A stretch of DNA of 64,000 nucleotides, from positions 8,558 through 72,557 of the forward strand of contig CAYVNO010000005.1 in assembly GCA_964452935.1 (NCBI GenBank), in the 5' to 3' direction. The notes beneath the pieces were generated by a model that was given only the letters and a program-made list of their open reading frames with translations, was not told the DNA's origin and searched no databases. Positions within the stretch are counted from its first letter, which is position 1. The number at the start of each line of letters is the position of its first letter. Of this stretch, positions 1 to 64,000 are shown piece after piece. The stretch comes from an uncultured Methanosarcinales archaeon (GTDB lineage: Archaea; Nanobdellota; Nanobdellia; Woesearchaeales; DSVV01). The position numbers and the translations under genes are program-made.

Positions 1-1
1 A

Positions 2-1579
2 TTTTTAGAGGATTATGCAGGAGAAAGAGCAAGAAAATCCATAGCCTCACTTTTGAAACTTGCACCAGAAATTGCTACAGTTATGAAAAAAGGTGTAGAA
101 ACAATAGTTCATGTGCATAAAATAAATGTCAATGATATTATTATAGTTAAACCAGGAGATAGAATACCTCTAGATGGCATAGTAATTAACGGAGGATCAT
201 CAGTAAACCAAGCTCCAATAACTGGGGAAAGTATGCCTGTTGCCAAAATAAAAGGAGATAAAGTATTCGCAGGAACAATAAATGAGGAAGGCTATCTAGA
301 AATCAAAGTAACTAAAAAATCCAATCAAACTATTATTTCTAAGATTGTAAAACTTGTTGAAAAAGCACAAAAAAAGAAATCAAAAACAGAAGTTTTTATT
401 GACAAATTTGCAAAGTATTACACCCCCATTGTTATTATTTCAGCATTTCTTTTAGCGACAATCCCACCACTTATATTTGGTTTAAAATTTAATGAATGGT
501 TCTATAGATCATTAGTTTTACTTGTAATTTCATGCCCTTGTGCTTTAGCAATATCAACACCAGTATCCATGGTTTCTGGAATTACATCTGCTGCAAGAAA
601 TGGAGTTATAATAAAAGGGGGCGATCATCTAGAAGAAATAAGAAAAACAAAAGTAATGGTCTTTGATAAAACTGGAACACTTACAGAAGGTAGACCTGAA
701 GTTTCAGATATTGTCGCTTTGAATAAATACTCAAAAAAAGAACTTTTACAAATAGCTACTAGTTTAGAATCAAAATCTAAACACCCTATAGCAAAAGCAA
801 TAATCCAAAGTGCTGAAAAAAGAAAAGTCAAGTTGACAAATATATCTGAATTTAAATCTATTGCTGGAAAGGGATTAAAAGGAAAGATTAAAAGAAAGTG
901 GTTTTATATCGGTACTAAGAGTTTCTTTAATGATGTTAAAATCAAATTTCCAAAAAAGTTAATAGAAAAATTTGAAAATCAAGGGAAAACAATTGTATTA
1001 ATTGGTAATAAAGATCATATTGTTGGTATAATTACATTAATGGATAAGATAAGAAGAGGTTCACGTAAAACCATCAATGAACTGAAACATAAAGAAATCA
1101 AAACAGTAATGCTTACTGGGGATAATGAAAGAGCAGCAAAGGCAATTGCACAAAAATTAAAAATCGATGAATATTATTCAGAACTTCTACCTGAAGATAA
1201 AGTAAAAATAATTGATCAACTACGAAAAGAACATGAACATATTGCCATGATTGGTGATGGAGTAAATGATGCTCCCGCTTTGGCTAAAGCCCATGTGGGT
1301 ATAGCAATGGGTGCTGTTGGTTCAGATATAGCAATTGAAACAGCTGATATTGCCCTAATGCATGATGACATATCAAAAGTAAATTATCTTATTGATTTAA
1401 GCAATAAAACAATGTCAGTTGTAAAACAAAATGTAACTCTTTCAATATTAGTAAAAAGTTCTTTTGTAATTTTAGCAGTTCCAGGAATAGTTACATTATG
1501 GATGGCTGTTGCTTTTGGGGATATGGGTTTAAGTTTAGCAGTTATATTAAATGCATTGAGGATTGGAAGGAAAAAATGA
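2..1579 (+). CDS. Heavy-metal P1B-type ATPase (Zn/Cd/Pb-like subtype), N-terminus cut by window edge
   Basis: The frame is open from nt 2 ([18 protein letters not shown] precedes the first Met at 53). Motifs: CPC ([11 protein letters not shown]), DKTGTLT phosphorylation site, [11 protein letters not shown] motif, [10 protein letters not shown] hinge, Asp in the last TM (GDMG). Confidence 0.9.
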
Positions 1580-2238
1580 GAGTGCCAAAATACTATGGAA
1601 CGGAATTTGAAAGTTTTCTTGCAGATATTTATGATGCTTTTTTTAATGTAGCAACTTTTTTCCAAATTAAAAAACTAAGAAAAGAAGCAATAAACAAATT
1701 ACGATTAAAGAAAGGGCAATCTGTTTTGGATTTCGCCTGCGGAACTGGAGGCATTACAATAATAATAGCAGAGAAAGTCGGGAAAAAAGGCAAAATTGTT
1801 GGCATTGACTTATCTCAAAGAATGTTGAATATTGCTATTAAAAAATCTAATCAATATCCTCAAATTAGTTATTTGAGGCACAATTTTGAACATGTGCATT
1901 ATAAAAATATTTTTGATGCTGCTGTTATTGGTTTTGGAGCGCATGAAGTTCCTTCAAAACCAAGACATAATCTTTATAAACAAGCGTATATAGCATTAAA
2001 ATCCAAAGGTAAACTATTAGTATTTGACTATGCATCAATAAATAATAAATTCCTTAAACTATTATATAAGTTATATTTAAAAACAATAGAACATCCTAAT
2101 GGCTGGGAATATGTGAATGAAGATCATCAAAAAGTATTAAAGGAAGTGGGTTTTAAATTAATTAATCATCAAAGAATTGCTTATATGTTTGATATTGCCA
2201 TATATAAAAAAGGTGGAAGATGGACAACAAAAAAATAG
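1576..2238 (+). CDS. Class I SAM-dependent methyltransferase
   Basis: Motif [11 protein letters not shown]. The likely start MRVPKYYG at 1576 forms an ATGA overlap with the ATPase stop. The longer 1498 start lies inside the ATPase gene. Confidence 0.75.
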
Positions 2239-2720
2239 GATTAATAATAATTGGAATAAGTATAATATTTAGCTTCCTTTTATGGGGATTTAATAGCCAG
2301 ATTAGTAAACTTGAAACTGACTCATGTGCTTGTACTAATACTTGTGATGCAACCCATGAACTTTCTTTTGTTACTCATGCTGGAATTGCTATTGTATTTG
2401 CCACTTTAAGTCTTGGAGCTTATTTGTTATTTTTTGAAAAATCACATCAAACTTTGCTTAAGAAATTAAAAGAGGACTCATCCTTAAAATCCAAGGAGGA
2501 AAAATTTAATTTCATATTGATGGGATTAAATAAGCATGAAAAAAAAGTGTTAAGTGCAATTAAGGAACAAGATGGCATTACTCAAAGTACATTAAGTATC
2601 AGAACTAATTTACATAAATCAAAACTTAGTATTATAGTAGGGATTCTTGAAGAGAAGGAATTAATTAAAAAAGAAAAAAAGGGTAAAACAAATCAACTAT
2701 TTCTTAGAATAAAATTATAA
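2220..2720 (+). CDS. Membrane-anchored winged-helix (MarR/ArsR-like) transcription regulator
   Basis: Two N-terminal hydrophobic helices flank a Cys/His loop (DSCACTNTCDATHE). The C-terminal wHTH-like segment is KKVLSAIKEQDGITQSTLSIRTNLHKSKLSIIVGILEEKELIKK. Confidence 0.55.
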   Translation: MDNKKIGLIIIGISIIFSFLLWGFNSQISKLETDSCACTNTCDATHELSFVTHAGIAIVFATLSLGAYLLFFEKSHQTLLKKLKEDSSLKSKEEKFNFILMGLNKHEKKVLSAIKEQDGITQSTLSIRTNLHKSKLSIIVGILEEKELIKKEKKGKTNQLFLRIKL

Positions 2721-2830
2721 ACAAAATGGCTTTATAAACAGTCTAAAGCAAGAATCTGGGGGTTTCAGCCTAATTCTATACAACAGTTTAGGGGCTAAGT
2801 TATTTATAATACTCTCTCTTTGTAGAACAA

Positions 2831-2911
2831 ATGAACTTTAAGATTGAATATATTTTAGGGGCTTTAGGGATATTTTTGGTTTTGGTATTAATATATTTTA
2901 TCTTAAGATAA
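2831..2911 (+). CDS. Possible 26-aa hydrophobic micropeptide (MNFKIEYILGALGIFLVLVLIYFILR)
   Basis: Read by hand. It lies just upstream of the AGGAGG-type ribosome-binding site of the next gene. There is no other support. Confidence 0.15.
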   Translation: MNFKIEYILGALGIFLVLVLIYFILR

Positions 2912-2925
2912 AGGAGGAGAAACAA

Positions 2926-3945
2926 ATGGAAAAACATGAGCATTCAATTCATAGAAGCAATAAAAGAAAAATAAAGAAAGTAAGAATATGGCAAGCATCA
3001 ACAGCTATTTTAGGAATTCTATTGATTATTTCAATTTTTATGGGGGGATTTACTAAATCAGGGCTTAATGAAATGAGTGGGCAGACAGTAGCGGATAAAA
3101 CCATTGATTTCATAAATCAAAATTTGTTACAAGGTCAAGAAACGGCAACTTTGGAGGATGTTGAAGAGTCTAATGGACTTTATAATCTAAAATTGAGTAT
3201 CAGTGGACAGGAGATGGATTCTTATGTGACAAAAGATGGAAAATTACTCTTTCCTCAAGCAATTAATCTGGATGAAACACCAGAAATATCCTATGAAGAA
3301 GAAACAACAGAAGTAGAAAAAAGTGATACGCCTGTTGTTGAGCTTTTTGTAATGTCACATTGTCCTTATGGAACACAGATGGAAAAAGGAATATTACCTG
3401 TTGTTACTGAATTAGGTGATAAAATTGATTTTGAATTGAAGTTTGTTAATTATGCAATGCATCCTACACAGGGAGAAGTTGAAGAACAATTGAACCAATA
3501 CTGTATTCAAAGAGATTACAATGATAAATTTATTGAGTATTTAGGAAAGTTCCTTGAAAATGGTGATGGTGAAGAAGCACTTATCGCAGTCGGACTTACT
3601 GAAACAGATATAAGTGGATGTATAGAAGAAACAGATGAGGAATTTGATGTTATTGCAAATCTAGAAGATGAGTCTTCTTGGGCTAGTGGAAGATTCCCTC
3701 GGTTCTTAATACACGATGCTGACAACCAAAAGTATGGTGTACAAGGCTCACCAACCTTAGTAATAAATGGTCAACAAGCACAATCAGGAAGAGATGCTCA
3801 AAGCATACTTAACACAATATGTGGTGCTTTTACAGATGAACCAGAAGAATGTAACACAGATATGACTTCATTTGGTAACCCTGCACCAGGATTTGGTTTT
3901 GACACACAAGGAGGTTCTGCAACTGCAGCTGGTTGTGGAGTTTAA
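2926..3945 (+). CDS. Membrane-anchored DsbA/thioredoxin-fold thiol-disulfide oxidoreductase-like protein
   Basis: N-terminal TM anchor, CPYG redox motif (MSHCPYGTQ) and GSPT cis-Pro-loop-like motif (VQGSPTLVINGQ). It is a paralog of the domains in 29054..30757 and ends in AAGCGV. Confidence 0.65.
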   Translation: MEKHEHSIHRSNKRKIKKVRIWQASTAILGILLIISIFMGGFTKSGLNEMSGQTVADKTIDFINQNLLQGQETATLEDVEESNGLYNLKLSISGQEMDSYVTKDGKLLFPQAINLDETPEISYEEETTEVEKSDTPVVELFVMSHCPYGTQMEKGILPVVTELGDKIDFELKFVNYAMHPTQGEVEEQLNQYCIQRDYNDKFIEYLGKFLENGDGEEALIAVGLTETDISGCIEETDEEFDVIANLEDESSWASGRFPRFLIHDADNQKYGVQGSPTLVINGQQAQSGRDAQSILNTICGAFTDEPEECNTDMTSFGNPAPGFGFDTQGGSATAAGCGV

Positions 3946-3978
3946 TTTTTTTCTTTTTTTTGAAAAGGAGAATATAAG

Positions 3979-4455
3979 ATGATATGTTTAATAGCTTTGG
4001 TAGTCTTTGGAATTTTAGGAATATTTAGTGTGACACATAGGCAGATTGCAAAGGAAGCATTTGACTGTGTGTTTAGAAGAGTTACCTTAAGAAAATGTGA
4101 GACAGGTCTTGATAAAAGATTAAAGAGCCAAATAACTGGCAAGTTAATGAGAAAATCTCCAAGAATTGCAGGTTTTACTTTTAAACATTTTGAAGCAATT
4201 TCATGGTTTTTTACAATTCTTATGATAGTAAGTCTTGTCTACTCAGGAATTGGAGGTTATAATTTTATTATGTATGGCAACTGCAATGGCGAAGATTCAC
4301 AAGAAGTATGTGTCTATAATGGATTAAGTGGAGTTTTTACTGCTGATTGTGAAAGCACTTTATGTGAAAATGAAGACTGCGAATGTGAAAATGAAATTGA
4401 TTGTGAAGAAAATGAAGACGAAGAATGCAAACAAAGTTGTTATGAGGATGGTTAA
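3979..4455 (+). CDS. Two-TM membrane protein with CX9C loop and acidic Cys-rich tail, function unknown
   Basis: TM1 is LIALVVFGILGIFSV and TM2 is ISWFFTILMIVSLVYSGIGG. FDCVFRRVTLRKC lies between them. The tail carries about 10 Cys (CESTLCENEDCECENEIDCEENEDEECKQSC). Confidence 0.55.
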   Translation: MICLIALVVFGILGIFSVTHRQIAKEAFDCVFRRVTLRKCETGLDKRLKSQITGKLMRKSPRIAGFTFKHFEAISWFFTILMIVSLVYSGIGGYNFIMYGNCNGEDSQEVCVYNGLSGVFTADCESTLCENEDCECENEIDCEENEDEECKQSCYEDG

Positions 4456-5652
4456 ATGGTTTTGAATATAGAAAAGATAAGACAAGATTTTCCAATCTAT
4501 AATAAACAGATAAATGGAAAGCCCATAATCTATATGGACTCAGCATGTGTTACCTTAAAACCCATTCAAGTTATGGATGCAATGAATAAGTATTATCAAG
4601 AATTTCCTGCTTGTGCGAGTAGGAGTGCCCATAAATTGGGAAGGCGAGTTACAGAAGAAGTTGATAATTCAAGAAAGATTATTCAAAAATTTATAAATGC
4701 TAAAAAATCAAATGAGATAATATTTACAAAAAATACAACAGAAGGAATTAATCTTATTGCTAATTCTTTAGATTTAAAAGAAGGTGATACAGTTCTAACT
4801 AGCGATAAAGAACATAATAGTGGATCAATCCCATTCCAATTGTTGAAAAGAAAAGGAATTAATCATAAAAAATTTAGATTTGGGGATTTGGATGATTTTC
4901 AGAATAAGCTTGATTCTAATGTTAAATTAGTTTCAACAGTTCATATTTCAAATCTAGACGGTACAAGCAACCCAATTAAAGATATTATAAAACGTGCACA
5001 TGAGAATAAAAGTTTAGTTTTAATCGATGGAGCTCAATCTGTTGCACATAAAGAAATCAATGTCAAAAGATTAGATGCAGATTTTTTGGCTTTTTCTGGA
5101 CACAAAATGCTCGGTTCTAGTGGTACTGGAGTTTTATATGGTAAATCTCATTTATTAGAAGGATTAAATCCTTTCATTGTTGGTGGAGATACTGTAAAAA
5201 ATAGTACTTATAATAGTTATGAAATTGAAGATATTCCTAAAAGATTTGAAGCAGGATTACAAAATTATGCTGGCAATATTGGTTTTGGAGAGGCTGTGAA
5301 ATATTTATCAAAGATTGGGATAAGAAATATTAAAAATCATACAATAAAATTAAACAAAATAATAAGTGAAGAGTTTTATGATTTAGGTATAGAAATCTTA
5401 GGTAATAAAAACCCTGAAAAAAGAAGTGGAATAATTAGTTTTAACATTAAAGGAATTGATCATCATGAGATTTCAGGAGTTTTAAACGAAAGCTCAAATA
5501 TTATGGTAAGGTCTGGAATGCATTGTGTTCATTCATGGTTTAATGCCCATAAAATAAATGGTTCTGTAAGAATATCATTATATTTATATAATACAGAAGA
5601 GGAGTCTGAAATTCTTATCAATGAAATTAAGAAGATTAAGAGATTCGTATAA
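4456..5652 (+). CDS. Cysteine desulfurase (class V aminotransferase, SufS/CsdA-like)
   Basis: PLP-lysine motif FSGHKMLG and catalytic Cys loop RSGMHCVH. The length is typical at 398 aa. Confidence 0.85.
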   Translation: MVLNIEKIRQDFPIYNKQINGKPIIYMDSACVTLKPIQVMDAMNKYYQEFPACASRSAHKLGRRVTEEVDNSRKIIQKFINAKKSNEIIFTKNTTEGINLIANSLDLKEGDTVLTSDKEHNSGSIPFQLLKRKGINHKKFRFGDLDDFQNKLDSNVKLVSTVHISNLDGTSNPIKDIIKRAHENKSLVLIDGAQSVAHKEINVKRLDADFLAFSGHKMLGSSGTGVLYGKSHLLEGLNPFIVGGDTVKNSTYNSYEIEDIPKRFEAGLQNYAGNIGFGEAVKYLSKIGIRNIKNHTIKLNKIISEEFYDLGIEILGNKNPEKRSGIISFNIKGIDHHEISGVLNESSNIMVRSGMHCVHSWFNAHKINGSVRISLYLYNTEEESEILINEIKKIKRFV

Positions 5653-5661
5653 AGATTTTTA

Positions 5662-6171
5662 CTACCATATCTTCTGAAAGTCCTCAATAACTCTAGCTCC
5701 TGAGTAGTTTAGGTACATATCTGTGGTAATCAAGCTACTATGCCCTAGGATCGCCTGCAAAGCCCTAATGTTGCCTCCTTTGTGGAGATATACAACTGCA
5801 AATGTGTGCCTTAATACATGGGGGCTTACAGGTTTCATTATCCTAGCTCTATCTGCTACAACTTTCACATACTTCTGTATTGTTCTCATGGCTAAAGGAA
5901 TTGTAGATTGGTGAGAGAAGCATTGTGTTAGATAGAATCTCACAATATTACTCATAGGAACAACCCTTCTCTTTCCACCCTTGCCTATTAAAGTCATACA
6001 ATTCCTCTGCCATGAGATATTTTCTTCTCTAAGGTTTGCAAATTCACTTACTCTTAATCCTGTTTCAAGTAAAACATTAACAACTAGTTCTTCCTCAAAA
6101 GTCTTACATGACTTTTTCATTGTTTGAATTTCATAATCTTCTAGAGGTTCTCTTTTGTATGTTTTTACCAT
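5662..6171 (-). CDS. Tyrosine recombinase/integrase, catalytic domain only (169 aa)
   Basis: Catalytic residues lie in order: ETGLRVSE (Arg), GKGGKRR (Lys), HVLRHTFA (His-x-x-Arg), LGHSSLITTDMYLNY (His, Tyr). There is no N-terminal core-binding domain. Confidence 0.8.
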   Translation of the reverse strand: MVKTYKREPLEDYEIQTMKKSCKTFEEELVVNVLLETGLRVSEFANLREENISWQRNCMTLIGKGGKRRVVPMSNIVRFYLTQCFSHQSTIPLAMRTIQKYVKVVADRARIMKPVSPHVLRHTFAVVYLHKGGNIRALQAILGHSSLITTDMYLNYSGARVIEDFQKIW

Positions 6172-6227
6172 ACTTACTTAGAGTTTATGATGTTTAATAA
6201 CCGCACTTCATAATTTGGTATTGTTAG

Positions 6228-6243
6228 GTATTACCTTCTCCGA
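6228..6243 (+). promoter_or_regulatory. Copy 1 of GTATTACCTTCTCCGA element, upstream of TATA-like CTATTAAT and the methylase start
   Basis: Exact 16-mer. It lies 36 nt before ATG 6280 in the divergent integrase/methylase spacer. Confidence 0.6.
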
Positions 6244-6279
6244 GTTTTCTCTATTAATCATTGTAATCTTTAGGTTTAC

Positions 6280-6987
6280 ATGTTAAACAAAATCTACTGC
6301 ATGGACAATCTGAAATATCTTAAGAAAGTAAAAGATGATTCTGTTGATCTTGTGGTAATTGATCCTCCTTATAATGTCAGCCAAAAGAATAATATTAATT
6401 GCAAGAAAATAAAGGTTGTAAAGAATTTTGGTTCTTGGGATTATGGCTTTGACCCAGTTCCTGTTTTGAAGGAATTGAAGAGGGTTTTGAAACCTAATGG
6501 ACAAATTTACATATTCTGTGCTACTAAACAAATTCCAATTTATATGAAAATACTTGAAGAGGAGTGGTTTTTTAGGAATTTATTAGTTTGGTATAAGACA
6601 AATCCTGCTCCTAGGTTATCGAAGACTAATTATGTCTTTGCTAATGAGTACATTCTTTATGCAATTAACGAGAAAGTTAAACCTTCCTCAGCAACATTTA
6701 ACTTTTTGGGGCAGGTTCAAATGCATAATACAATTATTACCTCTGCTCTACAGGGGAAAGAAAGATTGAAGAAAGATGGCAAGGCTTTGCATCCGACTCA
6801 GAAGCCATTGTCAGTGTTGAAGAAGTTGATCTCTGTATCAAGTAATGAAGGCGATGTTGTTCTTGATGTGTTTATGGGTGTTGGTTCAACTGCTGTTGCT
6901 TGTAAGGAACTAGGTAGAAATTTTATGGGATGTGAGAGTGATATCCAATATTATCATTCAGGAATAGAAAGATTATCAAAGAATTAA
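6280..6987 (+). CDS. DNA methyltransferase, beta-class N6-adenine/N4-cytosine type (DPPY)
   Basis: Motif IV VVIDPPYNV precedes C-terminal motif I FMGVGSTAVACKELGRNFMGCE. Confidence 0.85.
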   Translation: MLNKIYCMDNLKYLKKVKDDSVDLVVIDPPYNVSQKNNINCKKIKVVKNFGSWDYGFDPVPVLKELKRVLKPNGQIYIFCATKQIPIYMKILEEEWFFRNLLVWYKTNPAPRLSKTNYVFANEYILYAINEKVKPSSATFNFLGQVQMHNTIITSALQGKERLKKDGKALHPTQKPLSVLKKLISVSSNEGDVVLDVFMGVGSTAVACKELGRNFMGCESDIQYYHSGIERLSKN

Positions 6988-8094
6988 CTATCTATTCATA
7001 ATCTCAAAATTTGTTGGATTATCTAAGAACCAATGTTGAGTTTTTTTATTAAGTAAACCTCTAACTTTAATTTTATATCCTTCTCGGTATGCATTACATG
7101 CATTTCTATGGTCTTCATCATTAAGATACAAGTAAACTTTTCTTTTTAATGCTGGAACATCTATCGTGATTAGTTTTCTTTCAGTATTTTGATCTACTTT
7201 TTGTCTTTGCAACTTTTTAATGATGCCCATAATTGTAATAGTTTCTTCTTCAGGTATTTTCTTCAAATAATTTGCCATTTTATTAAACTTTTTAAAATAC
7301 TGACTTGACTTTATCTCAGCTTCAATAGGCAATTCTTGATCCGATAATTCTGTGCTATCCCATTTCACTAAAAAATTAACATTAAATCCATTTTCATCTT
7401 TAAGTAAATTAGCTATTGCTTCACAAACATTCTTATTTAATTTCTTATTATAATCATTTCTAAATACATTTTCATCTTCAACTTCTAATTCTTCAACTTC
7501 CTTAATTCCTTGAATTAATCTTGCAACAGTTTTACGCCCAAGATCATTTAAATAACCATTATCATCATCAATTTCGATAAGATATGTTCTTCCTAAGGGT
7601 ACTTTTATTGAAATTACAAAACTACCTGCTTCTGTTTGAGCAAATTCGCAGTTTTCAACTAATTCTTTTGCGTCGTTAAATGGTTTTCTATATTGACTTT
7701 TTTCTTGAATTTCTGAACAAGCCCCAAATGTAATCATTTTTTTAACATTATTCATAACTCCTATAAAATCATTAAGTGGTATTGTACCACCTTTTGTGTT
7801 ATTTGCCACAAATCTAATCTTCATAAGGTCATAACCTTTATTTTTTATTTCTTCTTGAATATCTTGTGGATTTCTATTTTCCAATACTGCTAAGGCTTCA
7901 ATCAAATCCTTAATTCTAGAAGAATAGTCTATAAGATCTTCAGTGTTAGGGATTAGTAAATTTATTTGTTCTTCAAATTGTTTATTTATTTTTATAAATT
8001 TATCTTGAGAAGAGATAAAATTCCAGTCATGTTTACTTAAATAGTTTTTTATGTTATCAAGTTTTAATTTAAAGGTCATTAATCTCACCTCCAT
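6988..8094 (-). CDS. Hypothetical protein, last gene of the DUF2779/DUF4365 operon
   Basis: A 368-aa ORF with no motif I recognise. It overlaps the DUF4365 gene end by 26 nt, and its stop abuts the methylase stop with zero gap. Confidence 0.6.
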   Translation of the reverse strand: MEVRLMTFKLKLDNIKNYLSKHDWNFISSQDKFIKINKQFEEQINLLIPNTEDLIDYSSRIKDLIEALAVLENRNPQDIQEEIKNKGYDLMKIRFVANNTKGGTIPLNDFIGVMNNVKKMITFGACSEIQEKSQYRKPFNDAKELVENCEFAQTEAGSFVISIKVPLGRTYLIEIDDDNGYLNDLGRKTVARLIQGIKEVEELEVEDENVFRNDYNKKLNKNVCEAIANLLKDENGFNVNFLVKWDSTELSDQELPIEAEIKSSQYFKKFNKMANYLKKIPEEETITIMGIIKKLQRQKVDQNTERKLITIDVPALKRKVYLYLNDEDHRNACNAYREGYKIKVRGLLNKKTQHWFLDNPTNFEIMNR

Positions 8095-8590
8095 TTTTAA
8101 CTTGAGCTATAAGATTATTCAATTGATCTATATTAAATATATTTTCTGTAGGTATTTCTAATGTGGTACTACTATCTTCATTATCTTTTCTCTCTTTTCC
8201 CTTTAGACATATCCAATATGCACATTTCTTAACCATCAAAGAATTGACATCTTGAGTTAACCATGAATCCCTATCTTCAGGCAACATCAATACTACAAGT
8301 ATCCTCTGAGTCCCAGCATTTGGATCTCTAAGATCATTAAAATTTTTATTACGCAAACTATATTTAATGTGTGATTTTGTTAAAGTGCATCGTGTACTCG
8401 CCTTTACTTGTATATCTATATTATATCCTGAGGGGCAATACTTTCCTGAATCTCTTCTAATAATATCTTTTACAGTGATATCAAAACCATAATCTTTTGA
8501 ATCCTCTCCATAAATATATCCTGCCATTCCACAAACTGCTTGAATATATGCTATGCTTAAAGCTTCTTTGATATCATTATCTTGTAACAA
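8069..8590 (-). CDS. DUF4365-like PD-(D/E)xK (restriction-endonuclease fold) protein
   Basis: N-terminus EALSIAYIQAVCGMAGY, then DYGFDITV and NIDIQVKAS (D...Q-x-K core), as I recall for DUF4365. Confidence 0.65.
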   Translation of the reverse strand: MLQDNDIKEALSIAYIQAVCGMAGYIYGEDSKDYGFDITVKDIIRRDSGKYCPSGYNIDIQVKASTRCTLTKSHIKYSLRNKNFNDLRDPNAGTQRILVVLMLPEDRDSWLTQDVNSLMVKKCAYWICLKGKERKDNEDSSTTLEIPTENIFNIDQLNNLIAQVKNGGEINDL

Positions 8591-8615
8591 ATTTCTTACC
8601 TCAAATTCATTTTAT

Positions 8616-10058
8616 TTAATTTGTTATTTCTTTTAATTTATCCACAATCCATACCATACTTTCTGTATCTAAACAGCAGTATTTTAATAGGTTTGCTCTT
8701 ATTTCTTCCTTATTATCAAGTTTAGGTTTAATATGACTATAAAAATAAAGCATACTTGCATCTCCACCATTGCTTATTTCTAGTTCAGAATAACCTTTTT
8801 TTCCTGTAATTGCAGGAAGAACTTTTTTAATGGAATATGAACCTTTTTGTGATGGATTGTAATAATAAAATGCTCTAAATGGATCAGCCAAATCAACAAT
8901 ACGATTTATTGCTTGTTCAAGCCAGTCTTTATGTTCTGGGAAATCTTCAGCCAATTTTTTCATAACATTAATCTCAAATGATTTGTTAAATACTATTATG
9001 TCTCCTTTTCCATCTAAATCATTTTTCATTTGTTCAAGTAAAGCAGGTCTAGGATCTCCTTCTTCTGAAAGGAATTCTTTATGTTCTACTTTGCCATCTT
9101 CATGTTGGATGTGTAAACTGTATTGAAAAGGTATCTTTTGATATGGTCTTGAATTGTCAAACAAAGGAACTGCAGTATCCAATGTTTCAAAGTCAAAGTT
9201 ATACAATGGATAATTTAGTGATTTGAGAAAGTGTTTGATATGTTCTTTAGATATCATAACTTTGTTTTCATCAACTGCTTCTTTTATTATTTGGTCTTTA
9301 ACTGTAAGTTTTGTTCCTTCTGGGATGTCTTTTATGGCTTTTATTCCATTTTCCATTAATTTCCAATACACTCTCCAGTTAGTTAGTTGTAATACATTAT
9401 TTTCTGGTAAGGTTGACCAGCATTGTTCTTTTAATGCACATGGATATGGTTTATTACATTTCATTGAAATATGCATATCTGGGGCTGTTTCTTGGTTAAT
9501 TATTCTTAGAAATGTTTTGGCATTGGTTTCTATATTATTAATTAAATCTACCTTTTCAGTAACTTCTTCCATCAAAATTAGTTCTTCAGGCTTGATTTCT
9601 CCTTTTTTCACATATTCTTTGTTTAAGTATATTACAAAACATTTATTTATCTTCAATCCTATTTTTTCACAGACATATTTTTGAAAAGCTAAATCAGGAA
9701 TATGTTGTTCTTTGACTTTTGTAGTGGATTTGATTTCATATAAATCCCAACCATTTTTAGAAGGTTTAATCAAATCTGCTCTAATAAATAGATTATCAAC
9801 CATAAATCCAGCTTCAAATATTGTTTTATTTTGCTCTACTGCTTCTTTAGTCTTTTCAAGATTTTCTTTAAATTCTAAACCATTTAAATCGATAGATTCA
9901 GGAAAGAGTTTCTTAACATATTCTTCAAAATCATGACCTTGTGAGAATTTATGTTCATCAAAAAGAGTAATCTCTGGAAGTTGTTTTCTATCTGCAAACC
10001 ATAATAATCTGAGACATTGCAATCCATTCATGTATTTTGATTTAGTTAGTTGAGTCAT
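8616..10058 (-). CDS. DUF2779-family protein (N-terminal Cas4/RecB-like PD-(D/E)xK nuclease plus DUF2779 domain)
   Basis: SKYMNGLQCLRLLWF N-terminus, RADLIKP...LYEIKST nuclease core, and DFETLDTAVPLF...IPFQYSLHI in the C-terminal half. Confidence 0.75.
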   Translation of the reverse strand: MTQLTKSKYMNGLQCLRLLWFADRKQLPEITLFDEHKFSQGHDFEEYVKKLFPESIDLNGLEFKENLEKTKEAVEQNKTIFEAGFMVDNLFIRADLIKPSKNGWDLYEIKSTTKVKEQHIPDLAFQKYVCEKIGLKINKCFVIYLNKEYVKKGEIKPEELILMEEVTEKVDLINNIETNAKTFLRIINQETAPDMHISMKCNKPYPCALKEQCWSTLPENNVLQLTNWRVYWKLMENGIKAIKDIPEGTKLTVKDQIIKEAVDENKVMISKEHIKHFLKSLNYPLYNFDFETLDTAVPLFDNSRPYQKIPFQYSLHIQHEDGKVEHKEFLSEEGDPRPALLEQMKNDLDGKGDIIVFNKSFEINVMKKLAEDFPEHKDWLEQAINRIVDLADPFRAFYYYNPSQKGSYSIKKVLPAITGKKGYSELEISNGGDASMLYFYSHIKPKLDNKEEIRANLLKYCCLDTESMVWIVDKLKEITN

Positions 10059-10195
10059 TTTAATTAATAATCATTTAAAATAATGTGAGCCCCTATAAAA
10101 AGATTGCCTCTTTGTTTAAAAAATCTTACTATTAGTAATATACTTCAAATATAATAGTAAAATTTATAAATCCTGAATCTTTAGGGATTAAGATA

Positions 10196-10342
10196 ATGCC
10201 AAGAATTAAGCTGGAGGGTTACTTTTGTACAAGGTGCGGTCATAAGTGGGTTCCTAGAGATAATAATGAAAAACCAACAGTTTGCCCTAAATGCAAAAGT
10301 CCGTATTGGGATAAGCCTAGAAAAAATGAAAAAAGTCTTTAG
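10196..10342 (+). CDS. 48-aa zinc-ribbon protein (not in the supplied ORF track)
   Basis: Hand translation gives MPRIKLEGYFCTRCGHKWVPRDNNEKPTVCPKCKSPYWDKPRKNEKSL, with two CxxC pairs. It overlaps the proposed dcm start by 17 nt. Confidence 0.5.
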   Translation: MPRIKLEGYFCTRCGHKWVPRDNNEKPTVCPKCKSPYWDKPRKNEKSL

Positions 10343-11324
10343 AACTATAGACCTATTCGCAGGAGTAGGGGGTGTTAGATTAGGATTTGAAAGAGCTGGT
10401 TTTAAAACTGTTTTTGCCAATGATTTTGACAAGACCTGTAAACAAATTTATAATATTAATTTTAAAGAGCCCAAACTTATTATTGAAGATATCTGGAAGG
10501 TTGAAATATCAAAACTTCCTAAATTTGATATCCTTTTAGGAGGATTTCCCTGCCAAGCATTCAGCATTGCAGGGTATAAAAAAGGCTTCAAAGATGAAAA
10601 GAATGGGGGAAATTTATTTTTTAGAATTGCTGAAATATTAGAGGAGAGAAAGCCTGAGGCAATCCTTCTTGAAAATGTTAAAAACCTAAAAACACATGAT
10701 AAAGGGAAAACTTTCAAAATTATTAAAGCGACATTAAAAAAATTAGGATATCATATTAAAACAGAAGTGTTAAACAGTATGACTCACGGCAATGTGCCTC
10801 AGAATAGAGAACGAATTTTTATTGCAGGATTTCTCGATAAAAATAAAGCAGACTGTTTCAGATTTCCAGAGGAGATTCCCTTAACTATATCGTTTAGAGA
10901 ATTGGTGGCAGAAAGAGCAGATAATAAATATTATTACAATGATAAGCCTCTATACAAAAGAATTAAAGATGACATAAATTCAGAACATACTGTTTACCAA
11001 TGGAGAAGGAAATATGTAAGAGCAAATAAAAAAGGAGTCTGTCCTACACTTACAGCAAATATGGGAAGAGGAGGGCATAATGTCCCAATTATAAAAAATA
11101 GTAAGGGGATAAGAAAGCTGACTCCTAAAGAATGTTTTCTTATTCAAGGATTCCCTAAAAACTTTAAACTTCCCGAAGATCTATCTGACAGTAATTTATA
11201 TCATCAAGCAGGAAATAGTGTGACTGTTCCTGTAATTGAAAGAATCGCTTTTAATATGAGAAATGTTCTGCTTGGAAAAGTCAAACCAAGAAAAGACATT
11301 TTAACATCATACATAGATAATTAA
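10326..11324 (+). CDS. dcm: DNA (cytosine-5)-methyltransferase
   Basis: Motif I DLFAGVGG, motif IV GGFPCQAFS, motif VI ENVKNL, motif VIII QNRERIFI, motif X GNSVTVPV. The start is chosen at MKKVFRTIDLFAG; the track ORF starts at 10266. Confidence 0.92.
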   Translation: MKKVFRTIDLFAGVGGVRLGFERAGFKTVFANDFDKTCKQIYNINFKEPKLIIEDIWKVEISKLPKFDILLGGFPCQAFSIAGYKKGFKDEKNGGNLFFRIAEILEERKPEAILLENVKNLKTHDKGKTFKIIKATLKKLGYHIKTEVLNSMTHGNVPQNRERIFIAGFLDKNKADCFRFPEEIPLTISFRELVAERADNKYYYNDKPLYKRIKDDINSEHTVYQWRRKYVRANKKGVCPTLTANMGRGGHNVPIIKNSKGIRKLTPKECFLIQGFPKNFKLPEDLSDSNLYHQAGNSVTVPVIERIAFNMRNVLLGKVKPRKDILTSYIDN

Positions 11325-12373
11325 ATTTGTTTTCTTATTTTCTCTATATATTGCTTTGGACTCTCAATTATTACATTATTTAGATTCCTTTGTGCGATCC
11401 AGATATTGTTTCTTTTTAAAGAAGGGTTCATTCCCACAGTAATAAACCAGCATTCATACACTTTGCCTTTTTCCAGATCAAAAGTACCAAGCACCTTATT
11501 TTTAATGACAGCATTATTTTTTGCATGAATATACAATCTTTGAGAAGATAATTTCCCATTTTTATAATTTTTCTTTAGATAAACATCAATATCTCCTTTA
11601 TAATCAAAAGAACCAAACTCCTTTGGTTTAGGCAGATTATTACTCATTATTACAGGAAATTTTCCTGATTTAAGAGATAGTTTTTCAAAAGGATTATCAT
11701 CAGATAATATTTTTTTAGTTGTCATACCACTTGCTTCTTTTATTAGTTCTGTTTCATAGAGATATGAACCTTGATTAAACGGAACTCCATGTTTTTGTAG
11801 ATCATTTCCTGTGATAATGTATTGGACTTTAACAATTAAATCTCCGACTTCACAGAATTTTTTTAATAAGTCTAAATCTATTTTTGATTTTAGATAAACA
11901 CCCAATGGATCAATATCACCCTCTTTGTTTTTTGTCAATAAAGTTGCATAAATGAGTATAACTTTTTCAGTTTTGTTGTCTACAAGTCTATCAGAAAGAA
12001 TAGTATTAAATTGTTCTGCAGTCAAACCAATCCATCTGTCAGCCTCAGAAATATTTTTTATTTCGACATATAGATTAGGTTCCCTTAAATTATTATTCTC
12101 AACAATTTTGACAATATCTGGATCGGATATATTGTCTTTGCTTAATTCATGAATATCAAAATCTAAAATGCATTTTTTCTTGGTTTCCTTTTCAATAATC
12201 TTTGCTACTCCAATCTCAATTAATTTTCCTATAACAAAGCTGTCAAATATTCCTCCAAGCCCTCTATATTGACCTGTAGTTCTATTTGCAGCCATCTTAG
12301 TTTTATCTAAATGATATTCAACTGCAAATTTAAAACATTTGTCTAAATCTTCTTCTTTTATTTTGTATTCCAT
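11321..12373 (-). CDS. Probable type II restriction endonuclease partner of the m5C methylase
   Basis: It converges on dcm with a 4-nt overlap and is co-oriented with vsr. It has a PD-(D/E)xK-like core, SDPDIVKI...LYVEIKNI. Specificity is unknown. Confidence 0.55.
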   Translation of the reverse strand: MEYKIKEEDLDKCFKFAVEYHLDKTKMAANRTTGQYRGLGGIFDSFVIGKLIEIGVAKIIEKETKKKCILDFDIHELSKDNISDPDIVKIVENNNLREPNLYVEIKNISEADRWIGLTAEQFNTILSDRLVDNKTEKVILIYATLLTKNKEGDIDPLGVYLKSKIDLDLLKKFCEVGDLIVKVQYIITGNDLQKHGVPFNQGSYLYETELIKEASGMTTKKILSDDNPFEKLSLKSGKFPVIMSNNLPKPKEFGSFDYKGDIDVYLKKNYKNGKLSSQRLYIHAKNNAVIKNKVLGTFDLEKGKVYECWFITVGMNPSLKRNNIWIAQRNLNNVIIESPKQYIEKIRKQI

Positions 12374-12374
12374 C

Positions 12375-12776
12375 TTAATCTGCTTTTTTTACTATTTTAT
12401 TAACAACCTTAACCAAATCTGCTTTTATTTGGTGCTCCCACAATGTTAATATTTTAAAACCTGATTGTTTAAGTATTTTTTTGTTTCTAGCGTCTCTTTT
12501 CACATTCTTTTCTAATTTGGGAAGCCAGTATTCCTTCTTGCTTTTAGGTTCTTTATAGCATTTTGGACACTTATGCCAGAAACAGCCATGCAAAAAAACA
12601 ACAGTATTGGTCTTTGTTAAGAGAAGGTCTGGGTTTCCATGAATAGAAGGATGCATCTTATGTTTGATTTTTCTTCCTTTTAAATAATTATGAATCTTTT
12701 TCTCTTGAGCAGTCCACTTGCTTCTAATTCTAGACATACATTTTGATCTTTGCTCTTTTGTCAAATTATCAGACAT
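12375..12776 (-). CDS. vsr: Very-short-patch repair endonuclease
   Basis: RSKCMSRIRSK, GNPDLLL, FLHGCFWHKC, EYWLPKLEKNVKRD and LTLWEH are collinear with E. coli Vsr. Confidence 0.9.
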   Translation of the reverse strand: MSDNLTKEQRSKCMSRIRSKWTAQEKKIHNYLKGRKIKHKMHPSIHGNPDLLLTKTNTVVFLHGCFWHKCPKCYKEPKSKKEYWLPKLEKNVKRDARNKKILKQSGFKILTLWEHQIKADLVKVVNKIVKKAD

Positions 12777-12817
12777 TTACTATATATAATAATCTTCTAT
12801 TTAAAGTTTTTTCCCCA

Positions 12818-12833
12818 GTATTACCTTCTCCGA
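12818..12833 (+). promoter_or_regulatory. Copy 2 of GTATTACCTTCTCCGA element, upstream of TATA-like CTTTACATAT
   Basis: Exact 16-mer. It lies 39 nt before in-frame GTG 12873 and 48 nt before ATG 12882. Confidence 0.6.
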
Positions 12834-12881
12834 GCTCCTTTCTTTACATATCGCACCCTTAAGGTTGATAGGGTGAATGGG

Positions 12882-13037
12882 ATGCAATGTATGATATGTG
12901 AAAAGGAACTCAAAACCAAAGAAGCAGTAATGTGTAAGACCTGCTTAGATTTCTTTGAATGGAAATACAAGAGCTTTGAGAATTTCCAAACTTCCCGTAA
13001 TAAAGCCCTTAAATCTAATGGAGGTAAAGGAAAATGA
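12882..13037 (+). CDS. Small zinc-finger protein (51 aa), first gene of the pilus-like operon
   Basis: MQCMICEKELKTKEAVMCKTCLDFF has CxxC...CxxC. Its stop overlaps the next start (ATGA). The start could instead be GTG 12873. Confidence 0.5.
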   Translation: MQCMICEKELKTKEAVMCKTCLDFFEWKYKSFENFQTSRNKALKSNGGKGK

Positions 13038-13288
13038 CTGAGGGAACATTGTTTGAGATATTTATTGCTTTGCTCTTTGTTGATTTAATACTAGCTCTTG
13101 CTGTGATCATTAAATTGAAACTCAAGAAACCAAACAAGTTAAAGAAAGCACAGCAGAAGCTCTTGATTTCAGTTTCTGAGCTAAACAATGAGAAAGAAAT
13201 GCTCATCAAAGAGATTGATGAACTAGAAGAGCAGATTGACACAAAAAACCTAGCATTCAAAAAACTGTTTGGGGGTGAAACACAATGA
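13034..13288 (+). CDS. Single-TM protein with coiled-coil tail
   Basis: TM segment FEIFIALLFVDLILALAVII followed by a charged heptad-like tail. ATGA overlaps occur on both sides. Confidence 0.55.
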   Translation: MTEGTLFEIFIALLFVDLILALAVIIKLKLKKPNKLKKAQQKLLISVSELNNEKEMLIKEIDELEEQIDTKNLAFKKLFGGETQ

Positions 13289-13620
13289 AAATACTGCCTT
13301 TGCTGTTTTTGATGCTGTTGACAATAACTCTAGCAACACCACTTGTACTAGCGACAATTGACTTTGATCAAGGTCTTACTCAAGATGAGGAAGACATGAT
13401 TGATGAGATTTTAGCTCCAGTAATGAAAGTCTACAACTTCATAAAATATGCAGCTACTGTTGCTGGAGTATTGATGCTGGTCTTTGCAGGAATAACCTTT
13501 GTCACAGCAGGAGGAGACACAGGACAAAAAGAGAAAGCCAAAAACATGGCTGTGGGTGTAGTCATTGGATTAATCATAATCTGGGTCGCACCTTTAGTAG
13601 TGGAGTTTATCTTCACATGA
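13285..13620 (+). CDS. TrbC/VirB2-like pilin candidate
   Basis: 111 aa. It has a signal peptide (LTITLATPLVLA), then two hydrophobic helices (AATVAGVLMLVFAGITFV and VGVVIGLIIIWVAPLVV) joined by a short GGDTGQKEKAKN loop. This is the VirB2/TrbC architecture. Confidence 0.6.
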   Translation: MKILPLLFLMLLTITLATPLVLATIDFDQGLTQDEEDMIDEILAPVMKVYNFIKYAATVAGVLMLVFAGITFVTAGGDTGQKEKAKNMAVGVVIGLIIIWVAPLVVEFIFT

Positions 13621-15659
13621 AAAAAACAATTTTTATTTTAGTGACAGCAGTTTTACTGCTGTCCAATTTTGTTTATGCTTTTGATTGTAGTTTAACCTAT
13701 GATGAAGACTACTGTAATGAAATCCTAGAATCCGAATTAAATGAAACTGAAAAAGATTTGTTATTCTCTACTTTGCTCTATCAAGATAGTACTTTCCCTG
13801 ATCATGAATTTATTGAAGATTATAATCTTAATTTTTATGTAGACTCTCCTCCAGATAATACAACATACAGTTCAACACAAATAAAGAATGCTTGGCTCTC
13901 TTTCTTAGCAGTATTTCCAGCTGTATATGAAAATAACACCTTGTATGTTTTTGAAGAATTGAAAGCATTAAGTGAATACAACTATGATGTCCAAATACCA
14001 ACAGAAACAAAACCAAATGACTGCAAAACTGAATATACTTTAGTTAATGATCAAGCTCAATTGAATTATTATCTTAATGGCAATTACAAAGAGGATGATA
14101 AACTTGCTTTGTTGTACATTGATCAAGATGGCACTTTAACAGCAGAATTAGAAATAAACACAAATGTTGAGGTTGACCATTATGAATGGTATTACTACTG
14201 CTGTGCTTGGGGTAAAAAAGGACAATGTACTAAATATTGTAAGAAATGTAAATATGCTTACACTGATTATGAATATGATAATTTAATAATTTCTGAGGAC
14301 AAAGAGATAGAACTCTATACAGAAGAACCAACAGCAGATTTAATAGTAGTAAATCAATACCAAAATACAACTAAAGGGATATTTACAGCTGAGAATTATA
14401 GTTTTTTCAGATTAAGCTTTGAAGATTCATACTTAACTAAACAAAACTACTATTATGACTTAGTATTTGAAAAGAAACCTTATCACTTTGCATATCTTAG
14501 AGCTGTTCCTTATGAAGATACAAAAATAAAAAACATTTTTGTAAACAATGATACATTCTTTGTAAAGAATACAAACAACTGTTCATTAACTGCTTACAAT
14601 CACTTTTATAACTTCACCTCTGGTTGTGATCTAATTTTATATCAGGAAAATATAGAAGAATTAAGCATAGAAACAGATGATATTGACTTAAGTATATTAC
14701 TTTATGTTTTAGTATTTTTAGGAGTTATTTACATAATTTATAGGTTATTAAAATCACAATACAAAAAGATAATACTGCCCATATTATTTATTATCTTATT
14801 CATACCTTTTGTATCAGCAGATGATTCAGAAGAATGTGGAATAACTAATTTAGCTTCATGTCTGCCAGAGGCAATATATGAATACTTTTTGTATTTGATT
14901 AACTTGCCTGTTTTACCTTTCCTTGCAGGAATTGAAGCAATGTTAACAGCAGATATTGCAATTGATTTATTTTTTGGAGTATGGAATGTGATAAGATACC
15001 TCTTAAGTTTCTTTTATGTATTCTTATTGATCTATGTAGGATATGTTTTCATTACCTCGAACTCTAACCCAATAAAAAGAGCTCATGCTAAGGATATGTT
15101 AAAGAATATTTTTTTAATGTTAATATTAATACAAGGATCATTTTATATCTATGGCTTGGCTTTGGATATTAATGCGGTATTAACTGATGCAATATTATCA
15201 ATGATTGATCCTACCTTCTTTTTGATTACAGTTGACAATGTAGCTAACGTAGCACTGGAAGGAGTTTATTTATCCACTTATTGTTTTACTTTATTTATTA
15301 CATTACTGATGTTGGTATTTAGATATGTTGTTGTTTGTTTGGGTGTGATAATTTTCCCTATTGGAATATTTTGCTATTTTATCCCTCCCTTGAAAGGTTA
15401 TGGCAAGTTTATCATCAATGTTTTAGCTATTTTTATCTTCATTACATTTTTGGATTTGTTGATTGTGTTATGTTGCTCAATGATAGTTGAGCTTCCTTTA
15501 TTTGAGAATATCAAGATTTTAATAATGATAAATTGCTTTTCAATGATAATTTACTCAATGTGGCTTGCAATAAGATTTGCAATGAGAATGTCCACTAACA
15601 CTTCATTGAAAGACGATTTGAATCAAGCTGTGAAATATATAGCTATGGTTGCTGTTTAA
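13617..15659 (+). CDS. VirB6/TrbL/CedA-like polytopic membrane protein with large secreted N-domain
   Basis: Signal peptide, about 350-aa extracytoplasmic domain with a Cys cluster (YYCCAWGKKGQCTKYCKKCKY), then 8 or more TM helices. It directly follows the pilin-like gene. Confidence 0.5.
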   Translation: MKKTIFILVTAVLLLSNFVYAFDCSLTYDEDYCNEILESELNETEKDLLFSTLLYQDSTFPDHEFIEDYNLNFYVDSPPDNTTYSSTQIKNAWLSFLAVFPAVYENNTLYVFEELKALSEYNYDVQIPTETKPNDCKTEYTLVNDQAQLNYYLNGNYKEDDKLALLYIDQDGTLTAELEINTNVEVDHYEWYYYCCAWGKKGQCTKYCKKCKYAYTDYEYDNLIISEDKEIELYTEEPTADLIVVNQYQNTTKGIFTAENYSFFRLSFEDSYLTKQNYYYDLVFEKKPYHFAYLRAVPYEDTKIKNIFVNNDTFFVKNTNNCSLTAYNHFYNFTSGCDLILYQENIEELSIETDDIDLSILLYVLVFLGVIYIIYRLLKSQYKKIILPILFIILFIPFVSADDSEECGITNLASCLPEAIYEYFLYLINLPVLPFLAGIEAMLTADIAIDLFFGVWNVIRYLLSFFYVFLLIYVGYVFITSNSNPIKRAHAKDMLKNIFLMLILIQGSFYIYGLALDINAVLTDAILSMIDPTFFLITVDNVANVALEGVYLSTYCFTLFITLLMLVFRYVVVCLGVIIFPIGIFCYFIPPLKGYGKFIINVLAIFIFITFLDLLIVLCCSMIVELPLFENIKILIMINCFSMIIYSMWLAIRFAMRMSTNTSLKDDLNQAVKYIAMVAV

Positions 15660-15716
15660 CTTTCTTAAGAATCTTTAGAAACAATATGCCCATAATTTAT
15701 TGTTGATTAAGTTGTA

Positions 15717-16604
15717 TTAAAAATGAGTGGGATATCTTTGTCTCAATCTTTCTCTAGTTACTGCCATATTTTCTCTATATCTTGCATTAGCTTCACTAAT
15801 TTGAGAATCTTGAATACCATTTAGTCTTGCATCACACCTATCAATACCATCACCACCCAAATCAATAACTTCTATGGGTCTTTGAACAGTTAACTCTAAT
15901 GGATTAGCTCTAGAAATGTCAGTAATAACAAATTCAAATACATGGGAAGTTTCATCATAAGAAAATGATGAATATCTCCCTTCTGGTGCATCTGTAATTG
16001 TTAAAGTTGCATCATATCCCTTTCTATGTACAAAACCAACATTTCTAATTCTTTCTAAAGTTTCATCATCAAAAACAGCACTAAATGTCCATTTAGGTCT
16101 ATACTCCCATTCTTGAGTTTTTCTCCATTTCTCATTAAACGCTCTTAACTCATCAATCTGAGTTTGGGTTTCAGAATCTCCAGAACAATTCTGAGGCCAA
16201 GCTTCTAAGATTTCAGGATGTGTAACAGTGATCCTTTTGAAAAGAGCTCCGTAAGTATTAGCTCCATTTAAACTTTGATTCAAAACAGTATTTAAGAAAT
16301 ATCTATCACCTATATCCGCAGAAGTCATTTCATCTTCATTCATTAATTCAGCTGCAAATTCATAAGCTTCTGTGTAAGCTCTGACAAAGGCTGGTAAATC
16401 TTTATCTGATAATGCCTTATCCATAGCCTCATAAGCTAAATCAAATTGTTCATGAATATTAGAAGAAGCTTCTCTACTTTTCAAGAGTTCATCAACAGAC
16501 ATTTTGGTATTGTCTGCACTATCATCATCACCTTTATTACAAGCAACTCCCCCCCCCATTATCAGTAGGGTGGTTAATAATGCTAAATCATGATATCTTC
16601 TCAT
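15717..16604 (-). CDS. Lipobox-bearing secreted protein, paralog A
   Basis: Signal peptide ending GGGVAC. It is Lys-poor and acidic. The C-terminal block DLGGDGIDRCDARLNGIQDSQI is shared with 16660..17580. Confidence 0.7.
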   Translation of the reverse strand: MRRYHDLALLTTLLIMGGGVACNKGDDDSADNTKMSVDELLKSREASSNIHEQFDLAYEAMDKALSDKDLPAFVRAYTEAYEFAAELMNEDEMTSADIGDRYFLNTVLNQSLNGANTYGALFKRITVTHPEILEAWPQNCSGDSETQTQIDELRAFNEKWRKTQEWEYRPKWTFSAVFDDETLERIRNVGFVHRKGYDATLTITDAPEGRYSSFSYDETSHVFEFVITDISRANPLELTVQRPIEVIDLGGDGIDRCDARLNGIQDSQISEANARYRENMAVTRERLRQRYPTHF

Positions 16605-16659
16605 AATCTATTTAGAATTGGCCTTAGCTTATATATTTTATTATTTTGAAGTCTTCTCT

Positions 16660-17580
16660 TTATATTCCTGGAAAGAACCCAGTTCCTTCATATCTCTCAT
16701 GAAGTTTATCCCTAGAAGTATGTAAACAAGAATCATATTGGGAATTAGCAGAGTCAATTTGTGATTCTTGAACTCCATTTAATCTTGCATCACATCTATC
16801 AATACCATCACCACCCAGATCAAGAACATCACATTCTCTAGTTACTGAGGTAGCTATTCCATTATTTTGAGTAGTAAATAAGCTAAATCTAATGAAAGAT
16901 GCATCTTCATACCAATCTATTCTTGTAAAAGTTCCAGGAGTTAAGTATCTTGAACTATCATTCATGGAAGCTCCATGAGGAAGATTTGCATTTCTTGTTA
17001 ACTCTAAAGTTCCATCATCATGTATGGTCATCCACTCCCACATATCAATCTGAATACCTTCATCTCTTCTTTTATTATTAACAAATCCCACCATATCACC
17101 AATCATTGATTTAGCATCAGAATATTCATCACCACAATCACTTGGCCAATCTCTCAACATTTCAGGATTTGCCATAATTTGTGCAAAAATCTGGCCATAA
17201 GTACCTCTACTGGTGTCATAAAAAGTCTCATGCCAAGCAGCATCAGTTACTAAGCCCATTTCTCCAATCTCTTCCATAAATTCACGAGTATCTCTATATG
17301 CGTCGACAAAAGCAGGTAAGTCTTTTTGAGCTAAAGCATCATCCATTTCTTTGTAGTGTTCATTTCTTTTTTCAAAATACTCTTTTTGCATCTCAGCCAA
17401 TTCCTCTATAATTTGAGTTCCCACTACTTCAGTTATTCTAGTATTTCTACTTGAAACAGTTACCCTATCTTCTAATTCTTCAGATAAGGGATCTTTAGGA
17501 TCTTCACAACCAGCTAGAAGACTAATTAAAGGAACTGTTGCTAACATTGTCCAAAGTCGATTATAAGTCATAAATCTCAT
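16660..17580 (-). CDS. Lipobox-bearing secreted protein, paralog B
   Basis: Signal peptide ending LLAGC. It shares KDLPAFV, the WP..C motif and DLGGDGIDRCDARLNGVQESQI with paralog A. Confidence 0.7.
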   Translation of the reverse strand: MRFMTYNRLWTMLATVPLISLLAGCEDPKDPLSEELEDRVTVSSRNTRITEVVGTQIIEELAEMQKEYFEKRNEHYKEMDDALAQKDLPAFVDAYRDTREFMEEIGEMGLVTDAAWHETFYDTSRGTYGQIFAQIMANPEMLRDWPSDCGDEYSDAKSMIGDMVGFVNNKRRDEGIQIDMWEWMTIHDDGTLELTRNANLPHGASMNDSSRYLTPGTFTRIDWYEDASFIRFSLFTTQNNGIATSVTRECDVLDLGGDGIDRCDARLNGVQESQIDSANSQYDSCLHTSRDKLHERYEGTGFFPGI

Positions 17581-17709
17581 GACAGTCTATATTGTTTATA
17601 TATTTTACCAATCTAAATCACCCAATTTATAAACTAATTGCCCTGAAAGTTCACAATCAGTGAATTTAATCTATAAAACCAACTTATTTGGAAATTCATA
17701 AACACAAAA

Positions 17710-17725
17710 GTATTACCTTCTCCGA
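17710..17725 (+). promoter_or_regulatory. Copy 3 of GTATTACCTTCTCCGA element, upstream of TATA-like TTTTATAT
   Basis: Exact 16-mer. It lies 36 nt before ATG 17762, the same spacing as copy 1. Confidence 0.6.
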
Positions 17726-17761
17726 CATCTGCTTTTATATCATCAGAGCCCTGATATTTAT

Positions 17762-20700
17762 ATGAGCTATGACATTCCACCACCATTACAACACAAGGAA
17801 AAGATAATGTTTGGGCTAACTTTCCCTCAACTAGGCTATGCTTTCTTGGCTTTCATAATAATATTTGTAATTATATTCAAGATTAACCTACCAATTGCAG
17901 TAAGTGGAACTATTTCTTTATTTGTCGTATCCATTGCTTCATTCTTCATGTTCTTTGATGGGAGAAAAAGATTAGTTTCTTGGTATAACTACTTAAGAAA
18001 TCCAAAAGTTGAAGTTTTGAGCGATCAATTAAAAAAAATAGTTGACATAAAAAAGATAGAAAACAATTCAATTCAGAAATCAAAATCTAAATTAGCAATA
18101 TTAGAAGTTATTCCAATGAATTTCATGCTAAAGACAGAAGAGGAAAAAGAATCCATCATAATAACCTTCCAGAAATTCCTTAATTCTCTAGATTTTCCAA
18201 TACAAATACATATCTCAAGCAATCCAATCAGCTTAAGTGGACATTTAAAATACACAAATAATCAAGTACAGAAGAAGATAAAAGAGAAAAAAGATAAATC
18301 TTTAAACAAATTAATTGACTCATACTGTAATTTTGTAAACTCTTCTATAAAAGATAACAGCATTCAAAACAGAAACTTTTACATAATAATCCAAGAGAAA
18401 GATAACTTAGACATGCAGGTAGAAGTATGTAAAGATAAATTAACCTCTTTAGGTGTAAAAGTTAGAAGATTAGAAACTCCAGATATCATAAACATGCTTC
18501 ATCAGCAGATAGCAAACAATAAAGACAAGGAGTTTAATAAAGAAGAGATAAAAGATTTGGCACATTTCATGTTTGCTCCAGATAAAGTTAATTTCTTGGC
18601 AGATCATTTCAAAGTAGATGATAAATTTTGCAAGATAATAGCTGTAACTGGATACCCACATAGTGTAGAAATGGGCTTTATGGATAAGATAATCTCTTCT
18701 GGTGATAAGTATGATATTAGTTTACATATTGAACCATTCCCAATAGAAACAACAATGGTTGATTTAAATAGAGATTTACAAAAACAACAATCAGACATAT
18801 ATGCTGATTCAAAAAAAGGCATTCTTAACCAATCATTAGAGATAAAGTTCAAGTCAACAAAGAGAGTTCTTGAAGATTTGCAGAAAGGCAAGCAAAAACT
18901 GTTCAATATTTCTTTATACATCATGTGTAAAGGAGACTCTAAAGAAGATATTGATTTACTAGGAAAGAAAATAAAAGCAGATTTAGATGGCTTAATGATA
19001 CAAAATGCTATTCCAAAATATCAAATGATGGAATCTTACACAAGCACACTGCCTTTAGCAAATAATGTTTTAGATATTAAAAGAAATATACATACAGAAG
19101 GACTTGGAGCATTTTTTCCATTCTCTTCTCCATTCTTAGACATTGACAATGATGGTATAATGCTTGGTTTAAACAAAAACAAAATACCATTAATAAAAAA
19201 CATTTTCAACTTAGCCAATGCAAATGGAATTATACTGGCAACATCAGGCTCTGGTAAAAGTTATTTTACTAAACTTTTGCTCTCAAGACAATATATGAAC
19301 GGCTGTGATGTTATTATCATTGATCCTCAAGGAGAATACTTAGCAATAACAGAGCATTACAAAGGAGAATCTATTACAATCTCTAAAGATTCAAAGACAA
19401 TCATTAATCCATTAGATTTAATGGGGCATGAATATTTAGAAAAAAGATTGTCATTAATGGATTTATTCCCTATAATGTTTGGGGATATTAATGAATTGCA
19501 AAAATCTATACTAGATAGAGCAATAGACATGACTTACAGTAACAGAGGAATTACTAGGGATGATTATGAATCACATGTTCCACCTACAATGGGTGAATTA
19601 TATAATATGTTAAGAAAATTAGAAAAAGATGCAGTCCAGCAGGAAAAAGTAACATACAGGGCTTTGATAAACAGAATTCACATGTATACAAAAGATGGTG
19701 TGTTTGGTTTCTTAGACAGACAAACAGAGATTAATTTTGATAATAATTTTGTTTGTTTTAATATAGGACATATGCCAAAACAAGTAAAGCCTGTTGTAAT
19801 GTATTTAGTTTTAGATTATGTTTTCATGAGAATGAAGAATAGTAATAAAAGAAAATTATTAGTTGTTGATGAAGCTTGGTCAATGCTTCAAACAGCAGAA
19901 GAATCTTCATATATATTTGAAATTGTAAAGACTTGTAGAAAATATAACTTAGGATTATTAATGATTACCCAAGATGTTGCAGATCTTGTGGCATCTAAAG
20001 CAGGGCATGCTGTGTTGACTAACACTTCATATACCTTTTTATTAAGGCAGAAACCTGCTGTAATTCAAAACGTTTCTAAGACCTTCAATCTTAGCCAGAC
20101 TGAAAAAGAGTTCATTATATCGGCTAAATTGGGCTCAGGAATACTAATTATGGAGAATGATCATCAAGAATTAGAAGTTATAGCTTCTCCTGAAGAACAT
20201 AAATTAATCACTACAAATCCAGACGAAATGATTAAGATGGGTGAGAAGAAAAAGCCTAAAGATTCTGGGATAAAAAAGGAAGATGAACAAGCTAACTTAG
20301 ATTTAAACAAAATAGTATTCTCTGGAGAAGGATTGACATTAGTACAAATAAATTTCTTAAATAATAATAGCTATGTTTTCAAGAAAGCTTGTGGATTACA
20401 CAGTAATGTGCCAAAGAAATTTTATGTAAAGGAAAGACCACCAGAATCTATTGATCATACTCTGCTTGTTGGCTTGATTGTTGAAGAATTAAAAAAACAT
20501 ACTGATAAGGTTAATGTTTACCAAACAAAAAAACCAGATATAATTTTCAAAAATAAAGTTGGACAGGAGATTGTTCTAGAAATTGAAACTGGAATTGGTT
20601 TTGACAAGCACAAGAAAAGACTTGAAGAAAAGTTTTCTGAGCTGAAGAAGAAAAAAGGAAAAAGAGCTTACATTGTTTTGACAGAGTTAAAGATCAAGAA

Positions 20701-20824
20701 TAGATACTTGAGGTTTGGTTTGCCCATACTAGGCAGAGCAGATATAGAAAGGTTTGTAATGCAACAATTTAGTGGTAAGAAGAACTCACATATAGGGCGG
20801 GATTTATGCATTACAAATGAATAA
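17762..20824 (+). CDS. VirB4/TrbE/CedB-like conjugation-type ATPase with N-terminal TM (VirB3-like) segment and C-terminal extra domain
   Basis: Two N-terminal TM helices, Walker A ATSGSGKSYFTK, Walker B LLVVDEAWSM and LLMITQDVADL. The roughly 200-aa C-terminal extension contains ESIDH...KKPDIIF...EIVLEIETG. Confidence 0.85.
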   Translation: MSYDIPPPLQHKEKIMFGLTFPQLGYAFLAFIIIFVIIFKINLPIAVSGTISLFVVSIASFFMFFDGRKRLVSWYNYLRNPKVEVLSDQLKKIVDIKKIENNSIQKSKSKLAILEVIPMNFMLKTEEEKESIIITFQKFLNSLDFPIQIHISSNPISLSGHLKYTNNQVQKKIKEKKDKSLNKLIDSYCNFVNSSIKDNSIQNRNFYIIIQEKDNLDMQVEVCKDKLTSLGVKVRRLETPDIINMLHQQIANNKDKEFNKEEIKDLAHFMFAPDKVNFLADHFKVDDKFCKIIAVTGYPHSVEMGFMDKIISSGDKYDISLHIEPFPIETTMVDLNRDLQKQQSDIYADSKKGILNQSLEIKFKSTKRVLEDLQKGKQKLFNISLYIMCKGDSKEDIDLLGKKIKADLDGLMIQNAIPKYQMMESYTSTLPLANNVLDIKRNIHTEGLGAFFPFSSPFLDIDNDGIMLGLNKNKIPLIKNIFNLANANGIILATSGSGKSYFTKLLLSRQYMNGCDVIIIDPQGEYLAITEHYKGESITISKDSKTIINPLDLMGHEYLEKRLSLMDLFPIMFGDINELQKSILDRAIDMTYSNRGITRDDYESHVPPTMGELYNMLRKLEKDAVQQEKVTYRALINRIHMYTKDGVFGFLDRQTEINFDNNFVCFNIGHMPKQVKPVVMYLVLDYVFMRMKNSNKRKLLVVDEAWSMLQTAEESSYIFEIVKTCRKYNLGLLMITQDVADLVASKAGHAVLTNTSYTFLLRQKPAVIQNVSKTFNLSQTEKEFIISAKLGSGILIMENDHQELEVIASPEEHKLITTNPDEMIKMGEKKKPKDSGIKKEDEQANLDLNKIVFSGEGLTLVQINFLNNNSYVFKKACGLHSNVPKKFYVKERPPESIDHTLLVGLIVEELKKHTDKVNVYQTKKPDIIFKNKVGQEIVLEIETGIGFDKHKKRLEEKFSELKKKKGKRAYIVLTELKIKNRYLRFGLPILGRADIERFVMQQFSGKKNSHIGRDLCITNE

Positions 20825-20995
20825 TTCTAGGGGATGGAGGGGCTATATTGGCATTATTATGGATTACAGAGTGCATTACGGGATTTATATATGTTAGGGA
20901 TTGTTGTAAGGCATAGTAGGACAGCTTAATTTGAAAATCCTCGTGCAGAAGTGTTGTTGAGGTAAATTGTCTTTTAAATATGGGAATAAAAAAAC

Positions 20996-21394
20996 TTAAT
21001 TTCCCAGGGATAATTTAACCGCTTCTAAAATTCCCTCTAATTGATCATCCTGAATTTCCTTCTCTGACAACGTACGAATCCTATCTCTTTTTTCTTGGGG
21101 AGGAATCACTTCTCGTTCTATTGGTGCAATTTGAATCTCCTCATCATATCCACATCTATGACGATACTTCGTGTCTAAATCTCCCCACCATCTATTATTA
21201 ACAGTAATTCCTTCGTCTTTGTAGGGAGTAGATGCAGAAAGAGCAGCAAGTCTGGCCGCATAATCCTCAACTTTATTACGAAATGTTTCTTGATCATCTT
21301 TTTGAAACGATAAATGAATTGAACGACGCTCTTTATCTAATTCTAAGTATTCACTAGTATGTTCTAATTCGTAAGTTATTTTTAATTTTCCCAT
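20996..21394 (-). CDS. Hypothetical protein (Lys-poor, acidic)
   Basis: 132-aa ORF with no recognisable motif. Confidence 0.5.
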   Translation of the reverse strand: MGKLKITYELEHTSEYLELDKERRSIHLSFQKDDQETFRNKVEDYAARLAALSASTPYKDEGITVNNRWWGDLDTKYRHRCGYDEEIQIAPIEREVIPPQEKRDRIRTLSEKEIQDDQLEGILEAVKLSLGN

Positions 21395-21482
21395 CTTTTA
21401 GTGGTATTGCTGGTTATTTATATATGTTTCTCCCCCCTAATTGGGGAAAAGTATTTAAATGGCATACTTTTCTATATAAAAC

Positions 21483-22220
21483 ATGATAAAAGAATCATTA
21501 AAGAGAATTGGACTAACAGAAGGAGAATGTCAAGTCTATGAAGCATTAGTACACTTAGGAACTTCAAGCACTGGCAAGATTGTAAAAAGAGCAAATATTG
21601 GGAGTTCAAAAGTTTATGAAGTGTTGCAAAGATTACACAATAAAGGATTAGTCAGTCATGTTGTAAAAAATGGTGTAAAGTATTTTGAAGCAACTCCTCC
21701 AGAAAGACTTATTGATTTTTTAGATGAAAAAAAAGAAGAGTTAACTAATGCTCAAAAAGATATTGAGAAGATCATTCCTCTTATTAAAGCTGAGGAGAAA
21801 AAAGCAGATGAAAAGAATCATACGGTAGTCTATAGTGGAATTCAAGGACCAAAGATTGTTTTGAAAGAGATTTTAGAAGCAGGAAGGAAAGGATTTCCAC
21901 ATTTTGGTTTTGGAACAGATACTGATCCATATGTTAAATATCTTCAACATGATCTGAACAAATATATTGAAGAATCTAAGAAGATTAAATTTACTCAAAA
22001 ATTGATATTTATTAAAAGGTTTAAATCACCAAATACAGAAGCAAAAATAAGATATTTATCTAAAGAATATTTGTTTCCGGTTAGGACAATGATTTATGGA
22101 GATAAAGTTGCGATTGTTGATTTTTCAAAACCAATAACTACAATAGTGATTGAAAATAAACAGATTGCTAATTCTTATAAGAATCATTTTGATTTGTTGT
22201 GGAAAATAGCAAAGCCATAA
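21483..22220 (+). CDS. TrmB-family transcriptional regulator
   Basis: N-terminal wHTH LGLTEGECQVYEALVHLGTSSTGKIVKRANIGSSKVYEVLQRLHNKGLVSHV plus a C-terminal effector-like domain. Confidence 0.75.
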   Translation: MIKESLKRIGLTEGECQVYEALVHLGTSSTGKIVKRANIGSSKVYEVLQRLHNKGLVSHVVKNGVKYFEATPPERLIDFLDEKKEELTNAQKDIEKIIPLIKAEEKKADEKNHTVVYSGIQGPKIVLKEILEAGRKGFPHFGFGTDTDPYVKYLQHDLNKYIEESKKIKFTQKLIFIKRFKSPNTEAKIRYLSKEYLFPVRTMIYGDKVAIVDFSKPITTIVIENKQIANSYKNHFDLLWKIAKP

Positions 22221-22330
22221 TTTTTATTCCCGTCGTTCGTTTTATTTTAGCCCCCGAAAAAATTGAAATTAACTATTTTTATGCAAACCCCATTCTCTAA
22301 ATTTATCCACTGAAAATAGTTTTATTTCTA

Positions 22331-22858
22331 TTAAACATCTTCCATCTTAAACAACTGCTTTGAATACTCTTTGTCTCTCATGAACTTGATCAAATCTTGG
22401 TGAGAACTAGCAGATCTTCCAACATCTTCCAGAACAACCATAGTTTCAGTGTTGCCTATACCTTCAATCTGTGCAATTTTAGTTACAAACCTTTTCAACT
22501 CTCTTATGTCCCTTGCCCTTACTCTCAACAAAATATCATTCTTTCCAGTTAGAGTACTTATACAAGAAATAAAAGGATACTTAGCAAACTGTTTAGCAAT
22601 ATCGACTTGAGTGGTTTGATTTCTTTGTACGTGTTGATAGTGTGTATTTATCAAAACATAAGCAACAACATACAAACCAATTTTTTCATGATCTATCTTA
22701 GCAGAGTAACGTTTAATCACACCTTTCTTTTCCATTCTTTTGATCCTGTTCATTACAGTCATGGTAGGAATATTAGTTATTTTAGAAATATCTCGATGTG
22801 ACATTCTAGCATTGTCTATCAACACTTCCAATATTTTGAAGTCCTTTTCATCTGGCAT
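22331..22858 (-). CDS. Lrp/AsnC-family transcriptional regulator
   Basis: HTH FKILEVLIDNARMSHRDISKITNIPTMTVMNRIKRMEKKGVIKRY plus a RAM-like C-terminal domain. The start overlaps the upstream stop (TAATG). Confidence 0.85.
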   Translation of the reverse strand: MPDEKDFKILEVLIDNARMSHRDISKITNIPTMTVMNRIKRMEKKGVIKRYSAKIDHEKIGLYVVAYVLINTHYQHVQRNQTTQVDIAKQFAKYPFISCISTLTGKNDILLRVRARDIRELKRFVTKIAQIEGIGNTETMVVLEDVGRSASSHQDLIKFMRDKEYSKQLFKMEDV

Positions 22859-23979
22859 TATATTCTCCTCACAAATGCTCTTCTTCCATCTGAAGTTACA
22901 TGTAGATTAATATGGGCATTTTCTCCTCTATCAAGTTGTTTATCAAAAATTTCGTCATCATCTGGAGTGAGTACATCATCACCATCATGAATTATTGACA
23001 CTTGAGGTTTAAACACCTTTGACCTTTGCAAATGTCCAATAGTTAAATCAGATAATAATTTGTCAAAATTACCATGTCCTACCATTTGGACTTTTCTTTT
23101 TCTTGCTACAATCTCAGGAAAGATCACATTATAGTGGAAATCGTATGAACCATCCTCTCCCATAGTATCAAATTCCCATTCCCCTAAATAACAAACAGTG
23201 ATTTTACAGTCAATTCCTTCAGGAGGGGTTGCTCCTCTAACAAAAGGAACTTCAAATTCACCTTTTTCAGGGTCTCTATCTAAATTAAATTCTGAAGGAG
23301 AAAAGTCTCTTGTTCTATGGTATTGTAAAAAATAATTTTTATCACCAGCAGTTATAAATTCCATAATTGGACAATGATTAGGGTCAAAATTATCTAAATT
23401 TCTGATTTGTTCATAAAAATCAACAAGTTGTTGTAATCCATTTCTTTGTTGTTCAGGAAGATATCCAAACATAAGTGTAACATGAGCATTTTCTATTGTA
23501 ACATAACTTCTAACTCTGCCAAATTTTTGTTCATCGTTAGTCATTACATGGTATTTTCCTTTTATTGAAGAATCGGCAACAACAGCTCTACCAAACCCTT
23601 TTAATCTTTCCCAAATTGAGAAACGAGTTTCTTGTTTAAATGATTCCTTATCTATGTCTAGAAGATCACAATATTGTTCAAAATGTGGTGAGTCTTTAGT
23701 TTCTTCATACTGAAAGTATCTACCTTTTATCTCTTCAGCATCTGTTGATCCTCGATATCTTTTTTGTGAGAGTTTTGGACTATCTAATAAACCAGAAACA
23801 CCATCATACTCTTGTGTATGTTCTGATCTTAATAATATTGCTCTATGAGATCTTCTAGCCTCAGCTAAACTATCAAACCTTCTCGTAACAAGTATTCCAT
23901 TCTGTTCTACATAATCAGCAATTGTTCTTTTCGGTTGTCCATTCAACCTACTAGGATCTGCAGTATAATAATCGCCCAT
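22858..23979 (-). CDS. Hypothetical protein, weak resemblance to PEP/pyruvate-binding (PPDK_N, ATP-grasp) domain
   Basis: AILLRSEHTQEYDGVSGLLDS resembles the VRSSxxxED...FAG segment. It is Lys-poor and cotranscribed with the Lrp gene. Confidence 0.55.
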   Translation of the reverse strand: MGDYYTADPSRLNGQPKRTIADYVEQNGILVTRRFDSLAEARRSHRAILLRSEHTQEYDGVSGLLDSPKLSQKRYRGSTDAEEIKGRYFQYEETKDSPHFEQYCDLLDIDKESFKQETRFSIWERLKGFGRAVVADSSIKGKYHVMTNDEQKFGRVRSYVTIENAHVTLMFGYLPEQQRNGLQQLVDFYEQIRNLDNFDPNHCPIMEFITAGDKNYFLQYHRTRDFSPSEFNLDRDPEKGEFEVPFVRGATPPEGIDCKITVCYLGEWEFDTMGEDGSYDFHYNVIFPEIVARKRKVQMVGHGNFDKLLSDLTIGHLQRSKVFKPQVSIIHDGDDVLTPDDDEIFDKQLDRGENAHINLHVTSDGRRAFVRRI

Positions 23980-24520
23980 GGTACTATTCGAGAATGAAGA
24001 ACTAATATAAAAAGATTATGCTTTTATTTTAAAGAAATGTACCAAAATAACCCCTTAATCTGATACAAACTTATCAAATTGTACAAATATTTGACCAACA
24101 GTTATTAATAGTTGTATACCATTATTACCTTTAAAAGAGGGGCTAAAAAGAAGGTGAGACTATAACACTCCTTGCATCAAAAAATGCAAGGAAAGAGGTA
24201 CACCAAAAATGAAAAAACTAAGTTTTATGCCCCACCTAAACAATTCTGAACTGGGAACAACTGCTAAAATAAACAGTCATAAATCGAGTGAACATTTATA
24301 TATTATGAGAACTATTCTTATTATAGGAAAGGTGGAGAATATGACAAAAAACAACTTAAATCAATTCTTGAAATGTATGGTTAGATTGAAGAATGATGTC
24401 CTGAGATGTTTAACTCCATTAAAACGGTACACAGTAAGGGTAGACATCATCTAAAAGCAATAACTAACCAAAATATATTTTATCTTTTTTTAGCATAATA
24501 AATTCGAGGGGGTAATTGAA

Positions 24521-24766
24521 ATGCTAGTTCCAACCCAGTTGGTCACCAAAAAAATCATATCTGTTAATGGAAAAGTCTTTTACAATGATAGAAGACGGAG
24601 AATAGACCTAAAGAGACCTATAAGAGATATGTTTGAAGGAGAGGGTATGGAAATTTTTTATAAGATGGAAATATGTTTGGGTAATAAAAGAACAATTGAA
24701 AGAATTAAGGAATTAGCAGACAAAAATGTCACGCCAATAATAATGTATTTTATGGTGAAAAAATGA
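24521..24766 (+). CDS. Small hypothetical protein translationally coupled to TFB
   Basis: 81-aa ORF. GGGGG/TAATTGAA precedes the ATG, and its stop overlaps the TFB start (ATGA). Confidence 0.4.
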   Translation: MLVPTQLVTKKIISVNGKVFYNDRRRRIDLKRPIRDMFEGEGMEIFYKMEICLGNKRTIERIKELADKNVTPIIMYFMVKK

Positions 24767-25563
24767 ATAAATGCCTAGAATGTGGAAGCAAAGATCAACA
24801 CCAAGTACATACATCTGGGGAACTGGTCTGTAAAAAATGTGGGCTTGTTCTAGATGACATGCCGTTTGAAACTAACCCTTATGTTAGTGATGCAGAGAAA
24901 AGAACAGCAGATATCCCTTATTTAGCTAGAGCTGGAACTCAGAAGATGAATGGAAAATTCATAAAAGACAGCTGGTTGATGTCGACAAGGGAAAAGAACA
25001 TGAGAATTGCTAGACGCAGATTAGGGATAATGAGTTCAAAACTTGATCTATGCAATAAGGTAAAGAAAGAAGCTTATTTCCTTTTCAAGCTTGCAGTAGA
25101 TAGAGAACTAAATGTTGGAAGGGACAATTTAAGTATTTTATATGCTTGTGTTTATGCAGCATGTAAAATTCATCAAATTCCAAAGACTCCGTCCGAGATA
25201 ATCTCATATTCAAGCCTTTCAAGAACTAAATTGTTAAGAGCTTATAGCTTGATTAAGAAAGGTTTAGGGCTTAAAATTGGGATAACTAATATGGATGATT
25301 TTATCCCAAGATTCAGCTCAAGATTAGGGCTAAAACAAACAACAATAACAAAAGTTTATGAGATCATCAATAAATTAGAAGGAAGCCATGTCATTGCAGG
25401 AAAACATCCAAAGACCATTGTAGCTTCAGCTATTTATCTGGCTACAATCATTAAAAAGGATACAAGAACCCAGAGAGAAATAACTAATGCTACTGGAGTA
25501 ATAGAAGTTACAATAAGAAAAAGAAGTAAAGAGATTGCTGAAGAGTTGGGGGTAGAGGTTTGA
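24763..25563 (+). CDS. tfb: Transcription initiation factor IIB (TFB), short form
   Basis: Zn ribbon CLECGS...CKKCG followed by two cyclin-like repeats. At 266 aa it is shorter than typical TFBs. Confidence 0.85.
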   Translation: MNKCLECGSKDQHQVHTSGELVCKKCGLVLDDMPFETNPYVSDAEKRTADIPYLARAGTQKMNGKFIKDSWLMSTREKNMRIARRRLGIMSSKLDLCNKVKKEAYFLFKLAVDRELNVGRDNLSILYACVYAACKIHQIPKTPSEIISYSSLSRTKLLRAYSLIKKGLGLKIGITNMDDFIPRFSSRLGLKQTTITKVYEIINKLEGSHVIAGKHPKTIVASAIYLATIIKKDTRTQREITNATGVIEVTIRKRSKEIAEELGVEV

Positions 25564-25665
25564 TTTTATTAATTTTAATTCCGGTGCTTCTTTCATACTT
25601 TCATTAATGGTAATTAAATGATAGAAACACAAGAGTTATAAATAATTTACTTAACATTTTTAGAA

Positions 25666-26385
25666 ATGGAAATATTTACACTTGTAATTTTAGTAATTGC
25701 AATCTCCTTGGGATTTTTTTTAAGTTCCATGATGGGATTTGCTGCTGCTTTGATAGCTCTTCCTCTCTTATTATATGTTCAAAATATACAAGAAGCAGTA
25801 GCATTGATTTCTGTTTTTGTATTTATTTTTAGTATTATCAAAATTTATCAACTTGGAGCAATTATGGACAAAAAAGTTATTGCTCAAATGCTTATTGGAA
25901 TAATTGGTGGTCTTTTAATTGGTATTTATCTATTAAAATATGGTAATCCTCTCCTACTGAAAAAACTACTTGGTGTTTTTGTCTTACTTTATGTTGGATA
26001 TTCATCTATAAAACAAACTCAAATTAAAATATTTAAAAAATTAGGGATCTTGTTTGGTTTTATAGGGGGAATTTTTTCAGGAATGTTTGCTACAGGTGGA
26101 CCTTTATATGTAACTTATTTACATAACAAATTGAAAAATGTAGAGGTATTTAGAGCAACAGTAATTGGAACAATGGGCATATCCAATTTTATAAGAATCA
26201 TATTATTAACCTATAATGGTTTATTACCCAAAGAAATTTTAATTAATTCTATCTATATATTACCTTTCTTTTTTATTGCAATATATTTAGGGCAAAAAGC
26301 TTATAATAGAACTAATGAAAAAACATTCAAAAAATTAATATTAATTATTTTGGTTATTTTAGGTATTAAATTGATAATATGGTAA
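25666..26385 (+). CDS. TauE/SafE (DUF81) family anion exporter
   Basis: About 7-8 TM helices, MGFAAALIALPLLL and the internal repeat GGIFSGMFATGGPL. Confidence 0.7.
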   Translation: MEIFTLVILVIAISLGFFLSSMMGFAAALIALPLLLYVQNIQEAVALISVFVFIFSIIKIYQLGAIMDKKVIAQMLIGIIGGLLIGIYLLKYGNPLLLKKLLGVFVLLYVGYSSIKQTQIKIFKKLGILFGFIGGIFSGMFATGGPLYVTYLHNKLKNVEVFRATVIGTMGISNFIRIILLTYNGLLPKEILINSIYILPFFFIAIYLGQKAYNRTNEKTFKKLILIILVILGIKLIIW

Positions 26386-26404
26386 TTTCTTTATCATACT
26401 TTTC

Positions 26405-26581
26405 TTAAAAATAATCTTTTCTCTTCGGATCATCTTTCTTCATCTTCTCAAGTATGGCTGTTCTGATGTAATGAGATACTGAAAAGCAATCATTGGTCTG
26501 TTTCTTTAATTCCTTCCATAATTTATTAGGACAATTAAAGCTTCTTCTTTCAGACCTCATTGTTTCATATTCAGTCTCCAT
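26405..26581 (-). CDS. Ribbon-helix-helix (CopG-like) protein
   Basis: The start is chosen at METEYETM. The beta-strand RRSFNCP is followed by helices LWKELKKQT and SVSHYIRTAILEKM. Confidence 0.6.
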   Translation of the reverse strand: METEYETMRSERRSFNCPNKLWKELKKQTNDCFSVSHYIRTAILEKMKKDDPKRKDYF

Positions 26582-26756
26582 CTTGACACACCTTCTCATA
26601 TATTTTATTGATTTTCTCTTCCATGGAGAAAGACATAAACAAAGCAAATCTGATGTAATCAGATTTTTTCATAAATCCAGCAGATTTAGCTTTGGCTATC
26701 AAAATCTGTTCCTGCTCTGGAGATATCTTGACAGTTACAACTTTTGTCTTTACCAT
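26571..26756 (-). CDS. Ribbon-helix-helix (MobC/CopG-like) protein
   Basis: The start is chosen at MVKTKVVTVKISPEQEQILIAKAKSAGFMKKSDYIRFAL. The longer track ORF adds an implausible N-terminus. Confidence 0.6.
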   Translation of the reverse strand: MVKTKVVTVKISPEQEQILIAKAKSAGFMKKSDYIRFALFMSFSMEEKINKIYEKVCQDGD

Positions 26757-27154
26757 ATAGATTATATGGTTGCCATAATAAAAAGGGAGTTTGGTTACAA
26801 AAGAGTACACTTTTTGAGGTACATTTGCGGTAACACAAATGGTAACACAGGCATATGTCACTAAGAAATGGACACGTAGAGAAATGCCCAGATTTTCTCT
26901 ATTTGCTCTGAAATGCCTGAATTTAGCCAGCTCACAGATTGTAGAAAATAAGGACAAGATTTATATAATCCAAAGACCTTAAATCCTTTATAAACAATAA
27001 AAACGAGCTCAAACGCTTGGAAAAGCCATGTGAGCCTAGTTGGTGCTGAGTCCGTGCGTAAAAAGTTTTGATGTAAGATTACGCATTAGGGCTTCTGGGT
27101 GCAGAATTCTAGGGTTTCGGGCTGTTAACCACTTAAAAGGGGTTACATACCGAA

Positions 27155-27829
27155 ATGTTTATATATAGACATATATTACCTTTAAATATGGCAAACGGAA
27201 GTACAACTCTAAAAGATCTTGAAGCAATGATAGGATCATCAGATATGAATAGATTAGACAGAGCTGTAAAAGGCCTACCAGAATCAGAGAGAGAGGAAGT
27301 TTACAGATCTTTCCTAAAACTGGGGGGATTGGTTGAAAAAGATGGTTTAACAGGAGTTTATAATAGACTTAGATTTAACGCAGACTATAAAAGAGAGACT
27401 TCAAGAGTAAAACGAGCAGAAAACAGAGGAAAAGATGTCACACTTATAATGATGGATATTGATAATTTTAAAGATTACAATGATACTCATGGCCATCCAG
27501 CAGGAGATGAAGTATTAAGAAAAGTGGCTCAATGCTTAGATTCGTGTATAAGAGACCAAGATAGTGTTTATAGATATGGTGGAGAAGAGTTTGCAGTTCT
27601 TGCTACAGACACTACAACAGAAGAAGGATTTGCAATCGGAGAAAGATTAAGAGCAGCTGTTGAAGAGCTAAGTTTAGGTACTCTTCCAGGTGTAACAGTC
27701 AGTGTAGGAGTCTCAAACTATAAAGGTACATGCAGCGAACCAGAACAATTAGTAGAATTCGCAGATCAAGCATTATATGCAGCAAAAAATGCAGGAAGAA
27801 ATAGAGTAAGAGTTTATGGCGGAAAATAA
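27155..27829 (+). CDS. Stand-alone GGDEF-domain diguanylate cyclase
   Basis: GLTGVYNR, MMDIDNFKDYND, HPAGDEVL, active-site GGEEF (nt 27578..27592), RDQD at the PleD-like I-site spacing, and ADQALYAAKNAGRNRV. The start may instead be MANGST at 27188. Confidence 0.9.
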   Translation: MFIYRHILPLNMANGSTTLKDLEAMIGSSDMNRLDRAVKGLPESEREEVYRSFLKLGGLVEKDGLTGVYNRLRFNADYKRETSRVKRAENRGKDVTLIMMDIDNFKDYNDTHGHPAGDEVLRKVAQCLDSCIRDQDSVYRYGGEEFAVLATDTTTEEGFAIGERLRAAVEELSLGTLPGVTVSVGVSNYKGTCSEPEQLVEFADQALYAAKNAGRNRVRVYGGK

Positions 27830-27832
27830 TTC

Positions 27833-28183
27833 TTAAAAGCTAAGAACATTTACTCCTAACAACATTAGAGCTATCATAAATGCAGCCACTAACACAAACT
27901 GTAAAACCCACGCTAATATTGCTCTTATCCAACCAATATCAAACATAAATCTATACAATAACAATAATATAATAAAAGAAGCAATTCCAGAGAAGATTCT
28001 TAACTTTGCATCTAAGAAACCATTAACTAAACCCATTAATAAGTTAATAGCAACCACTTTCAACAAAGAACTCCTTCCACCTAATAACTTCACAGCAATA
28101 TTCAGAGGAATAGCAGAAACAACCAAAACAACAACCCACCAAATCATCTGTGTAATATCCATAAGAATTCTAAAAACATTCAA
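27833..28183 (-). CDS. Small 4-TM membrane protein
   Basis: 116-aa hydrophobic ORF. Confidence 0.55.
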   Translation of the reverse strand: MNVFRILMDITQMIWWVVVLVVSAIPLNIAVKLLGGRSSLLKVVAINLLMGLVNGFLDAKLRIFSGIASFIILLLLYRFMFDIGWIRAILAWVLQFVLVAAFMIALMLLGVNVLSF

Positions 28184-28210
28184 TTATAAAAATGTTTTGG
28201 AAAACAATGT

Positions 28211-28993
28211 TTATTTACCCAAAGAAGTCAAATAACTCCATAAACGGGATAAACCAGACTGCTTTTTCTCTTCAACTAGAACTTCTTCCCCTTCAACTAA
28301 AACAGGATCTCTCTTATAATCATCTGCTTGAACTCTTGTAATGGTTGGAATGACTTCCATTCTAGAATTATTATAATTATATTTAACCTCTACTTTAATT
28401 CCATCACCAATGTCATAAGTTCTGAATTCAAACAAATGTGGTTCATGTCCTTCATATTCAACATCAGAATCTTGATACATTTTCTCAAATCCTTGTTTAA
28501 AATTTCCTTCCCCTGTTTCTATTAACCTTTCAAGTATTTTTGCAGTAACTCCAGCATCAGTATACATTATATCTCTATGTTGAACAAAAACTAGTCCTTC
28601 AAGATCTGCAGGTTTATCTCCTATCTGATCACCAATCACAATCATATTTGAAAGAGCCTCATCATCTGAGAATCCAACAGCCTCTGCAACTTTCTTATAA
28701 CTTTTCCCACCAGGAACCTCAGAAACAGTTTCTCCTCCAAAAACATGACTAAAATAATCTGTCAAACCTGTTCTTTCTAAAACAAAATTAGCATAATCTG
28801 TCGAACCTGATGTTGTAATCACATGTTCATATCCCTCGGATGATAATGAGGATAATAATTCAGTTAACCCAAATCTTAAAGAAGTAGGTTTCATCCCTTC
28901 TTCAACTTCTATGCCCATGAACTCATACTTGATTCTGCCAAAATACCCTAATGTTTCATCTAAATCCCAACAAATTACCTTCTTATCCCCCAT
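28211..28993 (-). CDS. HAD-superfamily hydrolase with C-terminal extension
   Basis: Motif I CWDLDETLG, motif II VITTSGS, motif III GGKSYKK, motif IV VIGDQIGD. Confidence 0.7.
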   Translation of the reverse strand: MGDKKVICWDLDETLGYFGRIKYEFMGIEVEEGMKPTSLRFGLTELLSSLSSEGYEHVITTSGSTDYANFVLERTGLTDYFSHVFGGETVSEVPGGKSYKKVAEAVGFSDDEALSNMIVIGDQIGDKPADLEGLVFVQHRDIMYTDAGVTAKILERLIETGEGNFKQGFEKMYQDSDVEYEGHEPHLFEFRTYDIGDGIKVEVKYNYNNSRMEVIPTITRVQADDYKRDPVLVEGEEVLVEEKKQSGLSRLWSYLTSLGK

Positions 28994-29053
28994 ATTTGAG
29001 GGTAATAATACTTATTTTATTAATGTTTTGGAAAAAAGAAATAAAAAAATAAA

Positions 29054-30757
29054 TCAACCACAACTTCCAGCTGGGACACTTTCAACTTCAACATCACTCA
29101 AATCAACATCAGCACATTCTTCAGGAGCTGTATCAAATGAATTACAAAGTCCTTGCATATATCCTTCTGCTGATCTGTCTCCATTAAACTTATCACCATC
29201 AATAAACACAGTTGGTGAACCTGAAACACCAAGTGAATTTCCTAACTCCAATTCAGCAGCTAAAATATCCATTGCTTCGTTTTCTTCACAATCAGATATA
29301 ACAGTTGTATCCAATCCTAAATCACTAGCAACTCCTTCCCAGCACGAATCTGCATTCTGATAATTGCATTTATCATTCATTTCTAAAACAAACTCAAACC
29401 ATTCATCCATTCCCATGTGTTTTGCAACACAAAACTCTCTAATATCTTGGTTTAGTTCTTGTACTCCATGCATTGAACAGTATTTACTCTCATCATCTAA
29501 GCAATAGTCTGGTCCACCACCATTGTAATTACTATAAATTACAAAATGTGGATTAAAGTCTGCACTATTTTTCAAAGCTTGGTAAACAGGTTCAATTGCT
29601 TCTTCTGCAACATTACCATATGGGCAATAACTCATCACAAAGAAATCAATTTGTGGTCTGTTATCTCCCTTTGTAACACCAATTGATTCATAAAATGAAT
29701 TCCTTGCATCTTCACTAACATAATATGAAGCACCAGTTACACTATCCCTTAACTTAAATGCATCACCAACCATCTCAAACGCTCCTCTTAAATCAGGAAC
29801 ACTCTGCCAGGTATCAGTGTTAACCACATTGCCATCAAAGATATAAGCAGGTAATAACGTGATACCTAAAGACTCAACTAACTCTTGTCCTTCTGCATCA
29901 TTTACATCTACCTCTCTCATGTCGAGATTCTTAAAATAACCAGCACTAACAGCAACAATCTGAGTTGTATCACATGATCCGCATTCTTTATCATTCAAAA
30001 CAATAAATTCAACTTCCTCATCTTCAACATAAACACATTCTGAATTCTCACATTTCCCAACTTTATCAGATTCTGCTGTACAATCTGTGTCTGCTGTACA
30101 ATCTGGAATATCATCACAAGCAGGATTTGAGTCCATGTAACTACACAAAGCTCTTATCAAAGATGTTGCATCCCTTCCACCTTGGTACGGTTGTCCATTA
30201 ATATACATTGTAGGACTTCCTCTTGCATTTGCTTGGTTACTTTTTGAAATAGATACTCTCAAAAGTTCTTCTCCTTCATTATCAAAACAATCCATTATCT
30301 TTTCTGCATCCATTCCATTTTCTTCTGCACAACTATCTACAGTGCCTTTTAAATCTTTCATATCTTTATTTTGACAAAAGATAAAGTCAACATATTCATC
30401 AGGATAATATTCCTTTGCACATAACTGAATTATATCTCCATCAATCTCTTGTTGTCCATGCAAACTCTGGAAAACTCCTTCTCTTTCACTTGCAATAAAA
30501 TCAATATCAATCTTGACACTATCACCTAAAACCTCAATAACATCAGGTAACGAATCTTCTACTTGGACTCCATAAGGACACTGACTCATAGCATACAAAT
30601 CAAACTCAACTACATCTCCTTCAACTGCAGTATCACCCATCATTCCAATGAATGCATTAGTAGAATAAATTACATACCCTAAGAATACAACACCAATTAT
30701 AACTCCTATTGTCCAATAGAGAGCACTCTTTTTCAACACTATCTCTTTTTTATCCAC
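29054..30757 (-). CDS. Membrane-anchored protein with three DsbA/thioredoxin-like domains
   Basis: N-terminal TM anchor. CPYG motifs (MSQCPYGVQ, MSYCPYGNV) and three GSPT loops (RGSPTMYINGQ, LPAYIFDGN region, SGSPTVFIDGD). It ends in PAGSCG. Confidence 0.7.
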   Translation of the reverse strand: MDKKEIVLKKSALYWTIGVIIGVVFLGYVIYSTNAFIGMMGDTAVEGDVVEFDLYAMSQCPYGVQVEDSLPDVIEVLGDSVKIDIDFIASEREGVFQSLHGQQEIDGDIIQLCAKEYYPDEYVDFIFCQNKDMKDLKGTVDSCAEENGMDAEKIMDCFDNEGEELLRVSISKSNQANARGSPTMYINGQPYQGGRDATSLIRALCSYMDSNPACDDIPDCTADTDCTAESDKVGKCENSECVYVEDEEVEFIVLNDKECGSCDTTQIVAVSAGYFKNLDMREVDVNDAEGQELVESLGITLLPAYIFDGNVVNTDTWQSVPDLRGAFEMVGDAFKLRDSVTGASYYVSEDARNSFYESIGVTKGDNRPQIDFFVMSYCPYGNVAEEAIEPVYQALKNSADFNPHFVIYSNYNGGGPDYCLDDESKYCSMHGVQELNQDIREFCVAKHMGMDEWFEFVLEMNDKCNYQNADSCWEGVASDLGLDTTVISDCEENEAMDILAAELELGNSLGVSGSPTVFIDGDKFNGDRSAEGYMQGLCNSFDTAPEECADVDLSDVEVESVPAGSCG

Positions 30758-30789
30758 ATTAATCCCCTCCTATTTATATAAAATTATGA

Positions 30790-30889
30790 TCCCCGCGGCC
30801 GGACTTGAACCAGCAACACGTCGGTCTACAGCCGACTGCTCTGCCAATGCTCCTTATCTTGAAACAAGATAAGTTTGAGCTACGCGGGG
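30790..30889 (-). tRNA. tRNA-Tyr (GUA) with about 26-nt insertion (intron) in the D-loop
   Basis: Hand fold: acceptor CCCCGCG/CGCGGGG with C1-G72 and A73, D stem GCUC/GAGC, anticodon arm GUCGG-CUGUAGA-CCGAC, T arm GCUGG-UUCAAGU-CCGGC. The D-loop holds an extra hairpin, CUUAUCUU-GUUUC-AAGAUAAG. A TTTAAATATA box lies about 25-35 nt upstream. Confidence 0.8.
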
Positions 30890-30948
30890 TATTTATATAG
30901 GGACTACTCTGCCTATATTTAAAGGTTTCTAACTATTTTATAAGTGGC

Positions 30949-32373
30949 TCACTTCTTTGTACTTGCTCTATTAGAATAAATCTTAACAAACTTTCCTTTC
31001 TTATTCTTAAACTTAACAATCGTTGATGGCAATTTATAACTGCCAATAACTTCCATCTTAGAATTCAATAAGTAAGTTATTATTCTCTCTTCATGTGGTT
31101 CAAGATGAGCTAACTGCCATCTTATAACAGTTCCTTCTCTTGCATGTCTTATAACTTTCTCTGGTTTTAATGTTCCTACCTCAAACTCTTTCTGTAACTC
31201 AGTTAATTGAGGCAGTTTATCTATAATCCTAACATTCTCAACTAGTTTAGATGTTCTATTTTTTACATGAATTAACACCTTCACCTTGCTTCTCTTCTTT
31301 AAAATCATTGCCTCCTTTTTCACAACAACAGGGCTTCTAAAAACATAATACCCAACAATACCTAATGTAATCAACAATAACGCAATAATTATCGGCCTAT
31401 AATTCCTAACAATCTCAATTTCAACAGATTCATCAGCAGGAATTACTAAGGACCATTTAAAATATCTCTTCCCATTTATCTCAACAACTTCAGGATCTAA
31501 ATTTGTAGAAGATAATAGCTGCTTCAACAGAGTAGTCTCAAATAAAACCTCTTCTTCTGCTTCAATATTCCCATTATTTGTATAAACTAAAATTTCCTCT
31601 ATCTTAAACAAAGACTTTCGTATTTCAGGTAAACTAACAACAACATCTACAAATCCTCCAATCTCAATCTCTTTTCTTAACGGAGAATAAGTTTTAGACA
31701 TTGCTCTTACTGTTATTATCAACATATCTGTAACAGGTTCTTGATCAGAATTATATACAATCTCAAAAACTTCTGTCTTTCTTTCCAAAGGTGCTAAAGT
31801 GGTAACTCTATTTGCTTCAAATAAATCACTCATAATATCAATTTCAAGATCTGTAATATTCAACATATTCCTATTTATCAGATTAACCTTTAACTCAACC
31901 ATACTCCTAGGATCAATCTCTTCAGGAATATCAATATCCATATTCAAAGAAGGCAAATATCCTCCGTATGTAGAACCTTCTGATGTAAATAAAAATGACA
32001 TATTAAACAATGTCTCTTCTCCTGTATTTTTTGATTTAAGCATTACAGTATAAGTGTATTGGGCCCTCGGAGCATCACTTACAGGAGAAATCTTAATAAC
32101 AGATGTCACCTCAGAATTAGCAGGCACATCAATACCAGAAAGATGAGTTAAAGGGTCTGTCTCAACACTCCATCTAGGGTCATCTAAGAATATAATATCT
32201 AACTCTTCAGCACTATAACCAAAATTTACAATATTTACATTAAATTCAGCAGTCTCCCCTAGTTTTATAACATCATTCACAGCCTCAACACTCACACCAA
32301 TCTCTGCCAAAGCTATACTGGAGAATAAACTAATCACTAATAAGAATAACAATATCTGCTTAAAAACCTTCAT
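30949..32373 (-). CDS. Secreted/membrane-anchored beta-sandwich (CARDB/NEW3-like) protein
   Basis: Signal peptide, beta-rich repeats, and an internal TM (IIIALLLITLGIVGYYVF). The function call is weak. Confidence 0.55.
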   Translation of the reverse strand: MKVFKQILLFLLVISLFSSIALAEIGVSVEAVNDVIKLGETAEFNVNIVNFGYSAEELDIIFLDDPRWSVETDPLTHLSGIDVPANSEVTSVIKISPVSDAPRAQYTYTVMLKSKNTGEETLFNMSFLFTSEGSTYGGYLPSLNMDIDIPEEIDPRSMVELKVNLINRNMLNITDLEIDIMSDLFEANRVTTLAPLERKTEVFEIVYNSDQEPVTDMLIITVRAMSKTYSPLRKEIEIGGFVDVVVSLPEIRKSLFKIEEILVYTNNGNIEAEEEVLFETTLLKQLLSSTNLDPEVVEINGKRYFKWSLVIPADESVEIEIVRNYRPIIIALLLITLGIVGYYVFRSPVVVKKEAMILKKRSKVKVLIHVKNRTSKLVENVRIIDKLPQLTELQKEFEVGTLKPEKVIRHAREGTVIRWQLAHLEPHEERIITYLLNSKMEVIGSYKLPSTIVKFKNKKGKFVKIYSNRASTKK

Positions 32374-32428
32374 TAATCCACCTCTTAGCTATATATTCTT
32401 TAATATACTGATATATATAGTTTTTGTT

Positions 32429-34906
32429 TCAAACTAGAACTCTACTATTGTGCTCATTCTTAGTAACTCTAATCACACTATCAACAAAACTCTCTATCTT
32501 ACTCTCATGACTTACAATAACTACTTGTTTCATACCCAACTCTTCAAGCACATCCCTCACCTTGTCTAGCTGGTCTGTGCTAAAACCATCAGTAGGTTCA
32601 TCAAGAATTATAATGCTCTTAGTATTAATTGTTGTAATAAACTCATTAATGACTTTATTTAAAGATAATCTATAAGCTAGCGCAACAGATGTCTTTTCCC
32701 CTCCACTCAAATCTCCCACTAATGTCTCATATCCGTTCTGCACTACTAAAGGGGTAAATGTTTCATCTAATCTAACATTAATAGTCTCATCCTCCATCAG
32801 AATATTAAACCAGTTCATAAATAAATCGTTAAACTCTCTGTGAATCTTTACCATAACATGTTTCTCAATCGTATCCATCAATTTCACAAAGAAATTATCA
32901 ATCCAATTAATCAGTTGCATGATATAATCTAACTCTTCTTTTTGTTTATCCAATTCCACTAGCTGAATCCTTAATCTCTCAATATTCTTCTCAACTGACT
33001 CGCTCTCCTTTAAAATTTCTGCCCGAGATATCTCCAACTCTTTCTCTTTCTTCATTATCAAACTAAACTTTTCCTTAAACTTCTTTACTTTCTCTCCAAC
33101 ATCTCCATAATTTTTTATATCTCTCTTTAAATCATCTCTTTTATTATTACACTCTTCAATATTTTTATTTATCTCTGTTAGCTCTCCAAGAATAGAATTT
33201 TTCAAACCATTTTTCTCTCTCAACAAATTAATTAAATTATTCTTCTCTAACTCTTTTTGTAAGTAATCTCTTAACACCGACAACAACTTTTTATCTTTCT
33301 CAAGTTTATTATTTAACTCATCAATATTTACTTTCTCTAACACATTAATCTCATTCTCTAACCCACTAATCTTCTCATTCACGTCTTTCAAAATCTCTTG
33401 TTTATCTGAAACCTCTTTACTTATCTCCTCAATTCTCATAATCCCAGACTTCAAGACTTCACACTTCTTCTCACATTCAATTATTTTATCTAATTTACTC
33501 TTCACAACACAATGTTTTTCATCTAAATCAGTCTTCTCTTTCTGAAATTTATCTAAATGAAACTTTGCATCAGTTATTTTATTTTCTTCACTATTTTTTA
33601 TTGAAAACTTATGTTCATCATTAACCTCCCTCAAACACAGCGGACATTTTTCCATAGAAGTAATTTTATCTTTTAACTCTGTGGCCTGTTGAATCTTCAA
33701 CCCATACTCACTTACCCCCTTCACAGCGATCTTTAATTTCTCTTCAGTCTCACTAATCTCTCTTAAAATATCTTCTTTATTCTTCAACACTTCTTCAAAC
33801 TCATTTAATAACTTTTTTTTCTCAGAAATATCAGGAATCTTACCTAACTTCATATTAACTTCTTCATCTAACTGAAACTTTTGTTTCTTTAGATGGGCAT
33901 GTTCTTTTCTAACTTCTAAATTTTTCTTATTAAATTCATTTATATCGTCCATAAACCTTTCAACAGACTCCTCAATCTCTTTTATATCTCTCTCAGTAGG
34001 TTTTTCAAGAACAAACTCTGCTAACTTCTCATTCAACTCCCCAATCTCACTATTAATTTTCTCAAGATTCTTATCTTTTGCCTGTTTCTGTTGATTTAAC
34101 GAGTTAATGTTATTATTTTCCACCTCTAACTTATTCTTCAAACTATTCAATAACTCTAATTTCTCCTCCACACTCTTTAATCTCTCCTCTTCTTGTTTTA
34201 TATTATCATTAATCTCTCCTAACTCCTTATTAACTCTCTCTAACCTTTCTTTTGAACTCCCAACATTCTCCTCTAAGCCCTCTTTTTCTGTCTTAAAAAC
34301 ATCATAGTTTACAAGCTTTGAATTAATAATCTTGGCCTTTGTTTTCAACTCCCTCATTATAAAAACAGCATTCTCTCTAGTCCTCTTGTATTTATCAATA
34401 TTAAACACATTTCTTAACGTATCCAACCTTGTGTTTGTATCATCTGTTAATATCTTTTTCATCTCTTCTTGGGGAGTAAAAACAGTATATCTATAAACTA
34501 AATCTTTCCCTTTAGAAACAATATCTGACGGATAACCTAATAACTCTAAAACTCTTGACTTCAATTCAACAGCAGTTGCATCTATCTTTCTTTCATCCAT
34601 TATCAAAAATCCAGAATCCTGTTTAACACTATCTTTTGATCTTTTTAACGACCGATTGATTATAACTTTCTTCTCATTTATCTCTGCAGTTAACTCAACA
34701 AATCCATCGTTTGTTCCATTCCTCAACAACGAAACTCCTGATAAATCTCCCCTCTTTATACCAAACAACGCAAACTCAATAGCTAAAAGAATGGTGGTCT
34801 TCCCACTTCCAATATCTCCTGATAACAAGAGAGAACCATCTGGAAAAACTATTGTTTCGCTTGTATAAGAACGAATATTATAGAGCTTCAAGGAAATTAT
34901 CTTCAT
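32429..34906 (-). CDS. rad50: Rad50/SbcC-type DNA repair ATPase
   Basis: Walker A GDIGSGKTT, long coiled coil with CxxC zinc hook (MEKCPLCLR), signature LSGGE, Walker B IIILDEPT. Confidence 0.85.
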   Translation of the reverse strand: MKIISLKLYNIRSYTSETIVFPDGSLLLSGDIGSGKTTILLAIEFALFGIKRGDLSGVSLLRNGTNDGFVELTAEINEKKVIINRSLKRSKDSVKQDSGFLIMDERKIDATAVELKSRVLELLGYPSDIVSKGKDLVYRYTVFTPQEEMKKILTDDTNTRLDTLRNVFNIDKYKRTRENAVFIMRELKTKAKIINSKLVNYDVFKTEKEGLEENVGSSKERLERVNKELGEINDNIKQEEERLKSVEEKLELLNSLKNKLEVENNNINSLNQQKQAKDKNLEKINSEIGELNEKLAEFVLEKPTERDIKEIEESVERFMDDINEFNKKNLEVRKEHAHLKKQKFQLDEEVNMKLGKIPDISEKKKLLNEFEEVLKNKEDILREISETEEKLKIAVKGVSEYGLKIQQATELKDKITSMEKCPLCLREVNDEHKFSIKNSEENKITDAKFHLDKFQKEKTDLDEKHCVVKSKLDKIIECEKKCEVLKSGIMRIEEISKEVSDKQEILKDVNEKISGLENEINVLEKVNIDELNNKLEKDKKLLSVLRDYLQKELEKNNLINLLREKNGLKNSILGELTEINKNIEECNNKRDDLKRDIKNYGDVGEKVKKFKEKFSLIMKKEKELEISRAEILKESESVEKNIERLRIQLVELDKQKEELDYIMQLINWIDNFFVKLMDTIEKHVMVKIHREFNDLFMNWFNILMEDETINVRLDETFTPLVVQNGYETLVGDLSGGEKTSVALAYRLSLNKVINEFITTINTKSIIILDEPTDGFSTDQLDKVRDVLEELGMKQVVIVSHESKIESFVDSVIRVTKNEHNSRVLV

Positions 34907-34943
34907 TTAGAAATTGGATAATTTATTATTTTATAAAATTTTT

Positions 34944-35708
34944 CTAAGCAACTTCTTCTCTTTTTAAATACAAAGGTCTAACCTCTTCCTTAAACTTCTG
35001 TCTATATGTCTCACTAGGGATGTATTTCCTAGCAAGCCCCTCAATCAACCCATCAATCTCTTCAGGAGCATAATCTCTAACCTTACAAAAAACTCCGTGA
35101 TTATCGTGTAAAAGCGCTTTAACAGCAGCACTACCAATTAATGGAGGATTAGAATACAACGCACTAGCCACAAAACTTCTTGGAGGACTCCATACAAAAA
35201 CATTAAGCATACTACGACAATGACTTCCACTGTAACTTTCTTCAAGATAACTTTCCATAGCTTCTTGATCTCCTTTAAACAAATCAAGCAAAAGCCTATT
35301 CTTCCTTGCAGAATATAATCCTACATGTCTTCCAATAACTCCTTCACTTTCTAAACCATGCATAGAATACTCTTCTCCTTCTATTGCTCTATAAACCTCA
35401 GGATCAACATCTAACATTCCCATACTAAAATCTACACAGTCAAACGCACTAACCCAATCAAAGTCATGATCTATCTTAAACAAACCATTCTCACCATAAA
35501 CAATCGCTGTATGAGAAATTAATGGAACTCTTCTAAGAACTTCATCTTCTACCTTTCTAGAACAAACTTCTGCAAAACTTTGTTGCAAACCTTCTCTTTG
35601 TCTACTAACTAACCCATCAATCACCATATCGAATGGTTCATAATGCCCTAGAACACCAGTTAAATCTTCTCTAAAATCATGGATTTTCCTACCGTCAGTA
35701 AACTGCAT
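34944..35708 (-). CDS. Hypothetical protein (Lys-poor)
   Basis: 254-aa ORF. It lacks the Mre11 phosphoesterase motifs despite its position upstream of rad50. Confidence 0.55.
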   Translation of the reverse strand: MQFTDGRKIHDFREDLTGVLGHYEPFDMVIDGLVSRQREGLQQSFAEVCSRKVEDEVLRRVPLISHTAIVYGENGLFKIDHDFDWVSAFDCVDFSMGMLDVDPEVYRAIEGEEYSMHGLESEGVIGRHVGLYSARKNRLLLDLFKGDQEAMESYLEESYSGSHCRSMLNVFVWSPPRSFVASALYSNPPLIGSAAVKALLHDNHGVFCKVRDYAPEEIDGLIEGLARKYIPSETYRQKFKEEVRPLYLKREEVA

Positions 35709-35740
35709 AGCAACTCTAATAATTTCATCTATGATTCTAT

Positions 35741-36274
35741 CTACACCTCAGGCCCCATATAACCTTTGAACTCTTCACTCTCTTTTATCTCTTTTGGGAA
35801 ATTATCTCCTTTATTTTCCTGCATAACAAATTCATTAATATCAAACTCTTTAACAGAACCATCTTCTTGCCTAGCAATAACTTTAGCAATCTCTCCTTGA
35901 ACAATCATCCTTTTACACATCATACAGGGCACACCATAACAAATCTCCCCTGTTTTTGCGTCCTCCCCATATAAATAAAGTGTAGCTCCTCTTCTTTCAG
36001 TAGGGTCTGCACCTAAAAGTGCGTTCTGTTCTGCATGAAAGGCCTTACATAACTCATACCTTTCTCCAGAAGGAATTTTCAATACCTCTCTCATACATTT
36101 TCCCATCTCTAAACAATCTTTTGCCTTTCTTATCGCTCCATTAAAACCAGTAGAAATAATTTTATCACTCTTTGTAACAATTACTGCCCCAAATCTTCTT
36201 CTCATACATGTTGATCTCTTACAAACCTGTTTTGCAATCCCTAAATAATATTCAATCTTGTCTGGTCTATTCAT
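35741..36274 (-). CDS. dCMP deaminase (ComEB/cytidine-deoxycytidylate deaminase family)
   Basis: Zinc motifs HAEQNAL and PCMMCKRMI. Confidence 0.85.
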   Translation of the reverse strand: MNRPDKIEYYLGIAKQVCKRSTCMRRRFGAVIVTKSDKIISTGFNGAIRKAKDCLEMGKCMREVLKIPSGERYELCKAFHAEQNALLGADPTERRGATLYLYGEDAKTGEICYGVPCMMCKRMIVQGEIAKVIARQEDGSVKEFDINEFVMQENKGDNFPKEIKESEEFKGYMGPEV

Positions 36275-36816
36275 TTTAATACCTCTATTAATTTATTTAT
36301 CTCTTCTTTGAACTTTTCCATTGTTCCCTCATTCATAATCGTGAAATCAGCAATAACAATCGGTCCTGCCTTCTCAATATTCTCAATCTCAGACTTATCT
36401 CTACTCTCAGCTTCACTATTTGTTAAAGGTCTTACATCTCTTATGGCTAATCTATGATGTCTTGTTTTAGGAGAAGCATACACAGCTATAACCTTCAACT
36501 TTTCTCCAAACTTTTCTCTCAAAACAGTGTACTCTGACCAACTATACAACCCATCAATTATCACATTCTTCCCTTGATTTATAAATTCCTCAATCTTTGG
36601 TAAGCTTAACACTGCATAAGCCGCCATTCCATGTTCCTCTCTTAACGACTCTCTAACCATTCTTTCATTTGCTTCATTTATTTCTAAATTTCTTTCTTTC
36701 ATCACTTCCATAGTTATGCCACCAAAATACACTCTTTCATAGCCTAATTTTAGAAATTCATCAGTTACAACACTCTTCCCTGCTCCACACAAACCAACTA
36801 TTGCAACAACTTTCAT
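36271..36816 (-). CDS. UPF0200-type P-loop nucleotide kinase
   Basis: P-loop GLCGAGKS, REEHGMAAYA, IIDGLYSWSEY, and RHHRL...RDKSEIE. Confidence 0.65.
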   Translation of the reverse strand: MKVVAIVGLCGAGKSVVTDEFLKLGYERVYFGGITMEVMKERNLEINEANERMVRESLREEHGMAAYAVLSLPKIEEFINQGKNVIIDGLYSWSEYTVLREKFGEKLKVIAVYASPKTRHHRLAIRDVRPLTNSEAESRDKSEIENIEKAGPIVIADFTIMNEGTMEKFKEEINKLIEVLK

Positions 36817-36919
36817 AAATCTTCAATATCTAAATTATATATAAAGTTAATTGAGGATTAAGCACTAATCTATGAAAAGATTTATATATCCATATATCAA
36901 TCAAAATTTAGGTGATACT

Positions 36920-37333
36920 ATGAAACTTTTGAACATCAGTGATAAAGGTTTAGGAAAAACAAAGTTTTTCCAAAAAAGAATATTAACAATCTTTATGTTA
37001 TTGGTCCTAGTAAGTGTTGTTGCAGGTTGCAGTAAGGATACAGCTGGAGAAGCAGCAGTAATACTAACAGAAAATGAAATAATGGAACAAGACAATACAC
37101 TCCTAATAGACGCTCAATCTCTTATGGAAGCAGGAGACCTAGACGGAGCATTAAATCTATGCAGACAGATCCAAAAGAGCAATGCAGCATGTTATCTATC
37201 ATACATCAGAGCGAAGCATCAAAGCGGAGAGATAGTAACAAGAGATATTTGTGATGAAATCATGGTCGGAGAAGCAACAGATGACATAACAGTGCAGGAA
37301 GTTGAAGCTGTAGAAGTCTGTTATGGGATTTGA
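36920..37333 (+). CDS. Lipobox-bearing secreted protein
   Basis: Signal peptide LLVLVSVVAGC. The start is chosen at MKLLNIS; the track ORF starts at 36872. Confidence 0.55.
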   Translation: MKLLNISDKGLGKTKFFQKRILTIFMLLVLVSVVAGCSKDTAGEAAVILTENEIMEQDNTLLIDAQSLMEAGDLDGALNLCRQIQKSNAACYLSYIRAKHQSGEIVTRDICDEIMVGEATDDITVQEVEAVEVCYGI

Positions 37334-37370
37334 TTTTTAATTCCATTTTCTTATTATTTTAAGAATTCTT

Positions 37371-38633
37371 TTATCTTACTTTCCTTTCAAAAACATAATT
37401 AAGTAAACTACCAAGACCAATATTTCCTTCTCCTACACTATGTCCATTAATCTGATACTCAGATTGTCCATTAGTAGTCTCTCTACCAATTGTACAATCG
37501 ATTCCAAACGGTTCAAATATAAGATGTACAGAATTCCCACTCTGCTCAACACTCATCCCTGGCATAGCTAATTTATAATAATCTGCTAAAGAACCGGCCC
37601 ACTCTTCATCTGTATGATTTACAATTCTAGTTAACTGTAACTCTCCTCTACAACATAAACGATTATGGTCTCTAAGCTGGGAAGGGGTTAACCCTTCATG
37701 TGTTTTCTTTGGATGAAGATCTTCTTTATACTCTGTGACATTATACCTAAAACTAACTTCTGCTACATGTCTACCATCCACTGTTACAGAATAAGTTTGT
37801 TCATCTCCTGGCACTAATCTAACTTCACCATCTCCAACTATTAATCTTGTAGCAAAATTCCTATCTGGTTTTCCATTAGTGTAGTGTAGTAATGATATTT
37901 GTCCATCTTCTCTCAAAACACTTGAATCACGTAACTTGCCATCTCCCCTACTCATTGCAGGCAGTTTCATCTCTAAAGCTTCTTCAACCTTATCAGCATG
38001 ACCCATTGCCGGGAAAAAACCACTATAATTTCCTACCAATAACAAAGAATCTCCTGCCCCATACAAATTAAGTGTATGGTTGGCAGTATCTCTTCCATCA
38101 ATATAAAAATAAGGAATAACTACTTTATAATCATGTCTATGTTCTTCTCCTCCAATTCTATGAGGAACTTCAAACTTAAAAAACACAGGACTATCAGGAC
38201 CTCTTCCATCAATAACAATTCCTTCTTCTGGGATATCCAACCGCGCTTTAAGAGTATGACTAGAGTCAGATAATACACGCATCTGTTGATATCTCAACGA
38301 AGGCATAGCATTATTAACTGCCTCAAGAAAACTCCTTCTTGTCGGACTAAATTCCATATCAGAACGTCTATTCCTCTCAGCATCACGATAATCAACTCTA
38401 AAATGAATTCCGTCATTAGTTGATGCAGGATCTCTTCTTTTTGTTACCCTTTTAGGCTCATTTGATGCAACTATCCTAACAGGATCACTTTCATAACTCC
38501 TTCTACGACCACTTTCGTCAACACCAGGTACTAAAATTTCAAATCTAGGAGCATAACTGATAGTAGAAACACCAAATAACTCATTAACTACCTTAACAAA
38601 GTCTGCATCCAAAACATTACTCTCTAAATCCAT
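37371..38633 (-). CDS. Hypothetical protein (Lys-poor, Arg/Asp/Gly-rich)
   Basis: 420-aa ORF with no recognisable motif. Confidence 0.6.
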   Translation of the reverse strand: MDLESNVLDADFVKVVNELFGVSTISYAPRFEILVPGVDESGRRRSYESDPVRIVASNEPKRVTKRRDPASTNDGIHFRVDYRDAERNRRSDMEFSPTRRSFLEAVNNAMPSLRYQQMRVLSDSSHTLKARLDIPEEGIVIDGRGPDSPVFFKFEVPHRIGGEEHRHDYKVVIPYFYIDGRDTANHTLNLYGAGDSLLLVGNYSGFFPAMGHADKVEEALEMKLPAMSRGDGKLRDSSVLREDGQISLLHYTNGKPDRNFATRLIVGDGEVRLVPGDEQTYSVTVDGRHVAEVSFRYNVTEYKEDLHPKKTHEGLTPSQLRDHNRLCCRGELQLTRIVNHTDEEWAGSLADYYKLAMPGMSVEQSGNSVHLIFEPFGIDCTIGRETTNGQSEYQINGHSVGEGNIGLGSLLNYVFERKVR

Positions 38634-38735
38634 ACAGATGGGATTCTCAATTGATTAATAAATATTTACCTTATCTCAATAATTAACTTTTTAAATTATC
38701 TCATTCTTCTTTTTCTAGCAATAAGGGGTGTAAAA

Positions 38736-40115
38736 ATGAAGATTGAAATTGTAGGTTACTCGAATCATCCGGAAAAAGGATATTTACCAGAAACAATCTC
38801 TGCAGGTTATGCAAGAGTCAGCAGAAGAAAAGAGCCAATCAGCTATCTAGTAGATGAAGCAAAAGGAGATATAGAAAAGTCAAGAAAATCAAATTCTACA
38901 ATCATTTACGGTTTTGGACATAATTCAATAGCAGAACATATAACATTCAACCTAGTCTTTGAAAAAGTCTCTAGATTAATGTCTTTAATCATCATGGAGC
39001 ATAGATTAAATTCCTACATTGAAAAATCACAAAGATATATTGAAATAGACTCTGGTTTTGTAACACCAAAAGAGATAATTAACGCTGGACTAAAAGATGT
39101 ATATGAAAACACATGCAACGAATTATTTAAAGCATATGCATCATTATTTGAAAAACTAAAAAAACATGTCCAAGAAAAACATCCAGACTGGAAACCGATT
39201 CTAATAGAAAACACAGCAAAAGAGGATGCAAGATTTATTCTACCAACATCAACATACACTCAATTCGGTATGACAATGAACGCAAGAAACTATGAATACC
39301 TACTTATGAGGTTAGTATCTCAAGAGCTAGAAGAAGGAAAAGAGGTTGGCCAAAAATTAATTGATTTAGGAACAGAACTCACTCCATCTGTAATCAAATA
39401 CACAGACCCAAATGATTACTTCACTCAAGTCTACAAAAACATAAAAAGCAAAATCAACACAAACATCGAAACAGCAAGCACAGAAGCAGTAAAACTTCTA
39501 GAGTATGATAAAGATGGAGATGATAAGTTAATCGCTGCCCTTATGCACTCAACCACTAACTTGAGCTACAAAGCTATAATGGATAAAATAAGAGAGATGA
39601 GTGATGAAAACAAAAAAGATATTATCTGCACAGCTATGCAAAACTTAAAAGTAATGGACCCAGTAGTTAGAGAGTTTGAATATGTTAACTACACTTTTGA
39701 GATTGAGATGTCTGAATGTTGTTATCATCAATTTATAAGGCATAGGATGAATACTCAATCATACCAAGAAATGACTCCAACTCTAGGACATGTAATTCCA
39801 CCTTTAATAAAAGAAGCAAACCTACAAGATGAATTCAATCAGGCAATTGAAAAAAGTAATAATTTATTCAAGAACTTAAACGGAAACAAAGCAGCAGTTT
39901 ACGCTCTAACAAATGCACACAAAAGAAGAGTTCTAGTGAGAATGAACGCTAGAGAACTTTACCATTTCTCAAGAATAAGAGAAGAAGAATACTCACAATG
40001 GGAAATAAGAGAGATTGCAATGAAAATGAGCGCATTAGCAAAAGAAGTAACTCCATTAACAGTAATGTTAACTGGGGGCAGATCAGAATACAAAAAGGTG
40101 TGTCAAAGTGAGTGA
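38736..40115 (+). CDS. thyX: Flavin-dependent thymidylate synthase, fused tandem ThyX domains
   Basis: First half has HNSIAEHITFNLVFEKVSRL...EHRLNSYIEKSQRY, the ThyX motif. Second half has FIRHRMNTQSYQE. At 459 aa it is about twice a single ThyX subunit. Confidence 0.8.
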   Translation: MKIEIVGYSNHPEKGYLPETISAGYARVSRRKEPISYLVDEAKGDIEKSRKSNSTIIYGFGHNSIAEHITFNLVFEKVSRLMSLIIMEHRLNSYIEKSQRYIEIDSGFVTPKEIINAGLKDVYENTCNELFKAYASLFEKLKKHVQEKHPDWKPILIENTAKEDARFILPTSTYTQFGMTMNARNYEYLLMRLVSQELEEGKEVGQKLIDLGTELTPSVIKYTDPNDYFTQVYKNIKSKINTNIETASTEAVKLLEYDKDGDDKLIAALMHSTTNLSYKAIMDKIREMSDENKKDIICTAMQNLKVMDPVVREFEYVNYTFEIEMSECCYHQFIRHRMNTQSYQEMTPTLGHVIPPLIKEANLQDEFNQAIEKSNNLFKNLNGNKAAVYALTNAHKRRVLVRMNARELYHFSRIREEEYSQWEIREIAMKMSALAKEVTPLTVMLTGGRSEYKKVCQSE

Positions 40116-40638
40116 ACCATTAACAGGAACAGAAAAATTTAATTTAGGATTCATAATAGCAGGTCTTTTACACGACACTGGCCGAGAAAAACTAGAAAAA
40201 TTCTTTGCAACTTACGCAGGAGAACTAATTTTAGCACAACAAGCTCCAGGTATGACTTACCTTCAAGCTGAATATGGCAGAGGGTATTTTATGGATGCAG
40301 TAGATATTATAGACAGAGAAAGAGAAGATGAACCGCAATTTGTTAATAGATCTCATAAATTTGACCCCAAAAGACCTAATGATGTAGCTATCCCTCCTAC
40401 TGAATTTGTTCCGTCAAGATTAATGGCTACACACATTTATACTCCTCTCTTAGAAGGGGCGGAGTATGTTATTGTCGCATCTGAACTATCCAATAATCCA
40501 ATGCCAAAAAAAGATAAAAATGATGGGTTTGGTGATTATTCTTGTATTTTCTTAGCAATCGAAAGAGAGAGACTAAGAGAATTAGATGTTAACGATTATT
40601 CTCCTAGAGAACCTGCATCAGCACCACTAAGACAATGA
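40108..40638 (+). CDS. Hypothetical protein (Lys-poor), coupled between thyX and the flavoprotein gene
   Basis: 176-aa ORF overlapping both neighbours (8 nt and 4 nt). Confidence 0.55.
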   Translation: MSEPLTGTEKFNLGFIIAGLLHDTGREKLEKFFATYAGELILAQQAPGMTYLQAEYGRGYFMDAVDIIDREREDEPQFVNRSHKFDPKRPNDVAIPPTEFVPSRLMATHIYTPLLEGAEYVIVASELSNNPMPKKDKNDGFGDYSCIFLAIERERLRELDVNDYSPREPASAPLRQ

Positions 40639-41141
40639 AAATCCTAGGTATCTGCGGAAGTCCAAGAGATGGAAACTCTGACTGGATGGTTAAACAGTTA
40701 ACAAATAATATCATTTTTCTCAGAAATAAAAACCTAAACTTTTGCACAGGTTGTGATCACTGTTTTAACACAGGTGAGGACTGCATCCAAAAAGATGATT
40801 TCAAAGAAATAAAAAACCAACTAATTGAAGCAGATTTAGTAATATTCGGAACACCAAACTATTTCAGAAACGTTCCAGCCATTCTAAAAAACTTTATCGA
40901 CAGAACAAACTCGTTACTAAAACAAAACACATTAAAGAATAAAAAAGCAATCATTCTCTGCGTAGGAGGACAACCTTTAGAAAACACACAAGTCTGCGAA
41001 GACATAATGAAAAGATTCTGCAAAGACCACAAAATGCAAATAATAGCAACATACAAAACAAAAGCAGATAAAAAAGGAGAAGTAGTAAACAACAAAACCA
41101 AAGAAGAACTAAATATTCTCTCCCAAAACTGTCGCTCCTAA
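40635..41141 (+). CDS. Iron-sulfur flavoprotein / NADPH-dependent FMN reductase family
   Basis: MKILGICGSPR flavodoxin-like start and a compact Cys motif, CTGCDHCFNTGEDC. Confidence 0.7.
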   Translation: MKILGICGSPRDGNSDWMVKQLTNNIIFLRNKNLNFCTGCDHCFNTGEDCIQKDDFKEIKNQLIEADLVIFGTPNYFRNVPAILKNFIDRTNSLLKQNTLKNKKAIILCVGGQPLENTQVCEDIMKRFCKDHKMQIIATYKTKADKKGEVVNNKTKEELNILSQNCRS

Positions 41142-41975
41142 AACACCAGCATTTTCTAACTCACTTTTCACAACTTCACAAGGTTCAACAATCGATCTTT
41201 TCTTAATTTGTTCAAACATTCTCTCAGAGAAATAATCCCATGAACCAGCACATGCTCCACCAATTATAACAATTTCAGGATCAAACGTATTAATTAAATT
41301 AGCAACAGCAATCCCTAAATAAAAACCAAATTTTTCAAAAACTTCTGAAGCTCTTTTTTCTCCATCAACAGCCATCTCTTGTATTTTAATAGCACTTTTA
41401 ATATGTCCTAAACCTAACTCGTCTGCATATCTTTTTTGTGCACTTGTAGAAAGATAATATTCAACTGATCCTCGTATCCCATCTCTGCCTTTTGCATTAT
41501 CAAACTTAATCGTTGTATGACCAAACTCAACAGCATTCCCTTTTCCTTTATACAATTCACCATTAATAAAAACAGCAGTCCCAAAACCTGTTCCTAAAGT
41601 TATGCAAACAACATTTTTCTTGCCTTTACCTCTCCCAAAATTAAACTCGCCAGCACCAAAACAGTTTGCATCATTCTCTAAAACAACTTCAACACCAAAT
41701 TCTTTTTTCAAAGGTTCAACTATATTCATATTCTGAGGAACATTTGGTGTGTTTAACGTCATTCCCTTCTCAAAATCTAACGGACCAGGACAACCAACAC
41801 AGACCATCTCAACTTTATCATTAAAAACATTCTTCACAGCAGTTATTAAATTAAAAATAACTCTCTCTTCTCCCATAAGTGGCTCTGTTTTCAGTTTATA
41901 ACTCTTTAATATCTTCCCACCGTCAACTAGCCCAACATAAATATTGGATCCACCTAAATCAACACCAATCTTCAT
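41109..41975 (-). CDS. ROK-family sugar kinase (glucokinase-like)
   Basis: IGVDLGGSNI, GCPGPLD, ENDANCFGAGE, LGTGFGTAV. Confidence 0.8.
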   Translation of the reverse strand: MKIGVDLGGSNIYVGLVDGGKILKSYKLKTEPLMGEERVIFNLITAVKNVFNDKVEMVCVGCPGPLDFEKGMTLNTPNVPQNMNIVEPLKKEFGVEVVLENDANCFGAGEFNFGRGKGKKNVVCITLGTGFGTAVFINGELYKGKGNAVEFGHTTIKFDNAKGRDGIRGSVEYYLSTSAQKRYADELGLGHIKSAIKIQEMAVDGEKRASEVFEKFGFYLGIAVANLINTFDPEIVIIGGACAGSWDYFSERMFEQIKKRSIVEPCEVVKSELENAGVLGATVLGENI

Positions 41976-42979
41976 TCTTTAAGCATCTCCTTAAGATCTT
42001 CAATTATATTGACTGGCCCAGGATCTAACTCATACTCTAACGCTAAATAATACGAAGTTAAATCACCAATTAACAACGCAGAAAATAATCTTGTTAACTC
42101 ATTTGACCCCTTAACCAGGATCTCAGTAGCAGGAACACCTTTCTGTTTTATCAACTCTTTTGTAATCTTAATTCTTTTATGTATCTTTTCAGAATCTTTT
42201 GAATCTTTTAAGAACACAACATGGAACTCTCCCATCTTTTTTGTAAAACCAACAATCTCATTATGGTTCATCTCAGCTAAAACATGAGTAAATGTATGAA
42301 TCTTAGCGTTTTCATTTAACTCACACTTCCACCTGTAAGCAATACTTGCTAACTTATCTGATGAATAAATTAAAGGAATCTTACCTTTAAGACTAACAGC
42401 CAACTCTCTTGCCATATCATCATAAACAGGTCTTTTTAATGCAGTAATAGTTTCTTCAATAAACTCATTCTGATTTTGGATTAATCTAGAATTTTCTAAA
42501 ACTTTTAACATAACAAAAAACATAAACGGAGCAGCCTGTCTTGGCTGATAACCTTTCTGTAATAATATATGTTCATGATTATTCATTTTACATAACTCTT
42601 GCAATTTTCCACCAGTAGTCAGAGCTAAGATTTTACACCTTCTTCTAACAGCATCCCTATAGGCAGAAATTGTCTCTTCAGTATTACCTGAATAAGAACA
42701 CACAATAACTAACGCTTTTTCATCAACAAAACTAGGCAAAGAATAATCCTTAACAACCTCAATCCTAAAACTTTCCTTTCTCATATATGTCTTTAGAATA
42801 TCTCCAGCAATGCCACTCCCACCCATCCCAACTATCACTATCTTATCAATCACAGGGTCTACTAGCTTAAAATTGCCCGCAGCACTAATAGCATTGCTAA
42901 TCTGCTCTGGCATAGTAAGAATCATCTTTCTTACATTCAATGAGTCTAAGGAGTGCTGAGTTGTCATATACACTGGCAT
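41972..42979 (-). CDS. Bifunctional phosphoglucose/phosphomannose isomerase (SIS domain)
   Basis: IVGMGGSGIAGD and CSYSGNTEET. It overlaps the ROK kinase gene by 4 nt. Confidence 0.8.
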   Translation of the reverse strand: MPVYMTTQHSLDSLNVRKMILTMPEQISNAISAAGNFKLVDPVIDKIVIVGMGGSGIAGDILKTYMRKESFRIEVVKDYSLPSFVDEKALVIVCSYSGNTEETISAYRDAVRRRCKILALTTGGKLQELCKMNNHEHILLQKGYQPRQAAPFMFFVMLKVLENSRLIQNQNEFIEETITALKRPVYDDMARELAVSLKGKIPLIYSSDKLASIAYRWKCELNENAKIHTFTHVLAEMNHNEIVGFTKKMGEFHVVFLKDSKDSEKIHKRIKITKELIKQKGVPATEILVKGSNELTRLFSALLIGDLTSYYLALEYELDPGPVNIIEDLKEMLKE

Positions 42980-43257
42980 TACTCGTTCTTATATAAAATT
43001 TGCCCCAAACAACAGTAACCTTTATACTTTACGTAGTAAAGTCTTATAATCTCGACACAGTCGGGATTATATATACATTCAATAAGCTAATTTCATCGAT
43101 TTATCGGTTAAATTGGCTTTTGGATGTCTAATATTACCGTTTAAAACGGTAATATTTATAAACTCCCTATTTAAACCCCATATAATACTAAGAAATGTGG
43201 GTAATGTACTAGAGCCTCTAGAAGGCCTGGGCAGCCTGAATCTTAAAGGTGAGAAAT

Positions 43258-43773
43258 ATGGGATTATACAAACATCTGCAAAAGTTGTGGAACAAACCAA
43301 AGAAGAATTTAGGGGATCTATGGCAAAAAAGACTCATAGAATGGAGAAGAGAGCCTACAACAGTAAGAATTCTGAAACCAACTAGACTTGATAGAGCTAG
43401 AGCTTTGGGATACAAAGCAAAACAAGGAATAATTGTTGTAAGGCAAAGAGTGCCTCGTGGCGGTCACACAAGACCAAGAATCACAGGCGGAAGAAGGCCA
43501 AAAACAAAAAGGCAAAGACTTTCATTAGAAAAAAGCTACAAAGGAATTGCTGAAGAAAGAGCTTCTAAGAAATACAAGAATTGCGAAGTTCTAAACAGCT
43601 ATTGGGTAGCAAAAGACGGACTGCACTATTGGTATGAAATAATCCTTGTAGATGTATCACATCCAGCAATGAAGAAAGACAAGAACCTGAAATGGATAAC
43701 ACAGAAACAACACAGAGGAAGAGCTTTCAGAGGACTAACAGCTGCTGGAAAAAAGAGTAGAAGGAAACAGTAA
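43258..43773 (+). CDS. rpl15e: 50S ribosomal protein L15e
   Basis: MGLYKHLQKLWNKPKK...LIEWRREPTTVRILKPTRLDRARALGYKAKQGIIVVRQRVPRGG. Confidence 0.92.
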   Translation: MGLYKHLQKLWNKPKKNLGDLWQKRLIEWRREPTTVRILKPTRLDRARALGYKAKQGIIVVRQRVPRGGHTRPRITGGRRPKTKRQRLSLEKSYKGIAEERASKKYKNCEVLNSYWVAKDGLHYWYEIILVDVSHPAMKKDKNLKWITQKQHRGRAFRGLTAAGKKSRRKQ

Positions 43774-43789
43774 TTTTTTTATTTTTTTC

Positions 43790-45361
43790 TTATTCATTCT
43801 CAGCCAATCTATAATATCTAACAATTTCATACAAAAACAATAATAATCCACCAACATAAAAGAACACAGTAATAACAAAAAACAACAATAAATGCAAACT
43901 AAAGAACCATTCTACAACTCCTAATAATTTAATCATCTCAATATAATCAGCAGCCGAATCAATAAAAAAGTAATAAACATACAACGCAAAAAACACCAAA
44001 GAACTTATTATTCCAATATAGACAACCTCTTTTCTAATAAAATGATTCATAGATAAGATTAACACCAAAACTCCAACAAAAACACTTAACATTAACACAG
44101 CAGCTATAGGCAGAATCAACTGTTGCGAACTAATAGACTGTGTCATAACATCAACACCAATTAAACCAGCAGACTCCATTCGTCCTATCTTAAACAAAGG
44201 AATCATTATAAAACAAACAAGAGCCATATAATAAAAAACCTCAAAAAGCCTAGAAACATGCCCTTTATGACGACTAAAGATTGCATACCAAACAAACGCA
44301 GGAGATAAAAACAAAAACATTATGCCAATAATATTAAATAAATAAATAAAACTCATAACAAAGACACCATTCAAATCCTGTTGATGCAAAACATCACTAA
44401 AAAACAAACTCTCTCTTTCTCCTGTGAAAATCTCTTCTAAACTAAACACAACTTCATGTCCTGTCTCAAAATACAAAGGATCTTGTGCAAAATATAATGC
44501 ATCATGTTGAAATATTGTGTAAGGAACAATAAATGTTCCTAAATCAGTTAATAAATGCAAAACAAGCATACCAGAAACTCCTAAAAATATACCTCTCTTT
44601 GTATGAAACAACTCAATGAACTTTTCATAAAAGCTTTCACCAACACCACCTAACTTAAATATCATTGACTCAGCATGGAAACTCTTGTAATGTTTTATCC
44701 AAAATAAAATATAAAAGAACACAGCAACCATTAATAATGGAGCATCCACGGCAATAGCTAACCATTCCATCATTAGATTAAACACAACAACAAAAAATGC
44801 AACAAAGACTAAATACACACTAATAAATCTAATAAAATAACTAAATCTACTCTTTAATTTCCTATCTTCGTGAATAACATGCATCAAACTTGGGGCTTTT
44901 GGTTTGATTCTATAAACAGAATATACTGCTAAAATCAACAACCCAATCCCGCCAATAAAAAATGCTATTTTCTCTAACAGCATAGCATTATCAGCTAAGA
45001 ATGTAATCAAATAAACAACAGGTAAATCAAATACACTAATCTCAGAAACACTACTCACACTCTCATTTATCTCGACAACTGCTGCAAAAGCATAACCAGT
45101 TATCTTATTAAAAATAAGCATAAAATAACTCAAAACCAACATTAAATCAAGATTCTTATTCTTAACACCAAAGAATATTTTAGACAAACTAGCAGAATAA
45201 AGTAAATATCCCAAAGCACCCCATGAAATAATCTTCTTACTATAATCCATACCAGGACCTAACAACTGAAAAAAGTCTAACACGTTAAGTATTATAACTA
45301 ATAATAAAATAATCTCTTCAATTCTTCCACAAATCTTCTCATAAACCTTCTTCATTTTCAA
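43790..45361 (-). CDS. Polytopic membrane protein, unknown function
   Basis: 523 aa with more than 12 hydrophobic segments. It overlaps sppA by 4 nt. Confidence 0.6.
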   Translation of the reverse strand: MKMKKVYEKICGRIEEIILLLVIILNVLDFFQLLGPGMDYSKKIISWGALGYLLYSASLSKIFFGVKNKNLDLMLVLSYFMLIFNKITGYAFAAVVEINESVSSVSEISVFDLPVVYLITFLADNAMLLEKIAFFIGGIGLLILAVYSVYRIKPKAPSLMHVIHEDRKLKSRFSYFIRFISVYLVFVAFFVVVFNLMMEWLAIAVDAPLLMVAVFFYILFWIKHYKSFHAESMIFKLGGVGESFYEKFIELFHTKRGIFLGVSGMLVLHLLTDLGTFIVPYTIFQHDALYFAQDPLYFETGHEVVFSLEEIFTGERESLFFSDVLHQQDLNGVFVMSFIYLFNIIGIMFLFLSPAFVWYAIFSRHKGHVSRLFEVFYYMALVCFIMIPLFKIGRMESAGLIGVDVMTQSISSQQLILPIAAVLMLSVFVGVLVLILSMNHFIRKEVVYIGIISSLVFFALYVYYFFIDSAADYIEMIKLLGVVEWFFSLHLLLFFVITVFFYVGGLLLFLYEIVRYYRLAENE

Positions 45362-46275
45362 ACATTAATTCCAAAATCTCTCTCAAACAACACTGAACCA
45401 ATACCTTTCCCTACAAAAAAGGATTTACCATAACTAATCCCCATTAATTTATCTAAAAATCCTTCTTTTTCTTTAAACACAACCTTTTCAACAGTTATAT
45501 TCAACTCAGTCTCAATATATTTTATTACGTCCTTCTCGCTCCCTAGCTCATCCACAAATCCTAAATCTTTTGCTTCTACCCCCAACATAATAAAACCATC
45601 TGCAACCTCTCTTACATTATCTTCACTTAATCCTCTATTCTCTGCAACCTCTTTGATAAACACTCCATGTATGTAATCTAACTTTTCTTGGAATAAATCT
45701 CTACCTTCCTCAGATAACTCCATAAAAGGACTTCCTAAGTCTTTATTCTCACCAGCAACCAATCTCTCATATGTCACATTATATTTATCTAATAAACCAG
45801 AGAACTGTAAATAAGAACTAATTACACCAATACTTCCTGTCAGACTCAACTCATTTGCAAAAACATAATCTGCACTAGTTGCAATCCAAAACGCTCCTGA
45901 AGCTCCTAACTCTCTAACTAACGCAACAGTTGTTTTATTTGAATCCTTAATCGCATTTGCAATCTCAGAACTTGCAACAGCACTTCCACCAGGAGAATTA
46001 ATATCAAAAACAATTGCTTTAATTGTATCATCCTCATTTGCACTCTCAATATATCTAAGTACTTCTGTTGAAGATGTTTCTGAAGTATCGAAATAGCCTC
46101 CACTAGAATCAACCATAATTGGGCCTTTTATCTCGATAAAAGCAACATTCCCCTTGCTTAAATCTTCAGATACAAAAAACAATGAGATAAATCCAGCAAT
46201 TAAAAAACTGAAAAACGCAAGAACTAATACAACAAGTATAATGGTCAACCATGATTTCTTCTCTTTTTTTACCAT
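45358..46275 (-). CDS. sppA: Signal peptide peptidase SppA (S49 family, 36K type)
   Basis: N-terminal TM, INSPGGSAVAS, and LGASGAFWIATSADYVFANELSLTGSIGV. Confidence 0.85.
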   Translation of the reverse strand: MVKKEKKSWLTIILVVLVLAFFSFLIAGFISLFFVSEDLSKGNVAFIEIKGPIMVDSSGGYFDTSETSSTEVLRYIESANEDDTIKAIVFDINSPGGSAVASSEIANAIKDSNKTTVALVRELGASGAFWIATSADYVFANELSLTGSIGVISSYLQFSGLLDKYNVTYERLVAGENKDLGSPFMELSEEGRDLFQEKLDYIHGVFIKEVAENRGLSEDNVREVADGFIMLGVEAKDLGFVDELGSEKDVIKYIETELNITVEKVVFKEKEGFLDKLMGISYGKSFFVGKGIGSVLFERDFGINV

Positions 46276-46276
46276 C

Positions 46277-46780
46277 TTAAATCCTCCATGCTAACGATTT
46301 TTGAACTGTTTTTGTTTTAGATAATATCTCCATTAATCTTTGTCCTTTCCAGAACATGTAAATCGGATCGATAATCCATAATATTACAAAAGGAAAAAAT
46401 GGAATCAACTCAATATTCCTAACAACACACTGCCAAAGTTTAATTTTTCCATTCAAACTCTCAACATATAATCCTAATATTTTTTTCCCTATTGTCTGTC
46501 CAACTAAATAATCAAGTAATATAAAATACAACAAAGCAAGAATAACAATTGAAATCGAAACAATATTTATAACACTAGAAATATCACGATTTTGCTGTAA
46601 AAAAACTAACGCATTAGAAAACCCTCCTTCTACAGGAATCAAACTGTTTAACACCCTATTAAACGGCCCTAACACTACAATACTCAAAACAACTAAATCA
46701 ATAACTAACGCTAGCACCCTTTTCAATGGAGAAGCATAGCTATTCATTAATTTAAGTCTAGGTACACCTCTCTTTTTCAT
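46277..46780 (-). CDS. RDD-family membrane protein
   Basis: LKRVLALVIDLVV, GQTIGKKILGLYV and QRLMEILSKTKTV. Confidence 0.7.
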   Translation of the reverse strand: MKKRGVPRLKLMNSYASPLKRVLALVIDLVVLSIVVLGPFNRVLNSLIPVEGGFSNALVFLQQNRDISSVINIVSISIVILALLYFILLDYLVGQTIGKKILGLYVESLNGKIKLWQCVVRNIELIPFFPFVILWIIDPIYMFWKGQRLMEILSKTKTVQKSLAWRI

Positions 46781-46868
46781 ACACTAAATTATATAATAAT
46801 ACATTTATAAAGTTTGCTGTGAAATACACCCAAAACATTTATAAATTAAGTATGATTATTTCACAAAT

Positions 46869-47213
46869 ATGTCTAAAAAGAAAGTTGAACAAGCAAAACA
46901 AGAACAAGAACAACTTGAAATAAGAAGAACTAGACTTCCTAGGGGAAGAGAAACATTCGGTATTCTAGAGCAAAGATTAGGCGGAAGTAGAAGTAGAGTA
47001 AAATGCTTGGATGGAAAAACAAGAATATGCAGAATTCCAGGAAGACTAAAGAGAAGACTATGGGTAAGGATGGGAGACATATTATTAGTAGAACCTTGGG
47101 AACAAGGCGGAGATGAAAAAGGAGACATCATCTTCAAATACAGACCAACACAAGTACATTTCTTAAAGAAAAAAGGTTATCTGAAGAGTTTAGATGAGTT
47201 CGAAGAGTTCTGA
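46869..47213 (+). CDS. aif1A: Translation initiation factor 1A
   Basis: [49 protein letters not shown]. Confidence 0.9.
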
Positions 47214-47415
47214 ATCAACATTAACTACAATAACACTGCTACCAAGCGAAGTCCGAGAAATAAGAAGTAAACTTATTATAATTACTAGACTTATTCTACT
47301 AAAATTATAGACACGTAGCGTAGCAGTGTTACATAAGACACTAATGCCAAACAAAGCTAACACTAAATTCCAAAAATCATAAAAAGAAAAAAAGGTTAAT
47401 AAATAAATAAAAAAT

Positions 47416-49308
47416 TTATTTTCTAGCAAACAAAGCTACTAACAATAGTACAACAATTAAAAACACTATTGCACAAAGTCCACCAATCAAATAAACCATA
47501 AAGTCATCTTCTGTATCATCACTAACAGTTGCTGTTGGTGTATAACTTGTTGGTGTTGCACTTGATGTTAACACTTCAACTTCCTCCCCAGGTGTTGAAC
47601 TTGTAGTTGTAGTTGTTTCACTTGTGTAAGTTGTGTATGGAACTTCTGAAGTGCTTGTAGTAGATGAACTCATCTCACCTGAACTTATGTAGTCAAGTAA
47701 TTCATCAATGTCATCAAACAAATCATCAATATCATCTTGATAATCTTCGATGTCATCTTCTAAATCATCTGTTTGTGAGTCGTCTCCGTACAAATCCATG
47801 TATGTGTCTAGATCATCTTCAATTGCTTCTAATTCGTCTTCAAGATCCTTAACTAAGTCTTCTAAATCTTCAACTTCATCTTCAAGATCTTCTAGATCAT
47901 CTTCAGCATCATCTTGATCATCTTCGTCACCATTGTCATAGTCATCCCAGTACTCTTCTGCTTCTTCCCAAAAGTCATCCATATCATCTTCGTAATCTTC
48001 AATCAAATCTTTGACATCATCAAGACTATTTTCTAAGACTTCAAGTTCTGAAAGTGACTCTACGGTTAAAGTAAACTCTTCTGTGTCAACTCCACCGTTT
48101 GCATCATCTGCTGTAACAGTTACAGTGTAAACACCTTCAACTGCTGAACTCATTGAGATATCAAATGTGTTATCTCCATCATCTGTAAATGTAAAATCAG
48201 ATGTAACATCAACACTATCTGCATTCAGAACTGATATACTGAACGATACAACATCTCCGTCTGCATCAGTTGCACTTCCTGATAATGAGAAATCACTTCC
48301 AACATCAACATTTTGATCTGCAATCTCAGTTATTACTGGAACATTGTTTGTGCTTGCTGCACTTACAGTTAATACAAACTCTTCTGTATCTGTGTATTCA
48401 CCATCATCTGCTGTAACAGTTACAGTGTAAACACCTTCAACTGCTGTGTAATCAATTGTAAATGTATTATCTCCATTATCTGTTAATGTGAAATCAGCTG
48501 AAACATCATTACTATCAGCATCTACAACTGATAAAGTAAATGTAACAACATCATCATCTGTTGCATCTCCTGTTAAACTGAAAGCATCTCCTTCAGTTGC
48601 AGTTTGATCTGCAATCTCAGTTATTACTGGAGCATTGTTTTCAGTAACAGTAATTGTAAATTCTTGTGTTACAACATTTCCATCGTTATCTTCTACTTCA
48701 ACAACAACATCAAAATCTCCTAATTCTGTTGGTGTCCATTGGATTAAACCTTCAGAATCCATTGTCATATCTGTAGGATATGTTGAAAGAGAATATACTA
48801 ATGATAATCCATCATTTCCATCTAAATCAAGCGCATTAACATCATATTCATATGTTTCTCCTAATAGAACTGATGTAACTGCTTCTGTGGTTATATAAGG
48901 ATTTGTATCATCGAATAACGGATTAAATACTGGTTCTGCAACTATAAATCCACCTTCTACAGTTAGTGTAAATTCATGAGTCACACAATCTTCATCATCC
49001 ATATCATAATAAAACTCACATGCTGTTAGCTCAATATCAAATGAATCTCCATTTTGATCAACACTTGGAGTCCATTCCAATGTAGCTGAATTTCCATCAT
49101 CATTTGGAACTTGTGACATAGACATACCATCTGGGACCCCAACTATAGTTAATAATACTGGTCCATCAAATTCTACATCAATTAATGCATTGTACTCTTC
49201 CCCTACTTCTACTGTTTCATCTGATGGAAAAACAGAGAATTCAGGTGCAGCCATTACACTAAAAACTAGCATAAGTGCCATTAAAATATATATAAACGCC
49301 TTTTTCAT
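47416..49308 (-). CDS. Surface protein with cadherin/Ig-like repeats, acidic stalk, Ser/Thr linker and C-terminal TM anchor
   Basis: Signal peptide MKKAFIYILMALMLVFSVMA. About 100-aa repeats (NAPVITEIADQTA...VEGVYTVTVTADD), a D/E-rich coiled segment, a T/S-rich stretch, and the C-terminal TM plus RK. Confidence 0.8.
   Translation of the reverse strand: MKKAFIYILMALMLVFSVMAAPEFSVFPSDETVEVGEEYNALIDVEFDGPVLLTIVGVPDGMSMSQVPNDDGNSATLEWTPSVDQNGDSFDIELTACEFYYDMDDEDCVTHEFTLTVEGGFIVAEPVFNPLFDDTNPYITTEAVTSVLLGETYEYDVNALDLDGNDGLSLVYSLSTYPTDMTMDSEGLIQWTPTELGDFDVVVEVEDNDGNVVTQEFTITVTENNAPVITEIADQTATEGDAFSLTGDATDDDVVTFTLSVVDADSNDVSADFTLTDNGDNTFTIDYTAVEGVYTVTVTADDGEYTDTEEFVLTVSAASTNNVPVITEIADQNVDVGSDFSLSGSATDADGDVVSFSISVLNADSVDVTSDFTFTDDGDNTFDISMSSAVEGVYTVTVTADDANGGVDTEEFTLTVESLSELEVLENSLDDVKDLIEDYEDDMDDFWEEAEEYWDDYDNGDEDDQDDAEDDLEDLEDEVEDLEDLVKDLEDELEAIEDDLDTYMDLYGDDSQTDDLEDDIEDYQDDIDDLFDDIDELLDYISSGEMSSSTTSTSEVPYTTYTSETTTTTSSTPGEEVEVLTSSATPTSYTPTATVSDDTEDDFMVYLIGGLCAIVFLIVVLLLVALFARK
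48102..48446 (-). repeat. Intragenic tandem domain repeat
   Basis: An identical 45-mer, catcatctgctgtaacagttacagtgtaaacaccttcaactgctg, occurs at 48102..48146 and 48402..48446, exactly 300 nt apart. Confidence 0.9.
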
Positions 49309-49433
49309 TGTATTTACCCCCAATACATATTTATGAACTATGTGAATATTAAGTGTGGAAATGAACTACTCTATTTAAATCTTTTGCTTCTGTTGCTATT
49401 ATATAGTGAATAAAATAAAAAAAATAAGAGGAT

Positions 49434-52382
49434 TTACCTCTTAACCATTACCAAAGCCGCTAAAACAACCATTAACAGCACCAATAACCCTAAAACCACT
49501 AATAATGGTGTTTTCAAACCTGAGTATTTTGACTCAGTTGTATCAACCACTGTGCTTCCTGTTGGTGTATAATAGTATGTTGTTGGTTCTGGTTCAGTTG
49601 TTGTAGTTGTAGTTGTTGTAGGTGTCTCAACAGTCGTAGTACTTGTTTCAACAGGTTCTTCAACCGGTGTCTCAACAGGTTCTTCTACTGGAGTTTCCTC
49701 ACTACTTGGACCATCTCTGATTAAATCTAAGAGTTCATCTAATTCATTAGTCAACTTTTCAACATCATCAAAGTATTCATCAATGTCATCTTCGAAATCT
49801 TCGATATCATCTTCGTTTTCATCTGTCTCTTCAACATCATCTAACTGATCTTCAAGATCCTCAAGATCTTCTTCTAATTGTTCAACTCTTTCTTCTAGAG
49901 CATCCCATTCATCATCTTCTAGATCTTCTAGATCATCTGATGCATCGTCCATATCATCATCGTCATCTGCTGCAAAAGCTTCATTGAAATCTTCCCAATA
50001 TTCTTCTGCATCTTCTTCAACATCTTCCATTTCATCTTCAATGTCTTCAATCTCTTGTTCTATGTTCTCTAGTTCGATCTCAAGTACATCTAAAACATTT
50101 GAAACAACTAAGGTCATAACTTCAGAATCACTATCACCATAACTATCAGTTACAGTTACAGTTACTGTGTATGTACCTTCAACAGCTGCACTCCATGAAA
50201 CTAAACCATTTGCATCAACAGTCATTCCACTTGGTTCGCCACTTAATGAATAACTAAGTGTGTGCCCTTCTGGATCTGAAGCTGTAACTTGATGACTAAA
50301 AGCTTCATTGTAAACAACAGCTTGTGTACCAATTGCATCCATCACTGGTGCTTGGTTTAATGAAACTGTTAAGGTGAAATCTTCAGCTACAGCATTTCCG
50401 TAAGTATCTAAAACACCCACAGTAATTGTGTATGTTCCTTCAACAGCTACCCACTCAATTAAACCTGTTGCTGAATCAATCGTCATATCTGTTGGTTCTC
50501 CTGATAATGCGTAAGTTAACTCTTCTCCTTCTTCATCAGTTGCCACAACTTGATAACTGAATGTATCGCTAACTATTGCTGTTTGATCACCAATTGTTGT
50601 GATTACTGGAGCACTGTTCTCAACAACAGTAAGGTAGAAACTTTCATATGAAACTCCTCCATTACCGTCATCAACAGCAACTCTTGCATAATCTGTTGTA
50701 CCTAACAATGAAATATCTGGAGTCCATCCTGAAATCTCTCCTGTGGTTGAATTAATTACCATATCTGCTGGACCTAATTCCAATGAATATGTTAATTCAT
50801 CACCATCTGCATCTGTTGCTACAACTTGATATGTGAATTCCATATCAACTTTAACATCTTGATCATCTATTGTAGTAATAACTGGAGCATCATTTCCTGC
50901 TATTACAACAACCAAAAACATTTGGTGAGTTGTTCTTCCGCCATAAGCATCTTCAACAACAACTTCAAGTTCATACATATCTCCTTCTTCACTTGGATCT
51001 GGTACCCAACCTGAAACTTCTCCTGTTGTTGAATCAATTACCATTCCTGACGGAATATAATCGTCTAAACTAAATGTTAATGTGTCCTCATCTGCATCTT
51101 CTGCTTCAAAATCAAATGTAAACTCAACAGCTACTTCTGCTAATACATAATCATTTGCATCAACAGCAGGTACTGAAGTAAACACTGGTGCACTGTTTTC
51201 AACAACAGTAAACACAAATGATTCTTCAACAGAATCATAACCATCTTCTACTAAAACAGTTACATCATACTCTCCGTAATAAGGATCTGCTAACTCAATT
51301 AATCCGTTTGAATCAATTGTCATAGCAGCTGGTCCTGATGTTAACGAATAAGTTAATGTGTCATCATTACCATCTGTTGCATTTGTTTGATATGAAAATG
51401 GATGTTCAACCGCAATTGACTGGTCTTCTATTGCATCAATTGTTGGTACAATATTTGTGTAAACCTCTAAAGCAAAAGATACTTCATCTGTCCCACCAAA
51501 ACCATCATCTGCAGTAACATTCACAGTGTAGTTTCCTTCTAACGGTGATGTCCATGTAATATCAAATGTATTATCTCCGTTATTTGTTATTGTGAAATAA
51601 CTTGAATAATCAACTAAGTTTTCATCTTCAGCACTAAGACTAAATCCTACAATATCTCCTTCAGAATCACTTGCACTTCCAGAAACTGTGAATTCAACAT
51701 TTCTATCAGCTGTCTGATCTGAGATTGAACTTAAAACTGGTGCATCATTTGCTTCTACTGTTAATGTAAAACTTTCATCATCTGTTGCTGAATCATAATC
51801 ATCTGTAACAGTTACAGTTACTGTATATGTACCTTCAACTGGAGTACTATAAGTTACTGTTCCTGTTCCATCTCCATTGTCTGTTAATGTGAAATCTGAT
51901 GTTACATCAGCTAGACTTTCATCTAATACTTCTAAACTAAATGCTAACCCATCTCCATCAACATCTGAAGCACTAATATCTACTGTAAAAGCATGTCCAT
52001 CATCAGCTGTCTGATCTGCAATATCATCCATAACTGGAGCATTGTTTAGAACTTCTATTTCAAACGAAACTTCTTCAACTTCCCCTTGATCATCCTCAAC
52101 ATCAATCTCTACATCATCTGTTCCTCTATCTGACGCTTCAGTTACCCATTCAATGAGTCCTGTTGATTCATCAATTGTCATTGTAGCTGGGCCTTCATCT
52201 ATTTCATAACTTACAATACTCCCACCATCTGCATCATCATTTGCTACAACTTGGTATGAGAAAGTATCTCCTGCATATATTTCCTGATCATCAATTGCAT
52301 CAATAACCGGATCTGTAGCTACAACACTAAAAACTAATAGCATTGCCATCATTATGTACACAAAAACTTTATTCATATTCAA
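49434..52382 (-). CDS. Giant surface protein (982 aa), paralog of 47416..49308
   Basis: It has the same signal peptide type (MNKVFVYIMMAMLLVFSVVA) and about 8 Ig/cadherin-like repeats (APVxxxIxDQ...VEGTYTVTVTVTD). It also has an acidic stalk, a PVEEPVET/T-rich linker and a C-terminal TM plus KR. Confidence 0.8.
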   Translation of the reverse strand: MNMNKVFVYIMMAMLLVFSVVATDPVIDAIDDQEIYAGDTFSYQVVANDDADGGSIVSYEIDEGPATMTIDESTGLIEWVTEASDRGTDDVEIDVEDDQGEVEEVSFEIEVLNNAPVMDDIADQTADDGHAFTVDISASDVDGDGLAFSLEVLDESLADVTSDFTLTDNGDGTGTVTYSTPVEGTYTVTVTVTDDYDSATDDESFTLTVEANDAPVLSSISDQTADRNVEFTVSGSASDSEGDIVGFSLSAEDENLVDYSSYFTITNNGDNTFDITWTSPLEGNYTVNVTADDGFGGTDEVSFALEVYTNIVPTIDAIEDQSIAVEHPFSYQTNATDGNDDTLTYSLTSGPAAMTIDSNGLIELADPYYGEYDVTVLVEDGYDSVEESFVFTVVENSAPVFTSVPAVDANDYVLAEVAVEFTFDFEAEDADEDTLTFSLDDYIPSGMVIDSTTGEVSGWVPDPSEEGDMYELEVVVEDAYGGRTTHQMFLVVVIAGNDAPVITTIDDQDVKVDMEFTYQVVATDADGDELTYSLELGPADMVINSTTGEISGWTPDISLLGTTDYARVAVDDGNGGVSYESFYLTVVENSAPVITTIGDQTAIVSDTFSYQVVATDEEGEELTYALSGEPTDMTIDSATGLIEWVAVEGTYTITVGVLDTYGNAVAEDFTLTVSLNQAPVMDAIGTQAVVYNEAFSHQVTASDPEGHTLSYSLSGEPSGMTVDANGLVSWSAAVEGTYTVTVTVTDSYGDSDSEVMTLVVSNVLDVLEIELENIEQEIEDIEDEMEDVEEDAEEYWEDFNEAFAADDDDDMDDASDDLEDLEDDEWDALEERVEQLEEDLEDLEDQLDDVEETDENEDDIEDFEDDIDEYFDDVEKLTNELDELLDLIRDGPSSEETPVEEPVETPVEEPVETSTTTVETPTTTTTTTTEPEPTTYYYTPTGSTVVDTTESKYSGLKTPLLVVLGLLVLLMVVLAALVMVKR

Positions 52383-52637
52383 TCCCCCCGATTGTTTTTT
52401 ATTTTTAATATAACAGTATAATATACGGAAACCATATATCTAATTTTTCAATCAACTGTTTCAACCATAGTATATACTACAGTTTAGACGTAGAAATATA
52501 CCATTATATATAAATGTTATGATAGTTTCACTATTCCCAAGTAGAAAAGAAAAACACACACCTCTCCCAAAAAGCCACCATAAAGTGGTAACAAAACCAA
52601 AAGATATATAAACAGGTGTTTGATCCGTATATGAAAG

Positions 52638-54197
52638 ATGACTTTTCCAACACTAGAACAACTAGCAGAAACAGAAGGCCCAATAGATATTTCTGAATAC
52701 GGCCTTAAAACAGAAGGTTTGATAGAACTAATCAGTGCAATCCCTTTCTTTAGAGAAAGTGAACTATATAATATTGAATATGAAGTTCCTCCTGGATTTG
52801 TTGTTCAAAAAAGTGCAGACCTAACAGATATCACAGAATTAAGAGAATCATATTTTGAATTAGTTAAAGATGAAACAGATTATTGTGTAATTCTGGCAAG
52901 AAGTTCTCATGAAGATGAAGAACCAGGAGAATTTGAAACAATTCCTGTTCTATATGATCCATCAAAACCAGAAGAAAGCTTTGAAAGATTTGTCGAGGCA
53001 GTTAAAACAGTGAGGACCTTTCCTTCAAAATATAATGCAGAAATTGACCCGCAAAAAGCTGTCATTGCTCAAAAGATGTTTGGTGAAGTTGAAGATGTCA
53101 AGGTCAGAACTGATCAAGGAGAGGTAGAAAAAAGAAAAGTAATTGGAGCTACTAATACTGGTTTAACTTGTTTGTCTCATTCTAGAGATAATCCAAAAGA
53201 TGGCGTTATCAACGCCTGCCTTGGACTTACATCAAAATTAGTTAAGAATCCAGATGAGATTAGTATTGTTTATTTTCGTTTAGGTGAATATGAATTTGAA
53301 GGAACTCCTTATCTTTCTGGTCAGATCTCTCCTCCAAAAAATACTGGAAATGATTATACTAACGATAGCGGAATATATGTTCAAGAAGAAGTTGAAGTTT
53401 TTGACATAGAAACTAAACGAATTGTGCCTGTGCATTTGGTAAATAGGAGAATGACTGATTTTCACGATGGGTCAAGTACACCAGCAGGATTGGCTTGGAA
53501 TGGATTTACAATTGCAAAAATAGCATATCATCTCTCTAAAAAACTTAAAGGTTTAAAAGTGGAACTTGAAGCAGCTTCTAATTTTTTGCCTTCTTCTAGA
53601 GGAGGAAGATTATCCATATTTCAGTTAACGTATCTCCCTATTCTTGAAGATGTTATTACAGAAATATCTGAAGTTCCTGAAGAAAGAATTGTTGTTAACA
53701 AAGAAGGATTTAATATGGGATCCATGAATTTCTCAGGTGACATAATATTGTACAATGGCCTATCTACCTCAGATGGATCTGGAGAAGTTGAAGTTAAAAT
53801 TAGGGAATATGATTCTCTAGAAAAATCATTTCTTTTTGTAACAGATAGTTTTAGAGACGATCTATTAGATGATGCTTCTGGAAATAATTATATTATTTTA
53901 GGCAAAAGTGAATTTGTTGCTACCGATTTAGGTTATCATGGAGATGTAATCAGCAATAGGTCTCTTCATATCATTGGTGCAATAGAATCACAATTACACA
54001 AAAGAACAGTAATAGGAGATGATAATGCTTGTTTTATAGATGGTTCATTAGACGATGTTTTCTCTGCTCTAACAGAAAGAGACTTTGGAGCATACTCAGA
54101 TAGAGTTGATATAGATGAAGAACATCAAATAGCAGTCCTAAAAGATGTAACAGTAGAAGCAGTAGGAGGACAATATCAAATTTACTTTAATGAATAA
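52638..54197 (+). CDS. PEP/pyruvate-binding (PPDK_N, ATP-grasp)-like protein, function unknown
   Basis: YGLKTEGLIEL...EVPPGFVV and VILARSSHEDEEPGEFETI resemble the GGKxxxLxEL...VPxGFxI and VRSSxxxED...FAG segments of PEP synthase N-domains. Confidence 0.55.
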   Translation: MTFPTLEQLAETEGPIDISEYGLKTEGLIELISAIPFFRESELYNIEYEVPPGFVVQKSADLTDITELRESYFELVKDETDYCVILARSSHEDEEPGEFETIPVLYDPSKPEESFERFVEAVKTVRTFPSKYNAEIDPQKAVIAQKMFGEVEDVKVRTDQGEVEKRKVIGATNTGLTCLSHSRDNPKDGVINACLGLTSKLVKNPDEISIVYFRLGEYEFEGTPYLSGQISPPKNTGNDYTNDSGIYVQEEVEVFDIETKRIVPVHLVNRRMTDFHDGSSTPAGLAWNGFTIAKIAYHLSKKLKGLKVELEAASNFLPSSRGGRLSIFQLTYLPILEDVITEISEVPEERIVVNKEGFNMGSMNFSGDIILYNGLSTSDGSGEVEVKIREYDSLEKSFLFVTDSFRDDLLDDASGNNYIILGKSEFVATDLGYHGDVISNRSLHIIGAIESQLHKRTVIGDDNACFIDGSLDDVFSALTERDFGAYSDRVDIDEEHQIAVLKDVTVEAVGGQYQIYFNE

Positions 54198-54936
54198 AAT
54201 GACAAACTTCCAAGCAAACCTAAGCACAGCTTACAGAAGAATTGAAGAATTACTATCATCTCACAGAGAACATTATAGAGAATTATTAGAAGAACATCCC
54301 GAATTGACAAATAGACTTTCACCAATAATTCCTCCAGAAGATTGGCAACCAAGTTATAAGGGTAAAAGAAGAGGACAATTACCTTCTCGTATGGTCCTAT
54401 CTCTGGGTGAAGGATATGCTGTTAAAATTAGAGTTACTAAAGGAAGAGGAATTACTTATTTAAACACAAGATTATTACTTAATACAAATCAAATATCAAT
54501 CGAAGAAGATAATGTTAAACAATTAAGAAGACACGGATTCACAAAAGATAAAGGATTCTGGGTTCCTGATCATAAAGTAGTGGGAGTTAATATTGAAGAT
54601 GGTTTAATAAATGTTGATGAAGATAAATACGGATTGACTATAACAGAAGACCTAACAGAAGATGGAGAATACACAGTAACAGATATTGATCCTACTTATT
54701 TTTCAACTCTAGAAAATGCTCAAGAATTCTGGGATGATTATCTAAGACATATGGGTGCTCTTTTAGCATTATGTTATGATCCTGCTATTAATGCAACAAT
54801 CAATAGGCATGAAAGGATTACAGGCAATCCAATTATTCCAATACATAGAACGCTTCTAGCTAGAATCAAAGACAACAGAGGAGAGATTGTTATTGGAGAT
54901 CTTGATAACATTGTCTTTGATGAAATTGAAGAATAA
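54190..54936 (+). CDS. Hypothetical protein coupled to the ATP-grasp-like gene
   Basis: 248-aa ORF that overlaps the upstream gene by 8 nt. Confidence 0.55.
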   Translation: MNKMTNFQANLSTAYRRIEELLSSHREHYRELLEEHPELTNRLSPIIPPEDWQPSYKGKRRGQLPSRMVLSLGEGYAVKIRVTKGRGITYLNTRLLLNTNQISIEEDNVKQLRRHGFTKDKGFWVPDHKVVGVNIEDGLINVDEDKYGLTITEDLTEDGEYTVTDIDPTYFSTLENAQEFWDDYLRHMGALLALCYDPAINATINRHERITGNPIIPIHRTLLARIKDNRGEIVIGDLDNIVFDEIEE

Positions 54937-55005
54937 AACAGATTAATCTTAAACTTTATATATCACTCCAACATCCGTTTTCTCAATATTCAAAAAGGTG
55001 ATACA

Positions 55006-55770
55006 ATGGTAAAGATTGGAATAATTGGTGGATCTGGTTTAGATGATCCAAAAATTCTACAAGATGCACAAGAAAAAATAGTTGAAACTCCTTTTGGAGC
55101 ACCAAGTTCTCCCTTGACACTGGGAAAGATAGAAAACATTGATGTCATATTAATTGCAAGGCATGGAAAAAAACATCAATATCCTCCAACAAAAGTTAAT
55201 TACAGAGCAAATATTCACGCACTAAAAGAAGAGGGATGCACACACATAATTGCAACAACAGCTGTCGGAAGTTTAAAATTAGAAATAGAAAGGGGAGACT
55301 TCATCATCATAGACCAATTTATAGATTTTACAAAACATAGAAATACTACATTTCATGATGTCTTTGAAAATGGAGCAGTTCATACACCAATGGCAGAACC
55401 ATTTGATAAAGATTTAAGAACACTACTAACAACAACATGCCAAGAACTTAATCTAAAACACCATAACAAAGGAACAGTTGTGACAATAGAGGGTCCAAGA
55501 TTCTCAACAAAAGCAGAAAGTCACATGTTTAGAGCATGGGGTGCAGATATTATTAATATGTCAATTGCATCAGAAGCAATCCTAGCAAACGAAGCTGGCA
55601 TACCTTATGCGGCAGTTGCAATGTCAACAGATTACGATTGCTGGAAAACGGATGAAGAACCAGTAAGTTGGGATGAAATACTAAAAGTATTTGGTGAAAA
55701 TGTTAGCAAGGTTATAAAATTGTTAACTACAGTAATTCCCAAAATTGGAGGTAATAACAATGTCAATTAA
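55006..55770 (+). CDS. mtnP: S-methyl-5'-thioadenosine phosphorylase (PNP family)
   Basis: [34 protein letters not shown], and ATTAVGSL. Confidence 0.85.
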
Positions 55771-56287
55771 AGAAAAGATAAGAACAATACCACATTATCC
55801 TAAACAAGGAATAATGTTTAGAGATATAACAACTTTATTAAAAGACGCACAAGGAATGAGAAAAGTAGTCGATGAACTAGTCCAAAGATATACTGGCGCA
55901 CCTATCGATGTCATATGCGGAATAGAAGCAAGAGGTTTTATTCTCGGCGGTGCACTAGCACATCAACTAGGTATGGGTTTTGTGCCAATAAGAAAAAAAG
56001 GAAAACTACCAGCAGAAACAATCTCTCATGAGTATGAATTAGAATATGGAACAGATTGTGTTGAAATCCATAAAGATGCAATAGCTGAAGGAAGTAATGT
56101 ACTGATTGTAGACGATTTAGTGGCCACTGGGGGTACCGCGACAGCTGCAGCAAAACTAGTCGAAAAACTAGGCGGCAAAATTGTAGAACTGTCATTTATA
56201 GTTGATCTCCCAGAAGTTGGAGGCAGAAAAAAACTAGAGGAACAAGGATATAAGGTATTTTCATTGGTAGAATTCGAGGGAGAATAA
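55760..56287 (+). CDS. apt: Adenine phosphoribosyltransferase
   Basis: [21 protein letters not shown] and PRPP motif [13 protein letters not shown]. The start is chosen at MSIKEK. Confidence 0.88.
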
Positions 56288-56803
56288 TTAACTAAGAACT
56301 CCAATAAAATCTAAATCCCTGTGCATTCCTTCATAGTCTAAACCATAACCAACAATAAACTTATCTGGAATAACAAACCCGTTATAATCTATTTTAACAT
56401 CAAACTTTCTTTTATCTTTTTTATCTAATAATGCACAGATCTTAACACTCTCTGCACCACTATCAATCAAATCCTTTTTCAAAACATTCAACGTCAACCC
56501 TGTATCAATGATATCTTCAACAACTAAAACATCTTTTCCTTTCACTCTTTTACTAATCCTTAACTCATAATTTAATTTACCAGTACTCTCTGTTCCTTCA
56601 TAACTACTAACCTTTACAGCAGTAAAATCAACATTAACTCCTTCTTTCTCTAAAGCTCTCCTCAAATCCTTAAAAAAAACAATCGCTCCTGTTAGAACAA
56701 TCAAACAATAAACATTATCACCATAATCCTTTTTTATCTGCAGAGCTAACTCTTTCACTTTCTCCTTGATTTTTTCTTTAGAAATAAACTCTTTTATTTG
56801 CAT
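56288..56803 (-). CDS. hpt: Hypoxanthine(-guanine) phosphoribosyltransferase
   Basis: VSSYEGTESTGK, VLVVEDIIDTGLTL, and FIVGYGLDYEGMHRDL. Confidence 0.88.
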   Translation of the reverse strand: MQIKEFISKEKIKEKVKELALQIKKDYGDNVYCLIVLTGAIVFFKDLRRALEKEGVNVDFTAVKVSSYEGTESTGKLNYELRISKRVKGKDVLVVEDIIDTGLTLNVLKKDLIDSGAESVKICALLDKKDKRKFDVKIDYNGFVIPDKFIVGYGLDYEGMHRDLDFIGVLS

Positions 56804-56840
56804 AAATTCCCAATTATTAATTGATATAAAAAGTTATTGA

Positions 56841-58595
56841 TCAAGGAACCTTTGCAACATATTCTATTGGTCCAACAGGTTCTTCTACACTAGGTTCCTC
56901 ATCCCACTCATCTTCTTCAAACCTACACAACATCTGACTATGGTGTATTGGTGCCCCTCCACCAACTCTAAGTCGTTGAACTCCAGGTCTTCTACTATCT
57001 AAATCTACTACAGAAAATGAATTAGCTCTATGAGTATCTTCTGGCACAGTATAATCTCCTTCTCTACAATAACTAGAATGTGCAAACCCTGTCTCCAACT
57101 CATCACTAATTCTTGAAGGATTTGTCTCAGGAACAGAACTAACTCCTTCTTCAACAGGAGTTAAACCAACACAATCATAATTTAACATCCTAGCTCTCAT
57201 CTCAAATGATAACTCATCCTTACTAGGCAAATAAACATTAGTTGTTTCTCCAGTATATCTTCCATCTCCATCAATAATCATCAAATTAGGTAAATAAACT
57301 CCTTCTCTACCAATAAACTCATCCATAACTCTGACAGCTGCCCCATACTCATCACTAGTCGCCTTCCCTAAGGGTTCATATCCTTCCAAAACATTTCCAT
57401 CCCAAGTTGCTAAAGTTAAACTATGATTATACTCTTCATCAAATATATCTGTTAAACCTGTCGGCGTTAAAACAACTTTCCCACCGCCATGTTTTGCATT
57501 CATTGCATATGTGGGAAGAGCAGTACCTGATAAAACTCCTCTTAACCCTTGCGTTAATCTCTGTCCAAGTTGAACAGGAGTCACAAAATGAGGTAAACCA
57601 GCCTCATTATGACACTGGAAAACATAATAAGGTTTAACACCTGCATCATGAAACAATCTACTTTGAGTTAAAGCTAAAGTTTCAAAATCTGCATTAACAT
57701 GATTTAATAATACTGTCTGATTTAAAACAGAATAACCTCTCATCTTCATCCTTCTAACAGCTCCCACAAAATCCTGAGTAACTTCATGATAATGATTAAC
57801 ATGAGTCATAAAATAAACATTCTTAGGAGAATCAGACGAATAACCAACAGTATTATCAATTATATCCAACATTTCATCTGTTACACTCATCGGTGCAACA
57901 ACCGGAGCTCTAGTCGCAATTCTAACAGACTTAACATGATCGATCTTTCCAATCTCACCTAAAATAAAAGATAATCTCTCCTCACTAACACCAAGAGCAT
58001 CACCGCCAGTTACTAACACCTCTTTAATATTTGGATTAACAGAAATATAATACAATCCTTGTCTAATATCTTTATCACCAACACCATTATTCGCATCAAG
58101 AGAACTCCTTCTCTGACAATGTCCGCAATAAGAATAACATGTCCTATTATCCCCAACAAATAACGCAACCCTATTTGGATATCTTTGATATGCTGCACCA
58201 AAACTTCTATTCTTCTCATCCATTAACTCTTCCATGCCTGCATTTGGTAATAGGGATGGATCTCCTGTGGGTGTAGGAACAGATAACCAAAAGACAGGAT
58301 CTAATTTATCATCCAAAGACTCACCATCAGAATAAGTGGGATTAAATGGATCTTCAGCCATTAACATTGCATAATAAGGAGTTATTCTAAGAAGATGTTT
58401 TCCATCTTTTTTTGCATCATCAACAATTCCATCAACTACTTCTCTTTGATGTTCTGTTAATTTAATAACTTCTGCAAGAGTATCAACATCTGTGATAGAA
58501 TTAATTCTTTGCCATCTTGGATCATTCCACTGTTCTTCAGAAACATCTTTCCATCTAGGAATAGTTTTATAATCTCTTGGTTCAAATAAAGACAT
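56841..58595 (-). CDS. KamA-family radical SAM aminomutase-like protein with long C-terminal extension
   Basis: RITPYYAMLM, radical SAM cluster CYSYCGHCQRR, and VLVTGGDAL. About 200 extra C-terminal residues have no motif. The start is chosen at MSLFEPRDY. Confidence 0.75.
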   Translation of the reverse strand: MSLFEPRDYKTIPRWKDVSEEQWNDPRWQRINSITDVDTLAEVIKLTEHQREVVDGIVDDAKKDGKHLLRITPYYAMLMAEDPFNPTYSDGESLDDKLDPVFWLSVPTPTGDPSLLPNAGMEELMDEKNRSFGAAYQRYPNRVALFVGDNRTCYSYCGHCQRRSSLDANNGVGDKDIRQGLYYISVNPNIKEVLVTGGDALGVSEERLSFILGEIGKIDHVKSVRIATRAPVVAPMSVTDEMLDIIDNTVGYSSDSPKNVYFMTHVNHYHEVTQDFVGAVRRMKMRGYSVLNQTVLLNHVNADFETLALTQSRLFHDAGVKPYYVFQCHNEAGLPHFVTPVQLGQRLTQGLRGVLSGTALPTYAMNAKHGGGKVVLTPTGLTDIFDEEYNHSLTLATWDGNVLEGYEPLGKATSDEYGAAVRVMDEFIGREGVYLPNLMIIDGDGRYTGETTNVYLPSKDELSFEMRARMLNYDCVGLTPVEEGVSSVPETNPSRISDELETGFAHSSYCREGDYTVPEDTHRANSFSVVDLDSRRPGVQRLRVGGGAPIHHSQMLCRFEEDEWDEEPSVEEPVGPIEYVAKVP

Positions 58596-58709
58596 TAGAT
58601 CACCTTCTTTTTTTATATTATTTATATATAAACCCATTAATAAAGACTATACCTAATTTTCTTTGTAAAAACGTAAGTTTTATATAAAACAACTACAATA
58701 ATACAAAGT

Positions 58710-59696
58710 ATGTCCAAAAATCTAAAGAAAACTGAAATTTCAATAATAAAACAATTAGAACTAAATTCAAGAACATCTTTCTCAACTATTGGTAAAAAAA
58801 CAAGAATGTCTCAACAAAGAATTAGTTATCTAACAAACTCGTTAATAAAAAAAGGAATAATACAAAAATTCTTCACATTAATAGACTATTCAAGACTAGG
58901 ATTAATTGGATTCAGAGTTTATTTCAGAATTAATTATATCAACGAAACCGAATTTAATAAATTAATAAAATTCTTTGTCTCTCACCCACACACATACTGG
59001 ATCAAAGGTTGTTCTGGAAGATACGACTTAATTTGTACATTCCTTGCATCAAATGTCTCACAATTTAATAAAATACTAAGAAAAATAATGGAAAAATTTC
59101 CCACTCAACTACAAAATTATACAATCCTAACAACAGTTGTCATAAGATTCTTTGGAAAAAAATACCTATTTGGAGGAATCTCAAAAATTCCTCAAATAAT
59201 CCTTGGAGAAGATCGACCACCTGAAAAAATAGATGAAATAGATCTAAAAATTCTCCATCATCTTTCAAATGACACCAGAATAAGTTCTGTAAAGCTTGCA
59301 GACTCATTATCACTAACACCAAAAACAGTAATCAACAAAATAAACCTTCTGCAAGAAAGAGAAATCATAAAAGGATTTAGAACTTTAATCGACTCAAGAG
59401 ATATACAAAGAATGTCTATGATTCTCTTAATCAAATATCACAACATATCTACTAAACTAGAGAATAAACTAATCAACTATCTAAAAGTCCACCCAAATAT
59501 AACTTGTATTGTAAAGACATTAGGAGAATGGGATATCGAAATCATGATAACAACTAAAGATACACGCCAATTTAGAAAGGTAGAAAGAGAGATAAGACAA
59601 GAATTTGCATTATTAATACAACACATTGAAAGCATTCCAATGGAAAAAACCTACAAATTAAGCTATTTTCCTGAATTTATGTTACAATATCCATAA
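58710..59696 (+). CDS. Tandem-duplicated Lrp/AsnC-type regulator
   Basis: Two HTH plus RAM units: IIKQLELNSRTSFSTIGKKTRMSQQRISYLTNSLIKKGII and DLKILHHLSNDTRISSVKLADSLSLTPKTVINKINLLQEREII. Confidence 0.75.
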   Translation: MSKNLKKTEISIIKQLELNSRTSFSTIGKKTRMSQQRISYLTNSLIKKGIIQKFFTLIDYSRLGLIGFRVYFRINYINETEFNKLIKFFVSHPHTYWIKGCSGRYDLICTFLASNVSQFNKILRKIMEKFPTQLQNYTILTTVVIRFFGKKYLFGGISKIPQIILGEDRPPEKIDEIDLKILHHLSNDTRISSVKLADSLSLTPKTVINKINLLQEREIIKGFRTLIDSRDIQRMSMILLIKYHNISTKLENKLINYLKVHPNITCIVKTLGEWDIEIMITTKDTRQFRKVEREIRQEFALLIQHIESIPMEKTYKLSYFPEFMLQYP

Positions 59697-59832
59697 CCTT
59701 TATAAATGACCTATAATTTGTTGTTTCTACGTGATATGAAGAAAACAAGGCTATAGGTGCTCTATGAGCATGCTGAAATTGATTCCGCGGCCTTTAAAAT
59801 TCATAATAACCTTTAATAGAGGAGGAATAATA

Positions 59833-60450
59833 ATGGTAAAGATTCATGATGCTCCACAGCAGTTATTGATAGAGAATATGGCTGTAGAACTAAGAAAAAC
59901 AGGTAAAATTACTCCACCAGCATGGGCTGATTTTGTAAAAACAGGTTCAGGTAAGGCCAGAGTCCCAGATAGGGGGGATTGGTGGTATGTAAGATCTGCA
60001 GCAGTTCTTAGAAAAGTAGCACTATTAGGACCAATTGGGGTTTCAAAACTAAGAACCAAATTTGGCGGTAAAAAAAGAAGAGGTCATCAACCTCCAAAAT
60101 TTAGAAAAGGTTCAGGAGCAATATTAAGAAAAGTATTACAACAATTAGAATCAGCAGGTTTAGTAAAAAAACAAGAAAAATCTGTATACAAAGGAAGAAT
60201 ATTAACACCAGCAGGTCAAAAATTAATAGATGCAACAGCTAAAACAGTGAAACCAAAACCGGCTGAAAAGAAGCCAGAACCAAAACCAAAGGTTGAAGTA
60301 AAGGTGGAAACAAAAGAAGAAAAGCCAGTAGAGACACCAAAACCAAAAGAAGAAAAACCAGCAGTAAAAGAGGCACCAAAGGTTGAAAAACCAGTAGAAA
60401 CACCAAAACCAGTTGAAGTAAAACCAAATCCAGAAGAAAAAAATGGATGA
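59833..60450 (+). CDS. rps19e: 30S ribosomal protein S19e with Lys/Glu/Pro-rich C-terminal extension
   Basis: VKIHDAPQQLLIENMAVELRK...PAWADFVKTGSGKARVPDRGDWWYVRSAAVLRK. GGAGG lies before ATG 59833. The tail is KPKPAEKKPEPKPKVEVKVETKEEKPVETPKP... Confidence 0.9.
   Translation: MVKIHDAPQQLLIENMAVELRKTGKITPPAWADFVKTGSGKARVPDRGDWWYVRSAAVLRKVALLGPIGVSKLRTKFGGKKRRGHQPPKFRKGSGAILRKVLQQLESAGLVKKQEKSVYKGRILTPAGQKLIDATAKTVKPKPAEKKPEPKPKVEVKVETKEEKPVETPKPKEEKPAVKEAPKVEKPVETPKPVEVKPNPEEKNG
60385..60412 (+). repeat. 28-nt block shared by the S19e and L31e tails
   Basis: gaaaaaccagtagaaacaccaaaaccag is identical at 60385..60412 and 61433..61460. A second near-identical unit, gaagaaaagccagtaga(g/a)acaccaaaa, is present in both genes. 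Confidence 0.9.
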
Positions 60451-60751
60451 GTTAGAACAACTAAGACAAAAACGTTTAGCAGAATTACAACAATCAAAAC
60501 AAACAGAAACACAAAAACAAGCTGAAATGCAGCAACAAATCCAACAGCTTGAACAAATAGTTAAACAAAAACTAACAAAAGAAGCATTGTCAAGGTACGG
60601 CAACATAAGAATTGCTCACCCAGATATTGCATTACAGTTAATAGCTGTTTTAGCACAGCTAAACAAAAATAAAATAAATGATGACGAACTCAAGGAAATA
60701 TTAATGAAAGTCATCCCAAAAAAAAGAGAAATAAAAATTAAGAGAAAATAA
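60443..60751 (+). CDS. PDCD5/TFAR19-like dsDNA-binding protein
   Basis: LRQKRLAELQQ...LTKEALSRYGNIRIAHPDIALQLIAVLAQL. It sits in the usual position between S19e and L39e. Confidence 0.8.
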   Translation: MDELEQLRQKRLAELQQSKQTETQKQAEMQQQIQQLEQIVKQKLTKEALSRYGNIRIAHPDIALQLIAVLAQLNKNKINDDELKEILMKVIPKKREIKIKRK

Positions 60752-60752
60752 C

Positions 60753-60773
60753 AAAAAACTCTTTGAGTTTTTT
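60753..60773 (+). terminator. Hairpin plus T-run after the PDCD5-like gene
   Basis: AAAAAACTC-ttt-GAGTTTTTT gives a 9-bp stem ending in T6, starting 2 nt after the stop. Confidence 0.4.
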
Positions 60774-60872
60774 GGGATGTCAAAGGCTCAAGCTTTTGAC
60801 TTACGCATGGAACCAATGTTTCATTGGTAGAATAAGTATATAAAAATTTCGGAGAAATTATTAATAACAAAA

Positions 60873-61046
60873 ATGGCAAGATTCACACACTTAAGCAGAA
60901 AATTAAGATTAGCAAAACTAGGACGAAGAACTAAATGGGCCCCTTTTTGGACAGTTCCAAAAATATATGGCCCAGGAAGAAGAGTTCATCCAGGAAGACA
61001 CACAGCTGTTAAAAGGCACTGGAGAAGAACTAAAACAAAGGCATAA
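60873..61046 (+). CDS. rpl39e: 50S ribosomal protein L39e (not in the supplied ORF track)
   Basis: Hand translation gives MARFTHLSRKLRLAKLGRRTKWAPFWTVPKIYGPGRRVHPGRHTAVKRHWRRTKTKA. An AAGTATATAAAAA box lies upstream. Confidence 0.9.
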   Translation: MARFTHLSRKLRLAKLGRRTKWAPFWTVPKIYGPGRRVHPGRHTAVKRHWRRTKTKA

Positions 61047-61048
61047 AA

Positions 61049-61540
61049 ATGGCAGAGAAAAAAATAGAAAGAACTTATAATATTCCATTAAGAACTGAAT
61101 TTCTTAAGGTTCCAAAGTATAAAAGAACCAATAAAGCAGTCAGAGCTGTAAGAAATTTCTTAATCAAACATATGAAATGTGAAAAGATTGTTCTAGGACA
61201 ATTTATTAACAAAGAGTTATGGAAACATGGGATTAAGAACCCGCCACATCACCTAAAAGTTAATGTTGTAAAAAAAGATGGTAAAGTTTATGCAGAATTA
61301 TTTGGTAAAAAACTGGAAACAGGAGAAAAGAAAGAGGTAAAGAAAAAACCTCAAACGGCTGTTGATAAAGTAAAAGATGCATTGGCAGGAAAAGAAGAAA
61401 AAACAGAAGAAAAGAAAGAAGAGAAAAAAGAAGAAAAACCAGTAGAAACACCAAAACCAGAACCTAAAGTAGAAAAACCAAAACCAGTTGAGAAAAAAGA
61501 AGAAAAGCCAGTAGAAACACCAAAAACAGCAGACAAATAG
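61049..61540 (+). CDS. rpl31e: 50S ribosomal protein L31e with Lys/Glu/Pro-rich C-terminal extension
   Basis: ERTYNIPLRTEFLKVPKYKRTNKAVRAVRNFLIKHM...NVVKKDGKVYAEL, then a tail of about 75 aa (EEKKEEKKEEKPVETPKPEPKVEKPKPVEKKEEKPVETPK). Confidence 0.88.
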   Translation: MAEKKIERTYNIPLRTEFLKVPKYKRTNKAVRAVRNFLIKHMKCEKIVLGQFINKELWKHGIKNPPHHLKVNVVKKDGKVYAELFGKKLETGEKKEVKKKPQTAVDKVKDALAGKEEKTEEKKEEKKEEKPVETPKPEPKVEKPKPVEKKEEKPVETPKTADK

Positions 61541-61575
61541 AAATCTTTTTATAAACCAACCACTTCTTCTACAGT

Positions 61576-61947
61576 ATGTCAAAAAAAATCATCCTAATCG
61601 CAGATGATGAACCATATATATTAGAATTAATAAGACTAAGTCTTGGCGAAGATGAATATGATTATATGGAAGCTACAAACGGCCAAGAGGTTTTAGATTT
61701 AGTAAAAGAAAAGAAACCAGATCTAATACTTTTAGACATAATGATGCCTGGCCTAGATGGTTACGAAGTTTGCAGAAGACTTAAACTAAATCCAGACACA
61801 GAAAACATAACAATCGCAATGGTTTCAGCTAAAAAAGAGGACCAAGATATCCTAACTGGGATTGATAAGGGGGCCATAGCTTACATTACTAAGCCTTTCA
61901 AACCAATTGAATTACAAGAAAAGGTTAAAGAATTACTAAATGTTTAG
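61576..61947 (+). CDS. Stand-alone CheY-like response-regulator receiver domain
   Basis: IADDEP, phospho-acceptor context DLILLDIMMPGLDG, MVSAKK, and ITKPF. Confidence 0.85.
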   Translation: MSKKIILIADDEPYILELIRLSLGEDEYDYMEATNGQEVLDLVKEKKPDLILLDIMMPGLDGYEVCRRLKLNPDTENITIAMVSAKKEDQDILTGIDKGAIAYITKPFKPIELQEKVKELLNV

Positions 61948-61958
61948 AGGGAATCAAA

Positions 61959-62345
61959 ATGAAGAGAATTATATTTGCACTATTCATGCTTGTCTTACTT
62001 ACAGCATGTACAGTTGAAACACAAACAGAACAAGAATCACAAGACTTCCAAACAGAAGAAGCAGTTGAAGAAATAAGTACAAATTATTTATCACATTCAA
62101 TAAGGATAACTAACAATGGTGTTGATCCAACAAGAATATCTGCAGTTGAAGGAGATCTATTACTTCTAGAAGTAACAAACACAGCAGATGAAGAAATTAG
62201 ATTCCAAATAGAAGCACAAAACATTGACAGGATTATACACAAAGGAAACACAGACACAATTACTATTAGAATGAACAGACAAGGGTCATTTGAATACGGA
62301 GATTTTTCAAAATCATCTGCAAAAGGAAATCTAATTATTAACTAA
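61959..62345 (+). CDS. Lipobox-bearing cupredoxin-fold-like secreted protein
   Basis: Signal peptide LVLLTAC. EGDLLLLEVTNTADEEIRFQIE...GNTDTITIRMNRQGSFEY resembles the cupredoxin_1 topology. No obvious Cu ligands are present. Confidence 0.5.
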   Translation: MKRIIFALFMLVLLTACTVETQTEQESQDFQTEEAVEEISTNYLSHSIRITNNGVDPTRISAVEGDLLLLEVTNTADEEIRFQIEAQNIDRIIHKGNTDTITIRMNRQGSFEYGDFSKSSAKGNLIIN

Positions 62346-62710
62346 GGTGCAGGTAAATTATAAGTTACATCAGGCACAGGAGAAAACATATGACCTGAAA
62401 CAGTTCCATAATGCACATGCACTAAATCTCCTTCTCTTCTTAATAAATCTCTTTTTCCATCTCCATTGATATCTACTTTCTTATCCACACCATCCCAAGC
62501 AGGAGTTGGAATATGAACTTCTTCACCTAACCCATTAAATCTAACGTAAAAATCAAAAAATCCTTCCGCATATCTATCATTAGTAATCCTGTACACATCA
62601 TCAATACCATCTCCATTCACATCTAACTGTATAAGCTCATCTGCTGCAGCTCTCTCAACCCCAAAAGCCGCCATTAAAGCAGCAACAGTTGCACATAATC
62701 TAATTCCCAT
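62342..62710 (-). CDS. Secreted FG-GAP/VCBS-like Ca-binding repeat protein
   Basis: Signal peptide and two DxNGDGxxD loops (DVNGDGIDDV, DINGDGKRDL). Confidence 0.6.
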   Translation of the reverse strand: MGIRLCATVAALMAAFGVERAAADELIQLDVNGDGIDDVYRITNDRYAEGFFDFYVRFNGLGEEVHIPTPAWDGVDKKVDINGDGKRDLLRREGDLVHVHYGTVSGHMFSPVPDVTYNLPAP

Positions 62711-62711
62711 T

Positions 62712-63986
62712 TTAACAAAATTCCCCCAAACCAGTCTGTTTTTGTTTTACTTCAACCTTCTCATCTTTTCTTCTATCTTCTTCAGAAAATAAGGGTTCAC
62801 CATAAACACCATCATAACCTGGTTGAACTTCTATCTTCTGTTCTCTATTTTTAATAATAATCTCAGCCAACTTTTCGTCAACAACTCTCTTCAAATCTTC
62901 AAAAGGAACATTCAACAAAATATTATTCTCATTATTAAAACTCTTAATTAATTTATCATATTCTCCCCAAACTTTTTTTGTTGCAATCCCTGCTTTCAAA
63001 AAACCAGCAACACATTCTGATAACGGAATTAAATTCTTAAAATCAGGAGCATCATTCTTAACAAAACCTTCTGGCCTATCAGCTAACTCTTCAATCCTAT
63101 GTGCAACACCAATTGTTAACTGCTTTCCACAAACAGGACACATCTTATTTAATTTCATCGCCTCTTTTGGATCTAAACAAACATTGCACTTTCTATGTCC
63201 ATCAAAGTGATACTTTCCTTCATGCGGCCAGAATTCCATCGTACTCTTTAACCCATCACCTGTTCTTATGGCTTTTAATAAATCTTTATAACTCTCATTA
63301 ATATCAAAAACAGTTGCTTCTCTCCCAATTCTCCAGGGCCAGAACGAGTGCAAGTCGGAGAAACTAACTAATTGGTATTTATCTAACTGACTTAATCTCC
63401 AATTCATTGCAGGATCAGAGCTCAAACCTGTTTCCATCGCATGAATATGTTTTGTCTGATCTTTAAAACAATCCTCAACTTTATTGAATTGATTATAATC
63501 TCCAAATAAAGAAAAGTGTGGTGTCCAAATGTGCGCAGGAATAATCTCAATATCTTCACTTATGTTTCTCATCATCTCAACAAATTCTGGACAAGGTATT
63601 TTAAAAATTGGTCTTCCATCATAATCTATTCTTCCTCTTTTCAGTAATTCATCTGTTATCTGTTTAACAGAATCTAAATCAGGAGCTAAAACAACATTAT
63701 GGATCCTTCTTCCTTTTCCATCTTGAGAATATATTAAAGAAAGCTCTGTTTGTAACACAAAATTAAACCCAGATGGAGTCTTCAAAAAACCACTTCCATC
63801 CTCTTTCAAAAATCCTTTAATCTCTTCGATCCACTTAGGATGTGTAAAATCACCTGTACCTAATAGGTTAACTCCCTTCATTCTAGCATATTTTTCAAGA
63901 TTAGCCAACGTAAGCTCAGTAGAACATCCTCTAGAATATTTCCCATGTATATGTAGATCTGAGACAAATTGCATAAAGAATTGCAT
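62712..63986 (-). CDS. endoQ: Endonuclease Q-like protein (PHP domain plus zinc finger; TIGR00375 family)
   Basis: VSDLHIHGKYSRG, LLGTGDFTHPKW, and Zn finger CPVCGKQLTIGVAHRIEELADR. Its length of 424 aa matches my recollection of the archaeal enzyme. Confidence 0.7.
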   Translation of the reverse strand: MQFFMQFVSDLHIHGKYSRGCSTELTLANLEKYARMKGVNLLGTGDFTHPKWIEEIKGFLKEDGSGFLKTPSGFNFVLQTELSLIYSQDGKGRRIHNVVLAPDLDSVKQITDELLKRGRIDYDGRPIFKIPCPEFVEMMRNISEDIEIIPAHIWTPHFSLFGDYNQFNKVEDCFKDQTKHIHAMETGLSSDPAMNWRLSQLDKYQLVSFSDLHSFWPWRIGREATVFDINESYKDLLKAIRTGDGLKSTMEFWPHEGKYHFDGHRKCNVCLDPKEAMKLNKMCPVCGKQLTIGVAHRIEELADRPEGFVKNDAPDFKNLIPLSECVAGFLKAGIATKKVWGEYDKLIKSFNNENNILLNVPFEDLKRVVDEKLAEIIIKNREQKIEVQPGYDGVYGEPLFSEEDRRKDEKVEVKQKQTGLGEFC

Positions 63987-64000
63987 TTGAGTTAATATAT

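What the first reader, a model, noticed from the sequence alone, without database searches (positions are those of the whole stretch)
6228..17725. Exact 16-nt element GTATTACCTTCTCCGA at fixed distance upstream of three operons
**Seen:**
- Identical copies lie at 6228..6243, 12818..12833 and 17710..17725, all in the same orientation and all intergenic. The flanks are not conserved.
- An A/T box follows each copy after 7-9 nt (CTATTAAT, CTTTACATAT, TTTTATAT).
- The first start codon of a plus-strand unit then follows. The spacing is 36 nt to ATG 6280 (methylase) and 36 nt to ATG 17762 (VirB4-like).
- For the pilus-like operon it is 39 nt to GTG 12873 or 48 nt to ATG 12882.
- The motif has no dyad symmetry.
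- I did not notice further copies on either strand, but I could not scan exhaustively.

**Established:** archaeal promoters have a TATA box about 26 nt upstream of the start site with BRE directly upstream, and leaderless mRNAs are common.

**Inference:**
- The element sits just upstream of BRE/TATA of three leaderless units.
- It is probably a shared activator or repressor site that ties the methylase, pilus and ATPase units into one regulon.
- Candidate binders are the element's small zinc-ribbon proteins (10196..10342, 12882..13037), or an unusual TFB.

**Alternative:** the copies could be directly repeated recombination sites for the adjacent tyrosine recombinase, allowing cassette excision.
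Basis: partly seen in the sequence, partly recalled or inferred. Interest (0 to 1): 0.7.

Follow-up and report, generated by a model that had tools for sequence, protein, structure and literature searches.

The report
Specialised archaeal promoter for secretion genes
The repeated 16-base element is the upstream half of a special, evolutionarily conserved promoter that switches on DNA-transfer (type IV secretion-like) genes and a DNA methylase in a tiny DPANN archaeon. It always travels with a dedicated extra copy of the basal transcription factor TFB and an unknown 81-residue partner protein.

Summary
GTATTACCTTCTCCGA occurs exactly three times (6228, 12818, 17710, + strand). Each copy lies 7-9 nt upstream of a weak TATA box, which sits 21 nt from the start of the next + strand unit.

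The host is a Woesearchaeota (DPANN) archaeon. The same element, at the same spacing, precedes the orthologous methylase, pilin-operon and VirB4 genes in eight other genomes (22 sites in all), while the 40 nt upstream have diverged. It continues into a C-rich, non-canonical BRE slot (consensus gTAtTAC.TTCTCCGA-cATcct-TATA).

Ordinary promoters in the window, and T4SS promoters in about 30 related genomes without the motif, use an A-rich BRE and a strong TATA.

All seven loci where both features can be seen carry a translationally coupled pair: an 81-aa basic orphan protein (24521-24766) and a short TFB paralog (24763-25563). The paralog has an intact core, an altered recognition helix and a truncated B-reader/linker. 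No motif-less locus has the pair.

Best reading: a sigma-factor-like, TFB-directed promoter class for a T4SS/methylase regulon. Binding and transcription start sites are inferred, not shown.

The recombination-site alternative and the zinc-ribbon binder idea are not supported.

The parts
6228..6243 (+). Motif copy 1 (GTATTACCTTCTCCGA), upstream promoter element of the N6/N4 DNA methylase gene
   Evidence: Exact match. The orthologous site in L002 (TTAATACCTTTACCGA) keeps the same 36-nt distance to the ATG.
6244..6258 (+). Non-canonical BRE slot (GTTTTCT) plus weak TATA box (CTATTAAT); 21 nt follow to ATG 6280
   Evidence: The geometry matches leaderless canonical promoters in the window, where the TATA ends mostly 21-26 nt before the ATG (range 16-28).
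6280..6987 (+). N6/N4 DNA methyltransferase, predicted leaderless regulon member
   Evidence: Pfam PF01555, E=7.7e-43. 91% identical ortholog in L002 behind a motif-type promoter.
12818..12833 (+). Motif copy 2, upstream promoter element of the pilus (T4SS pilin) operon
   Evidence: Exact match. Exact or near-exact copies sit at the orthologous position in L002, L072, L014, L047, L049 and L090.
12834..12850 (+). 9-nt slot (GCTCCTTTC) plus TATA-like box TTTACATA
12872..12876 (+). GGTGA Shine-Dalgarno-like box at the predicted transcript 5' end, 5 nt before ATG 12882
   Evidence: TAGGGTGA/TAAGGTG is conserved in L002, L014 and L072. The GTG there is followed by an in-frame stop, so the ATG is the start.
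12882..15659 (+). Pilus operon: 51-aa zinc-ribbon protein (12882-13037), 84-aa membrane protein (13034-13288), VirB2/TrbC-like T4SS pilin (13285-13620), 680-aa T4SS protein (13617-15659)
   Evidence: Pfam T4SS_pilin and TrbC. Synteny holds in more than 30 loci.
17710..17725 (+). Motif copy 3, upstream promoter element of the VirB4-like ATPase gene
   Evidence: Exact match. Orthologous sites occur in L002, L014, L047, L049, L076 and L090, 36-39 nt before the start codon.
17726..17740 (+). BRE slot CATCTGC plus TATA box TTTTATAT; 21 nt follow to ATG 17762
17762..20824 (+). VirB4/TraC-like T4SS ATPase, predicted leaderless
   Evidence: Pfam TraG P-loop, DUF87 and AAA_10. The N-terminus is conserved from residue 1.
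24521..24766 (+). 81-aa basic orphan protein, always directly upstream of and overlapping the short TFB gene; candidate co-factor or reader of the upstream element
   Evidence: Family of 32 clusters at 90% identity and 57 representatives among 1.84 billion proteins. Invariant GKVFYNDRRRRIDLKRPIRDLF. No Pfam, PDB or fold match. Its HMM hits only pair-bearing loci.
24763..25563 (+). Short TFB paralog (266 aa), candidate promoter-specificity factor for the motif promoters
   Evidence: Pfam zinc ribbon plus two TFIIB repeats. The core aligns end to end with P. woesei TFBc 1D3U. It belongs to a distinct clade of about 57 clusters (250-273 aa). That clade carries the signature GVIEVTIRKRS where canonical TFBs have GVTEVTIRNRY, and it lacks the B-reader EWR motif and about 30 aa of linker.
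22331..22858 (-). Lrp/AsnC-family regulator in an operon divergent from the 81-aa/TFB pair; possible upstream input (weak)
   Evidence: Pfam. AsnC-type HTH genes lie within a few kb of the pair in L002, L067/L072, L073, L076 and the contig carrying P0161. They are absent next to it in L069, L070, L077 and L078.

Best explanation
The 16-mer is the distal part of a roughly 31-bp specialised archaeal promoter.

**Layout relative to the predicted start site**
- GTATTAC(C/A)TTCTCCGA at -52 to -37.
- A C-rich cATcct(g/c) slot where the A-rich BRE normally sits, at -36 to -30.
- A weak TATA box at -29 to -22.

**What it drives**
- This promoter class replaces the housekeeping BRE/TATA in front of the T4SS-like pilus operon, the VirB4 ATPase and an orphan N6/N4 DNA methylase.
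- In relatives it also precedes further T4SS genes.

**Proposed mechanism**
- A dedicated initiation module encoded a few kb away reads the promoter. The module is a short TFB paralog (24763-25563) and its translationally coupled 81-aa basic partner (24521-24766).
- The TFB keeps its zinc ribbon and TBP/DNA-binding core. It has clade-specific changes in the BRE-recognition helix and a truncated B-reader/linker.
- The TFB paralog probably reads the TATA-proximal core (CCGA-CAT). The 81-aa protein, or the pair together, probably reads or stabilises contacts with the distal GTATTAC block.
- The pair itself has an ordinary A-rich BRE/TATA promoter. Once it is made, it switches the regulon on, much as an alternative sigma factor does.
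- Transcripts are predicted to start at the ATG for the methylase and VirB4 (leaderless). For the pilus operon they are predicted to start about 10 nt upstream, at a GGTGA box.

**Shown versus inferred**
- Shown: the sequence conservation, the spacing and the co-occurrence.
- Inferred: binding, activation and start sites.
For: 1. **The motif is real and beyond chance**.

2. **The spacing is fixed.**
   - The motif is followed by 7-9 nt, an 8-nt TATA, then 21 nt to the ATG.
   - That is the same TATA-to-ATG distance as in the 19 canonical promoters examined in the window, most of which look leaderless.

3. **The element is conserved at orthologous genes.**
   - There are 22 sites in 9 genomes, in front of orthologous methylase, pilin-operon, VirB4 and other T4SS genes. 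The genomes span VirB4 identities of about 51-73% to the window.
   - Top-base frequency is 0.80 in the motif against 0.45 in the 40 nt upstream.

4. **PWM scans are specific.** Scans of about 1.06 Mb of related loci put only these sites at the top.

5. **The BRE slot is unusual.**
   - It is 41% C and 20% A in motif promoters, against 16% C and 51% A in canonical promoters of the same window.
   - Motif-less relatives drive the same operon from an A-rich BRE/TATA with a Shine-Dalgarno leader.

6. **The 81-aa/short-TFB pair tracks the motif.**
   - It is adjacent to the T4SS cluster in the window, L002, L014, L047, L067/L072, L069, L070, L076, L090 and the contig carrying P0161.
   - All 7 loci where both the pair and a T4SS promoter are visible have the motif. 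None of about 30 pair-less loci does.

7. **The pattern does not simply follow ancestry.** On a VirB4 neighbour-joining tree, pair-plus-motif loci are interspersed with motif-less loci. This implies joint gain or loss several times.

8. **The short TFB clade is distinct.** It has conserved substitutions in the HTH recognition helix and a shortened B-reader/linker.

9. **The pair's own promoter is canonical**.

10. **There is a precedent.** In Sulfolobales the TFB paralog TFB3 co-evolves with the Ced system. It activates ups/ced promoters that carry a non-palindromic motif at -44 to -39 (PMC6101594, PMC5817253).
Against: - There is no transcript, start-site or binding data.
- The canonical TFB-BRE contact reaches only about 7 bp upstream of TATA (my recollection of the 1D3U structure, not tested here). 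The TFB alone therefore cannot easily explain conservation out to 23 bp upstream of the TATA box (the -52 edge of the motif).
- The recognition helix is only modestly changed: VTIR is kept.
- The 81-aa protein has no recognisable DNA-binding fold. Its AF2 model has pLDDT 75 and finds no fold match. No fusion to TFB was found.
- One MAG (CAZUKZ01) has the pair on one contig (L073) and a motif-less T4SS cluster on another (L006).
- Two pair loci (L077, L089) show no motif in the 10-kb flanks that are visible.
- I could not confirm that pair-bearing genomes also encode a canonical TFB.
- Co-occurrence was judged only within 10 kb either side of each gene.
Confidence: 0.6

Rival explanations
1. 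The 16-mer is an upstream activating site for a conventional sequence-specific activator. Candidates are an Lrp/AsnC- or TrmB-type regulator encoded nearby, or the 81-aa protein acting alone. The activator would recruit the housekeeping TBP/TFB to a weak BRE/TATA, as TFB-RF1 or Ptr2 do. On this view the short TFB plays no part in promoter recognition.
For: - The position directly upstream of a weak BRE at a fixed distance is that of the TFB-RF1 binding motif (PMC5937170).
- Lrp/AsnC-type genes lie within a few kb of the pair in the window, L002, L067/L072, L073, L076 and the contig carrying P0161.
- The conserved stretch extends further upstream than TFB is known to reach.
Against: - The site is non-palindromic, whereas Lrp, TrmB and TFB-RF1 sites are (semi)palindromic.
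- Lrp and TrmB homologs also occur in motif-less loci and are missing from several pair loci: L069, L070, L077 and L078.
- The BRE slot itself is conserved as a specific C-rich sequence, not merely degenerate.
- The TFB paralog, not a wHTH regulator, is the invariant companion.
Confidence: 0.25
2. The 16-mer is an operator for a repressor that keeps the T4SS and methylase genes silent until a signal arrives.
For: - One shared, highly specific site in front of several units fits co-repression.
- Conjugation and DNA-transfer genes are often repressed by default (general knowledge).
Against: - Archaeal repressors usually bind over BRE/TATA or downstream of it (as summarised in PMC5937170), not upstream of the BRE.
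- The core elements here are weak and non-canonical, which argues for a need for activation.
- No repressor-like gene co-occurs specifically with the motif.
Confidence: 0.08
3. The copies are directly repeated recombination (att-like) sites for the adjacent tyrosine recombinase, allowing cassette excision.
For: - Three direct repeats lie in one orientation.
- A 169-aa integrase gene sits 57 nt from copy 1.
Against: - No inverted-repeat core.
- Copy number and positions differ between genomes (1 in L072, 3 in L002 and L090, 4 in L049), but each copy always lies a fixed 36-48 nt before a start codon. One fills a 54-nt gap between co-directional genes in L047.
- No integrase gene lies beside the motif copies in the other motif-bearing loci. 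L002, L014, L047 and L072 have no homolog of the window integrase in the stretch held.
- The segments between copies are not cassettes; they split one functional T4SS cluster.
Confidence: 0.02

Closest known systems
Sulfolobales TFB3-dependent DNA-damage regulon (ups pili and Ced DNA-import promoters with the A(N)TTTC motif at -44 to -39)
   Same: - A TFB paralog co-evolves with a VirB4-family DNA-transfer system and activates its promoters.
- Several promoters within the cluster share a non-palindromic motif just upstream of the BRE. Its position (-44 to -39) nearly matches the conserved CTCCGA core here (-42 to -37) (PMC5817253, PMC6101594).
   Different: - TFB3 is truncated. It lacks the C-terminal HTH/core and works together with TFB1.
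- The paralog here keeps the complete core and HTH and instead has a shortened B-reader/linker.
- The motif here is 16 nt plus a 7-nt slot rather than 6 nt.
- An obligatory 81-aa partner gene is present, and the factor genes lie next to the regulon.
- The lineage is DPANN, not Crenarchaeota.
- No sequence homology between the systems was tested or claimed.
Haloarchaeal alternative TFB/TBP promoter selection (for example hsp5 with TFB2/TFBb)
   Same: A full-length TFB paralog selectively recognises particular core promoters, in the manner of a sigma factor (PMC2396416).
   Different: - There the specificity lies within the BRE plus TATA, and flanking sequence is dispensable.
- Here conservation extends 23 nt upstream of the TATA box.
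- Here the factor comes with a small partner protein and is dedicated to one gene cluster.
TFB-RF1 (PF1088) and Ptr2-type activators with an upstream binding motif
   Same: A conserved element lies at a fixed distance directly upstream of a weak BRE and a TATA box. The combination is phylogenetically conserved with its target operon (PMC5937170).
   Different: - The TFB-RF1 site is a 13-nt palindrome bound by a classical regulator that recruits the housekeeping TFB.
- Here the element is non-palindromic, and the invariant companion is a TFB paralog plus an orphan protein.
Bacterial ECF or phage-encoded sigma factor regulons (analogy only)
   Same: A dedicated initiation factor gene sits next to the genes it controls. 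The target promoters are long, highly conserved and unlike housekeeping promoters.
   Different: The transcription machinery is different, and no homology is implied beyond the proposed TFB/sigma relationship.

Membership tests
Archaeal BRE/TATA core promoter with leaderless mRNA | A/T-rich TATA box centred about 26 nt upstream of the start site | tested here: met
   The TATA-like octamer ends 21 nt before ATG 6280 and ATG 17762. The same holds at orthologous sites, and canonical promoters of the window mostly show 21-26 nt (range 16-28).
Archaeal BRE/TATA core promoter with leaderless mRNA | Purine/A-rich BRE immediately upstream of TATA | tested here: not met
   The slot is 41% C and 20% A in 19 motif promoters, against 16% C and 51% A in 19 canonical promoters of the window.
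Archaeal BRE/TATA core promoter with leaderless mRNA | Transcription starts at or next to the start codon | not testable with these tools
   No RNA data. This is inferred from the conserved promoter-to-ATG distance. The pilus operon instead has a conserved GGTGA about 5 nt before the ATG.
Alternative-TFB-directed promoter class (haloarchaeal type; TFB3 regulon as a functional analogue) | A TFB paralog distinct from the housekeeping TFB is encoded in the genome | tested here: met
   A short TFB clade is separated from canonical TFBs by a gap in score and length and has signature substitutions. The presence of a canonical TFB in the same genome was not verified. A canonical TFB is seen in a related Woesearchaeota MAG, L009.
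Alternative-TFB-directed promoter class (haloarchaeal type; TFB3 regulon as a functional analogue) | The paralog and the promoter class co-occur across genomes | tested here: met
   7 of 7 against 0 of about 30 loci, with a patchy distribution on the VirB4 tree.
Alternative-TFB-directed promoter class (haloarchaeal type; TFB3 regulon as a functional analogue) | The paralog binds or activates these promoters selectively | not testable with these tools
   Needs EMSA, footprinting or in vitro transcription.
Sulfolobus TFB3 family (membership of the protein) | Truncated TFB lacking the C-terminal cyclin/HTH core, with a coiled coil instead | tested here: not met
   Both cyclin repeats and the HTH align with 1D3U over residues 75-266. 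It is therefore not a TFB3 homolog in architecture.
TFB/TFIIB family (protein 24763-25563) | N-terminal zinc ribbon plus two cyclin-like repeats with a C-terminal HTH | tested here: met
   Pfam PF08271 and PF00382 x2; PDB alignment.
TFB/TFIIB family (protein 24763-25563) | Conserved B-reader (EWR.F) and a full-length B-linker | tested here: not met
   The motif is absent and about 30 residues are missing in all 51 short-clade members compared with 50 canonical TFBs.
UAS of TFB-RF1/Lrp/TrmB-type activators | (Semi)palindromic site bound by a dimeric wHTH regulator | tested here: not met
   The 16-mer has no dyad symmetry apart from GTA-T-TAC, and the deeply conserved core CTCCGACAT is asymmetric.
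UAS of TFB-RF1/Lrp/TrmB-type activators | A cognate regulator gene linked to and co-occurring with the site | tested here: inconclusive
   AsnC-type genes lie near the pair in some loci but not others, and Lrp/TrmB homologs also occur in motif-less loci.
Tyrosine-recombinase core/att sites | Inverted-repeat arms around a spacer, located at element boundaries | tested here: not met
   No inverted repeat. The copies lie at fixed distances from start codons inside one gene cluster, and copy number varies from 1 to 4 between genomes.

The most novel reading that the evidence does not exclude
The short TFB and the 81-aa basic protein form a two-subunit, sigma-like promoter-specificity factor that is carried with a (possibly mobile) T4SS/methylase module in DPANN archaea.

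- The 81-aa subunit would read the distal 16-mer, or would substitute for the missing B-reader/linker.
- This would give the module a transcription programme orthogonal to the host's housekeeping TFB.
- It would be the first archaeal initiation factor with an extended promoter recognition site of about 31 bp, and a new family of basal-factor accessory proteins.
Probability: 0.35. Interest if true: 0.85.

Novelty: new variant of a known kind. Interest (0 to 1): 0.66.

Why it matters
Archaea are thought to use TFB/TBP paralogs as sigma-factor-like switches. Clear cases with a defined promoter class and a defined regulon are rare: haloarchaeal heat shock and Sulfolobus TFB3.

This system offers a sharply defined set of components:
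- a long, nearly invariant promoter;
- a dedicated TFB paralog with a diagnostic signature;
- an unknown, obligatory 81-aa partner;
- a compact regulon of pilus genes, VirB4 and a DNA methylase.

It occurs in uncultured DPANN archaea whose T4SS-like apparatus is itself uncharacterised.

- **Test bed.** It is ready for in vitro work on how TFB paralogs achieve promoter selectivity, and on whether accessory subunits extend promoter recognition.
- **Parallel.** It echoes the TFB3/Ced link in Crenarchaeota. That hints that dedicating a TFB paralog to DNA-transfer machinery is a recurrent archaeal strategy.
- **Practical use.** The motif can serve to predict the regulon, and the correct start codons, in Woesearchaeota MAGs.

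Tried and rejected
- **Chance or low complexity.** Rejected by shuffles. The exact 16-mer in IMG/VR gives only 10 single hits, none with a TATA box or start codon at the right spacing.
- **RNA gene or tRNA-derived att site.** No Rfam or tRNA hit lies at the copies. No long direct repeats flank the region. The intron-like tRNA at 30790-30889 has no repeat elsewhere in the window.
- **GTG 12873 as a leaderless start.** Rejected, because an in-frame stop follows the GTG in L002 and L014.
- **Zinc-ribbon 12882-13037 as the binder.** Disfavoured. The family is the usual first gene of this operon in motif-less loci too, and is even fused to a C5 methylase in L011.
- **TrmB (21483-22220) or Lrp (22331-22858) as specific binders.** Their homologs are not restricted to motif loci.
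- **Motif upstream of the pair itself (autoregulation).** Not found. The pair has a canonical promoter.
- **Fold or family assignment of the 81-aa protein.** No result from Pfam, a PDB profile search, or Foldseek against PDB and BFVD. A search of 1.84 billion representatives found only 57 small standalone relatives and no TFB fusion.
- **Weak PWM hits.** Window 21052, 37420 and -60864, and scattered hits in other loci, lack the promoter architecture.
- **Literature.** Searches found nothing on DPANN T4SS promoters or this TFB clade.

Full report
**1. The observation**

GTATTACCTTCTCCGA occurs exactly three times in the 64-kb window, at 6228, 12818 and 17710, all on the + strand. With up to 3 mismatches there are 5 matches against 0.29 expected, and no shuffle reached 5. 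The two 3-mismatch copies (21052, 37420) lie inside minus-strand ORFs and have no promoter-like sequence downstream.

The three exact copies lie in divergent intergenic regions.

**2. Organism and genes**

The window is archaeal. It encodes a TFB, TrmB and Lrp-type regulators. The closest relatives of its VirB4-like ATPase are from Woesearchaeota/Nanoarchaeota (DPANN) MAGs. The region 5.6-26 kb holds the following genes:

| Coordinates | Gene |
|---|---|
| 5662-6171 (-) | 169-aa integrase |
| 6280-6987 | N6/N4 DNA methylase |
| 8616-10058 (-) | DUF2779/Cas4-like gene |
| 10266-11324 | C5 methylase |
| 12375-12776 (-) | Vsr |
| 12882-15659 | Pilus operon: zinc-ribbon, small membrane protein, VirB2-like pilin, 680-aa protein |
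| 15717-17580 (-) | Two paralogous genes found only in this genome |
| 17762-20824 | VirB4 |
| 21483-22220 | TrmB |
| 22331-22858 (-) | Lrp |
| 24521-25563 | 81-aa ORF overlapping a 266-aa TFB |

VirB4 starts at ATG 17762, because the N-terminus MxYDIPPP is nearly invariant in 22 homologs. The NCBI call that starts 15 codons later is probably wrong.

**3. Promoter geometry**

Downstream of each copy comes a 7-9 nt slot, an 8-nt TATA-like box, and then 21 nt to ATG 6280 and ATG 17762.

Nineteen ordinary promoters in the same window have a strong TTTATATA-like box that ends mostly 21-26 nt (range 16-28) before the ATG. It is preceded by an A-rich BRE (51% A, 16% C). This genome therefore commonly makes leaderless mRNAs. 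The motif promoters share the geometry but not the BRE: their slot is 41% C and 20% A.

For the pilus operon, the conserved TAGGGTGA sits exactly where transcription should begin. In L002 and L014 the GTG inside it is followed by a stop codon. ATG 12882 is therefore the start, and GGTGA is a Shine-Dalgarno-like box in a roughly 10-nt leader.

**4. Conservation elsewhere**

I fetched VirB4 loci from GTDB genomes and JGI metagenomes and looked up individual proteins. The same element turned up at the same spacing in eight other genomes:

| Locus | Genes preceded by the element |
|---|---|
| L002 | methylase, pilin operon, VirB4 |
| L072 | pilin operon (exact 16-mer) |
| L014 | pilin operon, VirB4 |
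| L047 | three sites |
| L049 | four sites |
| L076 | two sites |
| L090 | three sites |
| L078 | one site |

- In L047 one copy, its slot, the TATA box and 21 nt fill the whole 54-nt gap between two co-directional genes.
- Across the 22 sites the consensus is gTAtTAC.TTCTCCGA cATcct. c.TTtaA. tATc.
- Top-base frequency is 0.80 in the 16-mer against 0.45 in the 40 nt upstream.
- The deepest-conserved part is CTCCGA-CAT. The GTATTAC block is lost at some secondary promoters.
- PWM scans of about 1.06 Mb of related loci put only these sites at the top.
- Ten exact 16-mer hits in IMG/VR are single and lack the architecture, which shows what chance hits look like.

**5. What goes with the motif**

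- Every motif-bearing locus in which the neighbourhood is visible has an 81-aa ORF directly followed by, and overlapping, a 257-266-aa TFB gene close to the T4SS cluster.
- An HMM of the 81-aa family hits only these loci among all those fetched.
- All 7 loci where both the pair and a T4SS promoter are visible have the motif.
- None of about 30 pair-less loci does. Those use an A-rich BRE/TATA and a Shine-Dalgarno leader for the same operon.
- On a neighbour-joining tree of VirB4, one deep clade is entirely pair/motif-bearing.
- In the other clade, the pair-plus-motif loci (the window; L002 with L072; L014) are scattered among motif-less neighbours of equal or closer relatedness. Motif and pair were therefore gained or lost together several times.
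- The zinc-ribbon protein 12882-13037 is the usual first gene of the operon in motif-less loci as well. TrmB and Lrp homologs are also not motif-specific.

**6. The two proteins**

*The short TFB*
- It has a zinc ribbon and two cyclin repeats. They align from residue 75 to the C-terminus with P. woesei TFBc in the TBP/TFB/DNA crystal structures 1AIS and 1D3U.
- It belongs to a clade of about 57 clusters (250-273 aa, at least 40% identical). A gap separates this clade from canonical TFBs (at most 34% identical, 300-330 aa).
- Compared with 50 canonical TFBs, the 51 short ones lack the B-reader EWR.F motif and about 30 residues of the linker.
- They carry GVIEVTIRKRS where canonical TFBs have GVTEVTIRNRY in the HTH recognition helix.

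*The 81-aa protein*
- It is very basic, with an invariant GKVFYNDRRRRIDLKRPIRDLF.
- It has no Pfam, PDB-sequence or fold match. The AF2 model has pLDDT 75.
- Only 57 relatives exist among 1.84 billion representatives. All are small and standalone.

The pair's own promoter is canonical.

**7. Interpretation**

The 16-mer is the distal part of a roughly 31-bp specialised promoter. That promoter defines a small regulon of pilus operon, VirB4, orphan methylase and, in relatives, further T4SS genes.

The most economical mechanism is that the short TFB, with its 81-aa partner, recognises this promoter class in place of the housekeeping TFB, as an alternative sigma factor would. I put this at about 0.6.

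- What is shown: the conservation, the spacing, the abnormal BRE and the co-occurrence.
- What is inferred: binding, activation and start sites.
- Main weakness: conservation extends further upstream of TATA than a TFB is known to contact. Some other DNA reader is therefore needed. The 81-aa protein is a candidate, but it has no recognisable DNA-binding fold.
- Main rival (about 0.25): a conventional activator binding an upstream site and recruiting the housekeeping TFB, in the manner of TFB-RF1 (PMC5937170).
- A repressor operator (about 0.08) and recombination sites (about 0.02) fit poorly.

**8. Comparison with known systems**

- *Sulfolobales TFB3 circuit (closest functional parallel).* TFB3 is a TFB paralog that co-evolves with the VirB4-family Ced DNA importer. 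It activates ups/ced promoters that carry a non-palindromic A(N)TTTC motif at -44 to -39 (PMC6101594, PMC5817253). The protein here is not a TFB3: it keeps the whole core and HTH. The motif here is also much longer.
- *Haloarchaeal TFB paralogs.* They select promoters through BRE and TATA alone (PMC2396416).

I found no description of this clade, the partner protein or the promoter in the literature held. I therefore class it as a new variant of a known kind, alternative-TFB-directed transcription.

Noticed in passing
window 30790-30889 (-): A tRNA-Tyr(GUA)-like gene carries an insertion of about 25 nt in the D-arm region. It has its own canonical BRE/TATA upstream. ARAGORN missed it, and Rfam tRNA scores only 21.5 bits, below the gathering threshold. 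This is probably a tRNA with a non-canonical intron, as known from some archaea. No repeat of it exists elsewhere in the window.
   Followed up: partly
window 27155-27829 (+): A GGDEF diguanylate cyclase domain protein (Pfam E=1e-43) is encoded in an archaeal genome, where c-di-GMP signalling is unusual. Weak homologs (about 29-30% identity) occur in L014/L036 and L012.
   Followed up: no
window 15717-16604 and 16660-17580 (-): Two paralogous genes share an 80%-identical 96-nt stretch and have signal-peptide or lipoprotein-like N-termini. They are inserted between the 680-aa T4SS gene and VirB4. None of the roughly 80 related loci has a homolog. The insertion coincides with VirB4 having its own copy of the promoter.
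   Followed up: partly
window 17762 vs 17807: The NCBI protein for VirB4 (P0001, 1005 aa) starts 15 codons downstream of ATG 17762. The conserved N-terminus MxYDIPPPLQHKEK shows that the longer form is right. The motif promoter could help to fix such start codons.
   Followed up: yes
window 5662-6171 (-); L011:4033-4539; L073:71-583: The integrase has only 169-170 aa (catalytic domain only), a size that recurs in relatives. In L073 it is preceded by a motif-like promoter: CTACTCAGACATCCGA, then TAATTAAA, then 21 nt, then ATG. In the window its promoter has the same TATA-to-ATG spacing but no motif.
   Followed up: partly
window 10196-10342, 10266-11324, 12375-12776: A Dcm-type C5 methylase is paired with a Vsr mismatch endonuclease. 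A 48-aa zinc-ribbon ORF overlaps the methylase start. In many motif-less relatives a C5 methylase sits directly upstream of the pilin gene, and in L011 the operon's zinc-ribbon is fused to it. DNA methylases therefore seem to be a regular companion of this T4SS.
   Followed up: partly
window 60849-60864 (-): A partial motif, TTAATAATTTCTCCGA, is followed after 3-5 nt by TTTTATATA in an intergenic region. No matching ORF start follows at the usual distance. Its meaning is unclear and it may be chance.
   Followed up: partly
window 6228-6234 etc.: The first 7 nt of the element (GTA-T-TAC) form a perfect 3+1+3 palindrome, although the element as a whole is asymmetric.
   Followed up: no
L004, L005, L010-L012, L017, L018, L020, L023 (record titles): Several GTDB MAGs carry this Woesearchaeota-type T4SS cluster (VirB4 60-71% identical to the window's). 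Their record titles say 'uncultured Methanosarcinales archaeon', which looks like a taxonomic mislabel.
   Followed up: no
L006 and L073 (both from MAG CAZUKZ01): One MAG has a motif-less T4SS cluster on one contig and the 81-aa/short-TFB pair on another. That pair's 81-aa protein is the closest relative of the window's (72% identical). Possible explanations are a second T4SS cluster, a mixed bin, or an exception to the co-occurrence rule.
   Followed up: no

Follow-up and report, generated by a model that had tools for sequence, protein, structure and literature searches.

A two-gene PDC-M02 candidate anti-virus cassette lies beside an independent DUF2779 nuclease gene and an orphan methyltransferase gene in a DPANN archaeon

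Gene content of the interval

The interval analysed here belongs to a 64,000-nucleotide stretch of DNA from a DPANN archaeon (the window) and comprises, together with its flanks, the following features:

5662..6171, minus strand: truncated tyrosine recombinase, XerA-like, 169 aa (Phage_integrase, 1.3e-27)
6280..6987, plus strand: orphan beta-class (DPPY) N6/N4 DNA methyltransferase, 235 aa (Pfam N6_N4_Mtase, 7.7e-43)
6988..8079, minus strand: PDC-M02B (M02B), 363 aa; longest open reading frame to 8094, 368 aa (PADLOC PDC-M02B, 1.1e-54)
8069..8590, minus strand, TTG start: PDC-M02A (M02A), stand-alone DUF4365 (Mrr-like PD-(D/E)xK) nuclease, 173 aa
8616..10058, minus strand: solo-Cas4-like PD-(D/E)xK/Fe-S nuclease with a DEDDy 3'-5' exonuclease (DUF2779, Pfam), 480 aa
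10266..12776: Dcm / putative REase / Vsr module, adjoining the DUF2779 gene side of the interval

A sequence-only reading had listed three minus-strand genes, 8616..10058 (480 aa), 8069..8590 (173 aa) and 6988..8094 (368 aa). All three open reading frames are present, as is the 25-nt spacer between the first and the second. The 26-nt overlap given for the second and third, on the other hand, shortens to 11 nt when M02B is read from ATG 8079 (M6 of the 368-aa frame). Judged from the sequence, this is most likely the true start, since the Shine-Dalgarno sequence GGAGGTGA lies ahead of it, every homologue uses this start and the protein is 363 aa long in the database; an overlap of 11 nt then results, as in relatives. 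The TTG start of M02A is likewise preceded by GAGGT. The methylase gene is convergent with M02B and, as had been described, their stop codons follow each other with no spacer (TAA at 6985-6987; TAG, minus strand, at 6988-6990). The host genome has 30% GC, a composition at which the 25-nt spacer gave no informative archaeal promoter signal, and gene spacing is very small across the genomes of the window and its relatives.

The surroundings had been called defence-island-like, which agrees with the truncated recombinase on one side and the Dcm / putative REase / Vsr module on the other. The recombinase aligns to positions 95-257 of the 263 of the XerA model and is 5'-truncated, with 169 aa against 268-278 aa for its homologues in three other DUF2779 loci (L034, L043, L046), where full-length Xer genes lie 2-5 kb 3' of DUF2779. 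The remnant marks the edge of an inserted or variable block, and the interval is part of a variable (defence / mobile-element) region. No CRISPR repeat array, Rfam match or cas genes were found in the surroundings of the window.

The DUF4365 gene and its partner as a PDC-M02 cassette

Comparison with the PADLOC models gave best matches of 5.3e-47 to PDC-M02A for the DUF4365 protein (residues 1-167 of 173) and of 1.1e-54 to PDC-M02B for the partner (residues 10-366 of the longest frame). Among the PADLOC matches listed, 25 of 25 for the former were M02A models and 25 of 25 for the latter were M02B models. As in the definition of PDC-M02, M02A directly precedes M02B on one strand (A>>B); in the window the two genes overlap by 11 nt. 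By these sequence matches, the DUF4365 gene and the 363-aa gene are the two-gene candidate anti-virus cassette PDC-M02.

PDC-M02 is a 'guilt-by-embedding' prediction (Payne et al. 2024, bioRxiv 10.1101/2024.01.29.577857), where it appears as cassette CAS_00021 with the families FAM_01850>>FAM_00842 (suppl. table 8) and, with a count of 894, ranks second in abundance among the multi-gene candidates. Our literature search found no experimental test of it, and the name 'PDC-M02' gave no main-text match; among other PDC candidates that have been tested, 4 of 8 (PMC12881386) and 0 of 2 (PMC12409345) were active. The genes had been proposed to form a new defence module. As the pair was already catalogued in PADLOC, the window copy adds an archaeal member to a candidate family that is known but uncharacterised, and the system itself was not discovered here.

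M02A matches Pfam DUF4365 (PF14280) at 7e-21, with 75.2 bits against a gathering cut-off of 24.3, and carries an Mrr-type active site, D37...(D/E)59-x-Q61-x-K63. D33, D37, Q61 and K63 are invariant in the 16 partner proteins, of which 15 have D or E at position 59; the D...QVK core quoted earlier is both real and conserved. Q61 and K63 correspond to Q62 and K64 of TmuRE, the proposed active-site residues of the SPARDA DUF4365 domain, which were mutated for the inactive control in a study that demonstrated experimentally a target-activated non-specific DNase (PMC10810196). A search of the PDB found no sequence homologues of M02A. We predict from its sequence that M02A is the effector of the pair.

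The partner, M02B, has no Pfam or NCBIfam family, and no sequence homologues were found in the PDB. Its AF2 model (pLDDT 94.3, pTM 0.85) starts with an N-terminal alpha/beta domain of the topology alpha-beta-beta-beta-alpha-alpha-beta, continues with a helical middle domain in which the motif F-G-Q-T-E-x-G-S-F is conserved, and closes with an OB fold at the C-terminus (residues 284-366, approximately). When the whole model was compared with the PDB using Foldseek, the OB fold alone was matched, weakly, to SSB/RPA/PolC-OB (E 3e-3 to 0.1; target-normalised TM 0.5-0.67), while the first ~280 residues gave no match; weak PF01336 matches occur in 5 of 29 M02B members. As modelled, M02B has a fold without a counterpart in the PDB, with an OB fold as its last domain, and is predicted to be a sensor/regulator subunit. 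We also considered whether M02B might be a DUF4365 or PD-(D/E)xK paralogue that has degenerated, and rejected this, as hhalign of the M02B and M02A profiles gave a probability of 0.1% and the N-terminal domain lacks a conserved D...ExK.

Conservation and neighbourhoods across genomes

We sampled 20 independent lineages covering DPANN archaea, six bacterial phyla, plasmids and temperate phages. In 19 of them, including Alphaproteobacteria, Spirochaetota, Actinomycetota and Bacillota, the DUF4365 gene immediately precedes M02B on the same strand; the two genes abut or overlap by at most 17 nt, with a 5-nt gap at one locus (L023). The pair corresponds to gp38/gp37 of Leptospira phage LE1 and to genes 1/2 of M. 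abscessus prophages, and plasmid copies were found in 15 records covering at least 80% of the query. M02B homologues form 3237 representative clusters at E<=1e-3. A GTDB genome search with a narrow alignment returned 2 related loci only, and a profile search from 141 sequences added at least two proteins.

Several copies are embedded among defence genes: between hsdS and hsdR (L014), after hsdRMS (L001), beside another type I restriction-modification (R-M) system (L011), beside Dcm/Vsr (L007), or beside DUF262, HicA and Abi genes (L019). About half of the sampled PDC-M02 loci lie in non-defence settings (L015, L022, L021, L010). No short Argonaute was called in the PDC-M02 neighbourhoods examined.

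We then compared the neighbours of the pair at 25 other PDC-M02 loci, 23 of them scanned by phmmer and two phage records judged by annotation. DUF2779 was absent from all 25, and neither M02A nor M02B occurred at any of 59 other DUF2779 loci. The phyletic spread differs as well: M02B has only 16 close relatives, whereas DUF2779 is present in DPANN with more than 120 clusters at 59-80% identity. By this sequence comparison, the DUF2779 gene is an independent neighbour outside PDC-M02. The sequence-only reading had taken the three genes for one operon and had itself named a lack of co-occurrence in other genomes as one refuting result; at the loci compared the trio does not co-occur, and the operon is rejected as a conserved system. 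What stands of it is a nuclease-based candidate defence module of two genes, not of all three.

The methylase, which also matches PADLOC MTase_II (3.4e-59), fared similarly: no homologue was detected at the 23 other PDC-M02 loci scanned by phmmer. Five loci (L010, L015, L017, L021, L022) have no methylase of any kind within 6-8 kb, and the methylases near others are parts of complete, different R-M systems (type I, and type II Dcm and Dam). No REase candidate directly adjoins the methylase of the window. On the sequence evidence it is not a conserved partner of PDC-M02, which leaves both roles that had been suggested for it, in an atypical multi-subunit R-M system or as the protector of the module, unsupported.

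The DUF2779 nuclease

The 480-aa protein matches Pfam DUF2779 at 1.6e-45 (154.9 bits) and Cas4 with 24.8 bits, above the cut-off of 22.7. It contains the D...ExK motif, four Fe-S cysteines and the DEDD-type domain of PF11074, and its architecture, a Cas4-like half followed by a DEDDy exonuclease, is as described previously (PMC3985635, PMC13621843). The Cas4/RecB-like and DFET motifs quoted for it earlier proved to be real and conserved among homologues: C15, C201, C207, C213, D95, E108, K110, D289, E291, E362, Y460 and D464 are each kept in at least 124 of 127, with D95 and E108 invariant and K110 present in 126. The nuclease catalytic residues are thus kept both here and in M02A (16 of 16 partners). 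With no array, cas1/cas2 or cas operon nearby, the protein is a solo-Cas4 rather than a CRISPR-associated Cas4.

Hudaiberdiev et al. 2017 (PMC5704561) had already seen solo-Cas4 genes beside R-M genes in DPANN archaea. We found DUF2779 to lie habitually 3' of varied R-M systems in DPANN, with R-M genes accounting for roughly 30% in the four gene positions 5' of it and for roughly 8% in the four 3' positions. This directional link between a solo-Cas4/DEDDy nuclease and diverse R-M systems sharpens the 2017 hint.

Interpretation of the interval

We favour, with a probability of about 70%, a reading in which three independent items lie side by side: PDC-M02 with a sensor-licensed DNase, the DUF2779 nuclease and the orphan methylase. 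M02A and M02B would be translationally coupled through their 11-nt overlap and would assemble into a complex in which M02B keeps the nuclease inactive. The OB fold and the conserved central domain of M02B may sense invader-linked nucleic acid, e.g. ssDNA or replication/recombination intermediates, after which M02A would cut DNA non-specifically, leading to destruction of the invader or to abortive infection. We propose this outcome on the pattern of SPARDA, whose DUF4365 nuclease is licensed by a sensor, and of the HamA/HamB logic of Hachiman; we infer that an OB-fold sensor subunit licensing a non-specific DUF4365 DNase is the most likely mechanism.

An unlikely further reading, supported by the directional enrichment of R-M genes 5' of DUF2779, gives this nuclease a dedicated role as an R-M accessory in DPANN archaea, here serving Dcm/REase/Vsr, with PDC-M02 as a separate 3' insertion. 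The nuclease would then be a generic 'clean-up' or end-processing enzyme, RecBCD/AddAB-like, that degrades or resects restricted invader DNA and stays in place as R-M modules of types I, IIG, III and II replace one another on its 5' side; PDC-M02 would have entered the window 3' of DUF2779 at the cost of the xer gene.

Rather unlikely, in our view, is an addiction (toxin-antitoxin-like) or DNA-transaction module, in which M02A would be the toxin and M02B its neutraliser, serving element maintenance or competition. The frequency of the pair on plasmids and temperate phages, its tight two-gene coupling and its proximity to RelE/ParE, HicA, recombinases and integrases are consistent with such a role. 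However, a nuclease of 170 aa followed by a multidomain OB partner of 370 aa is atypical for type II toxin-antitoxin systems, and a position inside type I R-M operons, as at L014 and L001, is what defence genes typically show (10.1101/2024.01.29.577857); toxin-antitoxin and abortive-infection defence can, moreover, coincide.

A genuine three-gene unit at this locus, with DUF2779 co-transcribed with the pair and working with it, e.g. in processing DNA ends, appears improbable. The shared strand, the 25-nt gap and the Shine-Dalgarno-led, internal-type TTG start of M02A would permit co-transcription, so that a local functional link is possible, and a Cas4-like gene lies directly upstream of the pair in 2 of 8 DPANN lineages. 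In the second of these (L004) it is a different, Cas4-family PDDEXK_1 gene (PF12705, 219 aa), which shares 11 nt with the beginning of the DUF4365 gene; specific kinship with the DUF2779 protein of the window was rejected (BLASTP E 0.32). Against a unit stand the mutual absence of DUF2779 and the pair at all other loci compared, the upstream AT-rich, TATA-like and Shine-Dalgarno sequences that solitary pairs in relatives possess, and the tiny gene spacing general in the genomes compared. An R-M-like system, with the methylase shielding host DNA from M02A and M02B acting as specificity or DNA-binding subunit, is very improbable: although the methylase adjoins M02B stop to stop with no other REase candidate alongside, and Mrr-type folds are found in restriction enzymes, methylase and nuclease do not recur as a unit across genomes, many PDC-M02 loci lack any methylase nearby, and the methylases near others belong to different, complete systems.

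Comparison with known systems

Within the DUF2779 family (PF11074), the protein of the window and members such as MMSYN1_0389 of JCVI-syn3.0 have in common an N-terminal half that is Cas4-like and contains D-ExK, followed by a DEDDy exonuclease at the C-terminus. All four Fe-S cysteines are present in the DPANN protein but only two of them in the mycoplasma protein; the former is also shorter, with 480 aa; in MMSYN1_0389 the DEDD-like domain begins only at about residue 460.

SPARDA combines a short Argonaute (MID-PIWI) with a DUF4365/DREN-APAZ nuclease; a separate sensor licenses this nuclease, whose DNA cleavage is then non-specific. A DUF4365 effector with a Q-x-K motif is common to SPARDA and M02A. 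In contrast, the window pair has neither Argonaute nor APAZ: M02A is a bare nuclease domain of 170 aa, its partner is an unrelated 363-aa OB-fold protein, and there is no sign of guide nucleic acids.

Hachiman consists of the PD-(D/E)xK nuclease HamA and the helicase HamB, and thus resembles PDC-M02 in its two-gene logic of a small effector and a larger nucleic-acid-sensing partner. M02B, however, has no helicase or ATPase motifs, M02A belongs to DUF4365 and not to DUF1837, and no Hachiman models were among the PADLOC matches listed for either protein.

The window copy is closest to the catalogued PDC-M02 members, with which it shares the order A then B on the same strand, overlapping genes and a setting beside or within R-M systems. 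It differs in coming from a DPANN archaeon, while the PADLOC models were built on RefSeq genomes, and is 21-37% identical to the sampled bacterial members. A computational candidate itself, PDC-M02 turned up in our search in more than 3000 sequence clusters, with members in archaea and bacteria as well as on plasmids and in temperate phages. To this picture our analysis adds a strictly two-gene unit, an invariant nuclease active site, an OB-ended partner whose modelled fold is absent from the PDB, carriage by prophages and by phage LE1, and reach into DPANN archaea, which together make a focused PDC-M02 experiment straightforward.

A catalogued defence candidate pair within the interval

The two minus-strand genes at 8069..8590 and 6988..8094 correspond to PDC-M02, a candidate system of PADLOC-DB. 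The DUF4365 protein matches PDC-M02A (5.3e-47) and its larger neighbour PDC-M02B (1.1e-54), both over their full length. PDCs are 'phage defence candidates' obtained through guilt-by-embedding within loci of BREX, DISARM and type I R-M. PDC-M02 is listed among them as a cassette of two families, FAM_01850>>FAM_00842 (count 894; supplementary table 8, bioRxiv 10.1101/2024.01.29.577857). A literature search returned no publication naming or testing PDC-M02.

Genes of the interval and its flanks
5662..6171, minus: 5'-truncated XerA-like tyrosine recombinase, 169 aa (model positions 95-257 of 263)
6280..6987, plus: N6_N4_Mtase methylase, 235 aa (Pfam 7.7e-43)
6988..8094, minus: gene 3, M02B, longest ORF of 368 aa, no Pfam assignment
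8069..8590, minus: gene 2, M02A, 173 aa, TTG start (Pfam DUF4365 7e-21)
8616..10058, minus: gene 1, DUF2779 with a Cas4 match, 480 aa (Pfam DUF2779 1.6e-45)
10266..12776, directly 5' of DUF2779: Dcm C5-methylase (plus), 350-aa probable REase (minus), Vsr nicking endonuclease (minus)

The sequence-only reading had joined genes 1 to 3 and the methylase into an atypical R-M system or a new defence module. An ORF scan and Pfam bore out the frames at 8616..10058 and 8069..8590, as well as the exactly abutting stop codons of the methylase and M02B genes. The 368-aa frame it gave for M02B is also present, but the true start is almost certainly ATG 8079, because GGAGGTGA precedes this codon, all homologues start there and the database copy has 363 aa. 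From this start, the overlap with the DUF4365 gene would be 11 nt, like that in relatives, rather than the longer one first read. The nearest homologues of the M02B and DUF2779 proteins come from Nanoarchaeia/Woesearchaeota assemblies, which identifies the source as a DPANN archaeon. The window has a GC content of ~30%, and no CRISPR array, tRNA or Rfam match was found in it. An antisense ORF inside the DUF2779 gene (9223..9684, plus, 153 aa), with comparable ORFs in a few homologous loci, most likely reflects codon usage on the coding strand rather than a gene.

Conservation of the pair across lineages

We compared 26 PDC-M02 loci, including that of the window, which represent 20 independent lineages.

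PDC-M02 loci compared with the window
DPANN archaea: L001, L002, L004, L007, L010, L011, L013
Metagenomic bacteria: L014, L015
Plasmids (L016-L023): Methylobacterium, Gluconobacter, Pigmentibacter, Entomospira, Paenarthrobacter, Phaeobacter, Pusillibacter, Streptomyces
Phages (L084, L085): Leptospira phage LE1, M. abscessus prophages

The DUF4365 gene lies directly upstream of M02B on the same strand in 19 of the 20 lineages, abutting it or overlapping it by at most 17 nt, with a 5-nt gap in L023; the Paenarthrobacter pair was joined across the plasmid origin. The Pigmentibacter locus (L018) alone departs from this arrangement. When a profile of DPANN relatives was searched exhaustively with HMMER, 3237 representative clusters fell in the M02B family at E<=1e-3 and 2102 at E<=1e-10, the latter nearly always 360-400 aa long.

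The surroundings of the pair vary. It is found inside a type I system, where hsdS and hsdR flank it and an AbiJ-like gene (L014), after hsdR-M-S (L001), opposite two hsdM genes (L011), after Dcm/ICEA/Vsr (L007), before a Dam-like methylase and NurA/HerA (L002), or amid DUF262 (GmrSD-like), HicA and Abi genes (L019), while L015 and L022 have plain housekeeping surroundings. In the temperate phages (L084, 398..2160; L085, 3450..5128; HMM E-values 1e-38 to 4e-73), the pair forms gp38/gp37 of LE1, while in the prophages prophi102-2 and prophiGD54-1 it is genes 1-2, where the deposited sequence ends. Such contexts are usual for mobile cassettes of defence or exclusion but do not prove that the pair is one. 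A toxin-antitoxin-like addiction module would also be compatible with close coupling on plasmids and prophages; given the embedding in type I R-M operons (L014, L001), we consider it unlikely.

None of the other PDC-M02 loci fetched contained DUF2779, and M02A and M02B were both absent from 59 other neighbourhoods of DUF2779 homologues, which dereplicate to 46. Together with the missing methylase, this reciprocal absence indicates that the trio is a juxtaposition specific to the window and that the pair is the functional unit. A local three-gene unit including DUF2779, which the same-strand layout of the window brings to mind, is therefore improbable. A methylase-protected restriction system, suggested by the abutting stop codons, is the least probable, no homologue of the window methylase being present in 23 scanned PDC-M02 loci. 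What stands of the earlier proposal is that a defence island here contains a candidate defence module based on a nuclease, reduced to two genes and already catalogued.

One DPANN lineage has a three-gene string that mimics the layout of the window: in L004 (551..1210; also L005 and L006), the DUF4365 gene shares its first 11 nt with a Cas4-like PDDEXK_1 gene of 219 aa. The PDDEXK_1 product has no specific relationship to the window DUF2779 protein (BLASTP E 0.32).

The DUF2779 neighbour and its R-M surroundings

Gene 1 encodes a solo-Cas4-like nuclease, an architecture with a DEDDy domain that has been described for DUF2779 previously (PMC3985635; PMC13621843). At least 124 of 127 homologues keep each of its four Fe-S cysteines (C15, C201, C207, C213), PD-(D/E)xK residues (D95, E108, K110) and DEDDy 3'-5' exonuclease residues (D289, E291, E362, Y460, D464). 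The family is frequent in DPANN and well conserved there (59-80% identity, >120 clusters).

Varied R-M types are strongly and directionally enriched 5' of DUF2779 in DPANN relatives (loci L024-L083), on counts made without a matched control gene. Position -1 holds an R-M or defence gene in ~12 of 31 cases (HsdR, MmeI-like IIG, type III Res, Dcm, TdeIII, GmrSD), often abutting on the same strand; R-M genes make up ~20/72 at positions -2 to -4 and ~6/78 at +1 to +4, where five integrases also occur. Since solo-Cas4 next to R-M genes in DPANN archaea has been remarked on qualitatively (Hudaiberdiev et al. 2017, PMC5704561), this directional enrichment sharpens a known hint and is not a discovery.

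In some relatives, six genes on the same strand form a conserved string that ends with DUF2779 (L028, 563..8440; also L029, similar in L037 and L056). It runs from a large N6_N4 methylase (~580 aa) through a protein of 241 aa, a DEAD/ResIII helicase (732 aa) and proteins of 274 and 321 aa to DUF2779, with a 1-nt overlap of the last two genes; Pfam matches are on record for none of the three small proteins. The string may represent a multi-gene system resembling type III or DISARM.

The window fits the DUF2779 pattern, with Vsr, a putative REase and Dcm on the 5' side (10266..12776). These form a compact type II R-M + Vsr module, in which the 350-aa probable REase has a weak PADLOC REase_II match alone (4e-4). 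On the 3' side follow PDC-M02, the methylase, the truncated Xer recombinase, 109 nt from the methylase start, and a SufS-like gene. A SufS-like gene also lies 3' of DUF2779 in L034, L041 and L043, and full-length Xer homologues of 268-278 aa are found 2-5 kb to its 3' side in L034, L043 and L046. The truncation, the intact homologues and the recurrent SufS-like gene suggest an insertion of PDC-M02, alone or together with the methylase, that cost xer its 5' end.

Further along, a VirB4/TraG-like P-loop ATPase (17762..20824, plus, 1020 aa; PF19044 1.4e-29, DUF87) follows genes at 13617..17580 that have no Pfam match. In L035 and L047, homologues of this ATPase recur within 4-8 kb of DUF2779; a TrbC-like pilin and an integrase are found nearby in L026. 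A mobile element may have integrated here and may make up the whole region from ~5.6 to 21 kb.

Proteins of the pair and proposed mechanism

M02B has no sequence relative in Pfam, NCBIfam or the PDB. Its AlphaFold2 model (141-sequence alignment; pLDDT 94.3, pTM 0.85) comprises an alpha/beta domain at the N-terminus (residues 1-100), a helical domain in the middle that bears the best-conserved motif of the family, F-G-Q-T-E-x-G-S-F (G157 and S158 invariant, T154 at least 90%), and a C-terminal five-stranded barrel. Searched against the PDB with Foldseek, the barrel alone matched, to the OB folds of SSB, RPA, PolC-OB and aaRS anticodon-binding domains (E 3e-3 to 0.1, TM to target 0.5-0.67); weak PF01336 matches were obtained for 5 of 29 members. 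The LE1 protein was the sole full-length match in BFVD (E 8e-24), and PHROGs contains both families of the pair (27905 and 27927). Comparison of the two proteins ruled out M02B as a diverged copy of M02A.

What the analysis shows is gene linkage, active-site conservation and a predicted fold; we infer that PDC-M02 is probably a sensor-licensed nuclease. The model draws on the tight translational coupling, an intact nuclease of non-specific type, the nucleic-acid-binding fold of the larger partner, and carriage on plasmids and prophages. In the putative complex, M02B would restrain M02A; binding of an invader-associated nucleic-acid signal by M02B would then release or activate M02A, with direct degradation or abortive infection as the presumed outcome.

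The window pair is an archaeal, new member of a known candidate family lacking experimental characterisation. The main value of PDC-M02 is as a well-defined target, with an invariant Q-x-K nuclease and an OB-fold partner whose fold is absent from the PDB, and tractable homologues exist in bacteria and prophages. M02A itself is a bare DUF4365 domain, in which D33, D37, Q61 and K63 are invariant among 16 diverse partners, 15 of which have D or E at position 59. Catalytic residues are conserved in both nucleases of the interval. Q61 and K63 align with Q62 and K64 of the SPARDA DUF4365 nuclease, the proposed active site that was mutated for the inactive control; that nuclease degrades DNA non-specifically after target recognition by its Argonaute partner (PMC10810196).

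Follow-up and report, generated by a model that had tools for sequence, protein, structure and literature searches.

Gene content and organization of the locus

We analyzed a 64-kb stretch of DNA (the window) that carries a cassette of five genes encoding a Zn-ribbon protein, a small membrane protein, a VirB2-type pilin, a 680-aa polytopic protein, and a 1020-aa VirB4 ATPase. The features discussed here are as follows (sources of the assignments in parentheses).

6227..6987, plus strand: third copy of a 17-nt motif (1 mismatch, at 6227), then an N6/N4 DNA methyltransferase gene (6280-6987)
10266..12776: Dcm-type cytosine methyltransferase, putative type II restriction enzyme, and Vsr nicking endonuclease, directly upstream of the cassette (Pfam, PADLOC)
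12817..12833, plus strand: 17-nt cis motif AGTATTACCTTCTCCGA, exact copy, 49 nt upstream of the first ATG of the operon
12882..13037, plus strand: cytoplasmic Zn-ribbon protein, 51 aa, CxxC...CxxC, first gene of the cassette (ORF)
13034..13288, plus strand: 84-aa bitopic membrane protein, N-terminal TM helix and coiled-coil tail
13285..13620, plus strand: VirB2/TrbC-type pilin precursor, 111 aa (Pfam)
13617..14687, plus strand: N-terminal module of the 680-aa protein, signal peptide and Cys-rich, beta-rich ectodomain (residues about 21-357)
14691..15659, plus strand: VirB6/TrbL-like polytopic domain, residues 359-680 (Foldseek, hhalign, NCBIfam)
15717..17580, minus strand: two lipoprotein genes (295 and 306 aa), paralogs with 33% identity, separating the VirB6-like gene from VirB4
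17709..17725, plus strand: 17-nt motif again (second exact copy), 37 nt before the VirB4 ATG
17786..17953, plus strand: VirB3/PrgI-like two-TM hairpin at the VirB4 N terminus, residues 9-64 (Pfam)
17954..20212, plus strand: VirB4 proper, TraC-like N-domain and P-loop ATPase (NCBIfam, Pfam, PDB)
20315..20767, plus strand: nuclease-like C-terminal extension of VirB4, roughly 170 aa (alignments, AF2, Foldseek)
24521..25563, plus strand: 81-aa protein and TFB (TFIIB) paralog, genes overlapping (Pfam TFIIB and Zn ribbon)

The first four genes are joined by ATGA start/stop overlaps at 13034, 13285, and 13617. These three overlaps, and every ORF described in the first-pass annotation, were recovered in place; the gene string described there stands, while the lipoprotein genes that split it, the VirB3/PrgI-like hairpin, and the nuclease-like domain had been missed. 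The 51-aa protein had weak Zn-finger matches in Pfam and nothing else. The 84-aa protein has a single hydrophobic segment (residues 1-32), and its gene has an ATGA overlap at either end. Among related loci (designated by L numbers), L002, L003, L004, and L006-L009 also start with a CxxC...CxxC ORF (45-47 aa) and hold a small TM ORF (61-129 aa) in the slot of the 84-aa protein, the position of which is kept between loci while its sequence has diverged.

Since the two lipoprotein genes (15717-16604 and 16660-17580) lie on the minus strand and split the VirB6-like gene from VirB4, the five genes do not form a single uninterrupted operon here. The junction was confirmed at 100% in independent assemblies L011, L021, and L022. 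Neither lipoprotein gene was found at related cassette loci, and within the cassette they occur in this genome only. The family has only 3 members among 5.8 billion proteins, and its sole outside homolog has no T4SS alongside. The lipoprotein pair is not part of the conserved system.

Pilin and pore protein

The 111-aa protein has a signal peptide-like hydrophobic N terminus, a short acidic stretch near the N terminus, and two hydrophobic helices that form a hairpin, connected by the loop TAGGDTGQKEKAKN. It matched the Pfam families T4SS_pilin (E=9e-12) and TrbC/VirB2 (E=1.5e-6), each above the gathering threshold, and its orthologs matched both families in 10 of 10 cases. The VirB2/TrbC architecture originally proposed for this protein is supported by both family matches and helical arrangement.

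The 680-aa protein had been described as VirB6-like, with a secreted Cys-cluster N-domain and at least 8 TM helices. In agreement with this description, we observed a signal-like N terminus, conserved Cys residues (positions 24, 33, 136, 211, 322, and 337), and about 8 hydrophobic segments beyond residue 353. The ectodomain was modeled by AF2 with a pLDDT of about 90 (residues 89-336). This module differs between lineages: it is missing from the 308-aa versions in L006-L009 and is a separate ORF in L004 and probably also in L018. The polytopic gene is shorter in L014/L015 (205-230 aa). Foldseek matches of the polytopic domain included R388 TrwI/VirB6 structures (7o3v_G, prob 0.96; 8rtd_L, prob 0.94), at a weak E value of 0.03. 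Within this domain, residues 455-505 (nt 14979-15131) form a pilin-like helical hairpin, to which the pilin profile aligned with a probability of 93.7% (hhalign; E=1.9e-7); an NCBIfam pilin-like match spans residues 448-518 (E=7e-5). Such a relation between the hairpins of pilin and pore has also been described for CedA1/CedA and VirB2/VirB6 (PMC9905601). The 410-aa polytopic ORF adjoining the pilin gene in L018 has a weak match to TrbL_3, and the same accession, PF19590, is precomputed for three homologs.

VirB4 ATPase and its fused domains

The Walker A (ATSGSGKS, residue 493) and Walker B (LLVVDEAW, residue 699) motifs reported previously are present. In NCBIfam, the ATPase scored best with VirB4_plasma of the Mycoplasma-ICE family (E=3e-105; 353 bits) and with the CD1110 family (E=7e-97; 325.4 bits, cut-off 325), compared with TraC (1e-45) and VirB4_CagE (6e-39). 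It also matched Pfam P-loop_TraG (1.4e-29) and the VirB4 structure 4AG5 in the PDB (E=2.6e-34), and its closest plasmid homologs are from Firmicutes and Actinobacteria. In contrast, the score with the single Ced ATPase model in NCBIfam was 32 bits. Membership in the Ced/Ted systems, which import DNA using the same trio, likewise without a relaxase (PMC9905601), is rejected by sequence. The earlier label "Ced/Ted-like" holds for the list of parts but not for the ATPase, which groups by score with the monoderm CD1110/Mycoplasma-ICE VirB4 families. The proposed minimal T4SS-derived set (VirB2-like pilin, VirB6-like polytopic protein, and VirB4 ATPase) is upheld, and the DPANN cassette is best read as a monoderm (MPF-FATA-like) T4SS derivative reduced to five genes.

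The N terminus of VirB4 contains two hydrophobic segments (residues 15-67) and matched Pfam PrgI with an E value of 1.2e-4, a score that falls short of the family cut-off. PF12666 is precomputed for four homologs (P0020, P0021, P0062, and P0092), and in the split variant L018, PrgI and the TraC-like N-domain are encoded by a separate gene.

The first-pass annotation correctly called this protein a VirB4-type ATPase and overlooked its most distinctive feature, the fused C-terminal extension. In the latter, residues 852-890 make up a small beta-alpha-beta-beta subdomain and residues 897-1002 a PD-(D/E)xK nuclease-like core, modeled by AF2 with an alpha-beta-beta-beta-alpha-beta topology (pLDDT, 89; pTM, 0.86). 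Top Foldseek matches were exclusively PD-(D/E)xK nucleases (NucS/EndoMS, YaeQ, Mus81, R.BspD6I, and Can2/Card1; prob up to 0.97), with modest statistics (E about 1e-3; TM, 0.3-0.38); sequence searches gave no Pfam or PDB matches for this domain. E895, H899, D926, E940, E942, and K957 are invariant or almost so in domain alignments, and the beta-3 motif reads ExE, not ExK. With acidic, His, and Lys residues at canonical positions, the C terminus is predicted to be a PD-(D/E)xK nuclease, and VirB3, VirB4, and this predicted nuclease are combined in a single polypeptide. Homologs as distant as 31% identity retain the VirB4-nuclease fusion, as does L018; the closest VirB4 relatives without the nuclease include those of Micrarchaeota and Patescibacteria.

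Distribution and genomic context

The search of related genomes suggested at first annotation recovered the gene string: the genes for pilin, polytopic protein, and VirB4 form a contiguous block in each of the nine related loci that extend upstream of VirB4, and in further contexts too, far above chance expectation. The cassette-bearing relatives are Woesearchaeota/Nanoarchaeota, archaea among which the cassette is widespread. These relatives, and the TFB, Lrp, and TrmB genes in the window, agree with the AT-rich DPANN host assumed previously. Our literature search found no paper describing the cassette, as the first-pass annotation had anticipated for such lineages. The closest described analog, which that annotation did not consider, is the T4SS of Patescibacteria, which is chromosomal, pilin bearing, relaxase-less, and essential for epibiotic growth (PMC10633639, PMC12102498). 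Its suspected cargo is proteins or RNA rather than DNA, and it has multi-pilin arrays, whereas the cassette has one pilin gene.

ORF scans of the 64-kb window and precomputed Pfam annotations of matching contigs detected no relaxase, no VirD4/TraG/FtsK-type coupling ATPase, and no VirB1/8/9/10/11, as originally reported. In three relatives with Pfam annotation, the sequence up to about 10 kb from VirB4 likewise yielded neither a T4CP nor a relaxase. Another part of the genome could still encode either one; t4cp genes of Patescibacteria are mostly located far from virB4 (PMC12102498).

The 17-nt motif, for which 0.09 matches were expected by chance, is likely a promoter-proximal or leader control element. 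Only two other loci, L003 and L010, have VirB4 apart from the VirB6-like gene; in both, related forms of the motif precede the same genes, including VirB4. The second copy would supply VirB4 with its own control element once the operon was split. The methyltransferase gene at 6280-6987 (Pfam N6_N4_Mtase, 7.7e-43; L003 homolog, 77% identical) is possibly coregulated with the cassette. In L002 and L004, the cassette itself harbors methyltransferase genes, and in L003 the pore gene and VirB4 have a UvrD helicase gene between them.

The locus is situated in a variable island rich in restriction-modification (R-M) and integrase genes, with neighbors including PDC-M02, type II R-M (with a weak PADLOC REase_II match for the restriction enzyme), Vsr, and a Cas4-like DUF2779 protein. 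Cassette neighbors vary from locus to locus, except for R-M genes and the TFB pair. The former flank most loci (Dcm and/or Vsr in L002, L003, and L010; type I R-M in L014/L015) and may simply be defense-island neighbors. ORFs of ~920-1026 aa beside the cassette in L004, L006, and L007 resemble HsdR by eye only. The 81-aa/TFB pair is also found downstream of VirB4 in L003, L004, L010, and L016; identity between the window and L003 is 52% for TFB and 72% for VirB4. The TFB paralog may function as a dedicated transcription factor. Housekeeping genes occupy the remainder of the window, which also contains nucleotide-salvage genes.

Possible functions of the cassette

Given the established domain identities, the fusion and its conservation, and the lack of a nearby relaxase or coupling protein, we tentatively favor, at a little short of even confidence, a minimal translocon for nucleic acids that forms a pilus and in which the nuclease tethered to VirB4 stands in for both missing proteins. 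A membrane-anchored VirB4 hexamer would dock onto the VirB6-like pore and pull pilin out of the membrane, giving a thin pilus that crosses the S-layer, and the variable ectodomain would touch a partner or host cell. The substrate would be nucleic acid, most likely DNA, as suggested by the methyltransferase genes inside the L002/L004 cassettes, UvrD in L003, the R-M flanks, and the motif common to methyltransferase, operon, and VirB4. The nuclease would sit at the cytoplasmic mouth of the channel; a separate relaxase or VirD4-type coupling protein would be unnecessary because the tethered nuclease would nick or cut DNA as the ATPase moves it. The system would be domesticated and chromosomal, as argued by the size of the cassette contigs (0.6 to 1.5 Mb; largest, 1.47 Mb) and the housekeeping genes in the window, and would serve DNA uptake or exchange with neighbors or a host, although export is also possible. 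Uptake would parallel Ced/Ted import and suit a nucleotide-scavenging lifestyle, and the coregulated methyltransferases would label self DNA.

A somewhat unlikely explanation is that the cassette is the DNA-exporting transfer module of an integrated conjugative element, in which the VirB4-fused winged-helix-like and PD-(D/E)xK domains form a MOB_C-like relaxase/nickase, the VirB4 motor doubles as coupling protein, and the methyltransferases are anti-restriction cargo that premethylates transferred DNA. Export by a mobile element, rather than uptake, is favored by the conjugative nature of the nearest characterized VirB4s (CD1110/Mycoplasma-ICE types), by tyrosine integrases in the vicinity of the cassette (window, L004, L008, and L017), and by duplicate copies in one MAG (L006/L007) and on a single 780-kb contig. 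The variable island with R-M and candidate defense genes and the UvrD gene inside the L003 cassette also fit. MOB_C relaxases such as TraX of pAD1 combine wH and PD-(D/E)xK domains and act without a covalent intermediate (PMC12857230), and recognizable relaxases are likewise missing from known archaeal conjugative plasmids (PMC9905601, PMC12857230). However, characterized archaeal conjugative plasmids have a VirD4-like protein (PMC12857230), and the window has none. The first-pass claim that the apparatus is carried on an integrated element was not established: the cassette lies on large contigs, and no boundaries, att repeats, tRNA target gene, or replication/partition module were found at the locus. 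The only integrase there, 7 kb upstream of the cassette, is a 169-aa catalytic domain alone; among the cassette neighbors, only the R-M genes and TFB pair recur from locus to locus, and no related loci were found on viral or plasmid-like contigs.

Decidedly unlikely is a host-interaction T4SS as in Patescibacteria, one that moves proteins, effectors, or RNA or is mainly an adhesion or feeding pilus, with the nuclease as a regulatory, self-defense, or substrate-degrading accessory. The nearest relatives that lack the nuclease include Patescibacteria VirB4s (32-33% identical), CPR pilins are detected with the same Pfam pilin family, PF18895 (PMC12102498), and the Patescibacteria system is likewise chromosomal, without relaxase or coupling protein, and needed for epibiotic growth (PMC10633639). 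A 2026 preprint ties T4SS-like tubes to feeding on host RNA (10.64898/2026.06.21.733656), the nucleotide-salvage genes would fit such a role, and the variable Cys-rich ectodomain of the pore protein resembles a host-recognition module. Nevertheless, the conservation of a motor-fused nuclease down to 31% identity suggests that the substrate is nucleic acid handled in the cytoplasm of the archaeon itself, and methyltransferase and helicase genes within the cassette point to DNA; no conserved effector-like genes adjoin the cassette, and a single pilin gene is unlike the Patescibacteria arrays.

ATPase-nuclease pairs are frequent in defense systems, yet a membrane-associated system in which a HerA/FtsK-superfamily ATPase and nuclease in a defense island degrade incoming foreign DNA is very improbable: weak matches of the ATPase domain to PADLOC mad8 (1e-16) and HerA models and the adjoining PDC-M02, type II R-M, Vsr, and DUF2779 genes are outweighed by the much stronger VirB4-family scores (353 bits) and by a TraC-like N-domain, VirB3 hairpin, VirB2 pilin, and VirB6-like pore, which are T4SS specific and have no role in known defense systems.

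For the minimal translocon that we favor, the nuclease fusion may explain how the system functions without the usual DNA-processing partners.

Gene content of the cassette

The cassette comprises five genes, which in this genome are interrupted by two further genes on the minus strand:

12882-13037: ORF, Zn-ribbon protein of 51 aa (CxxC...CxxC)
13034-13288: ORF, small membrane (TM) protein of 84 aa
13285-13620: ORF, pilin of 111 aa
13617-15659: ORF, polytopic protein of 680 aa
15717-16604 and 16660-17580: minus strand, two paralogous lipoprotein genes, inserted in the cassette in this genome only
17762-20824: ORF, VirB4 ATPase of 1020 aa

All ORFs named in the first-pass annotation were present at the coordinates it gave, as were the three ATGA start/stop overlaps; the ATPase does have ATSGSGKS at residue 493 as its Walker A and LLVVDEAW at residue 699 as its Walker B. 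Its description of the source as an AT-rich archaeon was likewise borne out (window GC content, ~31%; TFB, Lrp, and TrmB encoded). It had the ATPase following the four-gene string; the ATPase is there, but the intervening lipoprotein genes had been overlooked.

The two lipoproteins are 33% identical, have a common C-terminal motif (DLGGDGIDRCDARLNG), and show an amino acid composition atypical for the genome, yet their GC3 is native. They belong to an orphan family with 3 members in 5.8 billion proteins. Neither gene was present in any other related locus, and the one outside homolog has no adjoining T4SS; on these grounds, the lipoproteins were ruled out as T4SS components, and their genes are cargo or an insertion outside the machine. 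A JGI contig ends inside the gene for the 306-aa lipoprotein. A chimeric assembly at the insertion was ruled out because independent assemblies of the region (scaffolds L021 and L022 and contig L011) reproduce the junctions at 99.99 to 100% identity.

VirB4 ATPase with an N-terminal VirB3-like hairpin

Assigned to a class from family-model bit scores, the 1020-aa protein is a VirB4 and groups with ATPases of the monoderm MPF-FATA type. It matched the NCBIfam models VirB4_plasma (Mycoplasma ICE, Mbov_0397; E = 3e-105; 353 bits), the CD1110 family (E = 7e-97; 325.4 bits against a cutoff of 325), TraC (1e-45), and VirB4_CagE (6e-39). Against these 325 to 353 bits for the VirB4 ICE families, the HerA models scored 24 bits or less, and the single Ced ATPase model in NCBIfam scored 31.8 bits (cutoff, 600). 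Residues 462 to 817 matched the VirB4 of Thermoanaerobacter (PDB 4AG5; E = 2.6e-34), the closest plasmid homologs were from Firmicutes and Actinobacteria, and some family members carry the database label "VirB4-like conjugal transfer ATPase." The family scores agree with the VirB4-type reading of the first-pass annotation, which had overlooked extra domains at both ends of the protein.

At the N terminus, residues 9 to 64 form a two-TM hairpin that matched PrgI (VirB3) at E = 1.2e-4 and 23 bits, below the cutoff of 27; a PrgI match is precomputed for several VirB4 homologs. In one related locus (L018, logan SRR8146442 contig, 29-6871), the system is split and its genes are arranged divergently. 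One strand encodes the PrgI and TraC-like N domains as a separate 286-aa gene, together with a 763-aa ATPase-plus-nuclease protein; the other encodes the pilin and two further proteins, of 583 and 410 aa. This split arrangement implies that the VirB4 fusions are lineage specific.

A nuclease-like domain fused to VirB4

Residues ~840 to 1020 lie beyond the VirB4 core, and both their length and their sequence are conserved across the family. The family alignments show seven invariant residues (H899, D926, E940, E942, G944, K957, and R992) and a nearly invariant E895. Searches of this domain against PDB (single sequence and profile) gave chance matches only (ubiquitin-like "LEVE" strings; Cas4 4IC1, E = 1.3), and 22 C-terminal domains searched against Pfam showed no consistent family. 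Because sequence methods gave nothing, the domain was assigned on the basis of fold and motif.

In the AlphaFold2 model (pLDDT, 89; pTM, 0.86), a small beta-alpha-beta-beta subdomain comes first, and after it comes a core with alpha-beta-beta-beta-alpha-beta topology (H62-76, E82-84, E92-95, E101-107, H116-133, and E134-138). In this model, D926 ("PD") is at the start of beta-2, E940-x-E942 is in beta-3, K957 is in the helix after beta-3, and E895 and H899 are in the first helix. The beta-3 motif is an ExE...K variant of (D/E)xK, and the modeled residue geometry is canonical for a PD-(D/E)xK nuclease. The best Foldseek matches were all PD-(D/E)xK proteins, namely, NucS/EndoMS, YaeQ, Mus81, R.BspD6I, and the nuclease domains of Can2/Card1 (probability up to 0.97; E, ~1e-3; TM, 0.3 to 0.38). 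Given this fold and motif, the C-terminal domain of VirB4 is probably a PD-(D/E)xK nuclease, with nuclease activity as a prediction.

In a HMMER search that covered 1.84 billion representatives exhaustively, the fused VirB4-nuclease was kept down to 31 to 34% identity (homologs P0198, P0203, and P0213), and a split form of ~760 aa containing the ATPase and the nuclease was also present. Other VirB4 relatives stop near residue 825, without the nuclease domain; these include proteins from Micrarchaeota and Patescibacteria (including Colwellbacteria) and an actinobacterial CD1110 protein.

Pilin and polytopic pore protein

The assignment of the 111-aa protein as a VirB2/TrbC pilin in the first-pass annotation was upheld by two Pfam families, T4SS_pilin (PF18895; E = 9e-12) and TrbC/VirB2 (PF04956; E = 1.5e-6), both above the gathering cutoffs. 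All 10 of the 10 pilin orthologs from related loci matched both families (best E values, 2.6e-13 and 5.3e-10). The protein has the VirB2 layout, in which the signal peptide is followed by a short acidic segment and then by a pair of hydrophobic helices with a charged loop between them. Searches of the pilin against PDB sequences (single sequence and profile) gave chance matches only (RNase kappa).

Neither the 680-aa protein nor its approximately 34 to 35 homologs matched Pfam; the PF26589 and PF19590 matches precomputed for some of these homologs were not reproduced in our own Pfam scan. The family alignment yielded a three-part AlphaFold2 model (pLDDT, 78) in which a signal peptide precedes a beta-rich ectodomain, modeled with confidence and carrying conserved cysteines, and a helical membrane domain starts at residue 359. 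The sole specific Foldseek matches of the membrane domain were TrwI/VirB6 chains of the R388 T4SS (probability, 0.96 [TM, 0.35], 0.94, and 0.84), with weak E values of 0.03 to 0.06. In addition, the pilin hairpin (residues 49 to 99) aligned with residues 455 to 505 of the 680-aa protein in a profile-profile comparison (93.7% probability; E = 1.9e-7), and Beltran et al. describe such a hairpin relation between pilin and pore also for CedA1-CedA and VirB2-VirB6 (PMC9905601). The polytopic ORF that adjoins the pilin gene in L018 (410 aa) weakly matched TrbL_3. The 680-aa protein is likely, though not proven, to be VirB6-like. It is also modular: the ectodomain is absent from the 308-aa versions in the four divergent loci L006 to L009 and has an ORF of its own in L004 and probably also in L018.

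Distribution of the cassette

Ten related loci were found (one genome per GTDB species), eight of which are labeled Woesearchaeota or Nanoarchaeota. The remaining two (L005 and L009) come from MAGs labeled "uncultured Methanosarcinales archaeon," a label that is likely due to an episymbiont contig mis-binned with its host bin. Such mis-binning would hint at a methanogen host, with gene transfer as the alternative. The L005 VirB4 is 90% identical to that of the window. The search for the same gene string in related genomes, proposed in the first-pass annotation, showed that the pilin, polytopic protein, and VirB4 genes are contiguous in every locus that reaches upstream of VirB4, and the Zn-ribbon and small TM genes head the cassette even in the most divergent loci, L006 to L009. 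At 90% identity, the VirB4 family forms at least 575 clusters, with some members on contigs of 0.6 to 1.47 Mb. The cassette is a real, conserved feature.

We searched for relaxases and coupling proteins by Pfam and NCBIfam scans of the window ORFs and of the larger neighbors in related loci. None was found in the window, as the first-pass annotation had reported, nor within ~10 kb of VirB4 in L014 to L017, for which Pfam annotation was used, nor among the larger unannotated neighbors scanned. A 61-aa protein in the window (~26571-26756, minus strand) weakly matched the NikA-like (ribbon-helix-helix) Pfam family and adjoins a 58-aa ORF; a toxin-antitoxin or regulator pair is a likelier identity than an accessory protein of the relaxosome.

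Genomic neighborhood

The recurrent neighbors of the cassette are all DNA linked. Most loci are adjoined by type I or type II restriction-modification (R-M) genes, Vsr, and a Cas4-like DUF2779 protein. Upstream of the cassette, the window holds a defense-type island (N6/N4 methyltransferase [MTase], PDC-M02 A/B, DUF2779, and Dcm-REase-Vsr), and past ~29 kb it is housekeeping chromosome. The DUF2779 protein, with its Cas4-like nuclease region, is encoded at 8616-10058 and also occurs a few kilobases from the cassette in L003, L006, and L014/L015; this proximity may reflect a functional link or a shared island. The gene pair at 6988-8590 (minus strand) corresponds to PDC-M02, a candidate defense system in PADLOC (B, E = 1e-54; A, E = 5e-47), of which the A protein is a DUF4365 protein, and the same pair adjoins the cassette in L008. 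Genes for DNA-modifying or -unwinding enzymes were also seen inside the cassette. A Dcm methyltransferase gene in L002 (6532-7455) and an N6/N4 methyltransferase gene in L004 (5248-5979) separate the Zn-ribbon gene from the TM gene; in L003, a gene for an 810-aa helicase of the UvrD family (7519-9951) lies between the VirB6-like gene and VirB4.

Downstream of VirB4, overlapping genes for a small protein (~81 to 89 aa across loci) and a TFB (TFIIB paralog) are located at 24521-25563, and this pair recurs in five divergent loci (the window, L003, L004, L010, and L016). Between the window and L003, the TFB is 52% identical and VirB4 is 72% identical; because the TFB diverges faster than VirB4, it looks specialized rather than housekeeping. 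Further downstream, the window encodes a protein with a GGDEF diguanylate cyclase domain (27155-27829; E = 1e-43), which is unusual in an archaeal genome. This gene has an atypical D/E/R/G/A-rich composition, as do those at 20996-21394, 22858-23979, 29054-30757, and 49434-52382, and these genes may be of bacterial origin. Two large surface proteins of 635 and 982 aa with He_PIG, Big_9, and PKD Ig-like repeats (47416-52382, minus strand) are candidate host-adhesion proteins of an episymbiont.

A 17-nt motif, AGTATTACCTTCTCCGA, occurs in exact copies upstream of the operon (12817-12833) and of VirB4 (17709-17725), and a copy with one mismatch (6227-6243) lies upstream of the N6/N4 MTase gene at 6280. 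The form common to all three copies, (A/G)GTATTACCTTCTCCGA, is located 37 to 49 nt before the start codons, against a chance expectation of 0.09 matches. The corresponding genes in L003 and L010 are also preceded by the core of the motif, TTCTCCGA. The motif probably serves these genes as a common control element, either near the promoter or in the leader, and its distribution suggests co-regulation of the MTase, the operon, and VirB4. It also suggests that VirB4 has its own copy wherever an insertion parts it from the operon.

Integrated element or chromosomal locus

The first-pass annotation had placed the cassette on an integrated element, a view that the window does not establish. Its sole integrase is a 169-aa tyrosine recombinase consisting of the catalytic domain only (5662-6171, minus strand), with neither flanking repeats nor a tRNA gene. 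A search for att-type direct repeats picked up the two related lipoprotein genes and the 17-nt motif and nothing else; scans of the window for tRNA genes and Rfam RNAs came back empty, and no N-terminal integrase half was found there in a search for a split SSV-type gene. The recombinase, which sits where the housekeeping genes meet the R-M island, could be either a minimal enzyme or a remnant. IMG/VR viral contigs scanned with the VirB4 profile contained no relative.

In the related loci, integrases were found near the cassette in L004, L008, and L017, a MAG and a 780-kb contig each carried two cassette copies, and the neighborhood of the cassette varied between loci. These three features point towards mobility. 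The locus may be either domesticated in a variable island or a decayed or minimal mobile element.

Proposed mechanism and comparison with known systems

The observed, conserved unit consists of a pilin, a probable VirB6 pore with a variable external domain, and a membrane-anchored VirB4 with a nuclease-like domain on the cytoplasmic side, with no coupling protein or relaxase nearby. We propose that VirB4 hexamers would dock on the pore, extract pilin, and build a pilus; bacterial VirB4 likewise extracts pilin for pilus building. The substrate would be nucleic acid, which the tethered nuclease would nick or cut at the cytoplasmic mouth of the channel, so that the system could dispense with a distinct relaxase and coupling protein.

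The mechanism gains plausibility from two precedents. The first is the archaeal Ced and Ted systems, which import DNA with a pilin/VirB6/VirB4 trio and no relaxase (PMC9905601). The cassette has the same minimal set of VirB2-like, VirB6-like, and VirB4-like proteins without a relaxase or coupling protein, a pilin-like hairpin inside the pore protein (as for CedA/CedA1 [PMC9905601]), and a pilin signal peptide that looks cleavable, like that of TedC. The "Ced/Ted-like" label of the first-pass annotation therefore holds for this trio but not for a specific sequence relationship. The ATPase scored 32 bits with the sole NCBIfam Ced ATPase model versus 353 with the VirB4 ICE family, and the pilin and the pore protein did not match the NCBIfam Ced models. 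No VirB3 fusion or nuclease domain is reported for the Ced/Ted ATPases, and the systems belong to hyperthermophilic Thermoproteota and are tied to UV/DNA damage repair (van Wolferen 2016; Beltran et al. 2023 [PMC9905601]). Ted neighbors Rad50/HerA/ParA genes (PMC9905601), whereas the cassette neighbors R-M genes. The cassette thus resembles Ced/Ted in its parts list and, as judged by sequence, is not a member of the family.

The second precedent is the MOB_C relaxases (TraX of pAD1 and MobC of CloDF13), which have a DNA-binding winged-helix domain followed by a catalytic PD-(D/E)xK domain, process DNA for a T4SS, and form no covalent intermediate (PMC12857230). The two-part layout of the VirB4 C-terminal extension is comparable, although its first subdomain may not be a winged helix. 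MOB_C relaxases are free-standing proteins, whereas the domain in the cassette is fused to VirB4, and no sequence similarity was detected between the two; the relation would be a functional analogy only. The overall explanation, which leans to uptake or exchange of nucleic acid in a domesticated role, is tentative; we rate its chances as slightly below even.

The main rival is export by a conjugative element. The monoderm conjugative T4SS (MPF-FATA: pCF10 Prg, pCW3 Tcp, the CD1110 family, and Mycoplasma ICE Mbov_0395/0397) provide the best VirB4 family match, have (as the cassette probably does) a VirB3 homolog of the PrgI type, and, in the Mycoplasma ICE, include a pilin-like family that weakly matches the cassette pilin and the pore hairpin; the signs of mobility in related loci belong here as well. 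In contrast to these systems, the cassette lacks a coupling protein, a relaxase, a VirB8-like protein, a VirB1-like protein, and an adhesin, has a VirB2-type pilin and a nuclease fused to VirB4, and occupies a chromosomal setting in an archaeal host. We consider conjugative export possible but rather doubtful.

The closest described system is the T4SS of Patescibacteria (CPR), which is chromosomal, pilin bearing, without a relaxase, and essential for epibiotic growth (Wang et al. 2023 [PMC10633639]; Quinonero-Coronel et al. 2025 [PMC12102498]; PMC12857230). In both cases, the owner is ultra-small, host dependent, and single membraned, the locus is chromosomal and has no associated relaxase, VirB4 is related to the monoderm MPF-FATA class, and VirB3/PrgI and VirB6-like proteins are present, those of the cassette being probable assignments. 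Both also have VirB2-like pilins of PF18895/PF04956, which are normally absent from monoderm T4SS (PMC10633639, PMC12102498). The CPR VirB4s are 32 to 33% identical to the window VirB4, a level resembling that of Micrarchaeota and the actinobacterial CD1110 protein, and by this measure they are among its nearest nuclease-free relatives.

The differences are also substantial. The owner of the cassette is archaeal rather than bacterial. Its VirB3 is fused to VirB4, whereas the work on CPR systems explicitly notes that fusions of this kind do not occur there; in L024, the Patescibacteria locus used for comparison, the PrgI gene is separate. The PD-(D/E)xK domain of the cassette VirB4 is absent from the CPR proteins examined. 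The cassette has no VirB1-type cell wall hydrolase or VirB8/TrsD homolog, whereas L024 has an M23 peptidase; it has one pilin gene rather than an array and a Cys-rich ectodomain on its pore protein, and it adjoins R-M genes and a TFB paralog, whereas the Patescibacteria system adjoins dnaA. The cassette accordingly shows the general features of the Patescibacteria type (a chromosomal MPF-FATA-related VirB4, PF18895/PF04956 pilins, and no associated relaxase), and those that mark the monophyletic Patescibacteria VirB4 clade (a bacterial host and VirB1/VirB8/TrsD partners) are missing from it. A host-interaction role of the Patescibacteria kind, with a substrate other than DNA, is unlikely, and a defense role, for all the R-M genes adjoining the cassette, is the least likely and highly improbable.

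Among DPANN archaea, the nanohaloarchaeal SPEARE are giant Ig-repeat surface proteins with an embedded VirB4/TraG ATPase domain (PMC10266531). They likewise place a VirB4-family ATPase in a proposed host-interaction machine, beside a second VirB4-like ATPase (PMC10266531); no pilin/VirB6 cassette is described for SPEARE, in contrast to the compact five-gene cassette here, and an earlier claim of a nuclease domain in SPEARE was contested (PMC10266531). In the literature covered, which is incomplete, we found no description of a DPANN pilin/VirB6/VirB4 cassette or of a VirB4-nuclease fusion, and this is absence of evidence only.

Implications for DPANN biology

The proposal of nucleic acid uptake or exchange can be extended to a joint reading, speculative and on balance improbable, in which the cassette would be a self-sufficient nucleic acid translocator and the simplest T4SS known. 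One VirB3-VirB4-nuclease polypeptide would then serve as membrane anchor, motor, coupling function, and DNA-processing enzyme. DPANN archaea would pull DNA from host or neighboring cells through a VirB2-type pilus, or exchange DNA; the DNA would be cut at the channel mouth, the co-regulated methyltransferases would mark self DNA, and the dedicated TFB paralog would switch the system on. The Cys-rich variable ectodomain of the pore protein could set host range.

Archaeal and minimal T4SS pose the problem of a "missing relaxase/coupling protein," to which the VirB4-nuclease fusion may be a concrete answer; since the nuclease-like part is a single soluble domain open to assay, it is also easily approached biochemically. 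If the joint reading is true, the cassette would be an archaeal counterpart of the essential Patescibacteria T4SS and would indicate that the two great ultra-small symbiont radiations use conjugation-derived machines in a convergent or shared way. The parallel between the two systems suggests that these radiations may have recruited related machines, independently or by gene transfer. The cassette is a compact, widespread, and testable candidate for the means by which DPANN archaea are supplied with host nucleotides and macromolecules and for the way in which archaeal DNA moves between cells when no relaxase can be recognized.
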